64,000 bases of DNA, from positions 224,001 to 288,000 of the forward strand of contig JBFWNU010000007.1 of assembly GCA_050250895.1 (NCBI GenBank), written 5' to 3'. Both the position numbers and the translations under genes were made by a program. Source of the DNA: Vulcanimicrobiota bacterium (GTDB lineage: Bacteria > Vulcanimicrobiota > Xenobia > Xenobiales > JADMJV01). The notes beneath the pieces were generated by a model that saw only the letters and a list, made by a program, of their open reading frames with translations, had not been told where the DNA came from and searched no databases. The stretch's first letter is position 1, and every line of letters begins with the position of its first letter. Positions 1 through 64,000 of the stretch are shown here, in pieces.

Positions 1-47
1 TTGCAGAGCGAAAGGAGTATCGGGGTCTCCGCCCTCGCTAGCAGGCC

Positions 48-476
48 GTGACCGACCCGCTGCTGTATTTTCTCAAATTTGGGCTGCTGGGCGGTCTGTA
101 CTTCTTTCTGTTCTGGTTGCTGCGCTTTCTGGTGCGCGATCTGGGGGGACGCTCGGTACCCTCCGGTCCTTCCAGTCAACTCTGGCTGGAGGTGGTCGAC
201 GGGCACGCCAGCGTCGAAAACCCCGCCCCGGTCGCCTTGAGCGACACCGTCACCATCGGGCGGGCGCCGGGCTGCCAGGTGCAGGTGCACGACCCTTTCT
301 GTTCGGCTCGTCACGCCCGCCTGGTGCCTCGCGATGGCGGCGTGGTGCTGGAGGACCTCGATAGCACCAATGGGGTTACCATCGACGGCCAAACGGTCGA
401 GAGTGGCTCACGCCTCAAGGTCGGTCAGCGATTTAGCATAGGAGAGGTCACCTTCGAGATAAAAAAAAAGCCCTGA
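48..476 (+). CDS. Membrane-anchored FHA-domain protein (FhaB/FipA-like)
   Basis: N-terminal TM segment; FHA motifs TIGR, SARHA and DLDSTNG; sits upstream of rodA-pbpA. Confidence 0.9.
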   Translation: MTDPLLYFLKFGLLGGLYFFLFWLLRFLVRDLGGRSVPSGPSSQLWLEVVDGHASVENPAPVALSDTVTIGRAPGCQVQVHDPFCSARHARLVPRDGGVVLEDLDSTNGVTIDGQTVESGSRLKVGQRFSIGEVTFEIKKKP

Positions 477-1702
477 GGCCAGCACGCGAGGCTGTCGGCC
501 TGCTGCTGGCCCAGGCGCTGACGGCCGGCGGCTTGCTGTTGGCCGAATTGGCCCAACCCGACAACGGGTCTGACCCGTGGGCTGCCTTTGGCGGGTTGAC
601 CGTGCTCTGGTGGTGCGTGTGGGCCATCCGCCGGCGTCTGGCCCGCCGCTCGGACCCGACCTTGCTTCCTCTTTGCTGCGCGCTCTCGGGTCTTGGTTGG
701 GTAGAGGTCTATCGCCTGGACCCCGATCTTGGCCTACGACAGGCAATGTGGTTGGCGCTGGGTCTGTTGGTGTTCGTGCTGACTCTCTGGTTGGTCCGGG
801 ATTTTCGGCGACTGGAAGACTTTCGCTACCTCTACTTCTTCGCCGGCATCGGGCTGCAACTGGCCGTGATGATTTTCGGGGTCGAGATCAATGGCGCTCG
901 ACTCTGGTTTCGCTTCGGCAGCCTGCAGTTTCAACCGGTCGAGGTGGTCAAGATCTTCATGATTTTGTTCTTGGCCGCCTATTTCCGCCGCTTTCGGCAG
1001 TGGATGCACTCAGACCGCCAAGGACGCCTGCCGCGCCGCGCTCTGCTGATGTTGGCCCTGGGTTGGATGGCCGCCCTGGGCGTGCTGGTTTTGCAGAAAG
1101 ACCTGGGAATGGCGCTGCTGTTTATGGGGGTCTTTCTGGCCATGTTCTACGTGGCTACCGGACGAGCCGAACTCGTCGGCGCAGCCGGGGCTCTTTTCGT
1201 GGTCGGGGCCGCAGTTGGCTATCGATTGTTCGGCCACGTGCGAGTGCGCGTTCAGGCCTGGCTCGACCCGTTCGCCCACGCCGAGACCGGAGGATACCAG
1301 ATGTGTCAGGCCCTCTTCAGTTTGAGTTGGGGTGGCCTTTTCGGGACCGGTCTGGGAATGGGCAAGCCGCAAATCGTTCCGGAAGCGGCCACCGACTTCA
1401 TTTTCGTGGCCCTGGCCGAGGAGTTGGGTCTGCTCGGGGCTGTGGCTATCCTGCTGTTTGTGCTGTTGTTGGTGCAGCGAGCCTGCCGCATCGCCATGGC
1501 GTGCCGCGATGAATTCAGCGCCCTGGTCGGCATCGGTCTGGCCACGCTGCTCGCCCTTCAAAGCCTGATTATCGTGGGTGGAACTCTCAAGGTCATTCCC
1601 ATGACCGGCATCACCTTGCCCTTCGTCTCTTACGGAGGCAGTTCGATGCTAGCCAATTTCTTGATCCTGGCCTTATTCGAAAGGCTGGCCGATGGAGATT
1701 AG
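473..1702 (+). CDS. rodA: FtsW/RodA/SpoVE family peptidoglycan polymerase (start uncertain: CTG 473, TTG 533, or frameshift fusion)
   Basis: Motifs INGARLW, QPVEVVK, QKDLG, TDFIF and TGITLPFVSYGGSS; frame open from 437. Confidence 0.9.
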   Translation: MRPAREAVGLLLAQALTAGGLLLAELAQPDNGSDPWAAFGGLTVLWWCVWAIRRRLARRSDPTLLPLCCALSGLGWVEVYRLDPDLGLRQAMWLALGLLVFVLTLWLVRDFRRLEDFRYLYFFAGIGLQLAVMIFGVEINGARLWFRFGSLQFQPVEVVKIFMILFLAAYFRRFRQWMHSDRQGRLPRRALLMLALGWMAALGVLVLQKDLGMALLFMGVFLAMFYVATGRAELVGAAGALFVVGAAVGYRLFGHVRVRVQAWLDPFAHAETGGYQMCQALFSLSWGGLFGTGLGMGKPQIVPEAATDFIFVALAEELGLLGAVAILLFVLLLVQRACRIAMACRDEFSALVGIGLATLLALQSLIIVGGTLKVIPMTGITLPFVSYGGSSMLANFLILALFERLADGD

Positions 1703-3023
1703 GGGCCGCATACGACATTTGTCCCTGGTGATGTTGGCCGCCTTTCTGGTCCCCATCTTCCAGCTCTGGAATTATCAGGTCTATCAAAAGGACTTGTTGG
1801 AGCGACATCCGGCCAACCCCCGACGTTCCGAAGACCTTTCCCTGAGGGGACGCATCCTCGACCGCAACGACCAGGTGTTGGCCGAGACCCGGGGCGACCG
1901 GCGCCACTATCCGCTGGGCCCGGCGGCGGCCGGGTTGGTGGGCTATTATCAGCGCCATCTCGGGAGGGCCGGCCTGGAGTTGGCCCTGGACTCCCAGTTG
2001 CAGGGCCGCTCGCGACCGCGCTCGCTGGCCGAAGCCTTGGAGCTGGCCAGGCGCAAGAGCCGTCATGGTGACGACCTGCGCATCACCCTTGACGCCAGGC
2101 TGCAGCGTCATCTCTATGAGGCGATGGCGGGTCGTCGGGGAGCGGTGGTGGTCCTCGACGTGACCAGTGGCGAGGTGCTGGCGGCCACGACTTTTCCCAG
2201 CTTCGAGCCCGAGGATCTGGCCGAAGATTGGAAGGCGCTCAACCAGGACAAGGATGCTCCGCTCATCGAGCGCGCCTCCCAGGGCCTCTACCCGCCTGGT
2301 TCGACGTTCAAAGTGATGATGGCGGCCGGCTTGCTGGACCGAGAGGGATTTTCTCCCCAGGCGACCTTCGATTGCCGAGGGGCCCTGGTGGTAGACGGCT
2401 TCGAGATTACCGACCATGGCCACGGCCGCGTGGATCTCTCGGAGGCGCTGGTCGAATCGTGCAACCTGTATTTCGCGGAATGGGGGCGAAAGATCGGGTT
2501 GGATGGCATCGCCGGGCTAATGATGCGTTTCCAACTGCTCGACGCCCCCGAGGGCGTGCCCGGTAGCAGCCAGGGCCATCTGCCGCGAGCCAAGCCTGGG
2601 CACGAGCAAGTGGCCGCCGCTCAAGCCGCCATCGGTCAGGCCGACATGCTGGTCACACCCCTGGCGATGGCCCGACTGGTCGCCATGATCGCGCGGGGCG
2701 GCGTCGACATCGAGCCCCACCTCATGGCCGCCGAGACCCGCCCCGAACGTTTGCTTTCAGAGCCGGATGCCGCTCTGATCGCGGGCGCCCTCGAGCAAGT
2801 CGTCTCCCGAGGAACTGCCCGATCCGTGGCGGGGAGTGGTTTGGCCGGCAAGACGGGTACGGCCGAGAACCCTCAGGGAGAACCGCACGCCTGGTTTGTC
2901 GGCTATGCACCGGTCAAAGAGCCCCGGGTGGCCGTGGCCGTCATCCTCGAAAACGGCGGCTACGGAGGCACTGCGGCCGCTCCTCTGGCCGCCGAAGCGG
3001 TACGCTTTGCTCTCGAAAAGTGA
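1692..3023 (+). CDS. Class B penicillin-binding protein (PbpA-like transpeptidase)
   Basis: PPGSTFK (SxxK), SCN (SxN) and GKTGTA motifs; N-terminal TM. Confidence 0.92.
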   Translation: MEIRGRIRHLSLVMLAAFLVPIFQLWNYQVYQKDLLERHPANPRRSEDLSLRGRILDRNDQVLAETRGDRRHYPLGPAAAGLVGYYQRHLGRAGLELALDSQLQGRSRPRSLAEALELARRKSRHGDDLRITLDARLQRHLYEAMAGRRGAVVVLDVTSGEVLAATTFPSFEPEDLAEDWKALNQDKDAPLIERASQGLYPPGSTFKVMMAAGLLDREGFSPQATFDCRGALVVDGFEITDHGHGRVDLSEALVESCNLYFAEWGRKIGLDGIAGLMMRFQLLDAPEGVPGSSQGHLPRAKPGHEQVAAAQAAIGQADMLVTPLAMARLVAMIARGGVDIEPHLMAAETRPERLLSEPDAALIAGALEQVVSRGTARSVAGSGLAGKTGTAENPQGEPHAWFVGYAPVKEPRVAVAVILENGGYGGTAAAPLAAEAVRFALEK

Positions 3024-3027
3024 GCGA

Positions 3028-4119
3028 CTAGGGGTGGAAGAAGAAGATCAGGGCGAAGAAGCAGTAGACGGCCAGGAACATGGCGCCTTCGAGCCAGTTT
3101 GACTCACCGTCGATCAGGGCGAAGCCCGCGATCGCCACGCCGGCCCCCAGGAATAGCAGTTCGAAGACGTTGAAGGTCAGCGTCATCGGATTGCCCATGA
3201 TGAACGAGGCGATGACCAGGACGGGGGCGACCATCAGCGCCACTTGCAGGCACGATCCCATGGCGATCTGGAAAGACAGGTCCATCTTGTTTTCTCGGGC
3301 TACCCAGATGGCCACCGAACCTTCGGCCGCATTGCCGACCACCGCCACCACCACCACGCCCACGAACAGCTTGCTGATATGCACGTGGACCAGCAGGGCT
3401 TCGATAGCCTCTACGAAGACGTCGCTGAGGTAGGCCACTGCCACGGTGGCAATCAGCAGAGTCACGATCGCCTGAGCTTTGCTCCACTCGGCCGTCTCGT
3501 GGTGGTTGTCATCAGGCATCAGCAAGAAGCGATGGGTTCGCAGGCTAAAAAGCAGGCTCAGCAGATAGATGAAGAGCAGTGTAATCGCGGCCGCCAGCGA
3601 GGCGTGCTCGGTCAGAGTCACGGCAGCCTCGGGAGTGAGTTCTTTGTCGACCCCGGTCGCGAAGGGAATGAAGCTGGGAACCACCAGGGTGATCAAGGTC
3701 AAGACCAGCATTCCGATGTTGACGCTGGCGCCGGTTTGCGAGAACTTCTGGGTAGAGTGCTTGAGTCCGCCGTAGAGCATCGAGGCTCCGAGCACCAGCA
3801 GCAAGTTGCCCAGAATCGAGCCGGTGATCGACGAGCGGACGATCTCATGCAGCCCTGCCCGCAGGGCAAAAAAGGCGATGATCAATTCGGTCACGTTGCC
3901 AAAGGTGGCGTTCATCAAGCCGCCCCAGACCGGACCCGCATAGATAGCGTATTCTTCGGTCGACTTGCCGATCAGGGTCACCGTGCCCAGAATGGTCGCA
4001 CAGCAACCGATAAAGAGTCCCCAATGACCACCCCATCCGGTAAGGTGCATTACGATGACCAGAGGCAGGCCCAGGCAAAGGGCCGAGGCTTTGGGGAGCG
4101 AGGACAAGAACTTCTTCAT
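3028..4119 (-). CDS. cax: Calcium/proton exchanger (CaCA family)
   Basis: Alpha repeats NATFGNVTE and GNAAEG; DGESNWLEG; about 11 TM segments. Confidence 0.9.
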   Translation of the reverse strand: MKKFLSSLPKASALCLGLPLVIVMHLTGWGGHWGLFIGCCATILGTVTLIGKSTEEYAIYAGPVWGGLMNATFGNVTELIIAFFALRAGLHEIVRSSITGSILGNLLLVLGASMLYGGLKHSTQKFSQTGASVNIGMLVLTLITLVVPSFIPFATGVDKELTPEAAVTLTEHASLAAAITLLFIYLLSLLFSLRTHRFLLMPDDNHHETAEWSKAQAIVTLLIATVAVAYLSDVFVEAIEALLVHVHISKLFVGVVVVAVVGNAAEGSVAIWVARENKMDLSFQIAMGSCLQVALMVAPVLVIASFIMGNPMTLTFNVFELLFLGAGVAIAGFALIDGESNWLEGAMFLAVYCFFALIFFFHP

Positions 4120-4213
4120 GGCCTGCGCTCATTCCCTATAAAGGGTTCTCCACCTGCTCAAAGGGCACGATGTGCTGATAGGAGCTCGGGCCCTCGGCGA
4201 GAATGAGGTGGCC

Positions 4214-4807
4214 ATGCTTGTCCGTATCTTGATTGCCGCCATCCTACTGGGGGGGACCTGCTGGGGGGCCGAGGGGACCACCGACTCGAGCCTGTTGAGT
4301 CAGCTCAACGCCGGTCGAAAAGACGAAGAGCGGCTGACACCCGAGTCGGTGTCTTTCGTGCGTCCTGCCGAGTTTCCGAATCTGGTGCTGGTGGGCTTCA
4401 GGCAGGGCAGTTCGAACTTCCTGCTGGGCACCATCTTTGTCGACGGCCGGGCCATGTCGCCCCGCGAGGCCTCGGCACTGGTCCTTTCGGCGGCGGGCTG
4501 GGGCAAGGATGAAGCCACCCGACTTGAATTGGCCAGGCTCTGGGTCGAGAAGGTCATGCTTGCCTATGGCGACCTGCTCGTGTCCGAGCACCCCGGCGGT
4601 CAGTTCGGCAAACGCGGAAATCCTGAATTTTCCCCACCTCATCTGCGGGCCACTCCCGACGGAGGGGTACGTTTCTCGGCCTGGATCGAGGAGCCGCAGG
4701 GCACCCAGGTGGGCCAGACCTATCGGCGCACCCTCTATCTCTTTAGTCCCGAGGGCGAGATGAACCGGGTGAAGATGCTCGAGCGCTTCTATCAGATGGA
4801 GGAGTGA
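4214..4807 (+). CDS. Hypothetical secreted protein
   Basis: SD GAGG before ATG 4214; signal peptide-like N-terminus; no family recognised. Confidence 0.7.
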   Translation: MLVRILIAAILLGGTCWGAEGTTDSSLLSQLNAGRKDEERLTPESVSFVRPAEFPNLVLVGFRQGSSNFLLGTIFVDGRAMSPREASALVLSAAGWGKDEATRLELARLWVEKVMLAYGDLLVSEHPGGQFGKRGNPEFSPPHLRATPDGGVRFSAWIEEPQGTQVGQTYRRTLYLFSPEGEMNRVKMLERFYQMEE

Positions 4808-5828
4808 GCCTGAGCACCTTGTGGGCAAACGAGGGTAGGGGAGTGTCGGCCAGGCGATGGCGAGGCACCCAGCGGGTCTCGCCCTCGGCTACGCCGTTGG
4901 CCGTCAGTTCGACCTGATAGACCAGGCAGCGAATGCGTCTGAAGGTGATCCCGTGGCGCACCTCGCCGAGCAGCGGGCCTACCCTGACTCGGGCCCAGCT
5001 AGAGAAAAGCTGTTCGAGTTTGACCTCGGCGGCCTCGGGATGGTCGATGTCGACGCTGGGCGGAACCCACATTTTCTCGAACAGCCCTTGCGGGGCTCGC
5101 ACCAGCAAGAGTTCGCCCGCCTGCTCGACCTGAGCGGCCACTCTCAGCACGTCCACGGTTTCTCGCTTCTTCCTGGGCGGCGGGATCGACTCGGCCAGAC
5201 CGAGCCGGCGGGCCAGGCAACCATTCCGCAGCGGACATTGCCGGCATTTGGGCTGGCGGGGGCGACAGACCAGCGCCCCCAATTCCATGACCGCCTGGGT
5301 GAAGTCGCCGGCCCGCTCGGGCGGGATGGCGGTTTGCACCGCCTGGACCAGCCGGCGACGCACGGCTACTCGTGCTGGATCCTCGGTCACGCCGTAGTAG
5401 CGAGCGAAGACCCGAATAGCATTCGTGTCGAGAGCCACGCACGGCTGGCCGAAGGCGATGCTGGCCACGGCAGCCGAGGTGTAGTCACCGATACCGGGAA
5501 GAGCAGCCAAAGCATCTCTACTCGGCGGAAAGCCGCCGCAGGCCACCAGAGCTTGCGCGGTTTCCCACAGACGGCGGGCCCGCGAGTAGTAGCCCAGGCC
5601 CGACCAGGTGGCCAGCACCTCTTCCAGGCTGGCTTGGGCCAGGGACTCGTAGGTGGGAAAACGCTCGGTGAAGCGAACAAAGTGGCCTTTCACGGCCTCG
5701 ACCTGGGTCTGTTGCAGCATGACCTCCGAGACCAGAATGGCGTACGGGTCGGAGGTGTTTCGCCAGGGTAGGTCGCGCCGGTTCTGGGTGTAGAAATCGA
5801 GTAAGGCTGCGACGTTCTGGGGCACCAT
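4743..5828 (-). CDS. mutY: A/G-specific adenine glycosylase
   Basis: RDLPWR, SEVMLQQT, WSGLGYY, HhH motif LPGIGDYT, Fe-S cysteine cluster CRPRQPKCRQCPLRNGC. Confidence 0.95.
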   Translation of the reverse strand: MVPQNVAALLDFYTQNRRDLPWRNTSDPYAILVSEVMLQQTQVEAVKGHFVRFTERFPTYESLAQASLEEVLATWSGLGYYSRARRLWETAQALVACGGFPPSRDALAALPGIGDYTSAAVASIAFGQPCVALDTNAIRVFARYYGVTEDPARVAVRRRLVQAVQTAIPPERAGDFTQAVMELGALVCRPRQPKCRQCPLRNGCLARRLGLAESIPPPRKKRETVDVLRVAAQVEQAGELLLVRAPQGLFEKMWVPPSVDIDHPEAAEVKLEQLFSSWARVRVGPLLGEVRHGITFRRIRCLVYQVELTANGVAEGETRWVPRHRLADTPLPSFAHKVLRLTPPSDRSARASSPGSSRPRD

Positions 5829-5952
5829 GCAATCGCCCCGCTTCGTCCTGCTAGCAACGTGTTCCCCCATCGAAAACCGCCACCTTTCACGAAGGTCCGG
5901 AAAGGTGGCGGGTAGAATATCGGCAAGGACGCGCAAACAAAAGGAGTGCATA

Positions 5953-7065
5953 ATGGATACAACGATGGGTCAAGAAAATGTGCTGGAGGCTGGTGTCCTT
6001 TCAATCGACGACCTCCTACACCTGATGGTGGAGCGTGGCGCCTCCGACCTGCATATCAAGCAGGGTAGCGCACCCATGATTCGTGTCGACGGCGAGTTGA
6101 CCCCGGCGACGTACGAAATCCTCACCGCCGACGCCGTGCGCGCGATGTGCGAAAGTATCCTTACCGACGAGCAAAAGGCGAAGTTCATCGCCGAGAAAGA
6201 GCTCGATCTGGCCTATTCGGTGCCCGGACTCTCCCGTTTCCGCGTAAATATTTACCTGCAGCGCGGCACCTGGGGCAGCGCCCTTCGTGTGATTCCCGCT
6301 CGCCCGCTGAGTCTCGACGAGTTGAAGATGCCCCCGATCATCAAAGATCTGGCTCTTCGTCCGCGTGGTCTGTGCCTGGTGACCGGGCCTACGGGTTCGG
6401 GCAAGTCGACCACCCTGGCCGCCATGGTCAACCATATCAACGAGAACAAGCGCTGCCACATCGTGACCATCGAAGACCCGATCGAGTTCCTGCACAAGGA
6501 CAAGAACTGCGTCATCTCGCAGCGCGAGGTGGGCTTCGACACCCACAGCTTCTACAACGCTCTCAAACACGTGTTGCGTCAAGACCCCGACGTCATCCTC
6601 ATCGGTGAGATGCGTGACCTCGAGACCACGGCCATCGCGATCTCGGCCGCGGAAACCGGCCACATGGTGTTCGCTACCTTGCACACCAACTCGGCGGCCA
6701 CCACGGTCGATCGTATCATCGACATTTTCCCCCCTCACCAACAGGCCCAGATTCGAATGCAGCTGTCGGTGACCCTCGAAGGAATTCTCTGTCAAACCCT
6801 GGTCCCGAAAGCCAAGGGCGGTGGACGCGTCATGGCGATGGAAATCATGCCGGTAATTCCGGCCGTGCGAAACATCATTCGTGAAGGAAAAAGCCACCAG
6901 ATTCCAAACGCCATTATGTCGGGTAGTCAATGGGGCATGCTCAGCATGGACATGGCTCTTCGAAACCTGTATCAGCAGGGGCTGATTACTTACGAAGATG
7001 CCGTGGCCAAGTCGTCTAGCGCCGAAGAGTTCAACCGACTCGTCGGCGGTGGGGGCCCGCAGTAG
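5953..7065 (+). CDS. pilT: Type IV pilus retraction ATPase
   Basis: ASDLH, GPTGSGKST, TIEDPIE, RQDPDVILIGEMRD, TLHT, AVRNIIRE. Confidence 0.95.
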   Translation: MDTTMGQENVLEAGVLSIDDLLHLMVERGASDLHIKQGSAPMIRVDGELTPATYEILTADAVRAMCESILTDEQKAKFIAEKELDLAYSVPGLSRFRVNIYLQRGTWGSALRVIPARPLSLDELKMPPIIKDLALRPRGLCLVTGPTGSGKSTTLAAMVNHINENKRCHIVTIEDPIEFLHKDKNCVISQREVGFDTHSFYNALKHVLRQDPDVILIGEMRDLETTAIAISAAETGHMVFATLHTNSAATTVDRIIDIFPPHQQAQIRMQLSVTLEGILCQTLVPKAKGGGRVMAMEIMPVIPAVRNIIREGKSHQIPNAIMSGSQWGMLSMDMALRNLYQQGLITYEDAVAKSSSAEEFNRLVGGGGPQ

Positions 7066-7093
7066 CCGCGATTTCCCGGCTTGACCGTGCAGT

Positions 7094-7121
7094 GACCCGC
7101 TCCGGCGGGTCCATCTATTTT
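7094..7121 (+). terminator. Possible weak terminator or RNA-stabilising hairpin between the two pilT-family genes
   Basis: GACCCGC-TCCG-GCGGGTC followed by CATCTATTTT. Confidence 0.35.
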
Positions 7122-7144
7122 CAATCAGGAGGCAACCGAGTCGC

Positions 7145-8215
7145 ATGAATGTTGAAGAACTGTTCACAACGATGGTGGAGCAGCGGGCTTCGCATATCCA
7201 CCTGGTCCCGGGCAGTCCCATCATGATGCGTCGCAACAATCGGCTCGAACCCATGGGTGGGCACATTCTCTCCCCAGACGAGACCAGGGTTGCTGCCGAA
7301 GCGATGATGACCGAGGTCCTCCTCGAAGAGTTCTACGAAAACATGGAGACCGACTTCTCGTTCTCGGTCCCCGGCCTTTCACGTTTTCGTATCAACTGTT
7401 TTCGTCAGCGCGGCTCGGTGGCGGTGGTGATTTCGACCAATCCTCCCGCGCCGCCCCGGATGGAAGAGCTAAACCTGCCGGATGTGGTGAAAAAGATCGT
7501 GGCCGAATCGGGTAGCGGCGGCATGATCATGATTACCGGCCCCAAGTCGTCGGGCAAAGCCCACACGCTGGCCGCTCTGGTGAGCAACCTGCTCGAATAC
7601 CAACAGTGTCAAATCGTTTCTATCGAGAATCCCATCGACTTTCTGCACAAGAATCGCCGCGGCGTGATCTGTCAGCGCGAGATCGGTACCGACTGCCTGT
7701 CTTATGAGTCGGCCTTTAAATCGTTGCTTTATCAGGGCGCCGACATCGTGGTGGTGACCGGCGTCGACGAGTTCTTCGTGGTCGACCGCGTCCTCAACAT
7801 GGCCGCTGGTGGCAACCTGGTGCTGTGCACGGCCAACTCGCCCAGTGCCCTGGTTTTGCTCGAGAAGATGGTGGATATGTATCCCCCCCACTTGCATCAA
7901 CAGGCTCGCACTTTGCTGTCGGTGGGTTTGCGGGCTTGCATTTCTCAGACGCTGCTACCGCGCGCCTCGGGTGATGGCTTGATTCCGGCCTTCGAGGTTT
8001 GCCTTGGCACGCCGCAGGTGGCCTCGCTCATCCGCGAGGGAAAATTCTTCCAGATTGGTAGCGTCATGGCGACCTCCGGCCGCGAGGTGGGCATGTCCAG
8101 TCAAGAGATGGCCTTGCGGGCCCTGGTCAAGAAGAACATGGTCACCGAAGAAGAGGCTTATCGTCGCGCCTTGAGCCCCGAGGCTTTCCGCAAGATGATG
8201 TCGCTGCCGTACTAG
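7145..8215 (+). CDS. PilT/PilU family ATPase paralogue with degenerate catalytic motifs
   Basis: Collinear with upstream PilT ([15 protein letters not shown]), but has [24 protein letters not shown] and TANS. Confidence 0.85.
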
Positions 8216-8217
8216 TT

Positions 8218-9495
8218 ATGCTCGATCCAAAACTCGTTCGCAACCAGCCGGAACAACTGGTGGAGGCTTTGCGCCGTCGCCGGATGGACACCGATGTCGT
8301 AGAGACCCTGCGCAAACTCGACGAAGAGCGTCGCGACCTGATTCAGAAGGCCGACGAACTCAAGCAGCAGCGCAATGTCGTTTCCAAGGAACTGGGTGAC
8401 CGCAAGAAGGCCGGCGAAGACATCTCGGAGCAAGCCTCGCGTATGCGCGAGGTCGGCAACGAGATCAAGGCCATCGACGCCCGTCGCACCGAAGCCGAGG
8501 CAGAGTTTACCTCGATTCTCGAGCGTTTGCCGAACCTGCCCGACGCCAGTGTGCCCAGCGGTGAGTCGGCCGACGACAATGTCGAGGTTCGTCGCTGGGG
8601 AGAACCCAAAGTCTTTGATTTTGAGGCCAAGGCCCATTGGGACCTGGGCGAGGAACTGGCTATTCTCGACTTCAAGCAGGCTGCCAAGATTTCCGGCTCC
8701 CGTTTCTGGGTGTTGCGCGGCGCGGGGGCGCGGCTCGAGCGGGCGCTGATCACGTTCATGCTCGATCTTCATACCCGCGAGCACGGCTATACCGAGATTC
8801 TGGCCCCGGCTCTGGTGACCGGTAGCACCCTCTACGGCACCGGGCAACTGCCCAAGTTTGCCGACGAGTTGTTTCACTGCGAGGGCACCGACCTCTATCT
8901 GATCCCGACCTCCGAGGTGTCCATCACCAGCATTCACGGCGGAGACATTCTCGAGAAAGACTCGCTGCCGCTTCATTACACCGGTTTTAGCCCCTGTTTT
9001 CGGGCCGAGGCGGGCGCGGCCGGCAAGGACACCCGGGGACTGGTTCGGGTGCACCAGTTCCACAAAGTGGAGATGATCAAGCTGACGCTCCCCGAGAACT
9101 CTTTTGACGAGCTCGAGGCCATGGTCAGAAATGCCGAAAAGGTGTTGCAGTTGCTAGAGATCCCGCATCGGGTGGTGGCCTTGTGCGACGCCGACATGGG
9201 ATTCGGAGCGGCCAAGACCTACGACATCGAGTTCTGGTCGCCCCCCCAGGATCGTTGGATCGAAATCTCTTCGTGCTCGAACTGCACCGACTTTCAGGCT
9301 CGCCGAGCCGCCATTCGTTACAAGCAGCCGGGCAACCCCACCGAGTTCGTACATACCCTGAACGGTTCGGGGCTGGCGGTCGGACGCACGATGGTGGCCA
9401 TTCTCGAGAATTACCAGCAGGCCGATGGATCGGTGGTGATCCCTGAGGCTCTTCGCCCCTACATGGGAGGTCAGGAAAAGCTGACACGTGGCTAG
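8218..9495 (+). CDS. serS: Seryl-tRNA synthetase
   Basis: N-terminal coiled coil; [39 protein letters not shown]. Confidence 0.98.
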
Positions 9496-10642
9496 GTCCC
9501 TGGGTGGACCGGTCGACGTGGCCGTGGTAGGGGCCGGTATCACGGGTCTCGCCACGGCCCTTTTCTTGCGCCGGTCTGGAGCTTCGGTGGCTGTCTTCGA
9601 GGCCGGCCCTGTAGCGATCGCCGGCTCGGCTCGCAACGCTGGAGTGGTGGTCCCGGGTCTCAACGAACATTACCACACCCTGGTAGAAGCTCTAGGTCGT
9701 GAGGTGGCCCGCCAATGGTGGGAATTTTCGGCTGCGGGCATCGCGGCCCTGGACGGATTGGCGCTGGAGGTGCAAGAACCCACCTGGCGCCGCGGGGCGG
9801 CTATGCTGTTGGCCGCCAATTCCGCCGAGTTGGCCGAAATGACCGGTTCCTCTCGCGAGTTGGCCGAGGACGGCTTCGAGTTTCGTCTGATGGGCGCCGG
9901 GGCCGCCAGCAACTATGTGCCGGTAGGGGAGTGTGAAGGGGCCTCGTTTTTCTCCGGCTCGGCCTGCTTCGAGGCGGCCGGCTTCCTGCGCCGCCTGGCT
10001 CAGACGTTTTTGGATGGGGGAGGGTCTCTCTTCGATTCGACCCCTGTGCTCGAAGTCAACGCGGGACAGGCCGTCGAGCTACTCACGCAGGCCGGCACTC
10101 TACAAGCTGAAGTGGTGGTTCTGGCGGCCGGTGCGCATTCGTTGGAACTGGTGGGGCACCGGCAGAGAGAGTTGATCTTTCCGTTGAGGGGCCAGGCCTT
10201 TGTGACCGCCCCGGTGCGCCAGGGCCCGCGCAGTTCGGTGGTGGCGGTCCTGGCGAATCGTGGTCACGAGGTCTATCGCAGCACTAGCAGTCAGGCAGTG
10301 GTAGTGAGCGGTATCAATCCCGGCTCCGGACCAAAAGAGAAGACGGACCAGGCAGAGGTCGATTTGATCTTTCAACAATATCTCGAGGAGGTCGCTGGTC
10401 GCCGGCTGTCCGAGATCGCCCTGGTCGAGGTTGGCCAACGCTGGGCCGAAGTGCACACCTTTTCGGTCGATGGTCTGCCGCTGATCGGGTCCTTGCCCGG
10501 CCAGCACAAAGTCTTCGTGGCGACAGGCTTTAGCAATCGTGCCTGGTCACTGGGAGTGGCCGCCGCCCAGGCTCTGGCCGAACAGCTCGCCGGCCAGAGC
10601 AACCGGCTGCCCCCTGGTTGCTCGCCTCGGCGATTTTTATGA
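9488..10642 (+). CDS. FAD-dependent oxidoreductase (DAO/PuuB-like)
   Basis: VVGAGITG Rossmann motif; GSARNAG; DGLPLIG. Confidence 0.85.
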
Positions 10643-12286
10643 TTCGGCCGGAGTGTTGGCGATGATTTCGCGAACGATGTTCTGGAAGTGGGGGAAGATC
10701 TCGGGATCGAAGTGGCCATCGGCCATCTCTTCCATGATCGAGAGGGCCTTTTCAGGAGTAAATCCTTTGGCCTTCCCGTCGGCGCCGAGGCGATAGACAC
10801 GCGGAGTGGTCAGCGCGCTCCAGACGTCAGCCACGGTCATGATCCGAGCCAGCAGCGGGATATTGGTGCCACTCAGGCCGTCGGGATAGCCCTGGCCGTT
10901 CCACTTTTCGTGATGGGCCCGGACGATGGCCACCAGGTCGTCCATGCCAGGGAGGTCGCGGAAGAAGTCGGCCGAGCGGGCGGCGTGGGTCTTCATCTCG
11001 TCGAATTCGGCGTCGGTGAGCTTGCGGGGAGCGTTGAGAATCGCCTCATCGATGAAGATCTTGCCGACGTCGTGTAGCTCGGAGCCGATCCGCATATACT
11101 CCATCTGCTCGCGGTCGAGGCCCATTCGCTCGGAAATCTTCAGAGCCATGTCGCGCACGTCCATGGAGTGACGGTAGGTATAATTGTCTTTGAGGTCAAG
11201 GGCGATGACCATCATCCGCATGACGTTGAGCTGGGCTTCGGCTCGCAATTCACGGTATTTACGAACGTTCTTTTCGAGAGCGGCTACCACCCGGGGATTG
11301 TACAGTGTCCCCGAACCTGCCTGGATCTTCTCGAGAGCGGCCTGCTCGTTTTGATTGCGATAAGCCGGGGCCCGCTCCATCAAGAAGTCGTCGGCGACTT
11401 TCAAAATCTGGGCCTCGAGGGGCATCAGGCGAAAATCGGTCTTGCCCAGGTGGGCGATGAAGCTGACGAGTTCGTGAAGATTTTGATTTGGCTCGAGAAT
11501 GGTGACGGCGTCTTCGAAGATCTTGCCCATCTTGGCCTGTTCTTCGTCATTGAGTTCGCCGCCCGTGCGCTCGCGAACCACTAACTCGCGGGGCAAAGCG
11601 ACTTTGCCGATCTCGTGCAAGTAACCGGCAAACAGAATCTCTTCAGAAACCATTGGGCACAGCATTTTGCTCATCTCGCGGGCGAGTTGGCCAGTTTCTT
11701 TGCAATGCTCGACTTGCGATTGACCCCCGGCTGCCTCGTTGAGTTTCATCAACAGATCGAGATAGGAGTAGTCGAGCGCCAGCGAGCGGTTGGAGAGGAA
11801 CTTGCCACGGGCTTCCTGAGTGAAGCCGACCGCTTCTAGCAAAGACACTCGCTCTGAGATGAGGCGGTTCATCTTTTCGGCAAGCTCTGGGATGCGGCGC
11901 ATCAGCACGGTGAAGTCGTCGCGCATGAGCACCAGGGTGCTGACCTGGTTGACCGCTTTGACGGTGGCCGAACGAGGTTGATCGATGACCAGCGCCATCT
12001 CGCCAAAGCCTTCACCGGGGCCGAGCTCAGATAGCACCAACTCGGCTTCGGACTCGGGATCCTGGCGAATCACCCGCACATGGCCCGACCGGATAATGTA
12101 AAAACAGTCGCCCATTTCGCCCTCGGATACGATCACTTCGTCTGGCTTGAAGTTTTTGGCGATGAGCTTTTGGGCGATCGACTCGATAACGCTGGGCGTG
12201 AGCGAGTAGAACAGCGAATTCGAAGCAACAAATTCGGGGATGGTCGACTTCGGAGTCAGCGTGCTGTGGTCGGACATGATAGACAT
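10637..12286 (-). CDS. cNMP-binding domain + degenerate HD domain + HD-GYP phosphodiesterase
   Basis: FGEMAL...PRSATV; LHEIGK; LHDVGK; HHEKWNGQGYPDGL. Confidence 0.9.
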   Translation of the reverse strand: MSIMSDHSTLTPKSTIPEFVASNSLFYSLTPSVIESIAQKLIAKNFKPDEVIVSEGEMGDCFYIIRSGHVRVIRQDPESEAELVLSELGPGEGFGEMALVIDQPRSATVKAVNQVSTLVLMRDDFTVLMRRIPELAEKMNRLISERVSLLEAVGFTQEARGKFLSNRSLALDYSYLDLLMKLNEAAGGQSQVEHCKETGQLAREMSKMLCPMVSEEILFAGYLHEIGKVALPRELVVRERTGGELNDEEQAKMGKIFEDAVTILEPNQNLHELVSFIAHLGKTDFRLMPLEAQILKVADDFLMERAPAYRNQNEQAALEKIQAGSGTLYNPRVVAALEKNVRKYRELRAEAQLNVMRMMVIALDLKDNYTYRHSMDVRDMALKISERMGLDREQMEYMRIGSELHDVGKIFIDEAILNAPRKLTDAEFDEMKTHAARSADFFRDLPGMDDLVAIVRAHHEKWNGQGYPDGLSGTNIPLLARIMTVADVWSALTTPRVYRLGADGKAKGFTPEKALSIMEEMADGHFDPEIFPHFQNIVREIIANTPAES

Positions 12287-12289
12287 CGG

Positions 12290-14317
12290 CTAGGTATTTG
12301 ATCCCTCTCGGTTTATCACCTGTTCAACGAGCGGGTCGAGTTCAATCAGACCCTTCTTCTCCATTTCCCCATGCAGCACCGCGAAAACCTTAAGTGGCTC
12401 TTTTTTGCCCTTCACGAAGATGTCGTCGAGCTCTTCGAAGAGCGCTCCGTCGCCGGCCAGGCGGCGGGTGCTCTCGGTAACCAGCACCGGAGCGTTGTAT
12501 TCCTTGGATTTCCCCTGGACTCGGGCCGCAGCGTTGGTGGGGTCGCCGATGGCCACCAATTGCTTGCGGCGAGTCGTGCCCATAAAGCCAAAAGAGATAG
12601 GGCCAGTGCAGATTCCGATACCGGTTTCGGGAACGTGACGGCCGCTTTCAGCCCACACCTTCCGCATCGCCTCCAGCGTCACGATCATTTCGGCGCCAGC
12701 CAGGCAAGCGGCGGCGGCATGGTTGGGCTGGGACTCGGGCACCAACCCGAAGACCACCATTTGGGCGTCGCCCTGATAGTCGAAGACCAGCCCCCCACGG
12801 CGTTCGAAGATGTGGCCCACCGCTCCGAAGTAGTCGTTGAGCGTGTCCAATACCGTGACAGCGTCGAGCTGCTCGGCGAACGTGGTGTAGCTGCGCAAGT
12901 CACTAAAGAGGATCGTAAGTTCGCGGGCTTCGCCTCCCAGCTTGATTCCCTGAGCCAACAACTTGTCGGGCTCGACCACCGGGCAAACCTGCTGGATGAG
13001 GTCGAGAAATTCTTTGCGGTCGCGCTGAAAGTGGAGCACGGTGGCCACCAGTTGGACGAGAACGACGCCGGTGGCGGGCGCAAAATAAGGCAGCATTGTG
13101 CCGCCGGTCGCCCAGTTGGCGCCGGTATAGGCCACGTAGTTGCCGTAGCTCATGACGCCCAGAGTCAGTGCCGAGAAGGCGGCCCCCGAGCCATGGGAGG
13201 TGCTTCCATCGATCAGTGCCACCAGCAACGGCAGCCCGAGTAAGAGAAAGACCACCCCGCCCACTCCGATACGTCGGATCGGGTTCTTCATAAACAGATT
13301 GAGCAGCAGGTTGGTCTGAACCTCGGGCCCGCTCATCATGCCCAGGATGGTGTGGGTTCGGTCCGTGCCGGCCGTGGCCGAGACCCCGACCAGGGCGATG
13401 AAGTCAGAAGGGAAAGCGTCGTTCTCGGATACTTGGAGCAGGTCCGCCAGGCTGAGCACCGGGATGAGCTTCTTGAGGCTTTGAGCCTGACGGCTGTCGG
13501 TGCCGGCGATGTTGACCAATTCTGAGGTTCCCAGCTGGTCCGGCGACTCGGTCGGGACGTCGGCCGACATCCCCTCGGCGGCATAGTTGACGTTGAGGGA
13601 ATGAAGAGTCAGTTCATACTGTTTTCCGGGAAAGCGGGTATGGACTGGGTCGAGCTTGAGCGATTGCACCACCTGCTCGGGGGTTTGGTCGGTATAGTGG
13701 GCATAGGCCACGGTCATCAAGGAGTAATAGACCTGACCTTCACTCTCGACCCGAACCAGCACGTCGGCCGACTCAGGTGACCAGCTGTTGACAAAGCCAA
13801 GGCGTCCCTCGGCCCGGTTCGGGTCCATCAGTTCGGGTGGGGGCTGATGCTTCTCGAGATGGGTCCCTTCAAAGTCTAGAGCCATGCCGACCACCACTTT
13901 GGGGTCATTGAGGGTTTCGGTCAGGAGTCGATCTTGTTCGGGCTTGCCGCTGGGCTCGAGAAAGAGCAAGTCGAAGGCGATGGTTTTGGCGCCTGCCTGC
14001 TTGAGTTTGCGGGTTACTTCGGTATAGATGCCTCGAGGCAGGGGATAGGTTAGATTCAGCTGCTCCAGGCTGGCGTCGTCGACCAGCACCAACACGATCT
14101 TGTCAGCGAGTTCGGTCGGCACCTTCATGTCCTCTAGCCAGCGGCGGGCCCAGACCTCATAAAGCCGCTGGTCGAGGCGACCGAATACCTGGCCGGCCCG
14201 TTGGTTGACCTCACCCTGGTTGATGGCCAGCAGAATAACCCCCACCACGACAGCAACACCGACCAGGACGAGTCGGTGTTGCTTTTTGAGGCTATTCGTG
14301 AACAGTCGTCGCAGCAA
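12290..14317 (-). CDS. CHASE2-domain class III nucleotide cyclase
   Basis: IVLVLVDDASL, IAFDLLF and MSGPEVQ (CHASE2); three TM segments; ILFSDLRSYT, QGDA, GDPTNAAAR, VKGK. Confidence 0.9.
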   Translation of the reverse strand: MLRRLFTNSLKKQHRLVLVGVAVVVGVILLAINQGEVNQRAGQVFGRLDQRLYEVWARRWLEDMKVPTELADKIVLVLVDDASLEQLNLTYPLPRGIYTEVTRKLKQAGAKTIAFDLLFLEPSGKPEQDRLLTETLNDPKVVVGMALDFEGTHLEKHQPPPELMDPNRAEGRLGFVNSWSPESADVLVRVESEGQVYYSLMTVAYAHYTDQTPEQVVQSLKLDPVHTRFPGKQYELTLHSLNVNYAAEGMSADVPTESPDQLGTSELVNIAGTDSRQAQSLKKLIPVLSLADLLQVSENDAFPSDFIALVGVSATAGTDRTHTILGMMSGPEVQTNLLLNLFMKNPIRRIGVGGVVFLLLGLPLLVALIDGSTSHGSGAAFSALTLGVMSYGNYVAYTGANWATGGTMLPYFAPATGVVLVQLVATVLHFQRDRKEFLDLIQQVCPVVEPDKLLAQGIKLGGEARELTILFSDLRSYTTFAEQLDAVTVLDTLNDYFGAVGHIFERRGGLVFDYQGDAQMVVFGLVPESQPNHAAAACLAGAEMIVTLEAMRKVWAESGRHVPETGIGICTGPISFGFMGTTRRKQLVAIGDPTNAAARVQGKSKEYNAPVLVTESTRRLAGDGALFEELDDIFVKGKKEPLKVFAVLHGEMEKKGLIELDPLVEQVINREGSNT

Positions 14318-14332
14318 TGCCGCGCCTTCTGT

Positions 14333-15232
14333 TTAGTTGTTCGGGCCGATCGGCAGGGCCCTGGGCGAAGGGGGAGAGTAGGGAGACGAACTTCCACCCG
14401 GGATGTTGATCAGGACCTCGACGGTGCCGGTCTGGCCGCTGCCGTTAGGCAGCAGGATCTGGTCTTGCCCCTGGACCAGGGTCGAGTTGACCTCGTTGTG
14501 AAAGAACACGTAGGTGCCCTTCTCGGTGGTCTTCTCGTCAGGCTCGGGGGTCAACTCGGCCGGGATCAGACCATCGTTAGGAGATGGCATGACGGTGACG
14601 CCAGAGTTGCCGATGATGGCGCGCTCGCCGGGCATCAGGATGGTGGGGGGCGAGTTGCCGGTTTGCACACCCACGGTGCCTTCGAACACCTGGCAGATGG
14701 TCTGGGGACCGCCTTGAGCGAGTCCTTCTTCGAAGCCAGGCAGAACGGCCACGGGACCAAGTTTAGCGGCCGTGTCGTCGGTGAGGCCGGTCGGACTGTA
14801 GAGCACTACGTAGTCGGTGCCGCGAGCAGCCAGTACGGCGTTGGGCGTTTGCACTTCAAAGTTGCGCTCGCCGCGCAAGAAGCGCGACAGGCGGGCCCGG
14901 ATGCCACCCTTCTGGTCAGACATCTTGACCCGCATGCGGCCGGTGCGAACATCGAACTCGGTTAGGGTAATGTCGGTCTCGGGACCCATCGCGATAACCG
15001 CGCCGTCGCTGGTCTTCACCTGACCGATCGAGTCTTTGAGCGTGCGAATACGGTCCTGGCCGTCGCGCAGCAGACGATTCGACCAAACGGTGATCCAGCT
15101 GTCAGAATTGGCAAACTTGGTTTGCACTTGACCCTTCACTTTGATGACCAGTTTCCACTCGTCGGCGGCCTGGCCGGCGGTCGCGAAGACCGTAGCTAAT
15201 AGTAAAGCAGCGCATAGAAAGGTTTTTCGCAC
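14333..15232 (-). CDS. Secreted FecR-domain protein
   Basis: Signal peptide; DRIRT; FEVQTPNAVLAARGTDY; VFEGTVGV. Confidence 0.85.
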   Translation of the reverse strand: MRKTFLCAALLLATVFATAGQAADEWKLVIKVKGQVQTKFANSDSWITVWSNRLLRDGQDRIRTLKDSIGQVKTSDGAVIAMGPETDITLTEFDVRTGRMRVKMSDQKGGIRARLSRFLRGERNFEVQTPNAVLAARGTDYVVLYSPTGLTDDTAAKLGPVAVLPGFEEGLAQGGPQTICQVFEGTVGVQTGNSPPTILMPGERAIIGNSGVTVMPSPNDGLIPAELTPEPDEKTTEKGTYVFFHNEVNSTLVQGQDQILLPNGSGQTGTVEVLINIPGGSSSPYSPPSPRALPIGPNN

Positions 15233-15358
15233 TGTCAGACTCCCCTCGCAAGCGGCGTGAAACCGCAGTTTGATCGGTATACGGCAGTTGGCCGGAGTGT
15301 TCCTTTTTGGGAGGGGACAAACGTGGCGCTCCAGCGTTAAGAAAAGAGGCCTGAAATG

Positions 15359-15388
15359 CGGAAAGGACCTTTCGGTCCCTTCCTTTTC
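15359..15388. terminator. Probable intrinsic terminator downstream of lexA
   Basis: GGACC-TTTC-GGTCC hairpin with flanking purine/pyrimidine extensions. Confidence 0.5.
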
Positions 15389-15397
15389 AATATCGCT

Positions 15398-15985
15398 TTA
15401 GCCGTTGGGGAGTTTGCGAATCACTCCGACCACCCGTCCCAATATGCGGGGGTCTCGCTCTCCAGCCGGGGGGCGATTTCCATTCGAGTCTATCCTTTGT
15501 AGGATGACCGATTCTCCGTCGCGACGCAGGACCATATCCCCCTCCGCAATTTCCAGGTTGCGGTTGACGATTACCAGATCGCCAGGAACGATGGCCTCCT
15601 GTCTATATGTTTCTTCGACAGGGAAGAGGAAAGACTCTTTGCTGCCCGCTAGTTCGAGTGGCAAAGAGATGGTTTTTTGGGGAGAATGATTCTCCCCAGC
15701 AGTGGGTGCCCCCACTGGCAGGTCCACAAGACGCGCCCTTGAGCCCTTAGGCCCGTCCAGAAGCTCAATGCTTCTGGGCTTGGACGGGTTTCTGCGTAAG
15801 TACCCTTTGGTCTCGAGACTTCGTAAGTGACTGTGAACAGTTGAACTTGACGAAAGCCCCACCGCTTCGCCGATCTCTCGAATCGAAGGCGGAAAACCTC
15901 TGGCCTCCACGGATTCGCGTATGAACTCCAGGATCTGCTGTTGCCTTCGGCTTAAGCGAGATTTACTCTGAGTAGATCCTGGCAT
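15398..15985 (-). CDS. lexA: LexA-family repressor with degenerate S24 peptidase domain
   Basis: RQQQIL, GFPPSIREIGEAVGLSSSSTVHSHL, PRSIE, ILGRVVGVIR; SD AGGAGG. Confidence 0.85.
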   Translation of the reverse strand: MPGSTQSKSRLSRRQQQILEFIRESVEARGFPPSIREIGEAVGLSSSSTVHSHLRSLETKGYLRRNPSKPRSIELLDGPKGSRARLVDLPVGAPTAGENHSPQKTISLPLELAGSKESFLFPVEETYRQEAIVPGDLVIVNRNLEIAEGDMVLRRDGESVILQRIDSNGNRPPAGERDPRILGRVVGVIRKLPNG

Positions 15986-16026
15986 TACGCAGTTATCCTC
16001 CTGTGATAATGGGCTGCAGTTCCCGA

Positions 16027-16056
16027 AGTATATCATGGTGACCTGCCGCCACGCAA
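16027..16056 (-). promoter_or_regulatory. Sigma70-type promoter of lexA
   Basis: Minus strand TTGCGT-N18-TATACT with extended -10 TG. Confidence 0.55.
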
Positions 16057-16232
16057 CGAAAAAAATGGGCGAAAATCCGTTCCTTTTTTGGCTTCGACGT
16101 TACCTAAAGAGTGTCTTTTTATACTGATAGTTAGCAGGTAGGGGCGGATCGGTGCGGCCCGGAAAGCCTCCTATAAGGGCATAGTAAGGGGGTTGTGGTA
16201 ACGTATTGGTCGGAAAAAAAATACCGTTGGTA

Positions 16233-17045
16233 TTATCGCGTTTTTTTGCCGCGCTTCTTGCCTGTGCCAGACTCGCGGTGCTGGCTGAGGGCCTCCCGCA
16301 TGGTGTCCAGTGAGCGGGCCTGCAGGCGCGAGACATGCATCTGCGAGATGTTGAGAACCCGGGCAACCTCACTTTGAGAGCGGTTCTCGAAAAAGCGTAG
16401 GTACATCAGCAAGCGCTCCCGGGGCGGTAGGCAAGAGAAGGCTCGATGGAGAGCGAGGCGGTCCTCGACTTGCTCGAGCTGGAAGTCGGAGCGACCCAGA
16501 TAGTCAAGCAGGCTCGAGGTTTTACGGCTATCGTCGGCGTCGAGTTCGCTGTCGATTGACAAAAGGTTGTAGGACTGGCCCAACTCCTGGGCCTCGAGCA
16601 CGTCTTCGGCGGTGACGTCGAGCTTCTTGGCGATCTCGTCGGCGGTAGGCACTCTGCCCAGCGACGAGGTAAGCTCTTCCGTGGTTTTGGCTACCGACGC
16701 ATTGAACTCTTGCAGGCGACGGGGAACCTTGATGGCCCAGCCCTTATCCCGAAAGTGGCGCTTGATTTCCCCAACGATAGTGGGGGTCGCGTAGGTGGTG
16801 AACTCGGTCCCGCGGTCGGGATCGAACCGCTCGATGGCCTTGATCAAGCCAAGGCAGCCCACCTGGATGAGGTCTTCGAGGTTCTCGCCTCGATTGCCAA
16901 ACTTGCCCGCCAGATAGCGAACCAGGTTGAGATGCTGGGTTACCAGTTCGTCTTTGACGGCGGGGTCGCGATGGCGGGAATACTCGGCCAGCAGGCGCCG
17001 GGCACGCTCTCGGTCCCAGCGACCTCCGCTGCTATTCTCAGCCAT
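16233..17045 (-). CDS. SigB/SigF/SigG family RNA polymerase sigma factor
   Basis: EDLIQVGCLGLIKAIERFD, YATPTIVGEIKRHFRD, SQMHVSRL. Confidence 0.95.
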   Translation of the reverse strand: MAENSSGGRWDRERARRLLAEYSRHRDPAVKDELVTQHLNLVRYLAGKFGNRGENLEDLIQVGCLGLIKAIERFDPDRGTEFTTYATPTIVGEIKRHFRDKGWAIKVPRRLQEFNASVAKTTEELTSSLGRVPTADEIAKKLDVTAEDVLEAQELGQSYNLLSIDSELDADDSRKTSSLLDYLGRSDFQLEQVEDRLALHRAFSCLPPRERLLMYLRFFENRSQSEVARVLNISQMHVSRLQARSLDTMREALSQHRESGTGKKRGKKTR

Positions 17046-17430
17046 TGTCATTCCTATGGAAATACTTGACCATGCGGAGGCCGATGGCCGAATCGAGTTC
17101 GCTCACTTCATCCATCAGGGCATGAATGAGGAATAAGCCGATCTCGGACCATTCGGCTTCGCCCGAGGCCTCGGTCACCGTCTCGCAATGGACAGTGACC
17201 ACTAGCGACTCGACGCCAATGGACCAGTCGACACAGATCGGCGATTCAGGACCCGCTCGCTCGAGAAGACGAGCGCAGGCTTCGGTGACCGCCAACTTGA
17301 GGTCGTCTGCCTCTTCGACATTGAGTTCAAGGCGGTGGGCGATGCCTGCGGCCGCCAGCCGCACGACCCCCACATACTCGGGCTGGCTGGGAATAGAAAG
17401 CCGTATTTCCGAAGTTTGAGAGTCGTTCAC
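17038..17430 (-). CDS. RsbW-like anti-sigma factor (degenerate HATPase)
   Basis: IPSQPEYVGVVRL, DLKLAVTEAC, GLFLIHALMDEV; lies between the STAS and sigma genes. Confidence 0.85.
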   Translation of the reverse strand: MNDSQTSEIRLSIPSQPEYVGVVRLAAAGIAHRLELNVEEADDLKLAVTEACARLLERAGPESPICVDWSIGVESLVVTVHCETVTEASGEAEWSEIGLFLIHALMDEVSELDSAIGLRMVKYFHRNDNG

Positions 17431-17435
17431 AGAGC

Positions 17436-17789
17436 CTAGCCGGCCGGGGCCAGAACTTTGACGGCCTCTTCTTCGTCTTTGAAGATCTCAAAGATCTTGA
17501 CGAGGCCGGTAATGTTGAAAATCCGCTCGATCTGGCGGTTGGTGCAGATCAGCAGGATCCGACCGCTGTGCTCGCGGACTTTCTTCAGTGCGCCGATCAA
17601 CACGCCCAAGCCGGTGCTGTCGATGTAGCGAACGCCTTCGAGGTTGATCACCAGATGGTAGTGACCTTTCTCGATCAGTTCGTTGATGGTCTCTTTCACC
17701 CGGGGCGAGGTGTAGACGTCGATCTCACCCTGGACCTCAACGGCCTGAGCGTTGCCAGCGATCTCACGGGTGTTCACTTTGATGTCCAA
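17436..17789 (-). CDS. RsbV/SpoIIAA-like anti-anti-sigma factor (STAS)
   Basis: GEIDVYT, YIDSTGLG, IFNITGL; SD GGAGG. Confidence 0.93.
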   Translation of the reverse strand: MDIKVNTREIAGNAQAVEVQGEIDVYTSPRVKETINELIEKGHYHLVINLEGVRYIDSTGLGVLIGALKKVREHSGRILLICTNRQIERIFNITGLVKIFEIFKDEEEAVKVLAPAG

Positions 17790-17841
17790 AATGTTCCTCC
17801 AGTATGTAGGTAAGCAGGGTGCCTTCAGGCCTTAAATAGGA

Positions 17842-17869
17842 GAAAAAAGGGAGGATCCCTTTCTTCTCT
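17842..17869 (-). terminator. Probable intrinsic terminator after ytxH-like gene
   Basis: Minus strand AAAGGGA-TCC-TCCCTTTTTT. Confidence 0.45.
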
Positions 17870-17894
17870 TTTGGAGTTAGTGGAGTCTTCCGAC

Positions 17895-18185
17895 TTAGCT
17901 GGATTCAGCCTCGTCGCGTTCCGCCTCTGACTCCGAGTCGGTCGCCACGCGATCGCGCTTCTGGTCATACATGGCCTTCCCGCGCTCGAGCAGTTCTTCG
18001 TAGTCTTCTTTGAGATCCTGAGCGAAGTCGGATGCTCGTTCTTTGTAGTCTTTGGCCTTGTCACGAATCATCTCGCGAGTTTGGTCACCCGACTGTGGGG
18101 CTAGAATAATCGCGACCGATGCGCCGACCAGGCTACCGACCAGGAGACCGAAAAGAAATCCGAGTCCTTCTCTGCGATTGTCCAT
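17895..18185 (-). CDS. YtxH-domain protein
   Basis: GFLFGLLVGSLVGASVAIILAPQSG..TR motif followed by an amphipathic helix. Confidence 0.88.
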   Translation of the reverse strand: MDNRREGLGFLFGLLVGSLVGASVAIILAPQSGDQTREMIRDKAKDYKERASDFAQDLKEDYEELLERGKAMYDQKRDRVATDSESEAERDEAESS

Positions 18186-18296
18186 TTTTGCACCCCCTTT
18201 CATGAGCCTGAACCGGTAAGAGAGTGAAGCAAACGCCCATCTCTAGCGGCCGCTACGGCTTCGACTGCGGTGGGTTGATTCCTTCTCGCCCGCTAC

Positions 18297-19544
18297 CTAC
18301 TCGCCTCGTAGGGCCACGGCTGGATTCAGTCGCGCCGCTGCTCGAGCTGGCCATAGCCCCGAGGCCAGGCTGATTCCCAGGCTAAAGCCAAGTCCCAAGA
18401 GCAGGGCCGGTAGCGAGACGGCAAAGATGGTCTGATCTCCAAGCAAGCCCTGAGGTAGCCAGGAGGTGGCCAGAAGGTTGACCGCCCAGCCCAAAAAGCA
18501 ACCGGCCACCATCCCCACCATTCCACCCGCCAGGCCTAAAGCTGCTGCCCGTCCCAGGTAGATGACCAGGATGTCCGAGCGGGTGGCGCCCAGGGCACGA
18601 TAGAGACCGATGAAGGGTGACTCTTCCCGCACTTGCAGGCTCAATCCTGAGGAGAGCCCCACTCCGGCCACCACCAGGATGGATAGACAGAAGAGCAACA
18701 CCGCCAACCTTGCATAGACCAGAGCCTCGGAAATTTTCTGGGCCGTCTCGAAGCCCGGGGTTTTCAGCCCCAGCTCGTGCACGGCCAACACCACCTCGCC
18801 CATCCGCTCGGGGGGGTCGACCCGCAGAGTCAGCGAGTGAATCTGTGGCTCTTTGGTGGTCCATTCGCGCAGATTCTCCAGGGGCACCGCGGGGCCGCCC
18901 ACCCCGATCTGGTCGCTCACGCCCACGATCACGCAGCGACGCTCCAGGAAAGGTCCGGGGTTGAAGCTGGAGGTCCCGAGCCGGAGCGTGAAGTGCCGTC
19001 CTAACACGGCTTCGGGACTCAAGTTGGGTAACTTGGTGTTGACCGAGATCCCGGCGTTGACGATGTCGAGCACCGCTCGCGGGACCACGGCCGGTACCGC
19101 CTCCTCAGGGCCCACCGGCTCGAACGAGCGCCCCTGGGCAAGTTCGGGGGCGACTTGACCGGGGTCGACGCCTTCTAAGACCAGATCGGTGACCAGGCGC
19201 TGGCCGCCATATTCGGCAAAGAGTTGGCACGGCTCGGGAAAGCGCGCCTGCCGAAAGACCTCGACCACGCCTGGAATGGCTTCCAGCTTGGCGATGGTCT
19301 CGGGGCCCATCTGATTGGACAGGGCCACCGGTCCCATGGTGAAAGCCGACATCTGAACCCGCACCCGGTCGGGCAGGCTGCCCAGCACCCTCTCTCTGAT
19401 CAACACTTCGCTCTGGGCGGCCAGGCCCAGGAGAAGGACGAGGCAGGCCACCCCGAGCGCCAGCCCGGCGGCCAGTGGCCAGGCTCGCCAGGGCGAGGCT
19501 CCCGCTTCACCCAATCCTAGTCTTAGCAGGCGCCACAGCTTCAT
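18297..19544 (-). CDS. ABC transporter permease (MacB/FtsX family)
   Basis: IGLYRALGA and GLWPARAAARLNP; 1+3 TM layout. Confidence 0.88.
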   Translation of the reverse strand: MKLWRLLRLGLGEAGASPWRAWPLAAGLALGVACLVLLLGLAAQSEVLIRERVLGSLPDRVRVQMSAFTMGPVALSNQMGPETIAKLEAIPGVVEVFRQARFPEPCQLFAEYGGQRLVTDLVLEGVDPGQVAPELAQGRSFEPVGPEEAVPAVVPRAVLDIVNAGISVNTKLPNLSPEAVLGRHFTLRLGTSSFNPGPFLERRCVIVGVSDQIGVGGPAVPLENLREWTTKEPQIHSLTLRVDPPERMGEVVLAVHELGLKTPGFETAQKISEALVYARLAVLLFCLSILVVAGVGLSSGLSLQVREESPFIGLYRALGATRSDILVIYLGRAAALGLAGGMVGMVAGCFLGWAVNLLATSWLPQGLLGDQTIFAVSLPALLLGLGFSLGISLASGLWPARAAARLNPAVALRGE

Positions 19545-20197
19545 TTGACCCGACCGCCTTCGACCTTGAGCACGCGGGTCGCCCGCTCGGTAATGACACT
19601 ATCATGAGTCGCGCTCACCACCGTCACGCCAGCCTCGGCGGCGCGAGCCAGGGCGTCGGCCACCAACGAGGCGCTCTGCTCGTCGAGGGAGCCGACTGGT
19701 TCATCGGCCAGGATCACCTTGGGCTGATTGACCATGGCTCGGGCCACCGCCACGCGCTGGCGCTGCCCGCCCGAGAGACGTCCTACCGGTCGGTGCTCGA
19801 GTCCGGCCAGGCCGAGTTCTTCGAGCAGTTGGCGACCGCGGCGGATCCCTTCGCTCATGCTTTGCGAGCCGAAATAGAGGGGCACGGTCACGTTTTGCAG
19901 AGCGGTTCGGTTGGGATGCAGATGAAAGCTTTGAAAGATGAAGCCTATCTTCTGATTGCGATAGACGGAAAGCTGATTGTCGTCGAGCGTTCCCAGGTCT
20001 TGCCCGTCGACCTCCAGCGTGCCCGCAGTGGGGGTGTCGAGGCCTCCGATCAGGTTGAGCAAGCTTGTCTTGCCGGCGCCCGAGGGCCCCACCAGAGCCA
20101 CGAATTCGCCGCGCTCGATGCTCAAAGTGATATCCGAGAGGACTTTGACGGTTTCGTGCCCGGGATACTCTAGCCCCACCTGATGGAGTTCAATCAT
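19541..20197 (-). CDS. ABC transporter ATP-binding protein (LolD/MacB-like)
   Basis: GPSGAGKT, LSGGQRQR, ILADEP, THD. Confidence 0.93.
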   Translation of the reverse strand: MIELHQVGLEYPGHETVKVLSDITLSIERGEFVALVGPSGAGKTSLLNLIGGLDTPTAGTLEVDGQDLGTLDDNQLSVYRNQKIGFIFQSFHLHPNRTALQNVTVPLYFGSQSMSEGIRRGRQLLEELGLAGLEHRPVGRLSGGQRQRVAVARAMVNQPKVILADEPVGSLDEQSASLVADALARAAEAGVTVVSATHDSVITERATRVLKVEGGRVK

Positions 20198-21270
20198 CCA
20201 CCGGTCCAGAGATAGAGAAAGCGGGGCGAGTCCTTGGAGAACATCTCCAGCAATTCCGAGCCCGGCGGATTGGAGCGCAGGCTGAGCAGTTCGCTCAGGG
20301 TCGGAGACCGCTTGTAGAGCACGACTTTGGCGTCGGGAGACTTGGCCAGTTCCCGAGCCACTTTGTAGGCATCCTGGCGATAGCCGATGCTATCGACGAG
20401 CTTTTGCTCGAGCGCCTGGGGGCCGGTGAAAACGCGACCATCGGCCAGGTCTTTGACCTGCTCGGGGGTGAGTTTGCCCTGGCGGCCTTCGGCCACCACG
20501 GTGGTGAAGCGGCTCCACATCTCGGTGATCAGGCCCTGCAGCAGTTTGCGCTCGGGGTCGGTCATCGGTCGATAGGGGCTGCCGATGTCTTTGAAGGATT
20601 CTTTGCCCTCGGAATTGAGCGACTTGATGGTGTTGACTTTGACGCCAAGCTTGGTCATTGCGTCATGAAAGTTGTAGAACTGCGAGATGACGCCGATCGA
20701 GCCGGTGATACTGGTCTCGTGAGCCACGATATGGTCGCTGGCCATCGCCACGTAATAGCCGCCCGAGGCAGCCACGTCGCCAAACATACTCACGATCGGC
20801 AACTTCTCTTTTGCCTTGAACAACTTGATCTCGTGAAAAATTCGGTCGCTGGCCGTCACCCCGCCGCCAGGGCTGTCGATATCCAGGATGACCGCTTTGA
20901 TGCTGTCGTCTTCGGCTGCCTTCTTGAGCATGGCGATGACCTTGCTGACACTACCAGGGCCGGTGCCCATGGTTTCCATGATGACGCCATGGATGGGAAT
21001 GACCACAATTTTGTCGGTGGCGTCTTTCTTGCCGTCGATCAGCGTCTCTTCCAGAAGACCGATCTCGCTGGCGCCCACCGAGGCCCCGGCGGCCCCGACC
21101 AATCCGAGGAACAGGAAGAAGTTGAACACCAGGCTGAGCAACAGGGCACAGCCGACGGCCACCAACCAGATGGGGCTGACCTTGCCGCTGGTGGGCTCTG
21201 GTCTGGGTCGGGGCGGGGGAGGAGGCGGCGGGGGAGTCGCCAGGGGGGCTGGGGTTTGCTCTTGATCCAT
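20194..21270 (-). CDS. sppA: Signal peptide peptidase SppA (S49)
   Basis: IDSPGG, AASGGYY, TGSIGV, DGRVFTG. Confidence 0.93.
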   Translation of the reverse strand: MDQEQTPAPLATPPPPPPPPRPRPEPTSGKVSPIWLVAVGCALLLSLVFNFFLFLGLVGAAGASVGASEIGLLEETLIDGKKDATDKIVVIPIHGVIMETMGTGPGSVSKVIAMLKKAAEDDSIKAVILDIDSPGGGVTASDRIFHEIKLFKAKEKLPIVSMFGDVAASGGYYVAMASDHIVAHETSITGSIGVISQFYNFHDAMTKLGVKVNTIKSLNSEGKESFKDIGSPYRPMTDPERKLLQGLITEMWSRFTTVVAEGRQGKLTPEQVKDLADGRVFTGPQALEQKLVDSIGYRQDAYKVARELAKSPDAKVVLYKRSPTLSELLSLRSNPPGSELLEMFSKDSPRFLYLWTGG

Positions 21271-22182
21271 TTATCCTCGAAACAGGGCGGTCAGGAAGAA
21301 CAGGAGATTGGCTGGCCGTTCGGCCAATCTCCGCATGAAATAGGGATACCATTCCGTGCCGTAGGGTACATAGACGCGGACGTTATAACCCTCACGCAGT
21401 AGTTCTAACTGCCTTTCCCGGCGGATGCCGTACAGCATCTGAAACTCGAAAGCCTCGGCCGGGATGTTTCTCTCCTTCACATAGTCTAGGGTGGCGGCGA
21501 TCATCGCTTCGTCGTGAGTGGCGATGCCCGGGTACTTACCCTCGTCCAAAAGCAGCTTCATAGCACTGATGAATGAGCGGTTGACCTGCTCGCGCGACTG
21601 GTGGGCGATATCGCCCTTTTCGTTGTAGGCGCCCTTGCACAGTCGCACCTGACCGCCGCAGGCGTTGGCCCGGCGCACATCATCCAGGCAGCGAAATAGA
21701 TAAGACTGAATCACGATGCCGACATTATCGAATTGCGCTCGCGCCTGTTCGAACACCTCCATGGTGCGCTCGGTATACTCCGATCCCTCCATATCGATGC
21801 GCACGAAGATGTTGGCCTGTCTGGCTTGCTCCAGGATCGTGAACAGGTTGGAAAGACACACATCCACACCCAGATCAAGCCCGAGTTGGGTTAGTTTGAG
21901 GCTGACATTGCCGGTCAAATTGGTGGCCACCAGCGCCTCGACGATGCGAGCATAGTCGGCTGCCGCCCGGGCCGCGCCCTCCGGTGAGTCGACATTTTCT
22001 CCCAACAGGTCGAGACTGACCAGCAGGCCCTGACCCCGCAGTTCGCGAGCGGTGGCCAGAGCATCGCTCAAGGTCTCTCCGGCCACAAAGCGACGAGCGA
22101 CCCGCTTGGCCAGCGGAAAAGACACGACAAACCGTTTAAGCAGCGAGCTCGAAGCTAGTTTGAGCAGCAACTGTCTTAGCAT
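21271..22182 (-). CDS. Monofunctional proline dehydrogenase
   Basis: RFVAGE, SLKLTQLG, RIDME, RLCKGAY, IATHD, YFMRRLAERP. Confidence 0.95.
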   Translation of the reverse strand: MLRQLLLKLASSSLLKRFVVSFPLAKRVARRFVAGETLSDALATARELRGQGLLVSLDLLGENVDSPEGAARAAADYARIVEALVATNLTGNVSLKLTQLGLDLGVDVCLSNLFTILEQARQANIFVRIDMEGSEYTERTMEVFEQARAQFDNVGIVIQSYLFRCLDDVRRANACGGQVRLCKGAYNEKGDIAHQSREQVNRSFISAMKLLLDEGKYPGIATHDEAMIAATLDYVKERNIPAEAFEFQMLYGIRRERQLELLREGYNVRVYVPYGTEWYPYFMRRLAERPANLLFFLTALFRG

Positions 22183-22227
22183 AGGCTACCTTGTTCCCTG
22201 CCCATTAGGGGTCGAAACGGGCCGGCC

Positions 22228-23856
22228 TCAGGCCGGCAGACGCACCCGAAACAGGCTGCCCTTGTCGAGCTGGCTCTCGAGTTCCATCTTTCCGTCGTGT
22301 AACTCGACCAGCCGCCGAGTGATGGTCAGGCCCAGGCCGCTGCCCAGAACTTTGCGGCTATCGTTGGCCTGACCGAAAAGGTCGAACACTTTCTGCTGGT
22401 CGGCGGCAGCGATACCCCGACCGCTGTCTTCGACTTCGATGACGGCCTGGTTGGCCTCACGGCGGGTCCGAACCTCGACCCAGCCCCCGGTGCGATTGTA
22501 TTTGATGGCGTTGGACACGAGATTGGCCAGGATCTGGCGCAAGCGCAAGGGATCGGCGGAGATGGTGATGGACTGGCTAAAGCGTGGGGGCCTGAGTTCG
22601 ACCGACTGGCTCTGGGCCAGTTCCTGGGCCTCTTCGAACACCCGGGTCACCACATCGTTGAGGTCGACCTGGCTGGGATTGAGCTTGAGGGCCTGCAGGC
22701 CGAGGCGGCCGAAATCGTGCAGGTCGTTGGTCAGGTCGGCCATATAGCGAGCACTCTCGGCTACCCGCCCGGCCAGCTCACCGAGCTTGCCTTCGCCCGC
22801 TTTCTTCTGAAGGATCTGGGTGTAGGCCATGATGCCCTGCAGAGCGTTGCGAAGATCGTGGGTGACGACGGCGAGAAATTCGTCTTTGATGCGATTGGCC
22901 TGCTGCAATTGGGCCACCAGCCGGGTCTCGCGTTCGAGGCGGCGCCCGTGCAGGACGGCCGACACGACATGGGCGGCTACCAGTTCCAGCAGCTCGAGAT
23001 CGGCATCGAGATAGCAGTTCACCTGTGGCGACCAGAAGTGCAGGACGCCCAGGCAGGCCGATTGATCGAGCAGGGGAGCCGACAGGCTGGCCCCACTGCC
23101 GTCGTTCCACGATTCGGGCCGGCGCGGATAGCGGGTCATCCGGGCCAGATCGGGAATGCGCAGGCTTTCGCCGTGGGTGGCCACCCAGCCGCTCAAGCTC
23201 TCTTGCAAGGGCACGCCCCCGGTATGGCCTTCCCAAACCTTGCCCTCGACGTGATAGACGTTCTCGAGCAGGGCGTTCGATTCGGGGGTGGGCAAAAGCA
23301 TCAAAGCCGCGCGGGCTACCGGCATCACGGTCGCCATTTGGGCGCACACGACCTCGAGCAGGCGCTGCTGATCCTGGGAGGTCGACGTCTCGCGCACCAC
23401 GCTCAGAAGCACGTCAATGCGAGTGTTGGCCACGTGACGAGCCGAGGCCACGGGCCGGCCGGTCAATTCTGAGTCGAGAAACCGGAGCAGGTTGCCCTGC
23501 GAGACCACCCCCACCAGTCGGTCACCGTCGACCACCGGTAAACTGAAGGCGTTCTCGCGCAGGGCACCCAGAGCCGCCTCGTTCTCGGTGTCGGGGCGCA
23601 GCGGGTCAACCTTCTGGATGAAGTCGATGGCCGGCCGGCGGGCCGCCTGCTGCAGCTTGTCGGGCTCGCCGATCAAGGTATCGAGAATGGTCTTGCCGCT
23701 GAGCACCCCGACCAGACGCCCCCCGTCGACGATGGGAAGGAACTTGACTCCATGCCGGGTCATTCGGTGCAGGGCTTCGCCCAGGCGCAAGTTTGCCCCG
23801 ACAGTCACGGGGTCCGGGGTCATCCAGTCGCGAACGGACACCCCCAGCGCTTCCAC
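22228..23856 (-). CDS. CBS-CBS-GAF sensor histidine kinase
   Basis: VRDWMTPDP (CBS); GAF region; THDLRN, NLVSNAIKY, DSGRGI, GSGLGL. Confidence 0.88.
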   Translation of the reverse strand: MEALGVSVRDWMTPDPVTVGANLRLGEALHRMTRHGVKFLPIVDGGRLVGVLSGKTILDTLIGEPDKLQQAARRPAIDFIQKVDPLRPDTENEAALGALRENAFSLPVVDGDRLVGVVSQGNLLRFLDSELTGRPVASARHVANTRIDVLLSVVRETSTSQDQQRLLEVVCAQMATVMPVARAALMLLPTPESNALLENVYHVEGKVWEGHTGGVPLQESLSGWVATHGESLRIPDLARMTRYPRRPESWNDGSGASLSAPLLDQSACLGVLHFWSPQVNCYLDADLELLELVAAHVVSAVLHGRRLERETRLVAQLQQANRIKDEFLAVVTHDLRNALQGIMAYTQILQKKAGEGKLGELAGRVAESARYMADLTNDLHDFGRLGLQALKLNPSQVDLNDVVTRVFEEAQELAQSQSVELRPPRFSQSITISADPLRLRQILANLVSNAIKYNRTGGWVEVRTRREANQAVIEVEDSGRGIAAADQQKVFDLFGQANDSRKVLGSGLGLTITRRLVELHDGKMELESQLDKGSLFRVRLPA

Positions 23857-23936
23857 GCGATCCCTTCATTTCCTCGAAGTTGCCTCCGTCACCCCGAGCG
23901 CCAGGGGTGACGCTGCTCGGCTTAGAACACCAGCAG

Positions 23937-25580
23937 ATGAGAGCCGTCGAGTCGGGACCCTGGAACGAGCACTACGATGCTGGCGTGGATCTGACCCTGG
24001 AGGTTCCCGATCAGTCGCTGGGCCAGAGGTTGTTGGCCACTGCCGAACGCTGGCCCCGCCGGGCAGCCGTGTGGTCACCGCGGGGCTGGCTCTCTTACCA
24101 GCAACTGCTGAGCGAGACCCAGAAGTTTGCGGCCGTACTGGCCGGCCTGGGGGTGCGGGCCGGCGACCGGGTGTTGTTGATGCTACCCAACTCGGCCCAG
24201 TTCGTGGTGGCCTATTACGGGGTGCTCTGGCGGGGGGCCATCGCGGTGGTGGCCAGACTCGACTCTGAGCCCGAAGATCTGCATCGCCAACTGATTGATA
24301 GCGCTCCCAGCGTAGCCGTCATGGGTCGTCCTCTTCCCGAAGGGCTCGATCAGGCCATTCGCCGCAGCGGGCCTGACCACTTGATTCTGGCCTCGGGGCG
24401 GGAATACAACCGCAGCTTGCGGCGCTGGTTTCGTCGCGCGGTGGCCACCGTGCTCTCGCGCCGACGCGGGCGCAAGGTGCTGCGCTGGGGCAGTCTCATG
24501 CGCGAAGCTAGCGATGGATTTCCCTTCGAGCCGGTGCCTCCCGAGGCGCCAGCGGCGGTGCTGTACACCGGCGGCACCACCGGTCCGCCTCGCGGAGTGG
24601 TTCTCTCCCACCGTTCTTTGATGGCCAACTCGATGCAACTGGCCGCTTGGGACCCAAAGATGGGCAAGCGTCACGAGCGGGTCCTGGTGGCCTTGCCCTT
24701 GAGTCACTCCTACGGGTTGTCGGCGGCCCTGGGCCTATCGGTCGAGGTGGGGGGAACCCTTATTTTGACCCAGTCCCAGGACCCCGACGTGGTGCTGGAT
24801 CTGGCCAGCCGCTTCAAACCCACTCTCTTTCCCGGCATCCCGGCCCTCTATGCGGCTTTGCTGCGGCGGCCCAATCTTCGCTCGTATCGCCTGCACTCGA
24901 TTCGCGCGTGCATTAGCGGCGCCGCACCTTTGCCGGTCGAGTTGCAAGAAGGTTTCGAGAAAGTCACCAAAGGCCGGCTGGTGGAAGGCTACGGGCTGAC
25001 CGAGGCGGGACCGGTGACCCACGCCAACCCTATTTATGGCCGCCGTCGGGCGGGGTCGATCGGGTTGCCCCTGCCCGGGACCAGGGCCAAGGTCGTGAGC
25101 CTCGACAGCGGTGAAGAGGTGGGTCCCGGTCGAGTGGGCGAACTCTGGGTGCGCGGGCCTCAGCTGATGAGCGGATATTGGAACGACCCGACCACGACTG
25201 GCGAGGTTCTGATCGATGGCTGGCTGCGCACCGGGGACCTGGCTCAGATGGACAGCGACGGCTACTTCTTCTTGATCAACCGCTTGAGCGAAGTGATCGA
25301 CTTACCCGACCGGCGTGTCTTTCCCCGCGATGTCGAGGAGATTCTCTTCGAGCATCCGGCCGTGATGGACGCGGCCGCCGCCGGGTCACCCTCAGAAGAC
25401 TCTCGAGAAGTGGTGGCCTTTGCGGTGCTGGCTCCCGGACGCAGTGTGAGCGAGCCCGAGTTGCTAGCCTTCTGCCGGCGTCGCTTGCCGGACGGCATGG
25501 CTCCGGCCCGGGTCGTGTTCATGGAACGGCTGCCGCGCAGCTCGTTTGGCAAGCTGTTGCGGCGCCAACTACCGGTCTAG
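23937..25580 (+). CDS. Long-chain fatty acid-CoA ligase (AMP-binding family)
   Basis: YTGGTTGPPRG, EGYGLTE, WLRTGD, LPRSSFGK. Confidence 0.9.
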   Translation: MRAVESGPWNEHYDAGVDLTLEVPDQSLGQRLLATAERWPRRAAVWSPRGWLSYQQLLSETQKFAAVLAGLGVRAGDRVLLMLPNSAQFVVAYYGVLWRGAIAVVARLDSEPEDLHRQLIDSAPSVAVMGRPLPEGLDQAIRRSGPDHLILASGREYNRSLRRWFRRAVATVLSRRRGRKVLRWGSLMREASDGFPFEPVPPEAPAAVLYTGGTTGPPRGVVLSHRSLMANSMQLAAWDPKMGKRHERVLVALPLSHSYGLSAALGLSVEVGGTLILTQSQDPDVVLDLASRFKPTLFPGIPALYAALLRRPNLRSYRLHSIRACISGAAPLPVELQEGFEKVTKGRLVEGYGLTEAGPVTHANPIYGRRRAGSIGLPLPGTRAKVVSLDSGEEVGPGRVGELWVRGPQLMSGYWNDPTTTGEVLIDGWLRTGDLAQMDSDGYFFLINRLSEVIDLPDRRVFPRDVEEILFEHPAVMDAAAAGSPSEDSREVVAFAVLAPGRSVSEPELLAFCRRRLPDGMAPARVVFMERLPRSSFGKLLRRQLPV

Positions 25581-26785
25581 CGCAGGGCCCGGTCGAGGAC
25601 GGAGCGGATCTGCGTGCCCGCATAGTGGAGATAATCTTCGGACAGGGTGGGATGCACCTGGAACATCAGCGACGTCCGGCCCAATTCCTGGGCCACCGGC
25701 AGCGGTTGAGGCGGGCGCAGTTCGGGACCGAAGGCCTTCTCGAGATAGATCTCGCTGCATGAGCCAGAAAAGGTGGGAACCCCCAGCCCGATGATTTCGT
25801 CCTGGATGCGGTCCCGATTCCAGTCCGTCTTGAGATGGGCGGGTTCGACGTAAAGATAGTATTTGTAGTAGCTGTGAACCAGATGGGCCGGCGGAGGGGC
25901 CGGGCGCAGAGCCCCGGCTCCCTCGACATAAGAGTCGAGAATGGCCGCGTTGCGGCGCCGGCTCTCGACCCAGCCGGGCAATTTGCGCAGGATGACGCGC
26001 CCGAGGGCCGACTGCATCTCGGTCATGCGCCAGTTGGTCCCGAAACTCTCATGCACCCAACGAAAGCCGGGAGGGTGCTCGTGGTGATAGACGGCGTCAT
26101 AGCCTTTGCCGTGGTCTTTATAGCTCCAGGCGGTCTTGAACAGCTCGGTGTCGTCGGTGGTGACCAGGCCACCCTCTCCGCCCGTGGTCAGGATCTTGTC
26201 CTGGCAAAACGAGAACGAGCCGAACTGCCCGAAACTGCCCACCGCTCGGCCCCGATAGCTGGCCCCGTGGGCCTGGGCGCAATCTTCGATGAGGTAGAGG
26301 TTTTTGCTCTCGACCAGATCGAGCAGAGCGTCCATCTCGCACGGCCAGCCGGCTAGATGGACACAGATCACGGCCCGCGTTTTCGAACTGAGCACCCGCT
26401 CGATCGACTCGGCCGTGATGTTTCCCGAGTCGCGGTCGACATCGGCCAACACCGGGGTAGCTCCCCGCGCGACCACGGCGCTGGCGGTGGCGATGAAAGT
26501 TCGCGGCGGCACCACCACTTCGTCTCCGGGTCCGATGCCCAGGCAATATAGGGCCAGCTCGAGGCTCACCGTGCCATTGGCCACGGCCACGGCGTGCCGG
26601 CTGCCCACGAAATCGGCGTATTCTTGCTCGAACTTTCGCCCCTCGTCCCCGGTCCAGTAATTGACCTTGCCGGTGGTGAGCACGTGGGTGACGGCCTCGA
26701 TCTCGTCGGGGGCGAAGTAGGGCCATGGCCCCATGATGGGAATCTCGTCTTTGGGAAGCACGGGCACTGGGTGTGGGTCCTGCAT
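25577..26785 (-). CDS. DegT/DnrJ/EryC1/StrS aminotransferase (start may be 26839)
   Basis: IEDCAQAHGA; SFCQDKILTTGGEGG; GTNWRM. Confidence 0.93.
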   Translation of the reverse strand: MQDPHPVPVLPKDEIPIMGPWPYFAPDEIEAVTHVLTTGKVNYWTGDEGRKFEQEYADFVGSRHAVAVANGTVSLELALYCLGIGPGDEVVVPPRTFIATASAVVARGATPVLADVDRDSGNITAESIERVLSSKTRAVICVHLAGWPCEMDALLDLVESKNLYLIEDCAQAHGASYRGRAVGSFGQFGSFSFCQDKILTTGGEGGLVTTDDTELFKTAWSYKDHGKGYDAVYHHEHPPGFRWVHESFGTNWRMTEMQSALGRVILRKLPGWVESRRRNAAILDSYVEGAGALRPAPPPAHLVHSYYKYYLYVEPAHLKTDWNRDRIQDEIIGLGVPTFSGSCSEIYLEKAFGPELRPPQPLPVAQELGRTSLMFQVHPTLSEDYLHYAGTQIRSVLDRALR

Positions 26786-26861
26786 GGCTTGACCTGGCTT
26801 CTGTCGGGCTTGTGTTCTTTCCTGTATAGGTGTGCCCACGAGCTACGCCGAAGGCCGAGCG

Positions 26862-27347
26862 GTGAGAAAGATTTGCCTATTCCTCTTTGTTCTTTGTCTG
26901 GCTGGTTGCACGCCGACCACCACCGAGCCCCCCAAGCCCGTCGGACCTGTTCGCATTGAAGCCGGGATGGGGGTCGAACAGGCCAAACTTGGCCAGACCA
27001 AACAAGAGATCGAGGCCCACCTGGGCGAACCCGACGAGCGCGACGCCAACGAGTTCGCTCCCGGCAACACCTATGCCATCTACTACCAGCACGGCCTCGA
27101 GTTGATCTATACCGACGACAAGCTAGAGACGGTGGCTCTGCACCCCGCCGGCGAAAAGTGGGCCGCCTATGACGGCTCGACCCCCGAAGGGCTCTCGGTC
27201 TACTCTACTCCCGATCAGGTCGAGGCCAAGCTGGGTGAGCCCGCCGAAAAGAGCCCGCGCGGGTTGAACTATGAGTCCAAGGGCATCTGGTTTCGTTTCG
27301 ATGACAAAGGCGCCATTGAATCGATCTTGATCACGGCTCCGCAATAA
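26862..27347 (+). CDS. Hypothetical lipoprotein
   Basis: Lipobox LAGC; internal repeat (EAHLGEP / EAKLGEP). Confidence 0.75.
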   Translation: MRKICLFLFVLCLAGCTPTTTEPPKPVGPVRIEAGMGVEQAKLGQTKQEIEAHLGEPDERDANEFAPGNTYAIYYQHGLELIYTDDKLETVALHPAGEKWAAYDGSTPEGLSVYSTPDQVEAKLGEPAEKSPRGLNYESKGIWFRFDDKGAIESILITAPQ

Positions 27348-29331
27348 GGAGACGGCGGGCCCGGCCCAGGGCCATCATGGGGAAGTAGTGGCGGTACATG
27401 TGGTAGCGCAACATGAATCCCCGGCCTAACTCTTTGCCCTGGGGCAGAGTGTTGCCGGCCACCGTGACGTCGGTGCGGGCCCCCAGGCCATAGCCGGGAA
27501 AGCCCGTGCCGGTGAAATAGGGCTCGTCCCAGCTGCCGGCTTTGGTCTGGGTCGAGGTGAGATAGTCGAGGCCCCGCTCGAGACTTTCGCGATACTCCGA
27601 CCCGCCCTGGGCCACCAGCGCCAGCAGGGCCCAGGCGGTCTGCGAGGCGGTGCTGGGACCGACCCCGCGCAGACTGTCATCCATGTAAGAGGCACAGGTC
27701 TCGCCCCAGCCTCCGTCCTCATTCTGATGGGCCACCAGCCAGTCGCAGGCGCGTCGCACATAGTTGGCCTGCATGTTCTCACCCACCGCGGCCAGGGCCG
27801 GCACCACCGCCCCGGTTCCGTAGACATAGTTGACGCCCCAGCGCCCAAACCAGCTGCCGTCCGGCTCTTGTTCGCGGCGAAGATATTCGACGGCGCGGGC
27901 CACCACCGGGTCGGTCAGGTCGCGACCCAGAATACCCAGCGCCTCGACTACGTGAGCCGTGACGTCGACGCTGGGTGGGTCCAGGGTTTCGCCGAAGTCA
28001 CAAAACGGGATCAGCCCCACCCATTGCTTGTCGTTGTCCTTGTCGAAGGCTCCCCAACCGCCATTGGAACACTGCAACCCCAGGGTAAACGCCAGAGCTC
28101 GGGCCAGGGCGGCATCGATGCGGGCTCGGTCGGGATAGGTCTCACGCAGGTGGGCCAGCACCATGAGTCCCACGGCTGTGTCGTCGACATCGGGGTACCA
28201 ATCGTTCTCGTATTCGAAGGCCCAACCGCCGGGAATGGCCGAGGGAGCACACATCTCCCAGTCGCCCCGGGCCAGGATCTGCTCCTCGAGAACCCAGTCC
28301 ACCGAACGCTTGAGCATCTCGGAATTCTCGCAATCAAAGCCGCAGTCCAGCATGGCCAACTCGGTCAGCAAGGTGTCCCAGACGGGCGAAGTGCAGGCTT
28401 GCAGATACGTCCCCTTTTCGGTCTCGAAGGCCCAGGGAGCGTCGAAGCAGCGGATCCCTTTGGCCATCACCGGATGATCGAGGGGATAGCCCTCGGTGTG
28501 CAGGGCCATCAACGAGTAGATCCAGGGGGGCTGGATGCCCGCCCAGCATCCATCGGCCTCCTGATGGCGGATGATCCACTCCAGGCATTGCTTGATAGCC
28601 ACTTCGCGCCCCGGCTGGATAGGAAGATGGCAGTATTTCTCGAGCAACCTGTCGGTGAACAAGAAAAAGCTCGGCAGGCTCAGCCAGGGACCCTTACGAG
28701 GCAATCGGATGTCCTGGCGGTGGCGGCCCCCCGGAAAGAGTTCGTCCATGCGCCGCTCGGGAGCAAGCGGCCGAACCGGCCGGCGGGCCGAGAGGATACA
28801 CAGGGGCACGATGGTGGCTCGGGCCCAGCTGGAAAACTGGTAGATATTAAAGGGAGCCCAGTTGGGGAAGAAAATCAGTTCCGGCGGCAGCGTGGGGGTG
28901 CCCTCCCAGGGCCACTCTCCGATCAGGGCCAGCCACATCTTGGTAAAAACGCGAACCCCGCCCAACCCGCCCCGACCCTCGATGAAGCGGCGGGCTCGTA
29001 CCAACGCCTCGTGGTCGGCGGGATAGCCAGCGGTGCGCAGGGCCGCGTAGCATTCGACGGTGGCGCTCAGGTCGCCGGCGGGAGCCTCGTGATAGACCTC
29101 CCACGAGCCGTCTTCACGCTGCATGTTGAGGATGCAGCGCACCACGCTGTCATATTTCGGGTCGTCGGTGATGCCCAGAAAGTGCATGGCCAGCACCCAC
29201 TCGGCCTCCATGGTCGAGTTGGTCTGCAGAAAGCCGGCCCAGTAGCCCTCTTCGGTCTGATTGGCCTCGAGCCAATCGACGGCTTTGGAAATCGATTTGT
29301 CGAGTTTGCGCGCACCGCTTCGCGTTTTCAT
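27331..29331 (-). CDS. shc: Squalene-hopene cyclase
   Basis: YPDVDDT (DxDD); QW repeats; SPVWDT; GTGFPG. Confidence 0.97.
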   Translation of the reverse strand: MKTRSGARKLDKSISKAVDWLEANQTEEGYWAGFLQTNSTMEAEWVLAMHFLGITDDPKYDSVVRCILNMQREDGSWEVYHEAPAGDLSATVECYAALRTAGYPADHEALVRARRFIEGRGGLGGVRVFTKMWLALIGEWPWEGTPTLPPELIFFPNWAPFNIYQFSSWARATIVPLCILSARRPVRPLAPERRMDELFPGGRHRQDIRLPRKGPWLSLPSFFLFTDRLLEKYCHLPIQPGREVAIKQCLEWIIRHQEADGCWAGIQPPWIYSLMALHTEGYPLDHPVMAKGIRCFDAPWAFETEKGTYLQACTSPVWDTLLTELAMLDCGFDCENSEMLKRSVDWVLEEQILARGDWEMCAPSAIPGGWAFEYENDWYPDVDDTAVGLMVLAHLRETYPDRARIDAALARALAFTLGLQCSNGGWGAFDKDNDKQWVGLIPFCDFGETLDPPSVDVTAHVVEALGILGRDLTDPVVARAVEYLRREQEPDGSWFGRWGVNYVYGTGAVVPALAAVGENMQANYVRRACDWLVAHQNEDGGWGETCASYMDDSLRGVGPSTASQTAWALLALVAQGGSEYRESLERGLDYLTSTQTKAGSWDEPYFTGTGFPGYGLGARTDVTVAGNTLPQGKELGRGFMLRYHMYRHYFPMMALGRARRLLIAEP

Positions 29332-29367
29332 CTGCGCCAGTTCTTCTGGCGGGCCGACTTTCCTGGG

Positions 29368-30858
29368 TCAATCCCATGGTCGACCGATCCTCTCGAAGAG
29401 CTCACAGGCGTCTTTCTCGAGGTGCCGGCCAACCCGCGGTCGATCGCCGAACTCCAGGTAGTCCTCGTTCTGGCTGGTGAAGCGCGGCCATTGCGGCAGC
29501 CCGTCCGTATTGGGGTCGCCGGTGGCCGCAAACTGGGTCCAGGCGGCTTGCATCTGCTGGCTGACTCGCTGATCGAGCTGGTCGGTGAAGCCGGGCGGCA
29601 GCGTGCCGAAGACATAGAACACGTCCACGCCGTGAGCCGCGCCCATGCCGTTGCGAACGCCACCGGGCGAGACGCGGGTGAGGTGATAGACGAAGACCGG
29701 GGCGGAACGCTGGGCCAGTCTTTGGGCCACCTGGCGGGCAGAAACGACAAAGGCGGCCACGGTGATCAGACGGTTGAGGGCCGGTTTGACCTCTTCGGGA
29801 GTCTCGGCGGGAAAGGCCTCGAGCACCTGCTCGGCGCCAGGACCGAAGATCTTTCGCACCAGCCACTGATAGCCGGCCGGTCGTTTGATGGGCAGTTGAC
29901 GCAAAAAGAGGGTTCCTTCGTCGGCGTTGGTCCCGAGCATGACGGGAACGTCGGTGGCGGCCAAAGCCTGCTCGGCTGGCTCGGGCAGCACCTTACCATC
30001 GATCACCGGCCAGAGCTTGCTGCCATTGCCAAACATGCCGACCCTGGGCGAAGCAGCGGCCAACAGCTTCTCGGCGGGCATAGCGCGCAATTCCTTGGCG
30101 CTCATCGCGCCGAGCAGGTCGACGCCAAGGCGCTCGGCTTCTTCAAGGCTGGCCAGATGGAGCGGCGTACCGCTTTGCATGATGACCCGGTGAAAGAGCC
30201 CACGAGCGGGGGGCGAGACCAGCAGGCATCCTGTCGAGACACCCCCCGCCGACTCGCCAAAAATGGTGACCCGCTCGGGATCTCCCCCGAAGGCGGCGAT
30301 GTTGCGCTTCACCCAGGCCAGGGCGGCGATCTGGTCCAGTAGACCGTAATTGCCCGAGACCCCTCGCTCGGATTCGGCCGAGAGGGCGGGGTGAGCCAGA
30401 AATCCGAAGGGTCCGAGCCGGTAGTTGAAGGTGACTACCACCACGCCCTGGCGGGCCAGGTCAGACCCGTCCTGGGTGGGCCGCGAGCCGCTGCCGATGG
30501 CAAAGCCGCCTCCGTGAATGAACACCATCACGGGCCGGCGTTCGCCCCTGGCGGCCGTGGTCCACACGTTGAGATAGAGGCAGTCTTCGCTTTGAGGGCC
30601 TTTCTCGGTCGGAATCAGGTTGGTGTCGGGCTGCACGCAGGCGGGGCCGAAGCGCGTGCAGTCACGCACCCCCGACCAGGGGGTTACCGGTTGGGGTGGT
30701 CTAAATCGCAGCTCGCCCACCGGCGGCGCGGCAAAGGGAATGCCGCGATAGTTTTTGACCCCTCGAGCTTCCAGGCCTCGGATCTCGCCGGAGTCGAGAC
30801 GCACCTGGTCGCTCCCGGCGATAGACGTCAAAAGAATGAGCAAGAGTATCCGTTTCAC
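29368..30858 (-). CDS. Type B carboxylesterase/lipase
   Basis: GIPFAAPP, SEDCLYLN, HGGGF, GESAG, AAHG. Confidence 0.93.
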   Translation of the reverse strand: MKRILLLILLTSIAGSDQVRLDSGEIRGLEARGVKNYRGIPFAAPPVGELRFRPPQPVTPWSGVRDCTRFGPACVQPDTNLIPTEKGPQSEDCLYLNVWTTAARGERRPVMVFIHGGGFAIGSGSRPTQDGSDLARQGVVVVTFNYRLGPFGFLAHPALSAESERGVSGNYGLLDQIAALAWVKRNIAAFGGDPERVTIFGESAGGVSTGCLLVSPPARGLFHRVIMQSGTPLHLASLEEAERLGVDLLGAMSAKELRAMPAEKLLAAASPRVGMFGNGSKLWPVIDGKVLPEPAEQALAATDVPVMLGTNADEGTLFLRQLPIKRPAGYQWLVRKIFGPGAEQVLEAFPAETPEEVKPALNRLITVAAFVVSARQVAQRLAQRSAPVFVYHLTRVSPGGVRNGMGAAHGVDVFYVFGTLPPGFTDQLDQRVSQQMQAAWTQFAATGDPNTDGLPQWPRFTSQNEDYLEFGDRPRVGRHLEKDACELFERIGRPWD

Positions 30859-30946
30859 CTTGGGAGAATCGGTTCGAGGAGAAAAAGTTGCGGCCTGCGA
30901 TCTAGTCAGAGTAGGGAATAGGTTGGCGTTTGCGAAGTGGGCAACC

Positions 30947-32344
30947 ATGCAAGCACCAGGCACTTCTTCCAATCCTTTGCGAGTGGCCGTGATCGGCTCG
31001 GGCCCGACGGGTTTTTTTACGGCCGAGCACCTGTTCAAAGCGCCCGACCTGCACGTGCAGGTCGACATGTTCGATCGGTTGCCCACGCCCTATGGCCTGG
31101 TGCGCGGAGGGGTGGCTCCCGATCACCAAAAGATCAAGAAGGTCACGGTCGGTTATGACAAGACCGCCGCTCGCGACGAGTTTCGTTTCTACGGCAACGT
31201 CGAGATCGGCCGTCACTTGAGCCTGGCCGAGCTGCGCGAGCATTATCATCAGATCGTCTTTTGCACCGGCGCCCAGACCGACCGGCGCATGGAGATCCCG
31301 GGTGAAGACCTGGAAGGAAGCCGCACGGCTACCGAGTTCGTGGCCTGGTACAACGGCCACCCTGACTATCGTGACTGCCGGTTTGACCTGTCGGTCGAGC
31401 GCGTGGTCGTGGTGGGGGTCGGCAACGTGGCCGTCGATGTGGCTCGCATTCTGTGCCGCACCCCCGAAGAACTGGCGGCTACCGACATCGCCGACTACGC
31501 CCTCGAAGCGCTCAAGAAGAGCCAGGTCAAGGAAGTCGTCATGCTGGGCCGCCGCGGTCCCGCTCAGGCCGCCTTCACCAACCCCGAGGCCAAAGAACTG
31601 GGCGAGCTGGAAGGGGCCGACCTTTTTATCAGCCCGGAAGACGCGATTCCTGATGCCCTCAGCCAGGAGGACCTGGCCGCGAACCCTGACCGCGCCACCG
31701 AGAAGAAGCTGGCCATGCTCAAAGAGTTTTCTGAACAACCGGCCCGCGGTTTGCCCCGCCGGTTGACCCTGCGTTTTCTGGTTTCGCCGGTCGAGCTGGT
31801 GGACGACGGCCAGGGTCGAGTTGGCGGGGTCAAGCTGGTGACGAACGAACTCTATCGTGATCACCGAGGCAACCTTCGCCCCCGCGCCACCGAGAAGTTC
31901 GAGGTTCTGCCGGCCGGTCTGGTGCTGCGTTCGGTCGGCTATCGTGGAGTGGCTCTGCCTGATGTGCCGTTTCACGATGCCTGGGGGGTCATTCCCAATC
32001 AAGAGGGTCGTATTCTCAATGGCGAAGCCGTCTGTCCCGGCGAGTACGTGGCCGGGTGGATCAAACGGGGCCCGAGCGGAGTGATCGGCACCAACAAGCC
32101 GTGCGCCAAAGAGACGGTGGAGCGCATGCTCGAAGATGTGGCTGCCGGCCAGGTCCACCAGCCCGGTAACCCCAGTCGAGAAGCCCTCGAAGCCCGCCTG
32201 CAGGGACGCACGCGCTGGGTCAGCTTCGCAGATTGGAAGCGCCTCGACGACCTCGAGGTATCGCGGGGCCAGAGCAGCGGACGTCCGAGAGTGAAGTTTA
32301 CCTCGGTGGACGAGATGCTAGAAGCTTTACAGATTCACGCCTAG
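30947..32344 (+). CDS. Ferredoxin-NADP+ reductase (FprA/adrenodoxin reductase type)
   Basis: GSGPTG, GLVRGGVAPDH, GVGNVAVD, GWIKRGPSGVIGTN. Confidence 0.93.
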   Translation: MQAPGTSSNPLRVAVIGSGPTGFFTAEHLFKAPDLHVQVDMFDRLPTPYGLVRGGVAPDHQKIKKVTVGYDKTAARDEFRFYGNVEIGRHLSLAELREHYHQIVFCTGAQTDRRMEIPGEDLEGSRTATEFVAWYNGHPDYRDCRFDLSVERVVVVGVGNVAVDVARILCRTPEELAATDIADYALEALKKSQVKEVVMLGRRGPAQAAFTNPEAKELGELEGADLFISPEDAIPDALSQEDLAANPDRATEKKLAMLKEFSEQPARGLPRRLTLRFLVSPVELVDDGQGRVGGVKLVTNELYRDHRGNLRPRATEKFEVLPAGLVLRSVGYRGVALPDVPFHDAWGVIPNQEGRILNGEAVCPGEYVAGWIKRGPSGVIGTNKPCAKETVERMLEDVAAGQVHQPGNPSREALEARLQGRTRWVSFADWKRLDDLEVSRGQSSGRPRVKFTSVDEMLEALQIHA

Positions 32345-32353
32345 GAGGATCGG

Positions 32354-33286
32354 ATGAAGATTTCTGTCGTTGGTGGAGCCGGCCGAGTCGGCTCGAATAC
32401 TGCCTTCGCCCTACAGGCCTGGGGCCTGGGCAACGAACTGGCCCTGATCGATGTCAACACCGACGGAGCCGCGGGGGAGGCGCTCGACCTGCTGCACGGA
32501 GCGGCTTTCACGGCCCCGCAACGGATCACGTCGGGTGGCTTTGACCACCTGCAGGGCTCGGATATCATCGTGGTGACCGCCGGTCTGCGCCGCCAGCCCG
32601 ACGAGCCCCGCCTGGCCCTGATCAATCGCAACGTCAAGCTTTTCAACGACATCATGGACCACATTCGCAAGGCGGCCGTGCCGGCTCATTGTGTGCTGGT
32701 CGTGGTGACCAATCCCGTGGACATCCTCACCCACGTGGCGGTCGAGCGCTCGGGCCTGCCTCCGCAGCAGGTGCTCGGCCTGGGCACGGTGCTCGACACC
32801 CTGCGCTTTCGCTCGCTGTTGGCTGATTACTTCCAGCTGGACGCTACCCAGATGCAGGCGCTGATCCTGGGTGAACACGGCGACTCGATGGTGCCCATCT
32901 GGTCGACGGCCAACATCAACGGCGTACCCTTCACCAGCCTGCCTGCGTACGAGCAGTCCAAGATTACGGCGATCTTCGAGCGCGCTCGTAAGAGCGGCGC
33001 CGAGGTAATCAAGCTCAAAGGTGGCGCCGGCTACGCCGTTGGCATCGCCATCGCCGCGGTGGTGCGCGCGGTAGCGCGCGACACCAAGACGCTCTTGCCC
33101 GTTTCGACCCTGCAAACCGGCCTCTACGGCATCCGCGACGTTTGCCTTTCGGTTCCCACCGTAGTTGGTGCCGGGGGCGCCGAACGCCTGGTGGAGATGG
33201 AACTCTGGCCCAAAGAAGAAGCCGGGATGCGCCACTCTGCCGAGTCGCTGAAAGCGACCCTCGAACAGGTCCGAGCCGCTCGTTAG
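32354..33286 (+). CDS. Lactate/malate dehydrogenase family protein
   Basis: GGAGRVG, TNPVD, LDTLRF, GEHGDS; Arg in TAGLRRQ suggests malate-type specificity. Confidence 0.92.
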   Translation: MKISVVGGAGRVGSNTAFALQAWGLGNELALIDVNTDGAAGEALDLLHGAAFTAPQRITSGGFDHLQGSDIIVVTAGLRRQPDEPRLALINRNVKLFNDIMDHIRKAAVPAHCVLVVVTNPVDILTHVAVERSGLPPQQVLGLGTVLDTLRFRSLLADYFQLDATQMQALILGEHGDSMVPIWSTANINGVPFTSLPAYEQSKITAIFERARKSGAEVIKLKGGAGYAVGIAIAAVVRAVARDTKTLLPVSTLQTGLYGIRDVCLSVPTVVGAGGAERLVEMELWPKEEAGMRHSAESLKATLEQVRAAR

Positions 33287-33294
33287 GCTCTGCG

Positions 33295-33480
33295 CCGAGG
33301 AGCGCCGGCTTCGCTTCGCTCGCCAGTGGGAGGGGAGCGGCGCAGGGCCGCCGAGAGCAGCGCATCTTCGCCGGCCGCCGCCCCCTCGGCCGAAAGGCCG
33401 CTCCCACCTCCGCGAAGCGGCTCTCACCTCGGCCGGAGGGTAGCCTTGGCTCGCTCGCACTCGCCAGCGGAGCGCGCGCC
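33295..33480. repeat. Modular hairpin-linker repeat, copy 1
   Basis: Shares the exact 28-mer CGCTCGCCAGTGGGAGGGGAGCGGCGCA with copies 2 and 3; units CCGCGAAGCGG and CGGCCGAAAGGCCG. Confidence 0.85.
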
Positions 33481-34092
33481 ACCCCACGTGCTTTCCGTGG
33501 GTTGCAACCTTCCCCGCCGGTGCGGCTGGAAGGTCGTTCCACCGTATGCCGGATTTGACACGTGGTTGCGCCGTACTCGGGCGAGGTTGCTCTTCCGTGC
33601 TTAAGAGTGTGGCAAAACCCCAATCCCTAATCCATAAACTCGCCAGAACGCTCACCCCACGCCCCCCACAACCACAACCCTCTCCGTGCCCTCCTGATCT
33701 CCGCGGTTTACTTCTCAGGCGCCCCACTGGCGAGCCACCCCGGCCTGTGCTTCGACCAGGCGCCGCGCCACGTCCCCGGACTTCCAGCTGGAAGTATTCG
33801 CTCGCTCGGTAGCGACGAAATGTTCGGATATCCTAATATTTGAGAAATGCGGAGTTTGCTCTGCAGTTCGTCCGTCTCTGAACGTGGGCGTACGGGTCGT
33901 GGTGGGGGTGGACAACTACCCTCGCCCGGATCATCGTTGGCGAATCGTTTTTTCGCCGCAATCCCGTCTCGTGCCCACCTGTGAGGCGAATTTCAAACGC
34001 TGTAACCAAGCCGTTTTCGTGTGTTGCTCCGCGGGGTTTTCTTGAGTAAGATAGGATCATTCCTTGATTCTTCTTCTACTCGGAGGTCGGCT

Positions 34093-35277
34093 ATGTCATC
34101 ATCTCTATCAGGACTGTCCCACTCATTGCAACAACTCTCCCATCAAGAACTGCATCAGCGAAATCGCCAGGCTAGCCAGCGCTCCTTTGGGTGCGAATGG
34201 GAGTTGGCCGCCCACCTTTTGGCCACCGAGCGTAGCGGCCTCTATCGCCAGATGGGTTGCGGCAGCACGGTCGGATACGCTATCTACCACCTCCAACTGC
34301 ATCCTCAGAAGGCGGGCGAACTCCTTAGCCTGGCCAGGGTCTTCGAGCAACTGCCACTGATCTCGGAAGCCTTTCGCGAGGGAAAGCTGTGCTGGAGCAA
34401 AGCGCGTGCTCTCAAGCGGATCACGACCCCCGAGAACGAGGCTGAGATGCTCGAGTTTGCCCTTAAGAACAAAGCTCAGACAGTCGAGCGCGCCGTGGCG
34501 CTGACTCCCACCCAATACAAGCGCGGCCAAGCTCTGAAAGCCTCACTCGAAGCTCGCCAGAGTCAACCCGAGCTGACCTTCGGCGAGCAGCCCACGAAGG
34601 CTGCCGAGAAGCCAGCGCCGCCCGCCGTTCCAGAGGCTCCGAAGTTGCGAAAGGTCATTTTGCTGCTGCCCCCTGAGGAGTATGCCGTCTATGAGCAGGC
34701 GAAGAGAATGGTCGAGGCGCGCCAGGGCAAGCGAGTTAGCCAGGAGACGGCCGTGGCCGAGATGAGCAGGGCTCTTCTCGCCTCGGCCGACAACCGCAGC
34801 AAAGTGCGACATCAGGTCATCGTGCAAGTGAACGGCGAGACCGGCGAAGGTTTCTATGATACCGACCGGGGACTCTTGCCGGCCGAACCCGAGGCCGTCG
34901 ACGAGGCCATGAAACAAACCGGTATCGTGGTGGCTTGTTCCCAGGCCGAACTTCCAGCTGGAAGTTCCCAGGCCGAGCAATTGTCGCTACTGCCGAGTCG
35001 GTCCAAGACCCGGCCGGGGCTTCCGGTGGGTTTGGTGCGAGCGGTCTACGCCCGAGCCTTCGGCCGCTGCGAGCGATGCTCGTGCTCGGGCGGCAATCTG
35101 GTGGTGCACCACGTTCGCGCCTGGTCCGAAACCAGACAGCATCGGCTGGAGGACTTAGAGCTGCTCTGTCCGGGTTGCCACGCCAATGAACACGAGAAAG
35201 ACTTTGCGAACCGACCCGAGTGGAAGGCGGCGCGGGATTCGGCCGTGCGGCGCCGGCGCAAGTCACGCTCGGGATGA
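34093..35277 (+). CDS. HNH endonuclease with DUF222-like helical N-terminus
   Basis: SD GGAGG; LPLISEAFREGKLCWSKAR; C-terminal CERC..VHHV..LLCPGCH. Confidence 0.85.
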   Translation: MSSSLSGLSHSLQQLSHQELHQRNRQASQRSFGCEWELAAHLLATERSGLYRQMGCGSTVGYAIYHLQLHPQKAGELLSLARVFEQLPLISEAFREGKLCWSKARALKRITTPENEAEMLEFALKNKAQTVERAVALTPTQYKRGQALKASLEARQSQPELTFGEQPTKAAEKPAPPAVPEAPKLRKVILLLPPEEYAVYEQAKRMVEARQGKRVSQETAVAEMSRALLASADNRSKVRHQVIVQVNGETGEGFYDTDRGLLPAEPEAVDEAMKQTGIVVACSQAELPAGSSQAEQLSLLPSRSKTRPGLPVGLVRAVYARAFGRCERCSCSGGNLVVHHVRAWSETRQHRLEDLELLCPGCHANEHEKDFANRPEWKAARDSAVRRRRKSRSG

Positions 35278-35314
35278 ACTAAGGAGTGCCGGCTGCGGCC
35301 AGACGACTTCGTCG

Positions 35315-35535
35315 TCGAGGAGTGTCGGCTACGCCGCCAAGTAAGGAGCCGGGCTTCGCCCGGAGAGGGGAGCACTGGCTTCGCTTGCGCTCGCCAGTGG
35401 GAGGGGAGCGGCGCAAGGCCGCCGAGAGTCTCGACCTCGAGGTGAGCGCAGCGAACCTCGCTCCCATCTCCGCGAAGCGGCTCCTCCCTCGGCCGAAAGG
35501 CTGCTCCTCCCTCGACCGGAGGCCGCCTTTCGGCG
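35315..35535. repeat. Modular hairpin-linker repeat, copy 2
   Basis: Near-collinear with copy 3, including an identical 47-mer beginning CTCGAGGTGAGCGCAGCGAACCTCG. Confidence 0.9.
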
Positions 35536-35569
35536 AGGTTGTCGTGGCCGGGGTGGCGAAATTCGTCTG

Positions 35570-36148
35570 GTGCGGCGCGCTATTCCTGGGCTATGGGTTC
35601 TGATCATCCTGGTGGTGGTTGGATTGGGCGGTCGTTGGCAGGAGCAACCGCGGCCTGGTGAATGGAAACTGCTGACCGATTACTTCGATCCTCGCTGCGG
35701 GGGATTTCGGTGGCTCGACTACGTCGTCATGAGTGGGAAAGGTTTGTCATGCAACCAGCATGTGGCTCATCCCGGGGCCTCGTGGCGCCATCCGGTGGCT
35801 CGTGTCCAGCAGGGAGGCCTGAGCTTGGAGTTGGAGATCAGGGACTTGCCGTGCGGCAGGTACATGAACCCTCTCGAGAAAGTGCCCGAACGGTTGCTTC
35901 TGATGGTAGACGGAGTACCGGTGGGACGCTGTTGCGAGATGAAGGTGCTGGGCTCTGCCCAGGAATGGGCGCGAGTTCGATTTACCGTGAGGCACATCTC
36001 CTCGGGGCGGATCGAGCAAGTGGCGGCCTGCATCAATCAGGGCCCCAGCTTCGAACCCACCGACAATTGGTCGTTTTACGAACTCAAGACTAACCCGGCC
36101 AGGTTCGTGGTCGACACCAGGGACCCACGCACCGAGCGGTGCCCTTGA
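35570..36148 (+). CDS. Hypothetical exported protein between repeat copies
   Basis: Hydrophobic N-terminus; 7 Cys; fills the gap between repeat copies 2 and 3. Confidence 0.6.
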   Translation: MRRAIPGLWVLIILVVVGLGGRWQEQPRPGEWKLLTDYFDPRCGGFRWLDYVVMSGKGLSCNQHVAHPGASWRHPVARVQQGGLSLELEIRDLPCGRYMNPLEKVPERLLLMVDGVPVGRCCEMKVLGSAQEWARVRFTVRHISSGRIEQVAACINQGPSFEPTDNWSFYELKTNPARFVVDTRDPRTERCP

Positions 36149-36152
36149 GCAC

Positions 36153-36393
36153 TCGAGGAGAATCGGCTGCGCCGCCAAGTAGGGAGCCGGGCTTCGCCCC
36201 ACCGGCTTCACTAGCGCTCGCCAGTGGGAGGGGAGCGGCGCAAGCCGCCGAGAGTCTCAAACTCGAGGTGAGCGCAGCGAACCTCGCTCCCATCTCCGCG
36301 AAGCGGCTTCCACCTCGGCCGAGAGGCCGCTTCCATCTCCGCGAAGCGGCTCCTACCTCGGCCGAAAGGCCGCTCCTCGCTGGCGAAGCCAGC
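36153..36393. repeat. Modular hairpin-linker repeat, copy 3
   Basis: As copy 2, with the CCGCGAAGCGG / CGGCCGANAGGCCG unit pair duplicated. Confidence 0.9.
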
Positions 36394-36405
36394 CCCGCGT
36401 CCAAA

Positions 36406-36570
36406 CAGCAACCTTTTGTTCAATCCGGGTTCGCCAGTTCATGGGTAGACTGCTATTGTCCCGTCGGGGTAAACTTTACGGGACAGGAAAGGTCACTTCC
36501 CATGCGGATTCCTGACGCCGTAAACTCAGTGGCCTCGGTCGTTTCGATTGGGGTCATCGAGAGGCTGTAG
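36406..36570 (+). ncRNA. Candidate structured non-coding RNA (family not recognised)
   Basis: Nested stems pair the two ends; G-U pairs favour the + strand; terminator immediately downstream. Confidence 0.35.
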
Positions 36571-36578
36571 ACCACAAC

Positions 36579-36610
36579 AAAAAAGAGGCCGTTTGGCCTC
36601 TTTTTCTTTT
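36579..36610. terminator. Bidirectional intrinsic terminator
   Basis: AAAAAAGAGGCC-GTTT-GGCCTCTTTTT. Confidence 0.85.
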
Positions 36611-37028
36611 ACCAGACGGGCGGCTCGCCCTCGAACTTGGTGGGCTCTGACTCGCCACCGTTGTAGTAGACGAAGATTCTTGGCTTGACCGAGCGCTCGG
36701 CCAGCACGTCCCACTTGAAGGTCAGAACCTCCTTTTTGCCAGCATCGAGTTCGCCGATTTCGCGGGTGAGGGTCTCGACGGGGCGGTTGCGGTCGTTATA
36801 GAGGATGACCTCCATCTTGACGCCGTCGACCGGCACATCGGCCAGGTTCTGCAACCAGACCGTCATGCTGCCACGCGATGACATGATGCTGGAACGGCCG
36901 GCATCGTTGTTCATTTTGGCCTTGAGCACTTTGAGGGGGTGGTCGATCTTGTCTTCGGACCAGGCCGTCAGAGTCAGGGCAAAAGTGGCCAGGGCCACCA
37001 GGGTAGCAAATACAACTCTTTTGTTCAT
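36609..37028 (-). CDS. Secreted protein, FxLYD-like Ig fold
   Basis: Signal peptide; VWLQN..VILYND..GELDAG..LTF pattern. Confidence 0.7.
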   Translation of the reverse strand: MNKRVVFATLVALATFALTLTAWSEDKIDHPLKVLKAKMNNDAGRSSIMSSRGSMTVWLQNLADVPVDGVKMEVILYNDRNRPVETLTREIGELDAGKKEVLTFKWDVLAERSVKPRIFVYYNGGESEPTKFEGEPPVW

Positions 37029-37082
37029 GGGGCGTAGCTTCTGTTCCCCAGGGAGTTACCCTCTTTCCCAGAAGGAACGCTG

Positions 37083-37760
37083 ATGCGATTGTCGATTGTG
37101 GTGCCAGTCCTCGACGAGAGTTCGACGCTGGAGCAGCTGCTGGAGCATCTCGAGGGGCTGGCCGGTGTGCACGAGGTGATCGTGGTCGACGGCGGGTCAA
37201 AGGACGGAACGCCCGAGTTGGCGTTGGGTCGCGCTCGTTTGCTGGCTTCGGCCCCCGGGCGGGGCCAGCAGATGAACGCGGGGGCGGCCGAGGCCGCGGG
37301 CGACGTGCTGTTGTTTCTGCACGCCGACACCCGGTTGCCGCCCCAGGCCTCGGGGGCCATCCAGCAGGCTTTGGAAGACCCGACGGTGGTGGGGGGAATG
37401 TTCAGCAAGGTGGCTTTCACCGAGCATCCTCTCTTGACTGTCAGCGATCAGCTGGTCGAGTGGGTCCAATGGTGGCGACCGATGCTGCTGGGCGACCGGG
37501 CCATCTTCGTCAGGCGTCAGAGTTTCGAGCGGGTGGGCGGTTATCGTCGCCTCGAGATCATGGAAGATCCCGACCTCGGTGATCGTTTGGCAAAAGTCGG
37601 GCGCCTGACCGTGCTCGAGGCCAGAGTCACTACCTCGGCCCGAAGGTTCCTCAAAGCTGGGGTGACGCGCACCCTGTGGCTGATGTTCTGCCTCTGCGCC
37701 CTGTATCAACTGGGGCTTCCCACCGGCTGGCTAGCCCGCTATTATCGGGCTAATCGTTAG
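37083..37760 (+). CDS. GT2 glycosyltransferase (TIGR04283-like)
   Basis: VVDGGSKDGT, GRGQQMNAGA, LFLHADT, IMED, TSARRF. Confidence 0.9.
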   Translation: MRLSIVVPVLDESSTLEQLLEHLEGLAGVHEVIVVDGGSKDGTPELALGRARLLASAPGRGQQMNAGAAEAAGDVLLFLHADTRLPPQASGAIQQALEDPTVVGGMFSKVAFTEHPLLTVSDQLVEWVQWWRPMLLGDRAIFVRRQSFERVGGYRRLEIMEDPDLGDRLAKVGRLTVLEARVTTSARRFLKAGVTRTLWLMFCLCALYQLGLPTGWLARYYRANR

Positions 37761-38989
37761 TTCTTGGAGGCAGCGGGCAGCGGTTTGGGGGCAGGGGCGG
37801 GCTTCTTCGAGCGGATCAACACCAGCGGGGTCATCTCGCCGGCGTTGCCCTGCGGGTTCGGCTTGAGAGCCTCGACCACTTCGTCATGACGGCTCGGGTC
37901 GGACAGGTGCAAGACATCGACCTTGCCCAGGTCGTTGGCGTCGACGATGGTGGCCTCGAGCCCGGTCTTGGCCTTGATCTCGGCCACCAGGGCATCGCCC
38001 CGGGCCGGACCCATGACCACATGCTTGTCGAAGGGGGGTAGCGTGCCGGTGCAATCATCGATCGTAGCCACCGCTCGTCCGGCCAGGCGATAGAACTCGC
38101 CTGGTTTTCCGCGCAGTTTGCCGATCACTCCCACCGCCATAGAGACCAGAATCTTGGCCACTCCCACTTCACGGAAGGCCATCTCGAGGGCGTAGACCGA
38201 CGAGAGCGACGAGTTCATGTCGAACAGTTTGTTGAGGCGGGTGGCCAGATAGCGAGGCTTGATGTCCTCACAATAGGCGATCCGGCCCTGGCAGATAGCC
38301 ACTACCGTCTCGGCCAGAGCCACGATGTCACCTGGCTTGCCCACATCTTTGACGTGTTCGACCACCAGTTCCACCAGATCGTCGCCGGGACGAAGCAGGC
38401 GAGTGCGAAGGGGCACGACCGTGCCTTTGGGGTCGGTTTTCTTGGTAGGGGTCTCGCCGACGACTTCCTGGGTGGGCGCGTCTTCAACCTCGCGGAAGGT
38501 GTTGAAGTCGAGCAGCAATTCGACGCGCTCGTAGTGCATCGGAGAGCGTCCGTAATACTTGAAGAGACAGTCGATACGGAGCTTCTTCAACTCTTTCTCC
38601 AGCACCGCCCGCACGTCGGCGGCCGAAAGCCAGAGTTCGATGTAGGTGAGCAACTCGCCGCCGGGCTTGATGATGCAAGCTTCCCAGTAGCCGTCGGTCC
38701 GGGGGACCTCAGGGTTGATCCAGCGACAGACTGGCTGCAGAGCGCTGAACTTGTCTCCGGCTGGCTGAAGATTGGCCTGAGCGTCGATCATCAGTGCCTG
38801 CTGGCGGCCGTTGTTGGTGAACGGGATGGCAAAGCGCAGGCAGACGTGATTGTGATCGGCGTAGTAGAGGGTCTTCTCGCTGATCTGGTCGGTGCGTAGG
38901 CGCACACGGCAGTCGCCCACTTTTTTGCCCCACAGTTCGAGGCCGACGGCGCCCAGCGCCACAGGTATCAATGTCAAACTCAAGGACAT
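37757..38989 (-). CDS. F420-0:gamma-glutamyl ligase-like (CofE-fold) protein with N-terminal extension
   Basis: ALAETVVAICQGR, IDDCTGTLPPFD, IVDANDLG, NPQGNAGEMTP. Confidence 0.75.
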   Translation of the reverse strand: MSLSLTLIPVALGAVGLELWGKKVGDCRVRLRTDQISEKTLYYADHNHVCLRFAIPFTNNGRQQALMIDAQANLQPAGDKFSALQPVCRWINPEVPRTDGYWEACIIKPGGELLTYIELWLSAADVRAVLEKELKKLRIDCLFKYYGRSPMHYERVELLLDFNTFREVEDAPTQEVVGETPTKKTDPKGTVVPLRTRLLRPGDDLVELVVEHVKDVGKPGDIVALAETVVAICQGRIAYCEDIKPRYLATRLNKLFDMNSSLSSVYALEMAFREVGVAKILVSMAVGVIGKLRGKPGEFYRLAGRAVATIDDCTGTLPPFDKHVVMGPARGDALVAEIKAKTGLEATIVDANDLGKVDVLHLSDPSRHDEVVEALKPNPQGNAGEMTPLVLIRSKKPAPAPKPLPAASKN

Positions 38990-39080
38990 AAGCCCTCCGG
39001 AAGGAAGCGGCCCCAGACAGGGCAAAGATTTCCTCACAGGTTAATCATTCTCCGGTCTTATCCTCCTGTCGAAAGGTCGC

Positions 39081-40718
39081 ATGGAAAAACTCTTTGCCAG
39101 CCAGGGTTCGCGGTTCTTCGCGGTCCGCCAACCTGGACAAGTCACCCTCTATCGAGGGCCCGACATCGACATGCGCCACCGGGTCAACGACAAAATGGCT
39201 GGTGAATTGATTCGCCTGGGTAACAACGGCGACATCTTCTTTCGCAAAGGCACCAACGTCTATCAGCTTCGCCGCGAGTCGGGCGTCAAGGCGGTGCGAC
39301 CCCGAGCCCTGGCTCATCTCGATGGCAGTGAAACGGGCGGCACGCTCGGCGGCTTCGAGGTCAACGTTGACGGTCGCGAGTTTTGCTACGAGCGGGTCTT
39401 GCCGGTGAAGGGCATCTCGAACAAGCTCAAGAGTCTGTTTGGCTCCAAGAGCGAGCCGGTGGACGCTACCGAGCATAAACTGGTGTTGTGCAACAGCAAC
39501 TCGGGACAAGCGGTGACCTTCCACGAGGCGCTCGTCGATCCCAAGAAGACGACAGATTTTCGCTGGGCGATTTCTCCGACCTTTGGATTCTTGGTGGTGG
39601 CCGAGACCGACGTCAAAGGCCAGGTGATCTTCCGGCTCATCGACATCATCGACGAGTCGGTGGTGTCCGAGTTCACCATGAGCGTCGAGCGTATCGACGG
39701 ACTGCGGGTCACGGACAACGGTACGGTCATGATCGAAGTGCGCCGGCCGGGCGAAGAGCGTTTGGTGCTCTGGACCTATAGCCAGGACCGGCATCTGGTG
39801 GCGGTTCCGCCCAACTGTCTGGTGCATCATTTTGATCAGCACAAGATCGTGTTTTTGACCCGCGATTCACGCTATCTGGTGGTCAAGGGTTACGACGACC
39901 TGGTCACCTCCAATATCGATCTTTCGCCCCTGGCCGAGTTCGAACTGACCTTCTACCCCCATTTCAATCCCAAGGGCGGGATCGAACTCCTCACCTTCCA
40001 AAACGACCAGTTCCGTATCCACCATACCGACCTCGAGACTCTGCCCATTGATGCTACTCGCTGGAAACTTCTGCAGGAGCAGCGCAAGGTCGAAGAAGAG
40101 CAGCGTATGCTCGAGGAGGCTCTGGCTAAACAGGCTCAGGACCAGAAGAATCTCGAGACCTTGCGCAAGAGTCGGCAGCTGGAACAGGCAGTGAATCTCG
40201 AGACTTCTCTACCCATGATTCGACCCGTGTTGCCCCTAGAGACCTCCGAGCCGGCCAAGAAGTTGGCCAAGCCGCAGCGGCTCGAGATCGAACGAACTCC
40301 CGAGCCGGTGGCTCAAGAGCCGCCGCCGCCCAAGAAGCTGGCCGCGCCAGCCATCAAACCCCCTGAGAAACCGCCGGCCCGTGAATCCACCCTCACCCTC
40401 GAGACGCCTCCGGCTCCAGAACTCGAGCCACCACCCCCACTGGCCGCTCCCGCGCCCCCGGCGCCAGCCGTTAAGCCCGCTCCGGTCGAGAGTTTGCCGG
40501 CCAGTTCGGGCGAACTCGAGGAAGAGCTCGAGAAGCTTCGCATGCACTACATCGCCGGCGAACTCGGCCGCGAAGAGTATTACAGCCGCAAAAAAGCCAT
40601 CGAAGAGAGACGGGCTACCGCGCCGGTGGGCCAACCGGTGTCAGACAAGAATCGACCCAAGATGGAAGCTCGTCGAATCGAGCTTGGAAGCCCACGTGAT
40701 AAGCACCGTCTGGAATGA
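39081..40718 (+). CDS. Hypothetical protein (beta-rich, coiled coil, Pro-rich, SHOCT-like end)
   Basis: Long ORF with typical codon usage; ELEKL...GELGREEY..RKKAI. Confidence 0.75.
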   Translation: MEKLFASQGSRFFAVRQPGQVTLYRGPDIDMRHRVNDKMAGELIRLGNNGDIFFRKGTNVYQLRRESGVKAVRPRALAHLDGSETGGTLGGFEVNVDGREFCYERVLPVKGISNKLKSLFGSKSEPVDATEHKLVLCNSNSGQAVTFHEALVDPKKTTDFRWAISPTFGFLVVAETDVKGQVIFRLIDIIDESVVSEFTMSVERIDGLRVTDNGTVMIEVRRPGEERLVLWTYSQDRHLVAVPPNCLVHHFDQHKIVFLTRDSRYLVVKGYDDLVTSNIDLSPLAEFELTFYPHFNPKGGIELLTFQNDQFRIHHTDLETLPIDATRWKLLQEQRKVEEEQRMLEEALAKQAQDQKNLETLRKSRQLEQAVNLETSLPMIRPVLPLETSEPAKKLAKPQRLEIERTPEPVAQEPPPPKKLAAPAIKPPEKPPARESTLTLETPPAPELEPPPPLAAPAPPAPAVKPAPVESLPASSGELEEELEKLRMHYIAGELGREEYYSRKKAIEERRATAPVGQPVSDKNRPKMEARRIELGSPRDKHRLE

Positions 40719-41614
40719 GACCGCTCCCGGATAGTCCCGCCGGCCCCCGTCCATTCGAGTTCGGGTTGGTGGAGGAGGTGGTCGCGCCGGCCCCCGATTG
40801 GCGCGGCGTTTTGGTCTGGTTGTCGCTACCCGGACTGGCTACTGCGGTTCTCTTTGGCTGGCCTCAGCTGGGTTTTGTCGTCGAGCTGTGGCTGGTGGGA
40901 TGGGTGTTGCTGGCCAGTCTGGTTGCGCACGAACTCGGTCACGCTTTGATGGCCTGGCAAGAGGGCGATGACACGGCCCTGGCCGCCGGGCGATTGTCGC
41001 TGTCGCCGCGAGCCCACTTCGATCCCGTCGGGTCGTTGCTGGCACCCGTGGTGACGGGCCTGACCACCTGGTTGTTGGGCTCGGGAATGGTGGTGGCCTG
41101 GGCGCGCCGCATTCCAGTCGACCCCGCCCGCTTGCGCTCGAAGGGTGGGTTGGTTCGGGTGGCTTTGGCCGGCCCCCTGGTCAACCTGGGGCTGCTCTAC
41201 TTTAGCGCCGTCATGATGATAGGCTGGATGAGTGGGCGGGGCATAGCCGACCCGGCCACCGCCGTCTTGCCGATCGATTGGCTCTCTCATCCGATCGTGG
41301 CCAGCAGCTTACCGCTGGATTTCGTGGTGCTGACGGTCCTTCGTTGGAGCATTTTGGTCAACGCTTTCCTGGTGGCAGTCAATCTCTTTCCGGTGGCCCC
41401 GTTCGATGGCGCCGTCATTTTGCGAAGTAGCTTTTCGGGACGCGTACGTGCGTGGGTCGAGCGCATCCAGAGCTGGGCGCTGGGTCTTTTGCCCGTGTTG
41501 CTGGTCTCGGGACAGGCCCGAATGCTGCTGTGGCCCGTGTTCTGGTTGTGGTACGCGGCCATGGTAGCGGTGGGTCACGGAGCCGGGGTGCCGCTGCCGG
41601 AGGTCGGGCGATGA
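40715..41614 (+). CDS. Site-2 protease (M50)
   Basis: HELGH, VALAGPLVN, NLFPVAPFDG. Confidence 0.92.
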   Translation: MRPLPDSPAGPRPFEFGLVEEVVAPAPDWRGVLVWLSLPGLATAVLFGWPQLGFVVELWLVGWVLLASLVAHELGHALMAWQEGDDTALAAGRLSLSPRAHFDPVGSLLAPVVTGLTTWLLGSGMVVAWARRIPVDPARLRSKGGLVRVALAGPLVNLGLLYFSAVMMIGWMSGRGIADPATAVLPIDWLSHPIVASSLPLDFVVLTVLRWSILVNAFLVAVNLFPVAPFDGAVILRSSFSGRVRAWVERIQSWALGLLPVLLVSGQARMLLWPVFWLWYAAMVAVGHGAGVPLPEVGR

Positions 41615-42900
41615 TTCGGATCCGATGCGAGGATTGCGGGGCCTGGCACTCGGGCGAACTTGCTTTTTGCCCTTATTGCGACACGATGCATGCCGGAGGA
41701 TTGTCGGGCAACGAATCGATCGCGGTTTACGAGAAGGCGACCAGCCGCTTCGCCAGCCAATTGGTCGGCTCGCTGTTGTACCGTCGCAATCTGGCCCAAT
41801 GGTTGGACTGGGCCGGCAGTCTCGTGGGCGATGCCATGGGTTTGCTGCTCGAACCGGCCTGGATTCCTTGTTGGTACGCCGAGCGCACTTCGTTCGCGCC
41901 GGTTGAAGTAGACAAGTTGTTCGGGCTGGATTTTTCACGGCTGGCCTCGGTGGACCGCCGGTTCGAGCGGCTGGGCTTCGGCCGCAGCCTCGATTTCACC
42001 ATCCCTGAAGAGCACCAACAGTGTCTTTATCGACTCTATCTCCTGGCCGGCGAATCCACCTGGGCGCTGGTGCGTATTCCCAGTCCGTCGGCTCTGCGAG
42101 CCGGCCGATGGGAGCTGGGCTTTCATAGTCGCTTGAAGACCGGCGCAGCCCTGGTGACTCAGCCGATGGCCCTGGCTGGTCCCACCCCCGAGGGCAAGGT
42201 CGAGTTTCTTTTCGGCTCACCGCGTCCCGAGGACCTCTACGGACTGCATCGGCAGGAGACGTTTCGGCGCGGCGGGGCGATGCCGGTGCGGGGTCGGCCA
42301 CGGCCAGGAACGTTCTTTCGGCACTACGCTCTGGTGACCAGACTCACCATCTCGCATCGAGTGGGCTTGGGTCTGCTCAAACGCGGCAAGGGTCCGGCCG
42401 TGGCTCGCCACTCGCTGGTCTCGCCCTGGGCTGGCGCCATCGGCAGCTGCGCCCATTGCCTGTGTCCCGTCACCGAAAACGAAGGCGTGCAGGTTCGTCG
42501 CGGATTGCTCTGTGCCCAGTGCTGGGAGGAGCCTCGCAGCCAGCCGCGCCGCGCTTTTATCCCGCTGTGGCGGCGTGGCCTGGCCGGCCTGACCGAGGTC
42601 GGGCTCAGCCTGCTTGCGGCCGGGCTCCTGGCACTGGCCTGGAAGGGCCGGCTCGATTGGACCTGCGCCGTTTTGCTCTGGCCGATGTGCAAGCTTGGCT
42701 TCGATTTGTTTCCTCTTGGCAAGTGGTTACTGGGCTTGCGCCTTCAGGACGAGCAAGGTGGCTCGGTCTCGGTGTTTCGTCGCCTGGTGCGCGCGGTCGC
42801 CTGGTGGGCCTCTTTTGGGCTGGGCTGGCTGCCGGTGCTCTGGCAAGAAACGGCCTGGCACGATCGGGTGGCCGGCACGGGGGTTGGCCCACGCCCGTGA
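41611..42900 (+). CDS. Zn-ribbon protein with C-terminal RDD domain
   Basis: CxxC pairs; LWRRGLA, LGKWLLGLRL, WHDRVAGT. Confidence 0.75.
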   Translation: MIRIRCEDCGAWHSGELAFCPYCDTMHAGGLSGNESIAVYEKATSRFASQLVGSLLYRRNLAQWLDWAGSLVGDAMGLLLEPAWIPCWYAERTSFAPVEVDKLFGLDFSRLASVDRRFERLGFGRSLDFTIPEEHQQCLYRLYLLAGESTWALVRIPSPSALRAGRWELGFHSRLKTGAALVTQPMALAGPTPEGKVEFLFGSPRPEDLYGLHRQETFRRGGAMPVRGRPRPGTFFRHYALVTRLTISHRVGLGLLKRGKGPAVARHSLVSPWAGAIGSCAHCLCPVTENEGVQVRRGLLCAQCWEEPRSQPRRAFIPLWRRGLAGLTEVGLSLLAAGLLALAWKGRLDWTCAVLLWPMCKLGFDLFPLGKWLLGLRLQDEQGGSVSVFRRLVRAVAWWASFGLGWLPVLWQETAWHDRVAGTGVGPRP

Positions 42901-44300
42901 AGGGTCTCTCCACCAGGGTCTGGGCCCTGATGCCGCTGGCGGTTGCCCTCAACCTGGTGATGAGCAACCTGGTGGCACTGTTGAAGCCGTTGCCGCTCTA
43001 TCTCGACTCGGTCGGAACGGTGCTGGTGGGGGCGCTGTGCGGCCCCGGGGCGGGCGCCATCACCGGGATTGCCTCGATCGCCGTGGTGGCTCTGACGGCG
43101 CCCACCTTCTTTCCATTTATGCTCACGGCCGCGGTGGTGGGGGCCCTGTCGGGTTGGCTGGCCCGACGGGGCATTTTCGCCACCCCCGGGCTAGCTGCGG
43201 CCGGTGGTCTGTTTCTGGGAGTCGCGGCAGCCCTGGTCTCGGCCCCCATCTCGGCCTATCTCTTCGGGGGCGTGACCGGAGGTGGAACGGACCTGCTGGT
43301 AGCCTATTTCCGCGGCTCCGGGCGTTCGGCCCTGGAGTCGAGCCTGGCCCAGGGTTTGATTTCGGACCCGCTCGATAAGCTGGTTAGCCTGGTGCTGGTA
43401 CAGCTGCTGTTGGCGGGTCTTCCCGAGTCCATCCGCAACGGCTTTCCCGAAGGTCATCGATTGGCCATCGTCCGGCGGCCCCGACGCGCGCGCCGAGGGA
43501 CCGGGGCCAGTGGAGCCCGACCCCGCGAGAACTGGGGCGCCAGGGTAGCTGGCGAGCAACGGCAACAGGCAGCCGGCTGGCTGCAGGAACTGACTCCGCT
43601 GACCAAATTGCTGGGGCTCTTCGTGGCGGTGGTAATGGCCATTCGCTTTGTGCCGTTCGAGCACGGCACCATCGCTTCGCCTTTGCCGCTGCTCGCCTTT
43701 GGCCTTTTCGGGCTCGCCCTCTCGAGCGGGGTGGGCACGGAAGTTGGCAAGGTGATCGGCTGGTTTTGGGCTCCCCTGGCCCTTTCGATGACCCTCATCA
43801 ACGGCTTGTTCGGACCGACTCCGCGGTTAGTCTGGCGGGGCCTTGCCTATAGCCCCGACGGTCTAGCGGCGGGGTTGGGTCTGGCTCTGCGAGTGCTGGT
43901 CATCTTGCTGGCGGTGGCCCTGATCCTGGCCACCACCCAGCCGGCCGCGCTGGCCGCGGGCCTGGAAGAAGTGGGTTTGCCGCCCAGGTTCTGCTATGTG
44001 GTGCTGGCGGCCCTTTCGCTGGCTCCGGGCATGGCCCGGCGTCTGGATGAAGTGCGCTGTGCTCAGGCTGCCCGTGGTCTTTACCTGGGCGGTCCGGCTC
44101 TGGCCAGGCTCAAGAGCCTGGTTCCCTTGCTGGGCCCAGCCATGCTCAGCGTGTTGGCCGAAACCGAGCAGCGGGCCATGGCCCTCGAGGCGCGAGGCTT
44201 CGGGGCCAGCCGCCGGCGCACCCGCATGAAGGCTGGTTCACGGGGCGAGTGGCCCCTGCGTCTGGCTCTTTTGGCGGTGGGGGTGTGGGCGCTGTGCTAA
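42897..44300 (+). CDS. ECF transporter fused S component + T component
   Basis: LPLYLDSVGT..GP (S component); AQAARG and ALEARGF (EcfT X-R-X motifs). Confidence 0.85.
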   Translation: MKGLSTRVWALMPLAVALNLVMSNLVALLKPLPLYLDSVGTVLVGALCGPGAGAITGIASIAVVALTAPTFFPFMLTAAVVGALSGWLARRGIFATPGLAAAGGLFLGVAAALVSAPISAYLFGGVTGGGTDLLVAYFRGSGRSALESSLAQGLISDPLDKLVSLVLVQLLLAGLPESIRNGFPEGHRLAIVRRPRRARRGTGASGARPRENWGARVAGEQRQQAAGWLQELTPLTKLLGLFVAVVMAIRFVPFEHGTIASPLPLLAFGLFGLALSSGVGTEVGKVIGWFWAPLALSMTLINGLFGPTPRLVWRGLAYSPDGLAAGLGLALRVLVILLAVALILATTQPAALAAGLEEVGLPPRFCYVVLAALSLAPGMARRLDEVRCAQAARGLYLGGPALARLKSLVPLLGPAMLSVLAETEQRAMALEARGFGASRRRTRMKAGSRGEWPLRLALLAVGVWALC

Positions 44301-45109
44301 TCGAGATGAGCGGCTTGACCTTCACCCGCCAGGGCCGGGAGCACCCCAGTCTCTCCGGGGTGACGGCCGCCCTCGAAGCGCCCATGGGTGTCGGTCTGGT
44401 AGGAGCGGCCGGCGCGGGCAAGTCCACTCTGCTCAAAGTGCTGGCCGGTTTCGTTCCGGGGTTGGTGCCCGGGCGGCTCGAGGGAGAGCTTCGCCTGGGC
44501 TCGCGCCCTCTGAGCGAGTATCGTGCGGCCGAGCGGACCCGATTGATCAGCCTGGTCTTCTCGGACCCGGCTCGACAACTGTCGGGCGCCTGCCCGACCG
44601 TGCGCGACGAGTTGGCCTGGGGTCTCGAAAATTTGGCTGTCGAGCCGGCCCACATTCGGGACCGGGTCGAGCAGGTCCTGACCATGACCGGTCTGACTCA
44701 CCTGGCCGAGCGCTCCCCGCTGGCTCTGTCGGGAGGTCAGCAGCAACGGGTGGCCATGGCTTCGGTGTTGGCGCTCCAACCTGGCATTTTGCTGTTGGAT
44801 GAGCCCGTCTCGGCGCTGGACCCGGGGGGAGTGGCCGAAGTCACTGCCCTGGCCCGCCAGCTGGTGGCCGAGGGAACAGCCGTCATCTGGGCCACTCCAC
44901 GCCTGGCCGAGGTCGCCTGGTGTGAACATTGGTGGGTGCTCGAGGGGGGGCGTTTGACGGTGTGCGCACAGCCGAGCGTGGAAACGGCCGCCGGGGCGTT
45001 GGCCGCTCCCTGGACTCGCCTGGCTCGCGCGGCCGGCTGGAAGAAGGCTCTGCCGATTAGCCAGGACCAAGCTCTAGAAGGGTTTCGACAGCGTGCGCAT
45101 CGGCCTTGA
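44294..45109 (+). CDS. ECF transporter ATPase A1
   Basis: GAAGAGKST, TVRDELAWGLEN, LSGGQQQR, LLDEP. Confidence 0.88.
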   Translation: MLIEMSGLTFTRQGREHPSLSGVTAALEAPMGVGLVGAAGAGKSTLLKVLAGFVPGLVPGRLEGELRLGSRPLSEYRAAERTRLISLVFSDPARQLSGACPTVRDELAWGLENLAVEPAHIRDRVEQVLTMTGLTHLAERSPLALSGGQQQRVAMASVLALQPGILLLDEPVSALDPGGVAEVTALARQLVAEGTAVIWATPRLAEVAWCEHWWVLEGGRLTVCAQPSVETAAGALAAPWTRLARAAGWKKALPISQDQALEGFRQRAHRP

Positions 45110-45899
45110 ACAGGTGGTTTTCGAGTATGGTCCGATCCGGGCGCTCGATGGCGTGGATCTGGTGCTCGAGACCGGCAGTTCGGTCTGCCTGCTGGGAGCG
45201 AACGGCTCGGGCAAGACCACGCTGGCCCGCCTGCTGAACGGTTTGTTGGTGCCTACCCAGGGAAGGGTGCTGGTAGGAGATTGGGATACGCGCGAGGTGG
45301 CCGTCAGTTCTCTGGCTGGGCGGGTTGGCTATCTGTTTCAGGACCCCCGGCGTCAGGTCTTTCTCGACACCGTTCGGGAAGAGGTCGCCTTCGGTCCGGC
45401 CAATCTTGGGCTGAAGGTCGACGAGGTCGAGCGGCGGTGCGCGCGTTGGCTCGAGCGACTGGACCTGGCCAGCCTGGCTGACCTGCATCCCTACGATTTG
45501 GGAGAGAGTCAGCTGAGGCGGTTAGCGCTGGCTTCGGTGCTGGCGCTCGAGTCGGATTTTTTAGTCTTGGATGAACCCACCGCCAGCGTCGATGCCCGTG
45601 ACTGGCAGCTTCTGTCAGAGTTGGTCGGGGAATTGGTGGCGGCCGGTAGGGGAGTGGTGGTGATTACCCACGATATGGAGTTTGCGGCCGAGCACTTTGG
45701 ACGAGCCATCGTGCTCGAAGCCGGCCAGGTCCGCCTGGACGGACCGGTCGAACAGGTATTCGCCGGACCTTTGACGGCAGCGCTCGAAGCTCCGGTAGCC
45801 ACTCGATTCAGCCTGGCACTGGGCTTTGACCCTCCCGCTGTCAGGCAGGAGACTTTCCTGGGCTACCTGAAATCCGAGGCTGGTGAGAGACTTCCGTAG
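45093..45899 (+). CDS. ECF transporter ATPase A2
   Basis: GANGSGKTT, FQDP, EEVAFGP, LDEPT, ITHD. Confidence 0.9.
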   Translation: MRIGLEQVVFEYGPIRALDGVDLVLETGSSVCLLGANGSGKTTLARLLNGLLVPTQGRVLVGDWDTREVAVSSLAGRVGYLFQDPRRQVFLDTVREEVAFGPANLGLKVDEVERRCARWLERLDLASLADLHPYDLGESQLRRLALASVLALESDFLVLDEPTASVDARDWQLLSELVGELVAAGRGVVVITHDMEFAAEHFGRAIVLEAGQVRLDGPVEQVFAGPLTAALEAPVATRFSLALGFDPPAVRQETFLGYLKSEAGERLP

Positions 45900-46650
45900 G
45901 CACAAGGTTCTTTCCTCACGGGGGACCAGGCTGGCTGTTTTCGAATCCGGCCACAGAGAGCGACCGACCGTCTTCTTTGTGCACGGGGCCGCCGGTTCCA
46001 CCAGCAACTGGCATTATCAACTCCACGACCTCAAGTCTGACTATCATGTGGTCTCGGTCGACCTGCGCGGGCACGGACATTCCAGCTGGCCCGGCCACTC
46101 GAGCCTCGAAGAGTTCCACGGTGACATCGACGCCGTGTTGTCGGGGCTCGAACTCGACTGTCCGATGGTGGTGGTGGCTCACTCTTTCGGCGGCTGTCTG
46201 GCCACCCACCTGGCCGAGCGCCGGCCCGACCTGGTCAAGGGCCTGGCCCTTTTCGATACCGCCGGCGAGATTCCCAAAGGGGTCATGTATCGTTTACTCT
46301 TGCTGTTCTCGACCAAAGCCGACCTGATGCGCAAACAGTTTCCGTGGATGCTGGCCGCCGACGCCAAGGTGATCCAATCGGTGCTGACCTTTCCGATCAA
46401 GGAATGGGACTGCTGGGATGTCTATCCGCGCTTGCAGATGCCCGTCTTTGTAGCCGCTGGAGCCATGGATGTCTTGATTCCGGCGCGCCTCTCGAGACGG
46501 GTGGCCGAGTTGGCGCCCCGTTCGCGTCTCGAAGTGGTGGCCGGGGCCGGGCACGTGCTGATGATGGAGAAACCCGAACTGGTGAACGGCTGGCTGCGCG
46601 AGTTCGTGAGCCAATGCCTGGGGTCAGAGAGCCAACAACGACCCGCCTAA
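45883..46650 (+). CDS. Alpha/beta hydrolase
   Basis: VHG, DLRGHG, AHSFGG, AGH. Confidence 0.9.
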   Translation: MRDFRRHKVLSSRGTRLAVFESGHRERPTVFFVHGAAGSTSNWHYQLHDLKSDYHVVSVDLRGHGHSSWPGHSSLEEFHGDIDAVLSGLELDCPMVVVAHSFGGCLATHLAERRPDLVKGLALFDTAGEIPKGVMYRLLLLFSTKADLMRKQFPWMLAADAKVIQSVLTFPIKEWDCWDVYPRLQMPVFVAAGAMDVLIPARLSRRVAELAPRSRLEVVAGAGHVLMMEKPELVNGWLREFVSQCLGSESQQRPA

Positions 46651-47327
46651 TCCACAAAGATGAAGTCTGGCGGCGGGGCCGGGGCGGGCGCTTTGATGAC
46701 GATTCCGCTTTGCCAGTATTTGCGGCCATCGGCTTCCACATCGTGCCAGCGGTCGAGAAATTCCTGGCGCGGGATGACCCCTTTGCTGCCAAGGGTCGAA
46801 GGATCCTCGAAGTAGACATTCTGCTCGTCGATGCCCACCACTACCATGTAATGGCCATCAACCCAGTCGTTCTTCCAGTCAGGGTGGGGCTCATCGCTCC
46901 AGGCCTGAGCATCGATGATGACCGGTACGCCAGCGCGCACTTCGCGGGCCAGGTCCTCGAGTGTCATTCCTTCGCGCAGCTCGGCGTTCAACCCCAGCTC
47001 GCGAGCAACTTTGACGATGGCGTGGGGCGGGGTGCCGTTCTCGGGGTCGGTGCCCAGCCGGGTCATCAGGTCAGACTCGATGAACTCCTGTCCGTAGTAC
47101 ATCAGGACCGCCTGCAGTGCCGCCGCCCCGCATGAATAGACGGTGCTCTGGCGGGTGTCGGGCACCGGCAGCAGGCGCACTTCAGGGGGAGGCGCTGGTC
47201 TGGGAACATACTCATCGGCGATCACGGGTGAAGCCGAACTGGCGGCGTAGAGCGCCAGGCCGATCAGAGTCCGTCTTGCTGCGGGCGTGACGGAGCCCAA
47301 ACTAAAGCGGGGCGAATTGACCTGCAT
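46647..47327 (-). CDS. Stand-alone C39 family cysteine peptidase
   Basis: QSTVYSCGAAAL, GHYMVVVG, FEDP. Confidence 0.88.
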   Translation of the reverse strand: MQVNSPRFSLGSVTPAARRTLIGLALYAASSASPVIADEYVPRPAPPPEVRLLPVPDTRQSTVYSCGAAALQAVLMYYGQEFIESDLMTRLGTDPENGTPPHAIVKVARELGLNAELREGMTLEDLAREVRAGVPVIIDAQAWSDEPHPDWKNDWVDGHYMVVVGIDEQNVYFEDPSTLGSKGVIPRQEFLDRWHDVEADGRKYWQSGIVIKAPAPAPPPDFIFVD

Positions 47328-47395
47328 TGGTGACCTCCTGGTGGCAGCCTAGCACGTCAACCCGCCCCGTTTTGAGCCGGAATTTGAACTTTTGG

Positions 47396-48514
47396 TCAGC
47401 CCAGGCGGTCGGGATTGAGCCCGGCCAGCTCAGGCAGAACGAACTCGCCGTCGCGCCGGATCAGCTGGTCGTCGAAGTAGATCTCGCCGCCCTGGTCTTG
47501 CATCAAGACCATGTCCCAATGAACGGCCGAGCGGTTGCCGTTTTCGGTTTCTTCATAGGCTTCGCCCAGAGCCAGGTGGAGGCTGCCCCGGATCTTCTCG
47601 TCGAAGAGGATGTCGCGCATGGGCCGATGGATGTGCGGGTTGAAGGCGATGGCGAATTCGCCGATGTAGCGGGCCCCTTCATCGGTGTCGAGGATGGCTC
47701 GCAAGCTCTCGTCGTCGGAAGAGGAGAAATCGACCACACGCCCTTTCTCGAAGGTCAGCCGGATGTTGTCGAAAGGTTTGCCTCGATAGATGGTGGCCGC
47801 ATTGTAGCTGATGGTTCCTTCCACCGAGTCGCGCACGGGGGCGGTGAAGCATTCGCCATCGGGGATGTTGTGGGTGCCGGTACAGGCCACCGCCGGAATG
47901 TCTCGAATCGAGAATCGCAAGTCGGTGCCCGGCCCGGTGATGCGGACCTGGTCGGTTCGATTCATCAACTCTTCGAGGGGCACTACCGCCCGGGCCATCG
48001 AGGCGTAGTCGGCCAGGCAGACATCGAAGTAGAAGTCTTCAAAGGCTTCCGTGGCCATGCCGGCTTGCTGGGCCATGCTCGGGGTGGGCCACCGCAACAC
48101 CACCCAGCGAGTGTTCTTGACGCGCTCTTCGATGTGGACCGGTTTGAACCAGTGCTGTTCGTACTGGCTCATCTGGGCTTTACTCACGTCGGAAAGCTCG
48201 GTGATGTTCTCGGCCCCCCGCAGCCCCATGTAAGCGTCCATCTTCTTCATCCGGGATACTTCGACTTCGCCGTAAAGACGCATGGTCGCTTCGAGCACGC
48301 CAGCGTCTTCGATCTTGAAGAGTTTGCGATGGAGTTGCGGCTCTTTGAGGTCGACCATGGGGACGGCTCCCACGGCTACCACCTGTTCGATCAGCCGAGC
48401 CAGCATGGCCGTTGGAATGGTGGTCGCTTCGATGAGCACCTTCTCGCCTTTCTTCAGGCGGCAAGAGTGGTTGACGAGTAGATTTGCAAGTTTCTCATAT
48501 CGGGGATCTGCCAT
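47396..48514 (-). CDS. Aminopeptidase (M29/AmpS family)
   Basis: NIPDGECFTAP, DEGARYIGE, LFDEK..SLHLALG, SAVHWD. Confidence 0.95.
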   Translation of the reverse strand: MADPRYEKLANLLVNHSCRLKKGEKVLIEATTIPTAMLARLIEQVVAVGAVPMVDLKEPQLHRKLFKIEDAGVLEATMRLYGEVEVSRMKKMDAYMGLRGAENITELSDVSKAQMSQYEQHWFKPVHIEERVKNTRWVVLRWPTPSMAQQAGMATEAFEDFYFDVCLADYASMARAVVPLEELMNRTDQVRITGPGTDLRFSIRDIPAVACTGTHNIPDGECFTAPVRDSVEGTISYNAATIYRGKPFDNIRLTFEKGRVVDFSSSDDESLRAILDTDEGARYIGEFAIAFNPHIHRPMRDILFDEKIRGSLHLALGEAYEETENGNRSAVHWDMVLMQDQGGEIYFDDQLIRRDGEFVLPELAGLNPDRLG

Positions 48515-48631
48515 CGCCGAGTTTTCTCTCAGTGGTCGTCTGTTCCTCCGGGTGTTGCCAACAAACGATCGGGATGCTAGTATCTTCAGAAAGTTTTTTC
48601 TGCGATTGACTGGAGAGGTAACCTACAACCT

Positions 48632-49438
48632 ATGGCGAGACTGCCGCTGCTACTATCCATTCCTCACGGCGGTTCGATGCTTCCTCGTGAATTGGCGCCC
48701 CGTTTTGCGCTTACGCCGGCCGAACTGTTCTATGAATCCGACCCCTGGACCCGCGAGATTTTCGCAATGGGCGAGATGGTCCAGGGTCGGCTCGAGGCTG
48801 AAGTAGCACGCTGCGTAGTCGATCTCAATCGCGACCCTGACGAACGTCCTCCCGAACATCCCGACGGGGTGGTCAAGTCGCTGACATCCTACGGTAAAGA
48901 GGTCTGGACCGAAGACGGTTTTCCTACTCCAGAGGAGGTCGAACGTTTGCTCGATCGCTATCACCGGCCCTATCATGAAGTGCTGGCGCGCACCGCCAAC
49001 CGGGGGAGTGTTCGTATCGGTCTTGACTGTCACGCCATGGCCCCGATGGCGCCGCCCAACGCGCCCGACGCCGGGCGCCGCCGTCCCTGGTTCTCGATCG
49101 CCAACTTTGGCGACGACCAGGGCGAAGGGGATGACACCACTGCCCCCGCCGACTTGATGCATGCGCTGCGCGAGGCTATCGAGAGTGAGTTCGGCGAAGA
49201 TGAGCGACCCGACGGCGTCGACCTGATCTTGATGAACTATCCTCGCAATGGCGGCTACATCCTCGAGCGCCACGGGCGCGGTTACACTCCCTGGATCCAG
49301 TTCGAGATTAACCAGTCTCTCTATATGGCAGAGAAAGGTGACCAGAGCGAGGTTCCCGACTCCGACCGCGAACTGATCGCCACCGTCCGCCGCCGCCTGC
49401 TCAAGGTCATGGCTAACTTCACCGAGATGACGGACTAG
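48632..49438 (+). CDS. N-formylglutamate amidohydrolase
   Basis: SIPHGG, VVDLNR, YHRPYH, LDCHAM, IQFEIN. Confidence 0.9.
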   Translation: MARLPLLLSIPHGGSMLPRELAPRFALTPAELFYESDPWTREIFAMGEMVQGRLEAEVARCVVDLNRDPDERPPEHPDGVVKSLTSYGKEVWTEDGFPTPEEVERLLDRYHRPYHEVLARTANRGSVRIGLDCHAMAPMAPPNAPDAGRRRPWFSIANFGDDQGEGDDTTAPADLMHALREAIESEFGEDERPDGVDLILMNYPRNGGYILERHGRGYTPWIQFEINQSLYMAEKGDQSEVPDSDRELIATVRRRLLKVMANFTEMTD

Positions 49439-49831
49439 CTCGCTGCGCTCGCGTGGGGGGCGCTCGCTGTGCTCGCGAGAGGGGAGCGGCCACGAAGTGG
49501 CCGAGGAGGGAGCCGGCCTTCGGCCGGTGATGGGAGCGGAGCAGAGCTCCGAGATAGGAGCGAAACTCGCTGTCGCTCGTTTCGAGGATTAAGGCAGGCG
49601 GCCTGCGGCCGCAATACTGTGATGGCCTTCGGCCAGAGCCCGGGCCTCGCGGCTTGCCGCGCCAGGGTTACGACGCGAAGCGTCGTGTAATTTAAAGACT
49701 CGAAGTGAGCCAAAGCGAACTTCGCTCCTCTCTCGCTAACGAGCGCAAGCGAAGTTAGCGCTCCCATCTCAGCGGCGCAGCCGCTGCTCCCATCTCCGCG
49801 AAGCGGCTCCCCGTCGCCCGTAAGGCCGACG
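49439..49831. repeat. Modular hairpin-linker repeat, copy 4 (longest, most diverged)
   Basis: Shares GCTCCCATCTCCGCGAAGCGGCTCC with copy 2; purine linkers in the 5' half, complementary linkers in the 3' half. Confidence 0.85.
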
Positions 49832-49833
49832 AC

Positions 49834-50181
49834 CTAGTCAAAGCCCTTGACGTTGGCGAGTTCAGCGAAGAGGCGGTCGAGTTCGACCGAGAGTTCTTCG
49901 ATGACCGAAGAGGCCAGTTCGAGCATGCCGCCTTTGCCGAGCATTTCGAGTTGGGATGCGACTTTGCGGGCCGGTCCGGCGGCCAGGGTGCTGACCGCGC
50001 CTTTGATCGAGTGGGCGGCCCGGGCGAGGCCTTCGGGGTCGCTCGTGGCGATGGCCAGGCGAGCCTCTTCCATCCTCTTGGGGCAGTCTTCTTCCAGAAT
50101 GGCCTTCACCTCTTGCAGAAGCTCAGGATCTCCATCGAATTGCTCTCGAAGAGCATTCTTATCGATGATGGGCTCGCTCAC
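49834..50181 (-). CDS. Stand-alone Hpt domain protein
   Basis: AAHSIKGAVSTLAA phosphotransfer motif. Confidence 0.9.
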   Translation of the reverse strand: MSEPIIDKNALREQFDGDPELLQEVKAILEEDCPKRMEEARLAIATSDPEGLARAAHSIKGAVSTLAAGPARKVASQLEMLGKGGMLELASSVIEELSVELDRLFAELANVKGFD

Positions 50182-50303
50182 GTCGGTTCCTTCGCGCCCA
50201 GAAGGAACCGACCTGCAGGTTTACTAAGCACTCAGTCTGGGTAGCAGAGCTTAGGGTTTGTAAGCCCGGAAACAATTTGGGCCCAACGGGGTAGGGGGGC
50301 TAC

Positions 50304-50678
50304 TTGGCAAGTAGTTTACGACAAACGATCGGGCGCCAGATCCGACGGATCCGGCGCGACCACGCACTCACTCAGCAGGCTTTCGCGAGGCGAATTGGGG
50401 TAAATGCCTCCTATATCGGTCCGCTCGAGAAGGGACAAAAGACGCCCAGTATTGCTACGCTCGAGCGTCTTTCGGCGGAGTTTTCCGTGCCGATTTTCAA
50501 CTTCTTCGTGGACGACGAGATCGAAGATCGGGCTGCGGCCGAACGGATTCGGGCCCTGGTCATGTCCCGTCCCCCCGAAGAGCGCGAGTTTTTGCTCAAG
50601 ACGTTAGAAGAGATGGTCAAGCTCCTGCGTCGCAAACCGCGCAAAGCCCGGGCTGCAATGGCCGCACCCAAGAAGTAG
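50304..50678 (+). CDS. XRE-family HTH transcriptional regulator
   Basis: IGRQIRRIR..LTQ..FA..YI..LEKG..PSIATL. Confidence 0.9.
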   Translation: MASSLRQTIGRQIRRIRRDHALTQQAFARRIGVNASYIGPLEKGQKTPSIATLERLSAEFSVPIFNFFVDDEIEDRAAAERIRALVMSRPPEEREFLLKTLEEMVKLLRRKPRKARAAMAAPKK

Positions 50679-50736
50679 TTCAAGCGCTGACAGGGGTTGC
50701 CCGGGGGCGAGCGAAAGCTTGGCTCCGGAGGTGCCC

Positions 50737-52197
50737 TTGCAATTCGAAACCGTCATCGGGCTTGAAGTTCACGTCGAACTGGCTACAGCCAGCAAGCTAT
50801 TCTGTGGCTGTCCCAATCGCTTTGGAGCCGAACCCAACACGCTGGTATGCCCCGTGTGTTTGGGGTTGCCGGGCGTCCTGCCGGTGGTCAACCGCCGGGC
50901 TATCGAGTTGCACCTTTTGGCGGCCAGGGCCCTCGGCTGTAAGATCGCCGAACATTCGAAGTTCGACCGCAAGAACTATTTCTATCCAGACATGCCCAAG
51001 AACTTCCAAACCTCGCAGTATGACCTGCCGTTGGCCTATGGCGGCTGGGTGCAATTGGCCGAGGACCGGGTGATCGGACTGACGCGAATCCATCTAGAGG
51101 AAGACACCGGCAAGTCGATCCATTATCAAGAAAAAGACGGGCAGCTGGTGCCCGGCCGGTTGGGCGGTTCCGACCTTACCCTGGTGGACTATAACCGGGC
51201 CGGGGTGCCCTTGCTCGAGATCGTGAGCGAGCCCGAGATGCGCACGGCCGAAGAGGCCATGGCTTATTGTATGGCCTTGCGCGATGTGCTGCGCTGGCTC
51301 GGGGTCAGCGACTGCAAGATGGAAGAAGGTTCGCTGCGCTGCGATGCCAACGTCTCCTTGCGTCCCGTCGGCGCCACCAAACTGGGCACCAAGACCGAGA
51401 TCAAGAACATGAACTCGTTTAAGTCGATCGGGGCGGCCATCGAGTACGAGGTCAAGCGCCAGGCCGAGAGCCTGCGCCAGGGCGGGCAGATCGTGCAAGA
51501 GACACGCGGCTGGGACGAAAACCGCGGCCTGACCATCGGCATGCGCAGCAAAGAAGAAGCCCACGATTATCGCTACTTTCCCGAGCCCGATCTGCCCTTG
51601 CTCGAGATCGATTCAGCCTGGATCGCCCGGGTCGACGCCTCGCTGCCCGAACTGCCAGCCGCCCGCCTGGCCCGCTATCAGAACGACTTTGGCCTCTCCG
51701 ACAAGGAAGCCGCTTTCCTTACGGGGGACCGTTTCGCGGGCGACTTCTTCGAGCAAACCGTAGAGGCTGGGTTGTCCGCCGCCGAGACGGTCAAATGGAT
51801 GGCGAACGACGTGGCCCGCCTGAGCAACGAGTTCGAGCGGGCCCTGCGCGACAGCCAGCTCAGTCCGTCTGGTCTGGCTGCGACGGTGGCCCTGGTGGGG
51901 GCCGGCAAAGTCAATCAGCAGGGTGCCCAGAAGGTGGTCGAATCGCTTTTTCGCGAGGGCGGTCAACCCGACCAATGGGTCGAGCGCCTGGGGCTGGCTC
52001 AGATGTCCGACGTCTCGGCCCTGCGCGAGATCATTTCGGGTGTCTTGGCAGCCGCGCCCGAAGTCGTGCGGGAATACCGCGAAGGAAAGAAGAAAGCTTT
52101 CAATGTTCTGGTGGGGCAGACCATGAAACAGACCAGGGGCCGTGCCAACCCGCAAACGGTCAACCAGCTGTTGAAAGAGATTCTCGATGCAGACTAG
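50737..52197 (+). CDS. gatB: Asp/Glu-tRNA amidotransferase subunit B
   Basis: IGLEVH, RKNYFYPD, HLEED, SLRCDAN, YRYFPEPDL; SD GGAGG before TTG. Confidence 0.97.
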   Translation: MQFETVIGLEVHVELATASKLFCGCPNRFGAEPNTLVCPVCLGLPGVLPVVNRRAIELHLLAARALGCKIAEHSKFDRKNYFYPDMPKNFQTSQYDLPLAYGGWVQLAEDRVIGLTRIHLEEDTGKSIHYQEKDGQLVPGRLGGSDLTLVDYNRAGVPLLEIVSEPEMRTAEEAMAYCMALRDVLRWLGVSDCKMEEGSLRCDANVSLRPVGATKLGTKTEIKNMNSFKSIGAAIEYEVKRQAESLRQGGQIVQETRGWDENRGLTIGMRSKEEAHDYRYFPEPDLPLLEIDSAWIARVDASLPELPAARLARYQNDFGLSDKEAAFLTGDRFAGDFFEQTVEAGLSAAETVKWMANDVARLSNEFERALRDSQLSPSGLAATVALVGAGKVNQQGAQKVVESLFREGGQPDQWVERLGLAQMSDVSALREIISGVLAAAPEVVREYREGKKKAFNVLVGQTMKQTRGRANPQTVNQLLKEILDAD

Positions 52198-54127
52198 CAG
52201 TGAGCTATTGGGGGTGGGGGTAGTGCCTCTTGACGAGGCCCTGGACAGGTGGGTATCCGAGTTAGAGTTTCACAAGGCTCTGACCCGTTTACCGGCCGAG
52301 CAGATTTCGGTCAACGACGCCCTGCACCGGGTCACTCATTCTCCGGTCACGGCCAAGTTGAGTTCTCCTCATTACTATGCGGCCGCTATCGACGGCCTGG
52401 CCGTCCGCGCAGCGGACACTCTCACGGCTTCGGGGCGGCAACCCTTGCGGATCGCTTTGGGGACGCAGAATGGTCAGTTCGTCGAGACCGGGGCTCCGAT
52501 GCCCGAAGGGCTCGATGCGGTCGTTCCCTTTCACGAGTTAGAACTTGACGGCGACGAGATCGAGATCACTCGGGCTTGCAACCCCTGGCGCAACGTCCGA
52601 CCCATCGGCGAGGACATTGCCGCTCGCGAGGTGGTGTTGCCGCGGGATCATCGCATCACGCCGCTGGACCTGGGCGCCCTGGTGGCCGCCGGAGCAGCCA
52701 CCGTGCAGGTCTATCGCAAGCCCCGAGTCGGGGTCTTGCCGGTGGGCAACCGGTTGATCGAAGCCGGGGTCGAGCCCGGGGTCGGCGAGATGATCGATTC
52801 CAACAGCCCCATCTTGTTGGGCCTGGCTCAAGAGGCGGGGGCCGAGCCTCACCTTTACGGCGTGTCGCCCGAACGGCTCGAAGAGGCCGGTCAGGCTCTG
52901 TTGGCCGCAGCCCGAGAGAGCGATCTGTTGCTGGTGGTGGCGGGACCCTCTCACGGGACGGCCTTCCTGGCTAGACTGTTTTCTGACCTGGGCGACTGCT
53001 TCTTGCACGGAGTGGCCATCAAGCCGGGTCACTCGATAGCCCTCGGCGTGATCGAGGGCACTCCGGTGATGGGCCTGCCCTTTCATCCCGCCCCGGCGTT
53101 TCTAGCCTTTCGGCTGGTGGCTCAGGCTTTGTTGGCGCGCATGACCGGGCAAGAGACGGTGGGTGTGTGCTGGCATCCCGAGCGGGCGACTCTGGCCATC
53201 GAGGGCCAGTCTCCTCACGGACTCGAAGAGTTTCTTCGGGTGAAGTTAGGTCAGGTCGACGGCCGCAACATCGCCGTGCCCGACTCGGGTGGCGCGCCCA
53301 CCCTGATGTCGCTGGTGCGGGCTGACGGGCTGGTCTTTATCCCGGCCGACGCCGAATCGCTCGAGGTGGGCTCCTCGGTCGATGTGCTCCGCCTGCACCC
53401 CGAGCGTTCGCTCGAGGGCAACCTGCTGCTGTTGGGCACCCACGACATCTGCTATGACCTGTTGCGCAACCACCTGCACGGTCGCTATCACGATGTGCGC
53501 TTGCACACTGCCGCCACCGGCGGGGCCGCGGGGCTGCGCTGCTTGAAGGAGCGGTTCTGCCACATTGCCGCCATTCATCTGTTTGACGAAGAGACGGGCG
53601 AATACAACGTTCCTCATCTACGTCGAGTCATGGACGGTCATCCGGTGGTGTTGGTTCGCCTCTTCACTCGGCATCTGGGCCTGGCGGTGGCCACCGGCAA
53701 CCCTCTCGGCATCGGTTCGCTGGCTGACCTGAATCGAGAAGGATTGCGATTCATCAATCGTCAGGTCGGTTCGGGCACTCGCGCCTTGCTCGACTATCAC
53801 CTCAAGCAGGCCGGGGTGGAACCCGACTCGATCCTGGGCTTCGAGCAAGAGGTCCGCACCCACATGGCGGTAGCGGCCGCCGTCAAAGGCGGCATTGCCG
53901 ACGTGGGCCCCACCATCTCGACGGCTGCCCGGGCGCTGCGGGTCGACTTCGTTCCCTGTATTCCCGAGCGGCTCGATCTGGCCATACCCAAGCGCTTCGT
54001 CAACCATTACCCGGTGCGGGCTCTGCTCAAGGTGATCCGTTCAGCCGCTTTTCGCCAGGAGGCGGCCGCCGCTCTGACCGACTACGACTTTAGCGATACC
54101 GGTCAGGTGGTTTGGGAGTCCGAGTGA
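52187..54127 (+). CDS. moeA: MoeA fused to C-terminal PBP/LysR-type substrate-binding domain
   Basis: AIDGLAV, TGAPMPEG.DAVV, AIKPG; C-terminal FINRQVGSGTR. Confidence 0.9.
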   Translation: MQTSSELLGVGVVPLDEALDRWVSELEFHKALTRLPAEQISVNDALHRVTHSPVTAKLSSPHYYAAAIDGLAVRAADTLTASGRQPLRIALGTQNGQFVETGAPMPEGLDAVVPFHELELDGDEIEITRACNPWRNVRPIGEDIAAREVVLPRDHRITPLDLGALVAAGAATVQVYRKPRVGVLPVGNRLIEAGVEPGVGEMIDSNSPILLGLAQEAGAEPHLYGVSPERLEEAGQALLAAARESDLLLVVAGPSHGTAFLARLFSDLGDCFLHGVAIKPGHSIALGVIEGTPVMGLPFHPAPAFLAFRLVAQALLARMTGQETVGVCWHPERATLAIEGQSPHGLEEFLRVKLGQVDGRNIAVPDSGGAPTLMSLVRADGLVFIPADAESLEVGSSVDVLRLHPERSLEGNLLLLGTHDICYDLLRNHLHGRYHDVRLHTAATGGAAGLRCLKERFCHIAAIHLFDEETGEYNVPHLRRVMDGHPVVLVRLFTRHLGLAVATGNPLGIGSLADLNREGLRFINRQVGSGTRALLDYHLKQAGVEPDSILGFEQEVRTHMAVAAAVKGGIADVGPTISTAARALRVDFVPCIPERLDLAIPKRFVNHYPVRALLKVIRSAAFRQEAAAALTDYDFSDTGQVVWESE

Positions 54128-54600
54128 GCGACCTTACCCACCTCGACGACCGGGGTCAGGCCCGCATGGTCGACGTGGGCGCCAAACCGCAATCCCAGCG
54201 GCGCGCCCTCGCCTCGGCTCAGGTGACCATGGCCGCGGCCACCTTTGAACTGGTCTGTCAGGGTCAGGCCCCTAAAGGGGATGTCGAAGCGGTGGCTCGG
54301 GTGGCGGCCATCATGGCGGCCAAGAAGACGGCCGAACTGATTCCGCTGTGCCACCCGCTGCCGCTGGATGCGGTCGAGGTCGAGTTCGTCAGGCATCCGC
54401 CCGATCGGCTCGAGGTGCAGGTCGAAGCCCGCTGCCGCGCCTCTACCGGAGTCGAGATGGAAGCCCTCACCGCGGCCTCGGTGGCTGCTCTCACTTTGGT
54501 GGACATGCTCAAAGGGGTAGATAAGACCCTGGTCATTGGACCGGTGCGATTATTAGAAAAGGAAGGGGGACGGTCCGGACATTTCCGGGCCGAGCTCTGA
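54124..54600 (+). CDS. moaC: Cyclic pyranopterin monophosphate synthase
   Basis: [28 protein letters not shown]. Confidence 0.97.
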
Positions 54601-55214
54601 TGAAAGACGTTTTTGTGCACGAGAGTTCCTATGTCGATCAGCCTTGCGAAATCGGCGCGGGAACCAAGATCTGGCATTTCTGCCATGTGATGGCCAATTC
54701 GAAGATGGGCGAGAACTGCATCCTTGGGCAGAACGTGCTGGTGAGCAACGGGGTGACCGTCGGCAGCAATGTCAAGATTCAGAACAACGTCTCGCTTTAT
54801 ACCGGCGTCGTCCTGGAAGACGATGTCTTTTGCGGTCCGTCCTGCGTGTTTACCAATGTGATCAACCCTCGCTCGCAGATCGTGCGCAGGGGCGAGTACT
54901 TAACCACTTTGGTCAAGCGTGGGGCCAGTATCGGCGCCAACGCCACCATCGTTTGTGGAGCCACGCTGGGACGCTACGCCTTCATCGGCGCCGGTGCGGT
55001 GGTGCGCGGTGACGTGCCTGACTATGCTTTGATGCTGGGAGTGCCGGCTCGTCGCAAGGGTTGGATGGGACGCCACGGCTTCCGCTTGGAAGAACGCGAC
55101 GGTTTATGGGTGTGTCCCGAGAGCGGCTGGCGTTACGAAGAAAGCGAGCACGGCCTGCGCTGCCTGGACTGGCCCGAAGAGAAGCCTATATTGCCAAAAG
55201 TCGCCTCTTCTTAA
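54600..55214 (+). CDS. Hexapeptide-repeat sugar N-acetyltransferase (WbpD/WlbB-like)
   Basis: [27 protein letters not shown]. Confidence 0.9.
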
Positions 55215-55312
55215 AGACTCTCGAAGTTCAAATCCGGATACTTTCAGTGCATCTTCTTACTCTCTAGCTGAGGGCAGGTCCAACGCGTCTGCTCTTTTTG
55301 CATGGAGGAAGA

Positions 55313-58300
55313 ATGCCGAATCGTATTGCTCGTCCCGACGCTCGCGTCGTTACCTATACAAAGAAGAGAAATCTCGCCACCCGTCTGCCAGCTGAGCAAA
55401 GCTTGCAAGTGGCTCCGCCTAAAGTCAGCAGTGGAGGGTCATGGGGACCAGAAGTCCAGCTGCCCCAGGTGCTCGAAGCCGAGGCTCCCGAGAGCAAGAA
55501 CCGAACCCACAAGTTGGCGGCCGCGGCCGCTCTGGCCCTGACCGCCGTCGGAGCCGGAGCAGGTCTGGTAGGCTCCGCGTCGCCGGCGTATGCCGAGAGC
55601 GTGGCCCTGAGCGCCAGCCCGGCCTCGGCCTCGTTCTTGCAGACCGTGCTGGCCCAGCGTGATACCACCCCCGTCAGGGTCAACAGCGCCCAGGAAGTGG
55701 TCGACCAGTTTCAGGCCCAGCGACAACTTTACGTCCAGGGAGACCCCCTTCCGGCGGACGTCATGGGCGAGCTGTCCGAGCAGTTGGCCAGGCATCCGAA
55801 TATGTATGTGGTGTTGGTGGACTACGCCAGCAACTTCGAAGACTATGACTTCACCGTGGCCACCGGCATCGGCAACAGTGACTCCTTCGCCTCGGTGCGC
55901 AACCCCGTGACCGGCGAAAAAGAGGGAGTCGTGTTCACCGTCATGTTCGACAGCAACGACGGCCGTAAGGTCTTTATGCGCTCCGAGGAGTTGCCCGACC
56001 GGCTCGGCGTGGGCGAAGAGAATTTCGCTGACGAGTATGGCAACCCCGAACGACTGTTGCGAACCTTCTTGAGGGCCCGCGACCGGGGCGAGAACATGGC
56101 TGGCATGCTGGGCTCGGTGTTTGCCGAGATCAACACCACCATCAAGACTCACACCGACCAGGTCTTGACCCAGGCTACCAGCGAGGTCGGCCGGGCTGAA
56201 AGGGACCTGCCCTCGCTACGCCAGCGCTACGAAAAGCAGAACAAGGACTATCCTCAAGCCGTCGCTCTACCGGACTTTGCTGCCTGGCAGCAACAGGTCG
56301 GCGCCGCTCGCCAGGCGCTGGATTCGGGCGACCCTCAGGGGGCCATCAACCTGATCCGGCCGGTCCTGGCCAATCTTGATGGCAGTGCCGCTTTCATCAA
56401 CACTTTCGAGCACAACCTGGGCCAGGCCCAGCAAGTGCTGGCCAGGGCCGAGCAGGCCGTGGCTCGAGGCCAACAGCAGGCCGCCAACTTCCGGAAGGAG
56501 TTTGGCGAAGGCGGGCAGCTGGGCAGCCCTGACCTCGATGGTTGGAAGGCCGCCCTCGAACAGGTCAAAGCGCAGACCGTCAAAGGTGACTTCGCGGGGG
56601 CGCTGGCCACCTCGAACAGCCTGGTGGCCAGCCTCGACGCCTATGGGCAGGCTACCGGTCGCTTTACGCAGGCCCAATCCATGAAAGAGGCGGTCTCCCG
56701 GCAGATTGCCGACCTCGAAAAGGCGCTGAAGAAGGCGCCTGATAACGGCCACACCGAGCAAGCTCGAGAAGACCTGGCGGCCGCAAAGGCAGCTTTCGAG
56801 CAGTATCAAGCCGACACTCGGGGCAAGTCAGGGGACCCGCTGACGGCCATCGAATCGGCCCAGTCATCGGCCACCGCGGGGCTCAGGCAGATCGACGAGG
56901 CTCACCATCAGGCCAACGTGATCCGAAACACTATCATCGGAGTGGGCACGGCGCTGACCCTCGCCACCGTGGCCGCCGGCTTGATCGCCAACGCCAGGGC
57001 CCGGACCAGAAAGAAGGAAGCGCTGACCGCTCTAAGCCAGGCCGAAGCCGACATCGGACGGCGCTCGAAAGCGCTCATCGAGTTGATGGAGCAGGCCGAC
57101 GTCAAGAATGTCTCGAGCTATGCTGGCGAGACCCAGAAGCTGGCTCAGCAAGTGATCGAGAGCGTCACTGACTCTTTGACCTTGATGGGCGGGGCTGAGA
57201 AGTTTCTGGCCGAGTCACGTCAGCTCATCGAGCCGAATTCGCCGCGCAATCTATTTACCAGCGGCAATTTCCACCAGGCCATCGGGCTATTGACCGACCC
57301 CGAGCAGCGCCTGCCGTTCTCCTTCGAAGACAGCGCCCGGGCCGTCATGGAAAAGGGCAGCCGGGCCGAGTCGTGGCGGGAAGAACTCGAGCGACGCGGC
57401 GCCTCTCGCGAGTTCGAGAAATCACTGTTCGAGGTGCTCGGCGAGGCTGACAAAGCGGGCGGCCAGGCCAAAAAGGTTCTGGCTGAAATCGACAACTTCA
57501 AGACCGGGGCCCAGACGGGTCTGGCCAAGCTCGAAACCACAGGCGGCGAAGTCTCGAAGAGGGCCGAAGAGCTCGAGAAAGAGGCTGAGCAGGACAAGCT
57601 GTTCCCGCTTCCTTCGGTCCGCGAGGACCTGTTGGCTCGGGTGCTGGACTCGGAGCGAGGATTGTTGCCGCGCGGCCGAGCCCTGGAGCCATCGGACCCC
57701 GTTCGAGTGGTCCACGAGTTTGTCGAGCCCGGCGCCCAGATGCTCGAGCAGGCCACCAAGATTCTCAACGCGGGTCAGGCGTTGCGCGGTACTCTGGGCG
57801 ACTCGACCAGGCGCCTTCATGACGCTTTCGGAAAAGCGGAAATATCCACCGAATGGGCCGATACCTCGCTGGCTCAACTGGCCAGCCGACTCGACGATAC
57901 GGCCGACAAAGCACCTCGCGTCGAGCCTGAGAAAGAGATCGAACAGGTTCGCCAACAGGGATTCGAGGTGAATCGCCAGTTCGAACAGGCCCTGCGTCTG
58001 GAGTTCCAGCGCCAGAAGGTCGAGGACACGCAGGTGGGTCAGGTCGAGGCCAAGATTGCCGAGACCCGCCGGCAGATGGCGGACCAGTTGCACGAGCTGG
58101 GTGTATTTCAGCAGGGCACCGCCGAGGGGGTGTTGCGCGAAGAAGGCTCGGATCCCGACCGGTTGCTCGACGATTCGAAGGCTCAGCTCGGTTCGGTCAA
58201 GCAACTTTTGGGCAAAGGCAAGGTCGCAGAGGCCGATAGAGCCCTCGAGAAGGTGGCTGGCAATTCGACGGGCGCCGAGGCCATTCTCTCGGACGCCAAG

Positions 58301-59713
58301 GCCGCCCTGCAGGCCTACCCCACGCAGCGCAAGAGCAAAGACGAGAAGGCTTCGCTGCTGGCTCAGGAGGTGGGCTCACTCTATACACCCGCTCTCGAAC
58401 GGATGCAGGCGGAGTATGCGCCGGAGGCGGTGACCCGGGCGGCCGGCCAGGTCGGTTCGGGCGAGACCTTCGAGGATGACATTCCCGCCGCTCTGGAAAC
58501 GCTAGGGGTTGCCGACCAGCAGCTGGGCGGCGTCACCCAAGAACTCGATCAGGCCCACGTTCTGGCCGCTCGCAACGGATTGATTCTGGTGGGAGAAACC
58601 CTGGAGAAGGCCGAGCGACAGCTCAAGCCCTTGACCGAAGGAGTTCAGGTCCTTGACCAGGCTTGGGGCGAGGCCGTGAAGGGCTGTCACGGGGTCGAGG
58701 ACCAGTTGACCCCCACCCTGGCCCTGCTGCAGCAAGACTATGTCCGCACTCCGGTGAGAGAATTGGCCGAAGGAACTCGCCAGGCGGTCGAATTGGCCAG
58801 CCAGGCCATCGAGGCTGCTCCCCACGACCCCTATCGCGCTATGGAGGCCATCGGACAGGCCCAGGGCGCTCTGGCCAGGGTCCGCGACAGCGTGGCCTCG
58901 GAAGGCAACCTGCGCGACCGGGCCGTGAGTGCCATCGCGAACGCCGAGAAGGCGATCGCCAGGGCCGATAAGGCTATCCAGGAGGCCGCTCAACAGAGTT
59001 GGAGCTGGAGCAACGCCTTCGGCAAGGCCTCGGCTGCCGTCGACGAAGCGGATCTGGCTCGGGCCAAGCAACTTCTGGCGGCCGCCGCGGCACTGTTGCC
59101 GGGCGCCCAGCCCAAACTCGACGCCCAGGATTATGAGGGGGCTGCCGAGCAGGCTAACTCTGTCATTGCCGAGGTGGAGAAGGCCGAGCAGGAAAGCGAC
59201 TCGGTCGTGGATCGGGCTCGCGCGTCTTTTGACTCGCAGAAGTCCAAGCTCGAGGCCAAACAGCGGGAAGCCGACGAGGCCCGCCGGCGAGAGGAAGAGC
59301 GACGCCGAGCCGAGCAAAGACGGCGCGAGGAAGAGCAGCGACGGGCCGAGGAGGCCCGCCGAGCCGAACAGCGCCGCCGCGAAGAAGAGCAGCGCCGGGC
59401 CGAAGAGCGAAGGCGCGATGAAGAGCGACGACGGGCCGAGGAGGCACGCCGCGCCGAGCAACGTCGCGACGAGGAGCGGCGCCGGGCCGAAGAACAACGA
59501 CGGGCCGACGAGCGCCGGGCCGAAGAGCGTCGACGCGCCGACGAGCAACGGCGCGCCGATGAGAAGCGCCGAGCAGAAGAGCAACGTCGCGACGAGGAGC
59601 GACGTCGCAACAGCGGCTCGCGGGGCGGCTCGTCGGGAGGCGGAAGCTCGGGCTCTCGAGGCGGTTCCTCGGGGGGCGGTCGACGCTCGGGCTCGCGCGG
59701 CGGCGGCTGGTAG
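55313..59713 (+). CDS. Large membrane-anchored helical protein with ER-rich repeat and Gly/Ser tail
   Basis: SD GGAGG; two hydrophobic segments; long Ala/Glu/Gln heptad-like regions; ends SGSRGGGW. Confidence 0.85.
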   Translation: MPNRIARPDARVVTYTKKRNLATRLPAEQSLQVAPPKVSSGGSWGPEVQLPQVLEAEAPESKNRTHKLAAAAALALTAVGAGAGLVGSASPAYAESVALSASPASASFLQTVLAQRDTTPVRVNSAQEVVDQFQAQRQLYVQGDPLPADVMGELSEQLARHPNMYVVLVDYASNFEDYDFTVATGIGNSDSFASVRNPVTGEKEGVVFTVMFDSNDGRKVFMRSEELPDRLGVGEENFADEYGNPERLLRTFLRARDRGENMAGMLGSVFAEINTTIKTHTDQVLTQATSEVGRAERDLPSLRQRYEKQNKDYPQAVALPDFAAWQQQVGAARQALDSGDPQGAINLIRPVLANLDGSAAFINTFEHNLGQAQQVLARAEQAVARGQQQAANFRKEFGEGGQLGSPDLDGWKAALEQVKAQTVKGDFAGALATSNSLVASLDAYGQATGRFTQAQSMKEAVSRQIADLEKALKKAPDNGHTEQAREDLAAAKAAFEQYQADTRGKSGDPLTAIESAQSSATAGLRQIDEAHHQANVIRNTIIGVGTALTLATVAAGLIANARARTRKKEALTALSQAEADIGRRSKALIELMEQADVKNVSSYAGETQKLAQQVIESVTDSLTLMGGAEKFLAESRQLIEPNSPRNLFTSGNFHQAIGLLTDPEQRLPFSFEDSARAVMEKGSRAESWREELERRGASREFEKSLFEVLGEADKAGGQAKKVLAEIDNFKTGAQTGLAKLETTGGEVSKRAEELEKEAEQDKLFPLPSVREDLLARVLDSERGLLPRGRALEPSDPVRVVHEFVEPGAQMLEQATKILNAGQALRGTLGDSTRRLHDAFGKAEISTEWADTSLAQLASRLDDTADKAPRVEPEKEIEQVRQQGFEVNRQFEQALRLEFQRQKVEDTQVGQVEAKIAETRRQMADQLHELGVFQQGTAEGVLREEGSDPDRLLDDSKAQLGSVKQLLGKGKVAEADRALEKVAGNSTGAEAILSDAKAALQAYPTQRKSKDEKASLLAQEVGSLYTPALERMQAEYAPEAVTRAAGQVGSGETFEDDIPAALETLGVADQQLGGVTQELDQAHVLAARNGLILVGETLEKAERQLKPLTEGVQVLDQAWGEAVKGCHGVEDQLTPTLALLQQDYVRTPVRELAEGTRQAVELASQAIEAAPHDPYRAMEAIGQAQGALARVRDSVASEGNLRDRAVSAIANAEKAIARADKAIQEAAQQSWSWSNAFGKASAAVDEADLARAKQLLAAAAALLPGAQPKLDAQDYEGAAEQANSVIAEVEKAEQESDSVVDRARASFDSQKSKLEAKQREADEARRREEERRRAEQRRREEEQRRAEEARRAEQRRREEEQRRAEERRRDEERRRAEEARRAEQRRDEERRRAEEQRRADERRAEERRRADEQRRADEKRRAEEQRRDEERRRNSGSRGGSSGGGSSGSRGGSSGGGRRSGSRGGGW
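59272..59610 (+). repeat. Coding tandem repeat (EEQRRAEE-like ER helix)
   Basis: About 110 codons almost entirely E, R, A, Q and D. Confidence 0.9.
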
Positions 59714-59721
59714 ACGAAATG

Positions 59722-59752
59722 AAAAAGGGGCGCTTCTCGAGAAGCGCCCCTT
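59722..59752 (-). terminator. Intrinsic terminator between convergent genes
   Basis: Perfect 28-bp palindrome AAGGGGCGCTTCTCGAGAAGCGCCCCTT with a T-run on the minus strand. Confidence 0.8.
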
Positions 59753-59765
59753 CGGCTGGCGACAA

Positions 59766-60299
59766 CTAGATGCCCATGAACTGCAAGATGATCTCGCGGG
59801 TGCGCGGCCGGTCCATCTCGAGCAGGAAGATTCGCTGCCACCGGCCCAGGGCCAGACGCCCTTCGATCACGGGAACATGCTCGGAGCAGCCGATGGTCAG
59901 GTGCTGACAGTGGGCATGCCCGTTGGCGCATTCGTCGTCACACATGTTGACGGTGCGAATATCGAAATTGTTGTGCTCGTAGTCCTCGGCCGGCGAAGCT
60001 AGCTTCTCGAGGTAACGATACATGTCTTTGATGAGCAGGGGTTCGTTTTCGTTGAGGACGATACCGGCGGTGGTGTGCCGGCTATAGACCAGTACATGGC
60101 CTTCTTTGATGCCGCACTTGTCGAGCAACTCCTGGACGCTGTCGGTGATGTCGATGAACTGAGGCCCCCGCGAAGTCTTGATCACCATTTGGGCGGTGTG
60201 GATACCAGGCAGCCCCTGGGCGCGTAGCTCGGGCTCCTTTGTGATGGCTATATGAGCCGAGCCGTTAGGCCGGGGGTCCGTAATCAGTTCCGAATTCAC
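59766..60299 (-). CDS. yjbQ: YjbQ/UPF0047 family protein
   Basis: DITD, HTTAG..LNE, NGHAH, LGRWQ.IFL.E.D.PR. Confidence 0.92.
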   Translation of the reverse strand: MNSELITDPRPNGSAHIAITKEPELRAQGLPGIHTAQMVIKTSRGPQFIDITDSVQELLDKCGIKEGHVLVYSRHTTAGIVLNENEPLLIKDMYRYLEKLASPAEDYEHNNFDIRTVNMCDDECANGHAHCQHLTIGCSEHVPVIEGRLALGRWQRIFLLEMDRPRTREIILQFMGI

Positions 60300-60417
60300 C
60301 GAACTACCTCCATTAATTGAAAAACGTTGCGCCCCATTCGGGCGGCTGCTTGAGGAATCCTCCCACCAAATGAAGCGGTCAGTTCAATCTTTGGTCGGTC
60401 CGGAATTCCTGATTTTA

Positions 60418-63021
60418 TCAGGGTTTCGAGAGCACTCTCGAGAGTGTGTTCGACTCGAAAATCATCTCTTGGGCAGGCTCTCGCAGGTTGTAGAAAGAGG
60501 CCATCGCTCGACCGTAAGCGCCGGCCGTGGCCACCAGCAGCACGTCCCCCGGTTGAGTGCGCGGCAGACGCCGGTCGTGACCGAGTACGTCCCCGGTTTC
60601 GCAGATAGGTCCCACCACGTCGGCGAGGATCTCTTTGGGCTGATCCCAGCGGCTCAAGTTGACGATGCGGTGATAAGAGCCGTAGAGAGCGGGCCGGATC
60701 AGACTGTTCATGCCCGTATCGACGCCCACAAAGGCTTTGTGTCCTTTGTCCTTGATCTGGTTGACGGTGGTCAACAGCACTCCCGCTTCGGCCACCAGAT
60801 AGCGCCCGGGCTCGAGCCAGAGGTCGAACCTGGGGTGGGCCGTGCGCACCGACTCCAGCACCTGGCCCAGCTTCTGGGTCTCTAGCCCCCGCTGACCTGG
60901 CTTCTCCGACACCCCCAGGCCGCCCCCCAGATCCAGCACCTTGACCTCGGGAAACAGTTCGGCCACACCAGCCAGGTAGTTGGCCACTCGGATCCAGTTC
61001 TCGGCATCTTGAATGCCAGACCCGCTGTGGGCATGCAGACCGACCACCCTGGCTCCGACCTGGTCGAGCAACGGCCTCAGCCGCTCGAGCTGATCGCGAG
61101 CGATGCCGAACTTGGAGAGCGGGCCGGCCGTGCGGACATGGCGATGATGGCCGCCTCCCTTACCCGGGTCCATGCGCAAAAAGAGGCTCTTGCCCTCGAA
61201 GAGTTCGGGCCAACTCTCGAGCGGCGAGAGGTTGTCGAGGGTGACCTGGGCTCCGGCCGAAAAGCCGGCCTCGTAGTCGGCGCGCGAGGCGAAGTTGGGA
61301 GTGTAGAGGACCTCGCTGCCCGAGAAGTCTGGAAAGATCCTGATCAGAAGGTCGAGCTCACCGGGCGAAACGCATTCAAAACCGAGCCCCAACTGGCGGA
61401 AAAGCTGTAGGATGTCGGGATTGGAATTGGCTTTGATGGCGTAGAAAACGCGGGCCAGGCTCTTGATGCCAAGCAGGTCCTGCGCCCGCTTTTCGAGAGT
61501 GTCGCGATCATAGACGTAAAGTGGGGTTTGACGGCGAGCCAGCTCGACGAGTTCGGCGCGACACTTTTCCCACCAGTGGCGGCCCAGTTCGATGGGCTCG
61601 ACCGCGCCGCCGACCTGCTGTTGCCAGGTCGGGCCGATGTTCTCGTCTTCGACCGTGCCCGAAAAGAGCAGGCTGTGCAGGCGAGTGACCAGGCGCTCGG
61701 CCTGCTCCTCATCGACCACGAAAGTGAGATTGAGGTCGCTCGAGGATTGGCAGACCATGTGGACTTGCTCGTCTTCGAACACCTCCAGGGCCGGGGCCAG
61801 GCGATGAAGGATCGAGCGAATGCGGGTGCCCACCAGGCTAACGGTGGCGCAGGGCGAGACCAGGCGCGGTTTGCAATAATGCTTCAGGTCGCGCAGGACC
61901 GCTTTGAGCACATCCTGGCCCACCGAGGTCGCCGACTCGTCGAGGGTCACCGTGACGTTGGTCTCGGAGGTGGTCACCAGGTCGATGGAGAGGCCGTGGC
62001 GGCGAAAGCAATCGAATAGATCGGCCAACACGCCGACCTGCTGCCACATGCCCAGGCTTTCCATCGAGATCAGGGCCACTCCGCGTTTGGACGAGACGGC
62101 TTTGACGGCCGCGATGGTGGGGCCGCCGAACTGTTCGATGCCCGTGCCCTCGAGTTCGGGCGACGGGGTGCAGCGAATGCGGATGGGGATCTTGTACTCT
62201 CGGCAGGGTCCCAGGCAACGGGGATGGAGGACCTTGGCTCCCACCGTGGCCAGTTCTTGAGCCTCGCGATAGTCGAGTCGGCGCAACAGTCGAGCGGTGG
62301 GCAGATGGCGCGGGTCGGCCGTGTACATTCCGGCTACGTCAGTCCAGATCTCGAGTTCGCGAGCCTGCAGCTTGGCGGCCAAATAGGCGGCCGAGGTGTC
62401 GGAGCCGCCGCGCCCCAGCAGAACCGTCTTGCTTTGATGGTTCGAGGCGATAAAGCCCTGAGTGATGACCACCCGACTCTGTCCGAACTCGCCCGTCATG
62501 GCCGGGTCGGGGGCATAGTCGCAACTGGCCGAAAGGAAGCTCTGTTCGGAGCGCTGACCGCTGACCTCGCGGGCCTTTAACAGCCTCCGGGCGTCCACCC
62601 ACTCGACCTCGAGCCCTTGCTGGGCGAGGTACCGGTGACCCAGCCGGGTCGACATCAATTCTCCGCAGGCCAGCAACTGGGCTCGCAGGCGGGCGGTGCA
62701 CTCGCCGGTCAAGCTGATGCCGGTGGCCAGCCGTTCGAGCAACTCGAGTTCTCTGGCGATGCAGCTCGGCTCGACTTCCATCTCGGCGGCCAGGGCCAGG
62801 TGGCGAGAGCGCAACAACTCGAGGCTCTTCTTGAACTTGCCCCCAGGGGCCTTGACGACCAGTTCCTCGAGCTGGTCAGAAACCTTGGATAGAGCCGAGC
62901 AAACCACCATCACCCGCCAATCGCCGGCAAGCTTTTCGCGGATCGCGGCGGCGATGGTTTGCCAGCGCGTGAGCGAGGAAACGCTGGTTCCTCCGAACTT
63001 GAGCACAATCCAGTTGGCCAT
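60418..63021 (-). CDS. Bifunctional aspartate kinase / diaminopimelate decarboxylase
   Basis: VLKFGGTSV, LGRGGSDTSA, ACT domains; YAIKAN, HAHSGS, EPGRYL, GPICETGD. Confidence 0.96.
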   Translation of the reverse strand: MANWIVLKFGGTSVSSLTRWQTIAAAIREKLAGDWRVMVVCSALSKVSDQLEELVVKAPGGKFKKSLELLRSRHLALAAEMEVEPSCIARELELLERLATGISLTGECTARLRAQLLACGELMSTRLGHRYLAQQGLEVEWVDARRLLKAREVSGQRSEQSFLSASCDYAPDPAMTGEFGQSRVVITQGFIASNHQSKTVLLGRGGSDTSAAYLAAKLQARELEIWTDVAGMYTADPRHLPTARLLRRLDYREAQELATVGAKVLHPRCLGPCREYKIPIRIRCTPSPELEGTGIEQFGGPTIAAVKAVSSKRGVALISMESLGMWQQVGVLADLFDCFRRHGLSIDLVTTSETNVTVTLDESATSVGQDVLKAVLRDLKHYCKPRLVSPCATVSLVGTRIRSILHRLAPALEVFEDEQVHMVCQSSSDLNLTFVVDEEQAERLVTRLHSLLFSGTVEDENIGPTWQQQVGGAVEPIELGRHWWEKCRAELVELARRQTPLYVYDRDTLEKRAQDLLGIKSLARVFYAIKANSNPDILQLFRQLGLGFECVSPGELDLLIRIFPDFSGSEVLYTPNFASRADYEAGFSAGAQVTLDNLSPLESWPELFEGKSLFLRMDPGKGGGHHRHVRTAGPLSKFGIARDQLERLRPLLDQVGARVVGLHAHSGSGIQDAENWIRVANYLAGVAELFPEVKVLDLGGGLGVSEKPGQRGLETQKLGQVLESVRTAHPRFDLWLEPGRYLVAEAGVLLTTVNQIKDKGHKAFVGVDTGMNSLIRPALYGSYHRIVNLSRWDQPKEILADVVGPICETGDVLGHDRRLPRTQPGDVLLVATAGAYGRAMASFYNLREPAQEMIFESNTLSRVLSKP

Positions 63022-63076
63022 GCGGGCGGGTTCCCTTCGACAGGGGTTTCTCCTGTTCCACCAGAAAGGGCCGGCC

Positions 63077-64000
63077 ATGGGCTACGCTTCCCTTCGCCAG
63101 TGCCTCGACGACCTGGCGAAGATCGGCCAGCTTCGACTCGTCGAGGCCGAAGTCGATCCCCACCTGGAACTTGGGGCCATTCAGCGACGGGCCTGTCGCG
63201 CCGGAGGGCCGGCCTTGCTGTTCACCCGCCTGCGTGGCTGCGAGTTTCCGGCTGTGGCCAACCTCTTCGGGACCCTCGAGCGGGCCCGCTTTGTGTTGCG
63301 CCACGGGCTACGAGCCGTAGAGCAGCTGATCGAACTCAAAGCTGACCCGATGGCCCTCACTCGCCGCCCGTGGAGGCTGGCCGGGTTGCCCTTCGCGGCT
63401 CTGCACGCCTGGCCCGTGCCCAGCTTGAATCCACCCGTGGCCGCGCGCCGCCTCCAGTTGAGCCAGTTGCCCCAGGTCACCAGCTGGCCGGGCGACGGTG
63501 GTCCCTTCGTGACCTTGCCCCAGGTCTACTCCGAAGATCCCAGCCAACCCGGCGTGTTGCGCTCGAATCTGGGCATGTACCGCATCCAGCTGGCCGGCAA
63601 CCGCTATCATCCCGATCGCGAGGTGGGCCTGCATTATCAGATCCACCGGGGGATCGGCGTCCATCACGCGGCTGCACTCGAGCTTGGCCGGCCGTTCCGG
63701 GTGAACGTCTTTGTGGGTGGCCCGCCGGCCCTGACCCTGGCCAGTGTCATGCCGCTGCCCGAGGGGCTGCCAGAACTGCTCTTTGCTGGTCTGCTGGGTG
63801 GCCGAGGCATCCGGCTGGGTCGGATGACCGGTCAGTTGCCCTTCGCGGCCGAAGCCGATTTCGTGCTCCTGGGCCAGGTTTCTCCCGGGCGACTGTTGCC
63901 CGAGGGGCCTTTCGGAGACCACCTCGGCTACTACAGCCTGCAGCATGATTTTCCCGTGCTCGAAGTGGAACATGTCCTGGCTCGCCGTGATGCGATCTGG
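63077..64000 (+). CDS. UbiD family decarboxylase (runs off window end)
   Basis: My translation: MGYASLRQCLDDL..NLFGT..NLGMYRIQ..EGPFGDHLGYY; absent from the ORF track because no stop lies in the window. Confidence 0.92.
   Translation, partial: MGYASLRQCLDDLAKIGQLRLVEAEVDPHLELGAIQRRACRAGGPALLFTRLRGCEFPAVANLFGTLERARFVLRHGLRAVEQLIELKADPMALTRRPWRLAGLPFAALHAWPVPSLNPPVAARRLQLSQLPQVTSWPGDGGPFVTLPQVYSEDPSQPGVLRSNLGMYRIQLAGNRYHPDREVGLHYQIHRGIGVHHAAALELGRPFRVNVFVGGPPALTLASVMPLPEGLPELLFAGLLGGRGIRLGRMTGQLPFAAEADFVLLGQVSPGRLLPEGPFGDHLGYYSLQHDFPVLEVEHVLARRDAIW

Follow-up and report, generated by a model that had tools for sequence, protein, structure and literature searches.

A conserved aspartate-type base pocket in a CHASE2 receptor cyclase encoded beside a cNMP-binding HD-GYP protein in Vulcanimicrobiota

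Gene content of the locus

The window, the whole stretch of 64,000 nucleotides that was analysed, comes from an uncultured soil-type bacterium of a poorly known phylum. It contains a module of three minus-strand genes in the order FecR-like protein, class III cyclase (P0001), and predicted cNMP-binding HD-GYP phosphodiesterase (P0002), with the following features.

14333..15232, minus strand: FecR-domain protein, 299 aa, first gene of the module (Pfam FecR at residues 60-147, E 3.8e-9)
12290..14317, minus strand: CHASE2 receptor / class III nucleotidyl cyclase gene P0001, 675 aa, TTG start (open reading frame and translation; Pfam CHASE2 and Guanylate_cyc)
13271..14215, minus strand: CHASE2 extracytoplasmic sensor domain, residues 35-349 of P0001 (Pfam PF05226, E 3.1e-27, 96.2 bits)
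12392..12925, minus strand: class III cyclase catalytic domain, residues 465-642 of P0001 (Pfam PF00211 Guanylate_cyc, E 2.7e-17)
12779..12781, minus strand: codon of Asp513 (gac), site of the substrate-specifying Lys of adenylyl cyclases or Glu of guanylyl cyclases (phmmer alignment to solved cyclases)
12554..12556, minus strand: codon of Val588 (gtg), site of the substrate-specifying Asp/Thr of adenylyl cyclases or Cys/Gly of guanylyl cyclases (phmmer alignment)
10637..12286, minus strand: partner gene P0002, 549 aa, with cNMP-binding, degenerate HD-like, and HD-GYP domains (Pfam)
11894..12157, minus strand: cNMP-binding domain of P0002, residues 44-131, with the phosphate-binding cassette FGEMALVIDQPRSAT (Pfam PF00027, E 8.2e-22)
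11834..11836, minus strand: codon of Glu151 of P0002, C-helix of the cNMP domain (MAFFT alignment, opposite E. coli CRP Ser128)
10697..11212, minus strand: HD-GYP catalytic domain of P0002, residues 359-530 (Pfam HD_5, E 3.1e-48)

The FecR-domain protein begins with a signal-peptide-like N-terminus, as read by eye from its sequence. Hydropathy peaks of P0001 at residues 16-34, 350-368, and 412-430 flank CHASE2, placing the PF05226 match between membrane segments as in a CHASE2 receptor. The partner gene starts 3 bp past the cyclase stop codon. The host genome holds 30 cyclase-domain and 24 cNMP-domain matches, numbers that suggest unusually rich cyclic-nucleotide signalling, and its other cyclases include, by pocket pair, three Glu/Gly, one Glu/Ser, and two Lys/Thr enzymes.

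Catalytic domain and base pocket of the cyclase

Profile and fold both assign P0001 to the class III nucleotidyl cyclases. Its PF00211 score is 63.4 bits at a cut-off of 21.9, and the AlphaFold2 model of the cyclase domain has a mean pLDDT of 94.2. Foldseek returns Cya2 (2W01) as the best match of this model (E 7.8e-19, TM 0.77, 31% identity), followed by CyaB (3R5G), with CyaC also matched. Cya2 is likewise the top PDB sequence match (phmmer, 6e-24), and no NCBIfam family matched the cyclase.

A sequence-only reading had placed a cyclase at 12400-12930, with both metal-binding aspartates and the transition-state Asn/Arg intact, Lys changed to Asp in FDYQGD, and Thr/Asp changed to Val in LVAIGD; the Pfam boundaries and the alignments to solved cyclases bear out each of these points. 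The minus-strand motifs are ILFSD (D473), FDYQGD (D513, D517), LVAIGD (V588), and TNAAAR (N595, R599). The metal aspartates D473 and D517 and the transition-state residues N595 and R599 all align with their counterparts by phmmer and lie in a single chain, the arrangement of the homodimeric type. D513 falls opposite the Glu of the guanylyl cyclase Cya2 and the Lys of CyaB and OaPAC, and V588 opposite the Gly of Cya2 and the Thr of CyaB and OaPAC. Gln586, nine residues before the Asn, is aligned with a Lys of Cya2, and Ala598, three residues after it, with a Tyr. Lys also occupies the position-586 equivalent in the host genome's own Glu/Gly cyclases; the same position is Arg in eukaryotic guanylyl cyclases and Gln in the C2 domain of mammalian adenylyl cyclases.

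Asp513 and Gln515 are located on strand beta2, and Gln586 and residue 588 on strand beta5. The invariant K585 was considered as a stand-in for the missing pocket Lys, an idea weakened by the model, since its strand beta5 spans residues 585-590 and K585 should therefore point opposite to Q586 and V588.

Asp513 and Val588 depart from the Lys plus Asp or Thr of canonical class III adenylyl cyclases. Published guanylyl cyclases pair a first-position Glu with a second residue that is Cys, Ser, Thr, His, Ala, or Gly (PMC4215837), so that P0001 differs by Asp for Glu at the first and by a Val outside this list at the second. Gln586 and Ala598 stand where Cya2-type guanylyl cyclases have a basic residue nine before the Asn and a Tyr three after it, the latter reported to raise guanylyl cyclase activity in Cya2 (PMC4215837). 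Judged by its residues, P0001 is clearly neither a canonical Lys plus Asp/Thr adenylyl cyclase nor a degenerate cyclase.

Conservation of the pocket and the Asp-type clade

The D513 and V588 pair is kept in 6/6 close relatives at 38-92% identity, with the other 10 CHASE2 cyclases of that alignment carrying Lys (nine) or Ser (one) at 513. Across the seven-sequence alignment, with a mean column identity of 52%, residues 511-524 and 588-595 do not vary, and FDYQGDAQMVVFG and VAIGDPTN are identical in 7/7 sequences.

Domain typing covered 209 cyclase domains from 190 proteins, drawn from the best matches of the P0001 query. Asp occupies position 513 in 66 of them, accompanied at 588 by Ala (35), Val (20), Thr (7), Ser (3), or Cys (1). 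The metal Asp pair, Asn, and Arg persist in every Asp-type single-domain member that was typed. Where a clade relative has Ala, Cys, Ser, or Thr at 588, it agrees with the published guanylyl cyclase residues at the second position only. In a FastTree of 222 domains, the Asp-type pocket defines one clade of 89 leaves (support 0.974), 70 of them Asp-type. Because the pocket is invariant in 6/6 orthologues and defines a supported clade, it is, on these comparisons, beyond chance. The sequence-only reading's word "rare" needs qualifying: the Asp type accounts for nearly a third of the domains typed among best matches, and a close relative was found in 24/301 genomes of the phylum. In the tree, whose sample is biased toward matches of P0001, the clade stands apart from the Glu/Gly domains, leaving its placement as a sub-branch of the Cya2-like Glu/Gly cyclases unsupported. 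A contig scan returned 2 Asp-type loci and 78 with Lys at 513 among its best 80, a ratio with little bearing on spread outside the phylum. The scan's motif patterns missed Asp-type genes later recovered by the phylum search.

Position 515 is Gln in most Asp-type domains and Met, Ile, Leu, or Val in some, and among the sampled canonical cyclases outside the clade the commonest residue combinations have a hydrophobic 515 (Ile, Met, or Val). Four clade domains carry Thr513-Ile515-Thr588, and a regained Thr588 often comes with changed Asp513 and Gln515. The joint change at 513, 515, and 588 resembles a shift in specificity by which these domains left the Asp type.

Tandem relatives

The clade includes tandem CHASE2-cyclase-CHASE2-cyclase proteins, which are pseudo-heterodimers exemplified by P0058, P0064, and a 1155-aa open reading frame at G000 C1:1373282-1375657. 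Half A has lost the first metal Asp and keeps Asp513, Gln515, Ala588, Asn, and Arg; half B keeps both metal aspartates, carries Thr513, and has lost Asn/Arg. The same split of labour exists in the mammalian C2 and C1 domains. This division of residues puts the Asp/Ala pair at the substrate-choosing site, and the tandem forms keep the pair in the substrate-selecting half only.

Partner protein and three-gene module

Pfam resolves P0002 into cNMP_binding at 44-131, HDOD at 167-237, and a best HD_5/HD stretch at 359-530. The cNMP domain scores 77.4 bits against PF00027 and has the Gly-Glu and Arg-Ser/Thr of the cassette, with G95, E96, and R105 each present in 120/120 aligned relatives. Its PRSAT motif spans residues 104-108. 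The residue that follows the cassette Arg, at position 106, is Ser in 97 of the 120 and Thr in the other 23, which agrees with an earlier remark on a hydroxyl residue here that was properly hedged as non-diagnostic. Position 151 is acidic throughout: among the 120 aligned, Glu occurs 93 times and Asp 27 times. The HD_5 match reaches 164 bits, and every motif of the HD-GYP signature (H, HD, H, HH, D, and GYP) is invariant in 121/121 members of the partner family, including HD 405-406, HH 458-459, and GYP 466-468. P0002 is thus predicted to be an HD-GYP c-di-GMP phosphodiesterase with a cNMP-binding domain. Its PDB matches include MloK1 structures and the Bd1971 cNMP domain, the latter at an E of about 7e-14.

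The gene immediately after the cyclase encodes a CNB-HD-GYP protein in 13/20 fetched loci of the phylum and also in L001, whose syntenic gene is 83% identical to P0002. A FecR-like open reading frame lies directly upstream of the cyclase in 15/20 related loci (one weak, E 5e-4), plus L002. The cyclases of the 14 partner-adjacent loci (the 13 and L001) carry D513 in 14/14 and Q586 in 14/14, with Val, Ala, or Cys at 588. Many genomes of the phylum preserve the synteny of the module, FecR and CHASE2 parts included. The host genome has a second Asp/Val paralogue, and the gene after it encodes a CRP-like regulator whose residue at the S128 position is Thr, an adenine-type residue.

Proposed mechanism and nucleotide product

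P0001 would act as a competent homodimeric membrane receptor cyclase with a rebuilt nucleobase pocket, in which Asp513, Gln515, and Gln586 are joined at 588 by a small apolar side chain (Val, Ala, or Cys). The periplasmic CHASE2 sensor, probably acting with the FecR-like protein that is co-encoded and secreted, would control the cytoplasmic class III cyclase. The cyclase product would be read by the cNMP-binding domain of P0002, which would then switch its HD-GYP phosphodiesterase domain, so that an outside signal would be relayed by a cyclic mononucleotide to alter c-di-GMP or some related dinucleotide. The analysis shows which domains are present, that the catalytic residues are intact, and that both the pocket and the three-gene module are conserved. 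What we infer in this scheme is that P0001 is catalytically active and homodimeric, that it is coupled to the partner, in which direction it regulates, and which nucleotide it makes. An active cyclase coupled to P0002 is probable.

The nucleotide is not readable from sequence, and cGMP is put forward tentatively, at close to even balance, as the main product of P0001. The Asp513 carboxylate would take the guanine N1-H and N2-H2, as does the Glu of known guanylyl cyclases, and the invariantly acidic Glu/Asp151 of P0002 would contact the guanine of cGMP likewise. In favour of cGMP are the acid that replaces the Lys, the rank of Cya2 as nearest solved structure, a partner residue 151 that is always acidic, and the Ser or Thr that follows the cassette Arg in 120/120 partners aligned. 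The guanylyl cyclase XC_0250 has Ala at one substrate-specifying position (PMC3770947). In XC_0249, Glu146, aligned to CRP S128, binds guanine N1 and N2 (PMC3770947, PMC11224242). The sequence-only suggestion of a guanylate cyclase, or of another NTP preference, is supported in part and would still be the leading reading, helped further by the Asp in the substrate half of the tandem forms, and several residues do not fit a Cya2-type enzyme. Every characterised guanylyl cyclase has Glu, with a side chain one methylene longer than that of Asp, Gln586 replaces Lys and Ala598 replaces Tyr, the tree gives no grouping with Glu/Gly domains, and Val is absent from the second-position residues reported for guanylyl cyclases. 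The CRP-like neighbour of the Asp/Val paralogue, with Thr at the S128 position, does not fit cGMP either, and the amino group of adenine or of cytosine could equally be bound by an acid in the C-helix. Also counting against cGMP, the Gln two before the second metal Asp is CTP-determining in the cytidylate cyclase EaPycC (PMC11224242), and would correspond to Gln515 by the shared 44-residue spacing of the metal aspartates only.

The next reading in order of probability, though unlikely, is that P0001 is an adenylyl cyclase reading adenine differently, with Asp513 accepting the N6 amino group and Gln515 or Gln586 donating to N1. On this view the module would be a c-di-GMP phosphodiesterase under cAMP control, comparable to Bd1971 or Tlr0485. 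Gln586 resembles the Gln of mammalian C2, unlike the Lys of Cya2, and the PRSAT cassette is similar to the one in MloK1, whose domain binds cAMP and whose structures are among the PDB matches of P0002. The regulator beside the other Asp/Val paralogue points the same way, and the non-canonical bacterial class III cyclases assayed to date (Rv1900c, Rv0386) are, to our knowledge, mainly adenylyl cyclases. Known enzymes of cNMP-to-c-di-GMP cross-talk also answer to cAMP (PMC8846402). However, an acidic residue at the Lys position lowers adenylyl and raises guanylyl cyclase activity in Ma1120 mutants (PMC4215837), and the adenine-reading Asp/Thr at 588 is gone from all module cyclases, which have Val, Ala, or Cys instead. 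Where Thr588 has returned within the clade, Asp513 and Gln515 have often changed too, and partner residue 151 is never Ser or Thr in the 120 aligned.

Less probable again is a product such as cCMP, cUMP, or cIMP, or a deliberately promiscuous enzyme, with the Asp513/Gln515 pair reaching a smaller base and the partner tuned to the product. The prevalence of Gln515 in Asp-type domains, set against the hydrophobic 515 of the canonical cyclases sampled, favours this reading, but the Met, Ile, Leu, or Val found there in some Asp-type domains suggests packing on the base rather than an obligatory hydrogen bond, and the short Asp makes a pyrimidine harder to reach. The host already possesses Glu/Gly, Glu/Ser, and Lys/Thr cyclases, and a further nucleotide would therefore be added information, not redundancy. 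The module is, however, a phylum-wide housekeeping one with a CHASE2 sensor and no defence island, and we know of no cellular cCMP or cUMP signalling established beyond phage defence. Base choice in Pycsar depends on R142 and Q144, four and two residues before D146 in EaPycC (PMC11224242), and the cyclase domain matches PycC profiles (PADLOC, E 8.7e-15), although this match is weaker than that to solved adenylyl and guanylyl cyclase structures and reflects the common fold. It is improbable, but would be the most novel outcome, that the Asp513/Gln515 pocket marks a housekeeping receptor cyclase family whose product is neither cAMP nor cGMP but a nucleotide such as cCMP or cUMP, read by the HD-GYP partner to set c-di-GMP.

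Most improbable is a weak or inactive cyclase domain that gives the CHASE2 receptor an output by binding nucleotides or by scaffolding, for although the substrate-specifying pair is non-canonical and mutating these residues in model enzymes often cuts activity rather than converts it (PMC4215837), the four catalytic residues persist in all Asp-type single-domain members typed, the tandem halves share out exactly these residues, as expected only under selection for one working site, and a cNMP receptor gene is fixed downstream.

Comparison with known systems

Cya2 of Synechocystis (2W01), which itself has a CHASE2 domain, resembles P0001 in having an acid in place of the Lys, a small non-acidic second residue, and all catalytic residues in one chain. 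P0001 differs from it by Asp for Glu, Val for Gly, Gln586 for Lys, and Ala598 for the activity-enhancing Tyr (PMC4215837). The XC_0250/XC_0249 pair of Xanthomonas campestris also links a class III cyclase to a gene joining a cNMP-binding domain and a c-di-GMP enzyme, with a C-helix Glu reading guanine in XC_0249 (PMC3770947) and Glu151 at the aligned position in P0002. The output of XC_0249 is a GGDEF synthase, whereas that of P0002 is an HD-GYP phosphodiesterase, and its Asn145-Glu146 pair contrasts with a Leu before the Glu in P0002. XC_0250 has Leu and Ala at the Asn/Arg sites, where P0001 keeps Asn and Arg, and P0001 is, in addition, a CHASE2 membrane receptor.

Bd1971 of Bdellovibrio (cNMP-binding EAL) and Tlr0485 of Thermosynechococcus (GAF HD-GYP) are cyclic-mononucleotide-activated c-di-GMP phosphodiesterases (PMC8846402). 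P0002 differs in combining cNMP-binding, degenerate HD-like, and HD-GYP domains and in being fixed beside a presumed cyclase, a domain combination that was not found among the characterised sensors in the accessible part of that review (PMC8846402).

The Pycsar PycC and the cGMP-making Pucsar cyclases resemble P0001 in cyclase fold and in specificity drawn from residues just before the second metal Asp (PMC11224242), and effectors of these systems carry cNMP-binding domains (10.64898/2026.08.12.744502). This locus, however, lacks the TIR or transmembrane cNMP-activated killing effector of a Pycsar or Pucsar defence locus and has instead a CHASE2 receptor in a phylum-conserved module, and P0001 is less similar to PycC than to housekeeping adenylyl and guanylyl cyclases. 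A Pycsar-like defence system is ruled out on this context, given the HD-GYP partner, the phylum-wide synteny, and a PycC match at fold level only.

The tandem relatives resemble mammalian membrane adenylyl cyclases (C1/C2) in splitting metal-binding and substrate/transition-state residues over two domains of one chain. They differ in having a CHASE2 sensor before each half rather than a six-helix bundle, and P0001 represents the single-domain form, a probable homodimer.

Significance

The Asp-type pocket change is conserved and previously uncharacterised. No report on an Asp-type class III cyclase or a cNMP-binding HD-GYP protein, and no assay on any member of the Asp clade, was found in the accessible main texts that were searched; a census table listing this pair may exist elsewhere.

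Bacterial adenylyl and guanylyl cyclases are not yet reliably separable by sequence, and very few bacterial guanylyl cyclases are proven. The locus provides a clean test case, with a well-delimited clade and an invariant non-canonical pocket (Asp, Gln, Gln, small apolar), and the tandem forms offer a natural experiment on which half of the site bears the pocket residues. The adjacent dedicated receptor makes ligand preference independently measurable, with HD-GYP activity as a readable output. Any product would add a rule to the class III cyclase specificity code, and the relay would run from a cNMP to c-di-GMP through a domain type so far uncharacterised. If the product were of the cCMP or cUMP type, it would be the first pyrimidine or non-canonical cyclic mononucleotide in ordinary environmental signalling, as opposed to phage defence.

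Domain organization of the cyclase and its gene module

P0001 belongs to both the class III cyclase superfamily and the CHASE2 receptors, and it matches the residue definition of neither canonical adenylyl cyclases (Lys plus Asp/Thr at substrate-specifying positions 513 and 588) nor canonical guanylyl cyclases, nor that of the Cya2 subtype. The sequence-only reading had placed a cyclase with both base-specifying residues changed at 12400-12930; this interval corresponds to the Pfam domain, every cyclase motif quoted was found in the P0001 translation, and the changed residues are confirmed. The module comprises three genes:

14333-15232: FecR-domain protein with, by eye, a signal-peptide-like start, ending 15 bases upstream of P0001
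12290-14317, minus strand: P0001, 675 aa
P0001 residues 35-349: CHASE2 sensor domain (Pfam, E 3.1e-27)
P0001 residues 465-642 (12392-12925): class III cyclase domain (Pfam, E 2.7e-17)
10637-12286: partner protein P0002, 549 aa, beginning 3 bases past the cyclase stop codon
P0002 residues 44-131: cNMP-binding domain
P0002 residues 167-237: second HD-like region (HDOD match)
P0002 residues 359-530: best stretch of the HD_5/HD-GYP domain

The hydropathy maxima of P0001 (residues 16-34, 350-368 and 412-430) are consistent with a membrane receptor, CHASE2 being predicted outside and the cyclase inside.

Cyclase-domain matches at E <= 1e-40 occur in 24 of 301 sampled genomes of the host phylum, with none at this threshold in one family sampled 207 times. 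Flanks were fetched for 20 loci of the phylum, the related locus L001 being counted separately. In 11 loci the gene immediately downstream of the cyclase matches all three P0002 parts; L144 and L150, where the contig ends inside the partner and leaves matches to just its cNMP and middle parts, bring the count to 13 of 20, plus L001. At L151 the sequence stops 9 bp past the cyclase, at L153 the 859 bp downstream gave no partner match, and L156-L160 are without partner, two of these being Thr/Thr types. Upstream of the cyclase, 15 of the 20 loci carry a FecR-like ORF (one weak). All cyclases having a partner carry D513 and Q586, with Gln at 515 (one Met) and Val, Ala or Cys at 588. Compared with the L001 counterparts, the partner (83% identity) is better conserved than the cyclase (58%). 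The relatives, all metagenome-assembled, carry the source names Armatimonadetes/Armatimonadota, Candidatus Eremiobacterota, Candidatus Xenobia and 'Firmicutes bacterium'; the phylum is probably Eremiobacterota.

The FecR-like protein gave a weak NCBIfam match, far below cut-off, to the Leptospira surface adhesin Lsa33 (E 1e-10). Near the module lie a LexA repressor (15398-16036, minus), a sigma-70-family factor identified by eye (16233-17051, minus), and seryl-tRNA synthetase (8218-9495, plus) and a DAO-family FAD oxidoreductase (9488-10642, plus), both syntenic in L001. Elsewhere in the window, strong AT skew occurs at 42001-46000 and 56001-60000 (-0.29, -0.19, then +0.17, +0.22 per 2-kb bin), where GC reaches 0.67.

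Catalytic residues and base pocket

Phmmer alignments of P0001 with solved structures place D473 and D517 opposite the metal Asp residues and N595 and R599 opposite the transition-state pair. The best match is the guanylyl cyclase Cya2 (2W01, 6e-24). D513 lies opposite the Glu of Cya2 and the Lys of CyaB (3R5G) and OaPAC, and V588 opposite the Gly of Cya2 and the Thr of CyaB and OaPAC. The cyclase domain was modelled with AlphaFold2 on an alignment of 59 relatives; the model is confident (mean pLDDT 94.2), and its top Foldseek matches are Cya2 (E 7.8e-19, TM 0.77), CyaB and CyaC. Strands beta2 and beta5 span 509-515 and 585-590; strand periodicity would put D513 and Q515 on a common face, and likewise Q586 and V588, with K585 predicted to face the opposite way.

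Conservation and phylogeny of the pocket

A word-indexed search brought up no more than six close relatives (38-92% identity), and all six keep FDYQGDAQMVVFG and VAIGDPTN, while ten more distant CHASE2 cyclases of the same alignment carry Lys (nine) or Ser (one) at 513. Judged from these alignments, the Asp513/Val588 pocket is not due to chance. Searching 1.84 billion cluster representatives exhaustively with HMMER yielded 333 proteins at E <= 1e-30, and 209 cyclase domains from 190 proteins were typed. Asp occupies 513 in 66 of these, accompanied at 588 by Ala (35), Val (20), Thr (7), Ser (3) or Cys (1); the canonical Lys/Thr pair occurs in 92.

A FastTree of 222 domains included the host genome's own and left out domains gapped at more than 40 of the 188 columns. 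In it the Asp types fall within one clade of 89 leaves (SH-like support 0.974); in this biased sample the clade stands apart from the Glu/Gly domains. Asp-type leaves number 70, most frequently D-Q-Q-V (21) or D-Q-Q-A (16) at 513-515-586-588, and Thr/Thr, Thr/Ser, Ser/Thr, Asn/Thr and Glu/Ser forms are nested within.

The 9.5 Mb host genome (G000, with the window at C7:224001-288000) contains 24 cNMP-domain matches and 30 PF00211 matches (L081-L110). The 24 cyclase genes typed comprise Lys/Thr (2, canonical), Glu/Gly (3), Glu/Ser (1), Gln/Ala (3), Gln/Thr (1), Gln/Leu (2), Thr/Ala (2), Arg/Asn (1), Ser/Thr (1), Asp/Val (2), Asp/Thr (1), Asp/Gly (3), a tandem Asp/Ala plus Thr/Ser (1) and a partial domain (1). 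At C6:469915-472756 (L098, L136), the second Asp/Val CHASE2 cyclase, its domain 58% identical, has a CRP/FNR-like regulator of 239 aa with the cassette PRSAT next to it, no more than 8 bp downstream; at the orthologous locus L002 a PhoD-like phosphatase takes that place.

Tandem relatives

The strongest internal argument on the pocket is provided by tandem forms. Several relatives, roughly 1000-1200 aa long, have the domain order CHASE2-cyclase-CHASE2-cyclase (Pfam on P0058 and P0064); they include G000 C1:1373282-1375657 (L097/L102), P0058, P0063, P0064, P0067-P0070 and P0072. In the first cyclase half, Glu, Asn, Ile or Met replaces the first metal Asp, while Asp513, Gln515, Ala588, Asn and Arg are retained; the second retains both metal Asp residues, carries Thr513 with Ser or Thr at 588, and lacks the Asn and Arg. 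With losses complementary between halves, the proteins are, by analogy, a bacterial pseudo-heterodimer comparable to the C2/C1 pair of mammalian adenylyl cyclases, where the same division of labour holds. By this split, the Asp/Ala pair belongs to the substrate-selecting half, and the split argues for one working active site under selection. Gln586 is retained in the metal-binding half and gone from the other, which suggests that it acts across the dimer interface, as does Arg592 of sGC alpha1.

The partner as probable receptor

The P0002 search listed 120 cluster representatives among its matches (48-99% identity), all but one with cNMP-binding and HD_5 domains. The HD-GYP motifs (H373, HD 405-406, H434, HH 458-459, GYP 466-468, D487) are invariant in 121/121 aligned sequences, which makes the output very likely an active phosphodiesterase. 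Between sensor and HD-GYP, the middle domain (window 11250-11840, P0002 ~150-345) has His-Glu-Ile-Gly-Lys in place of His-Asp throughout the same 121; it is a degenerate HD domain that the family conserves.

Directly following the cassette Arg, the relatives carry Ser (97) or Thr (23), in line with the earlier remark that a hydroxyl here is compatible with cGMP and not diagnostic. C-helix residue 151 is more telling on the ligand. A MAFFT alignment with E. coli CRP places Thr127/Ser128 opposite Leu150/Glu151, with no gap and a 46-residue spacing from the cassette Arg in both proteins; among 120 aligned relatives, 93 have Glu and 27 have Asp at this residue, and the surrounding RVSLL[E/D] is nearly invariant. 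For the Xanthomonas cGMP receptor XC_0249, PMC3770947 describes Glu146 of the opposing C-helix binding guanine N1 and N2. The equivalence of Glu151 and Glu146 runs via CRP Ser128, the XC_0249 side as stated in PMC11224242.

Probable product

The proposal of a guanylate cyclase, or one with another NTP preference, is partly supported, the residues pointing both for and against cGMP. cGMP is put forward tentatively, at a little short of an even chance. It is favoured by the acidic residue at the Lys position, the small, non-acidic 588, Cya2 as nearest solved relative, the acidic P0002 residue 151, and the report in PMC4215837 that Lys-to-Glu changes move a model enzyme from adenylyl toward guanylyl cyclase activity. 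Against a Cya2-like enzyme stand Asp513, shorter than Glu; Gln586, where Cya2 and the host's own Glu/Gly cyclases carry Lys; Ala598 in place of a Cya2 Tyr reported to enhance guanylyl cyclase activity (PMC4215837); and the position of the Asp clade outside the Glu/Gly domains in the tree of the biased sample.

cAMP is unlikely. Gln at 586 speaks for it, as does the second Asp/Val cyclase (C6:469915-472032) in adjoining a CRP-like regulator whose residue opposite Ser128 is Thr. This adjacency is absent from the sister genome's L002. Use of another NTP, or promiscuity, is somewhat less likely again; it draws on Gln515, a position at which canonical enzymes have Ile, Met or Val. According to PMC11224242, Arg142 and Gln144 of the cytidylate cyclase EaPycC, 4 and 2 before the second metal Asp (metal residues Asp102 and Asp146), set CTP use, and P0001 has the same 44-residue metal-Asp spacing, an equivalence by spacing only. 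An inactive cyclase, against which the tandem split argues, is improbable.

Comparison with known systems

P0001/P0002 would work most like the XC_0250/XC_0249 pair, whose cGMP controls c-di-GMP synthesis, and would also resemble Bd1971 and Tlr0485, cNMP-activated c-di-GMP phosphodiesterases according to PMC8846402. Unlike these systems, the present one combines a cNMP-binding HD-GYP output with a fixed operon shared with its cyclase. A Pycsar/Pucsar defence system was rejected from module context and PycC profile results. Neither the Asp-type pocket nor the cNMP-binding HD-GYP partner architecture was found described in the literature searched, which held few subscription journals and no supplements. 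The pocket of P0001 raises an experimentally tractable question.
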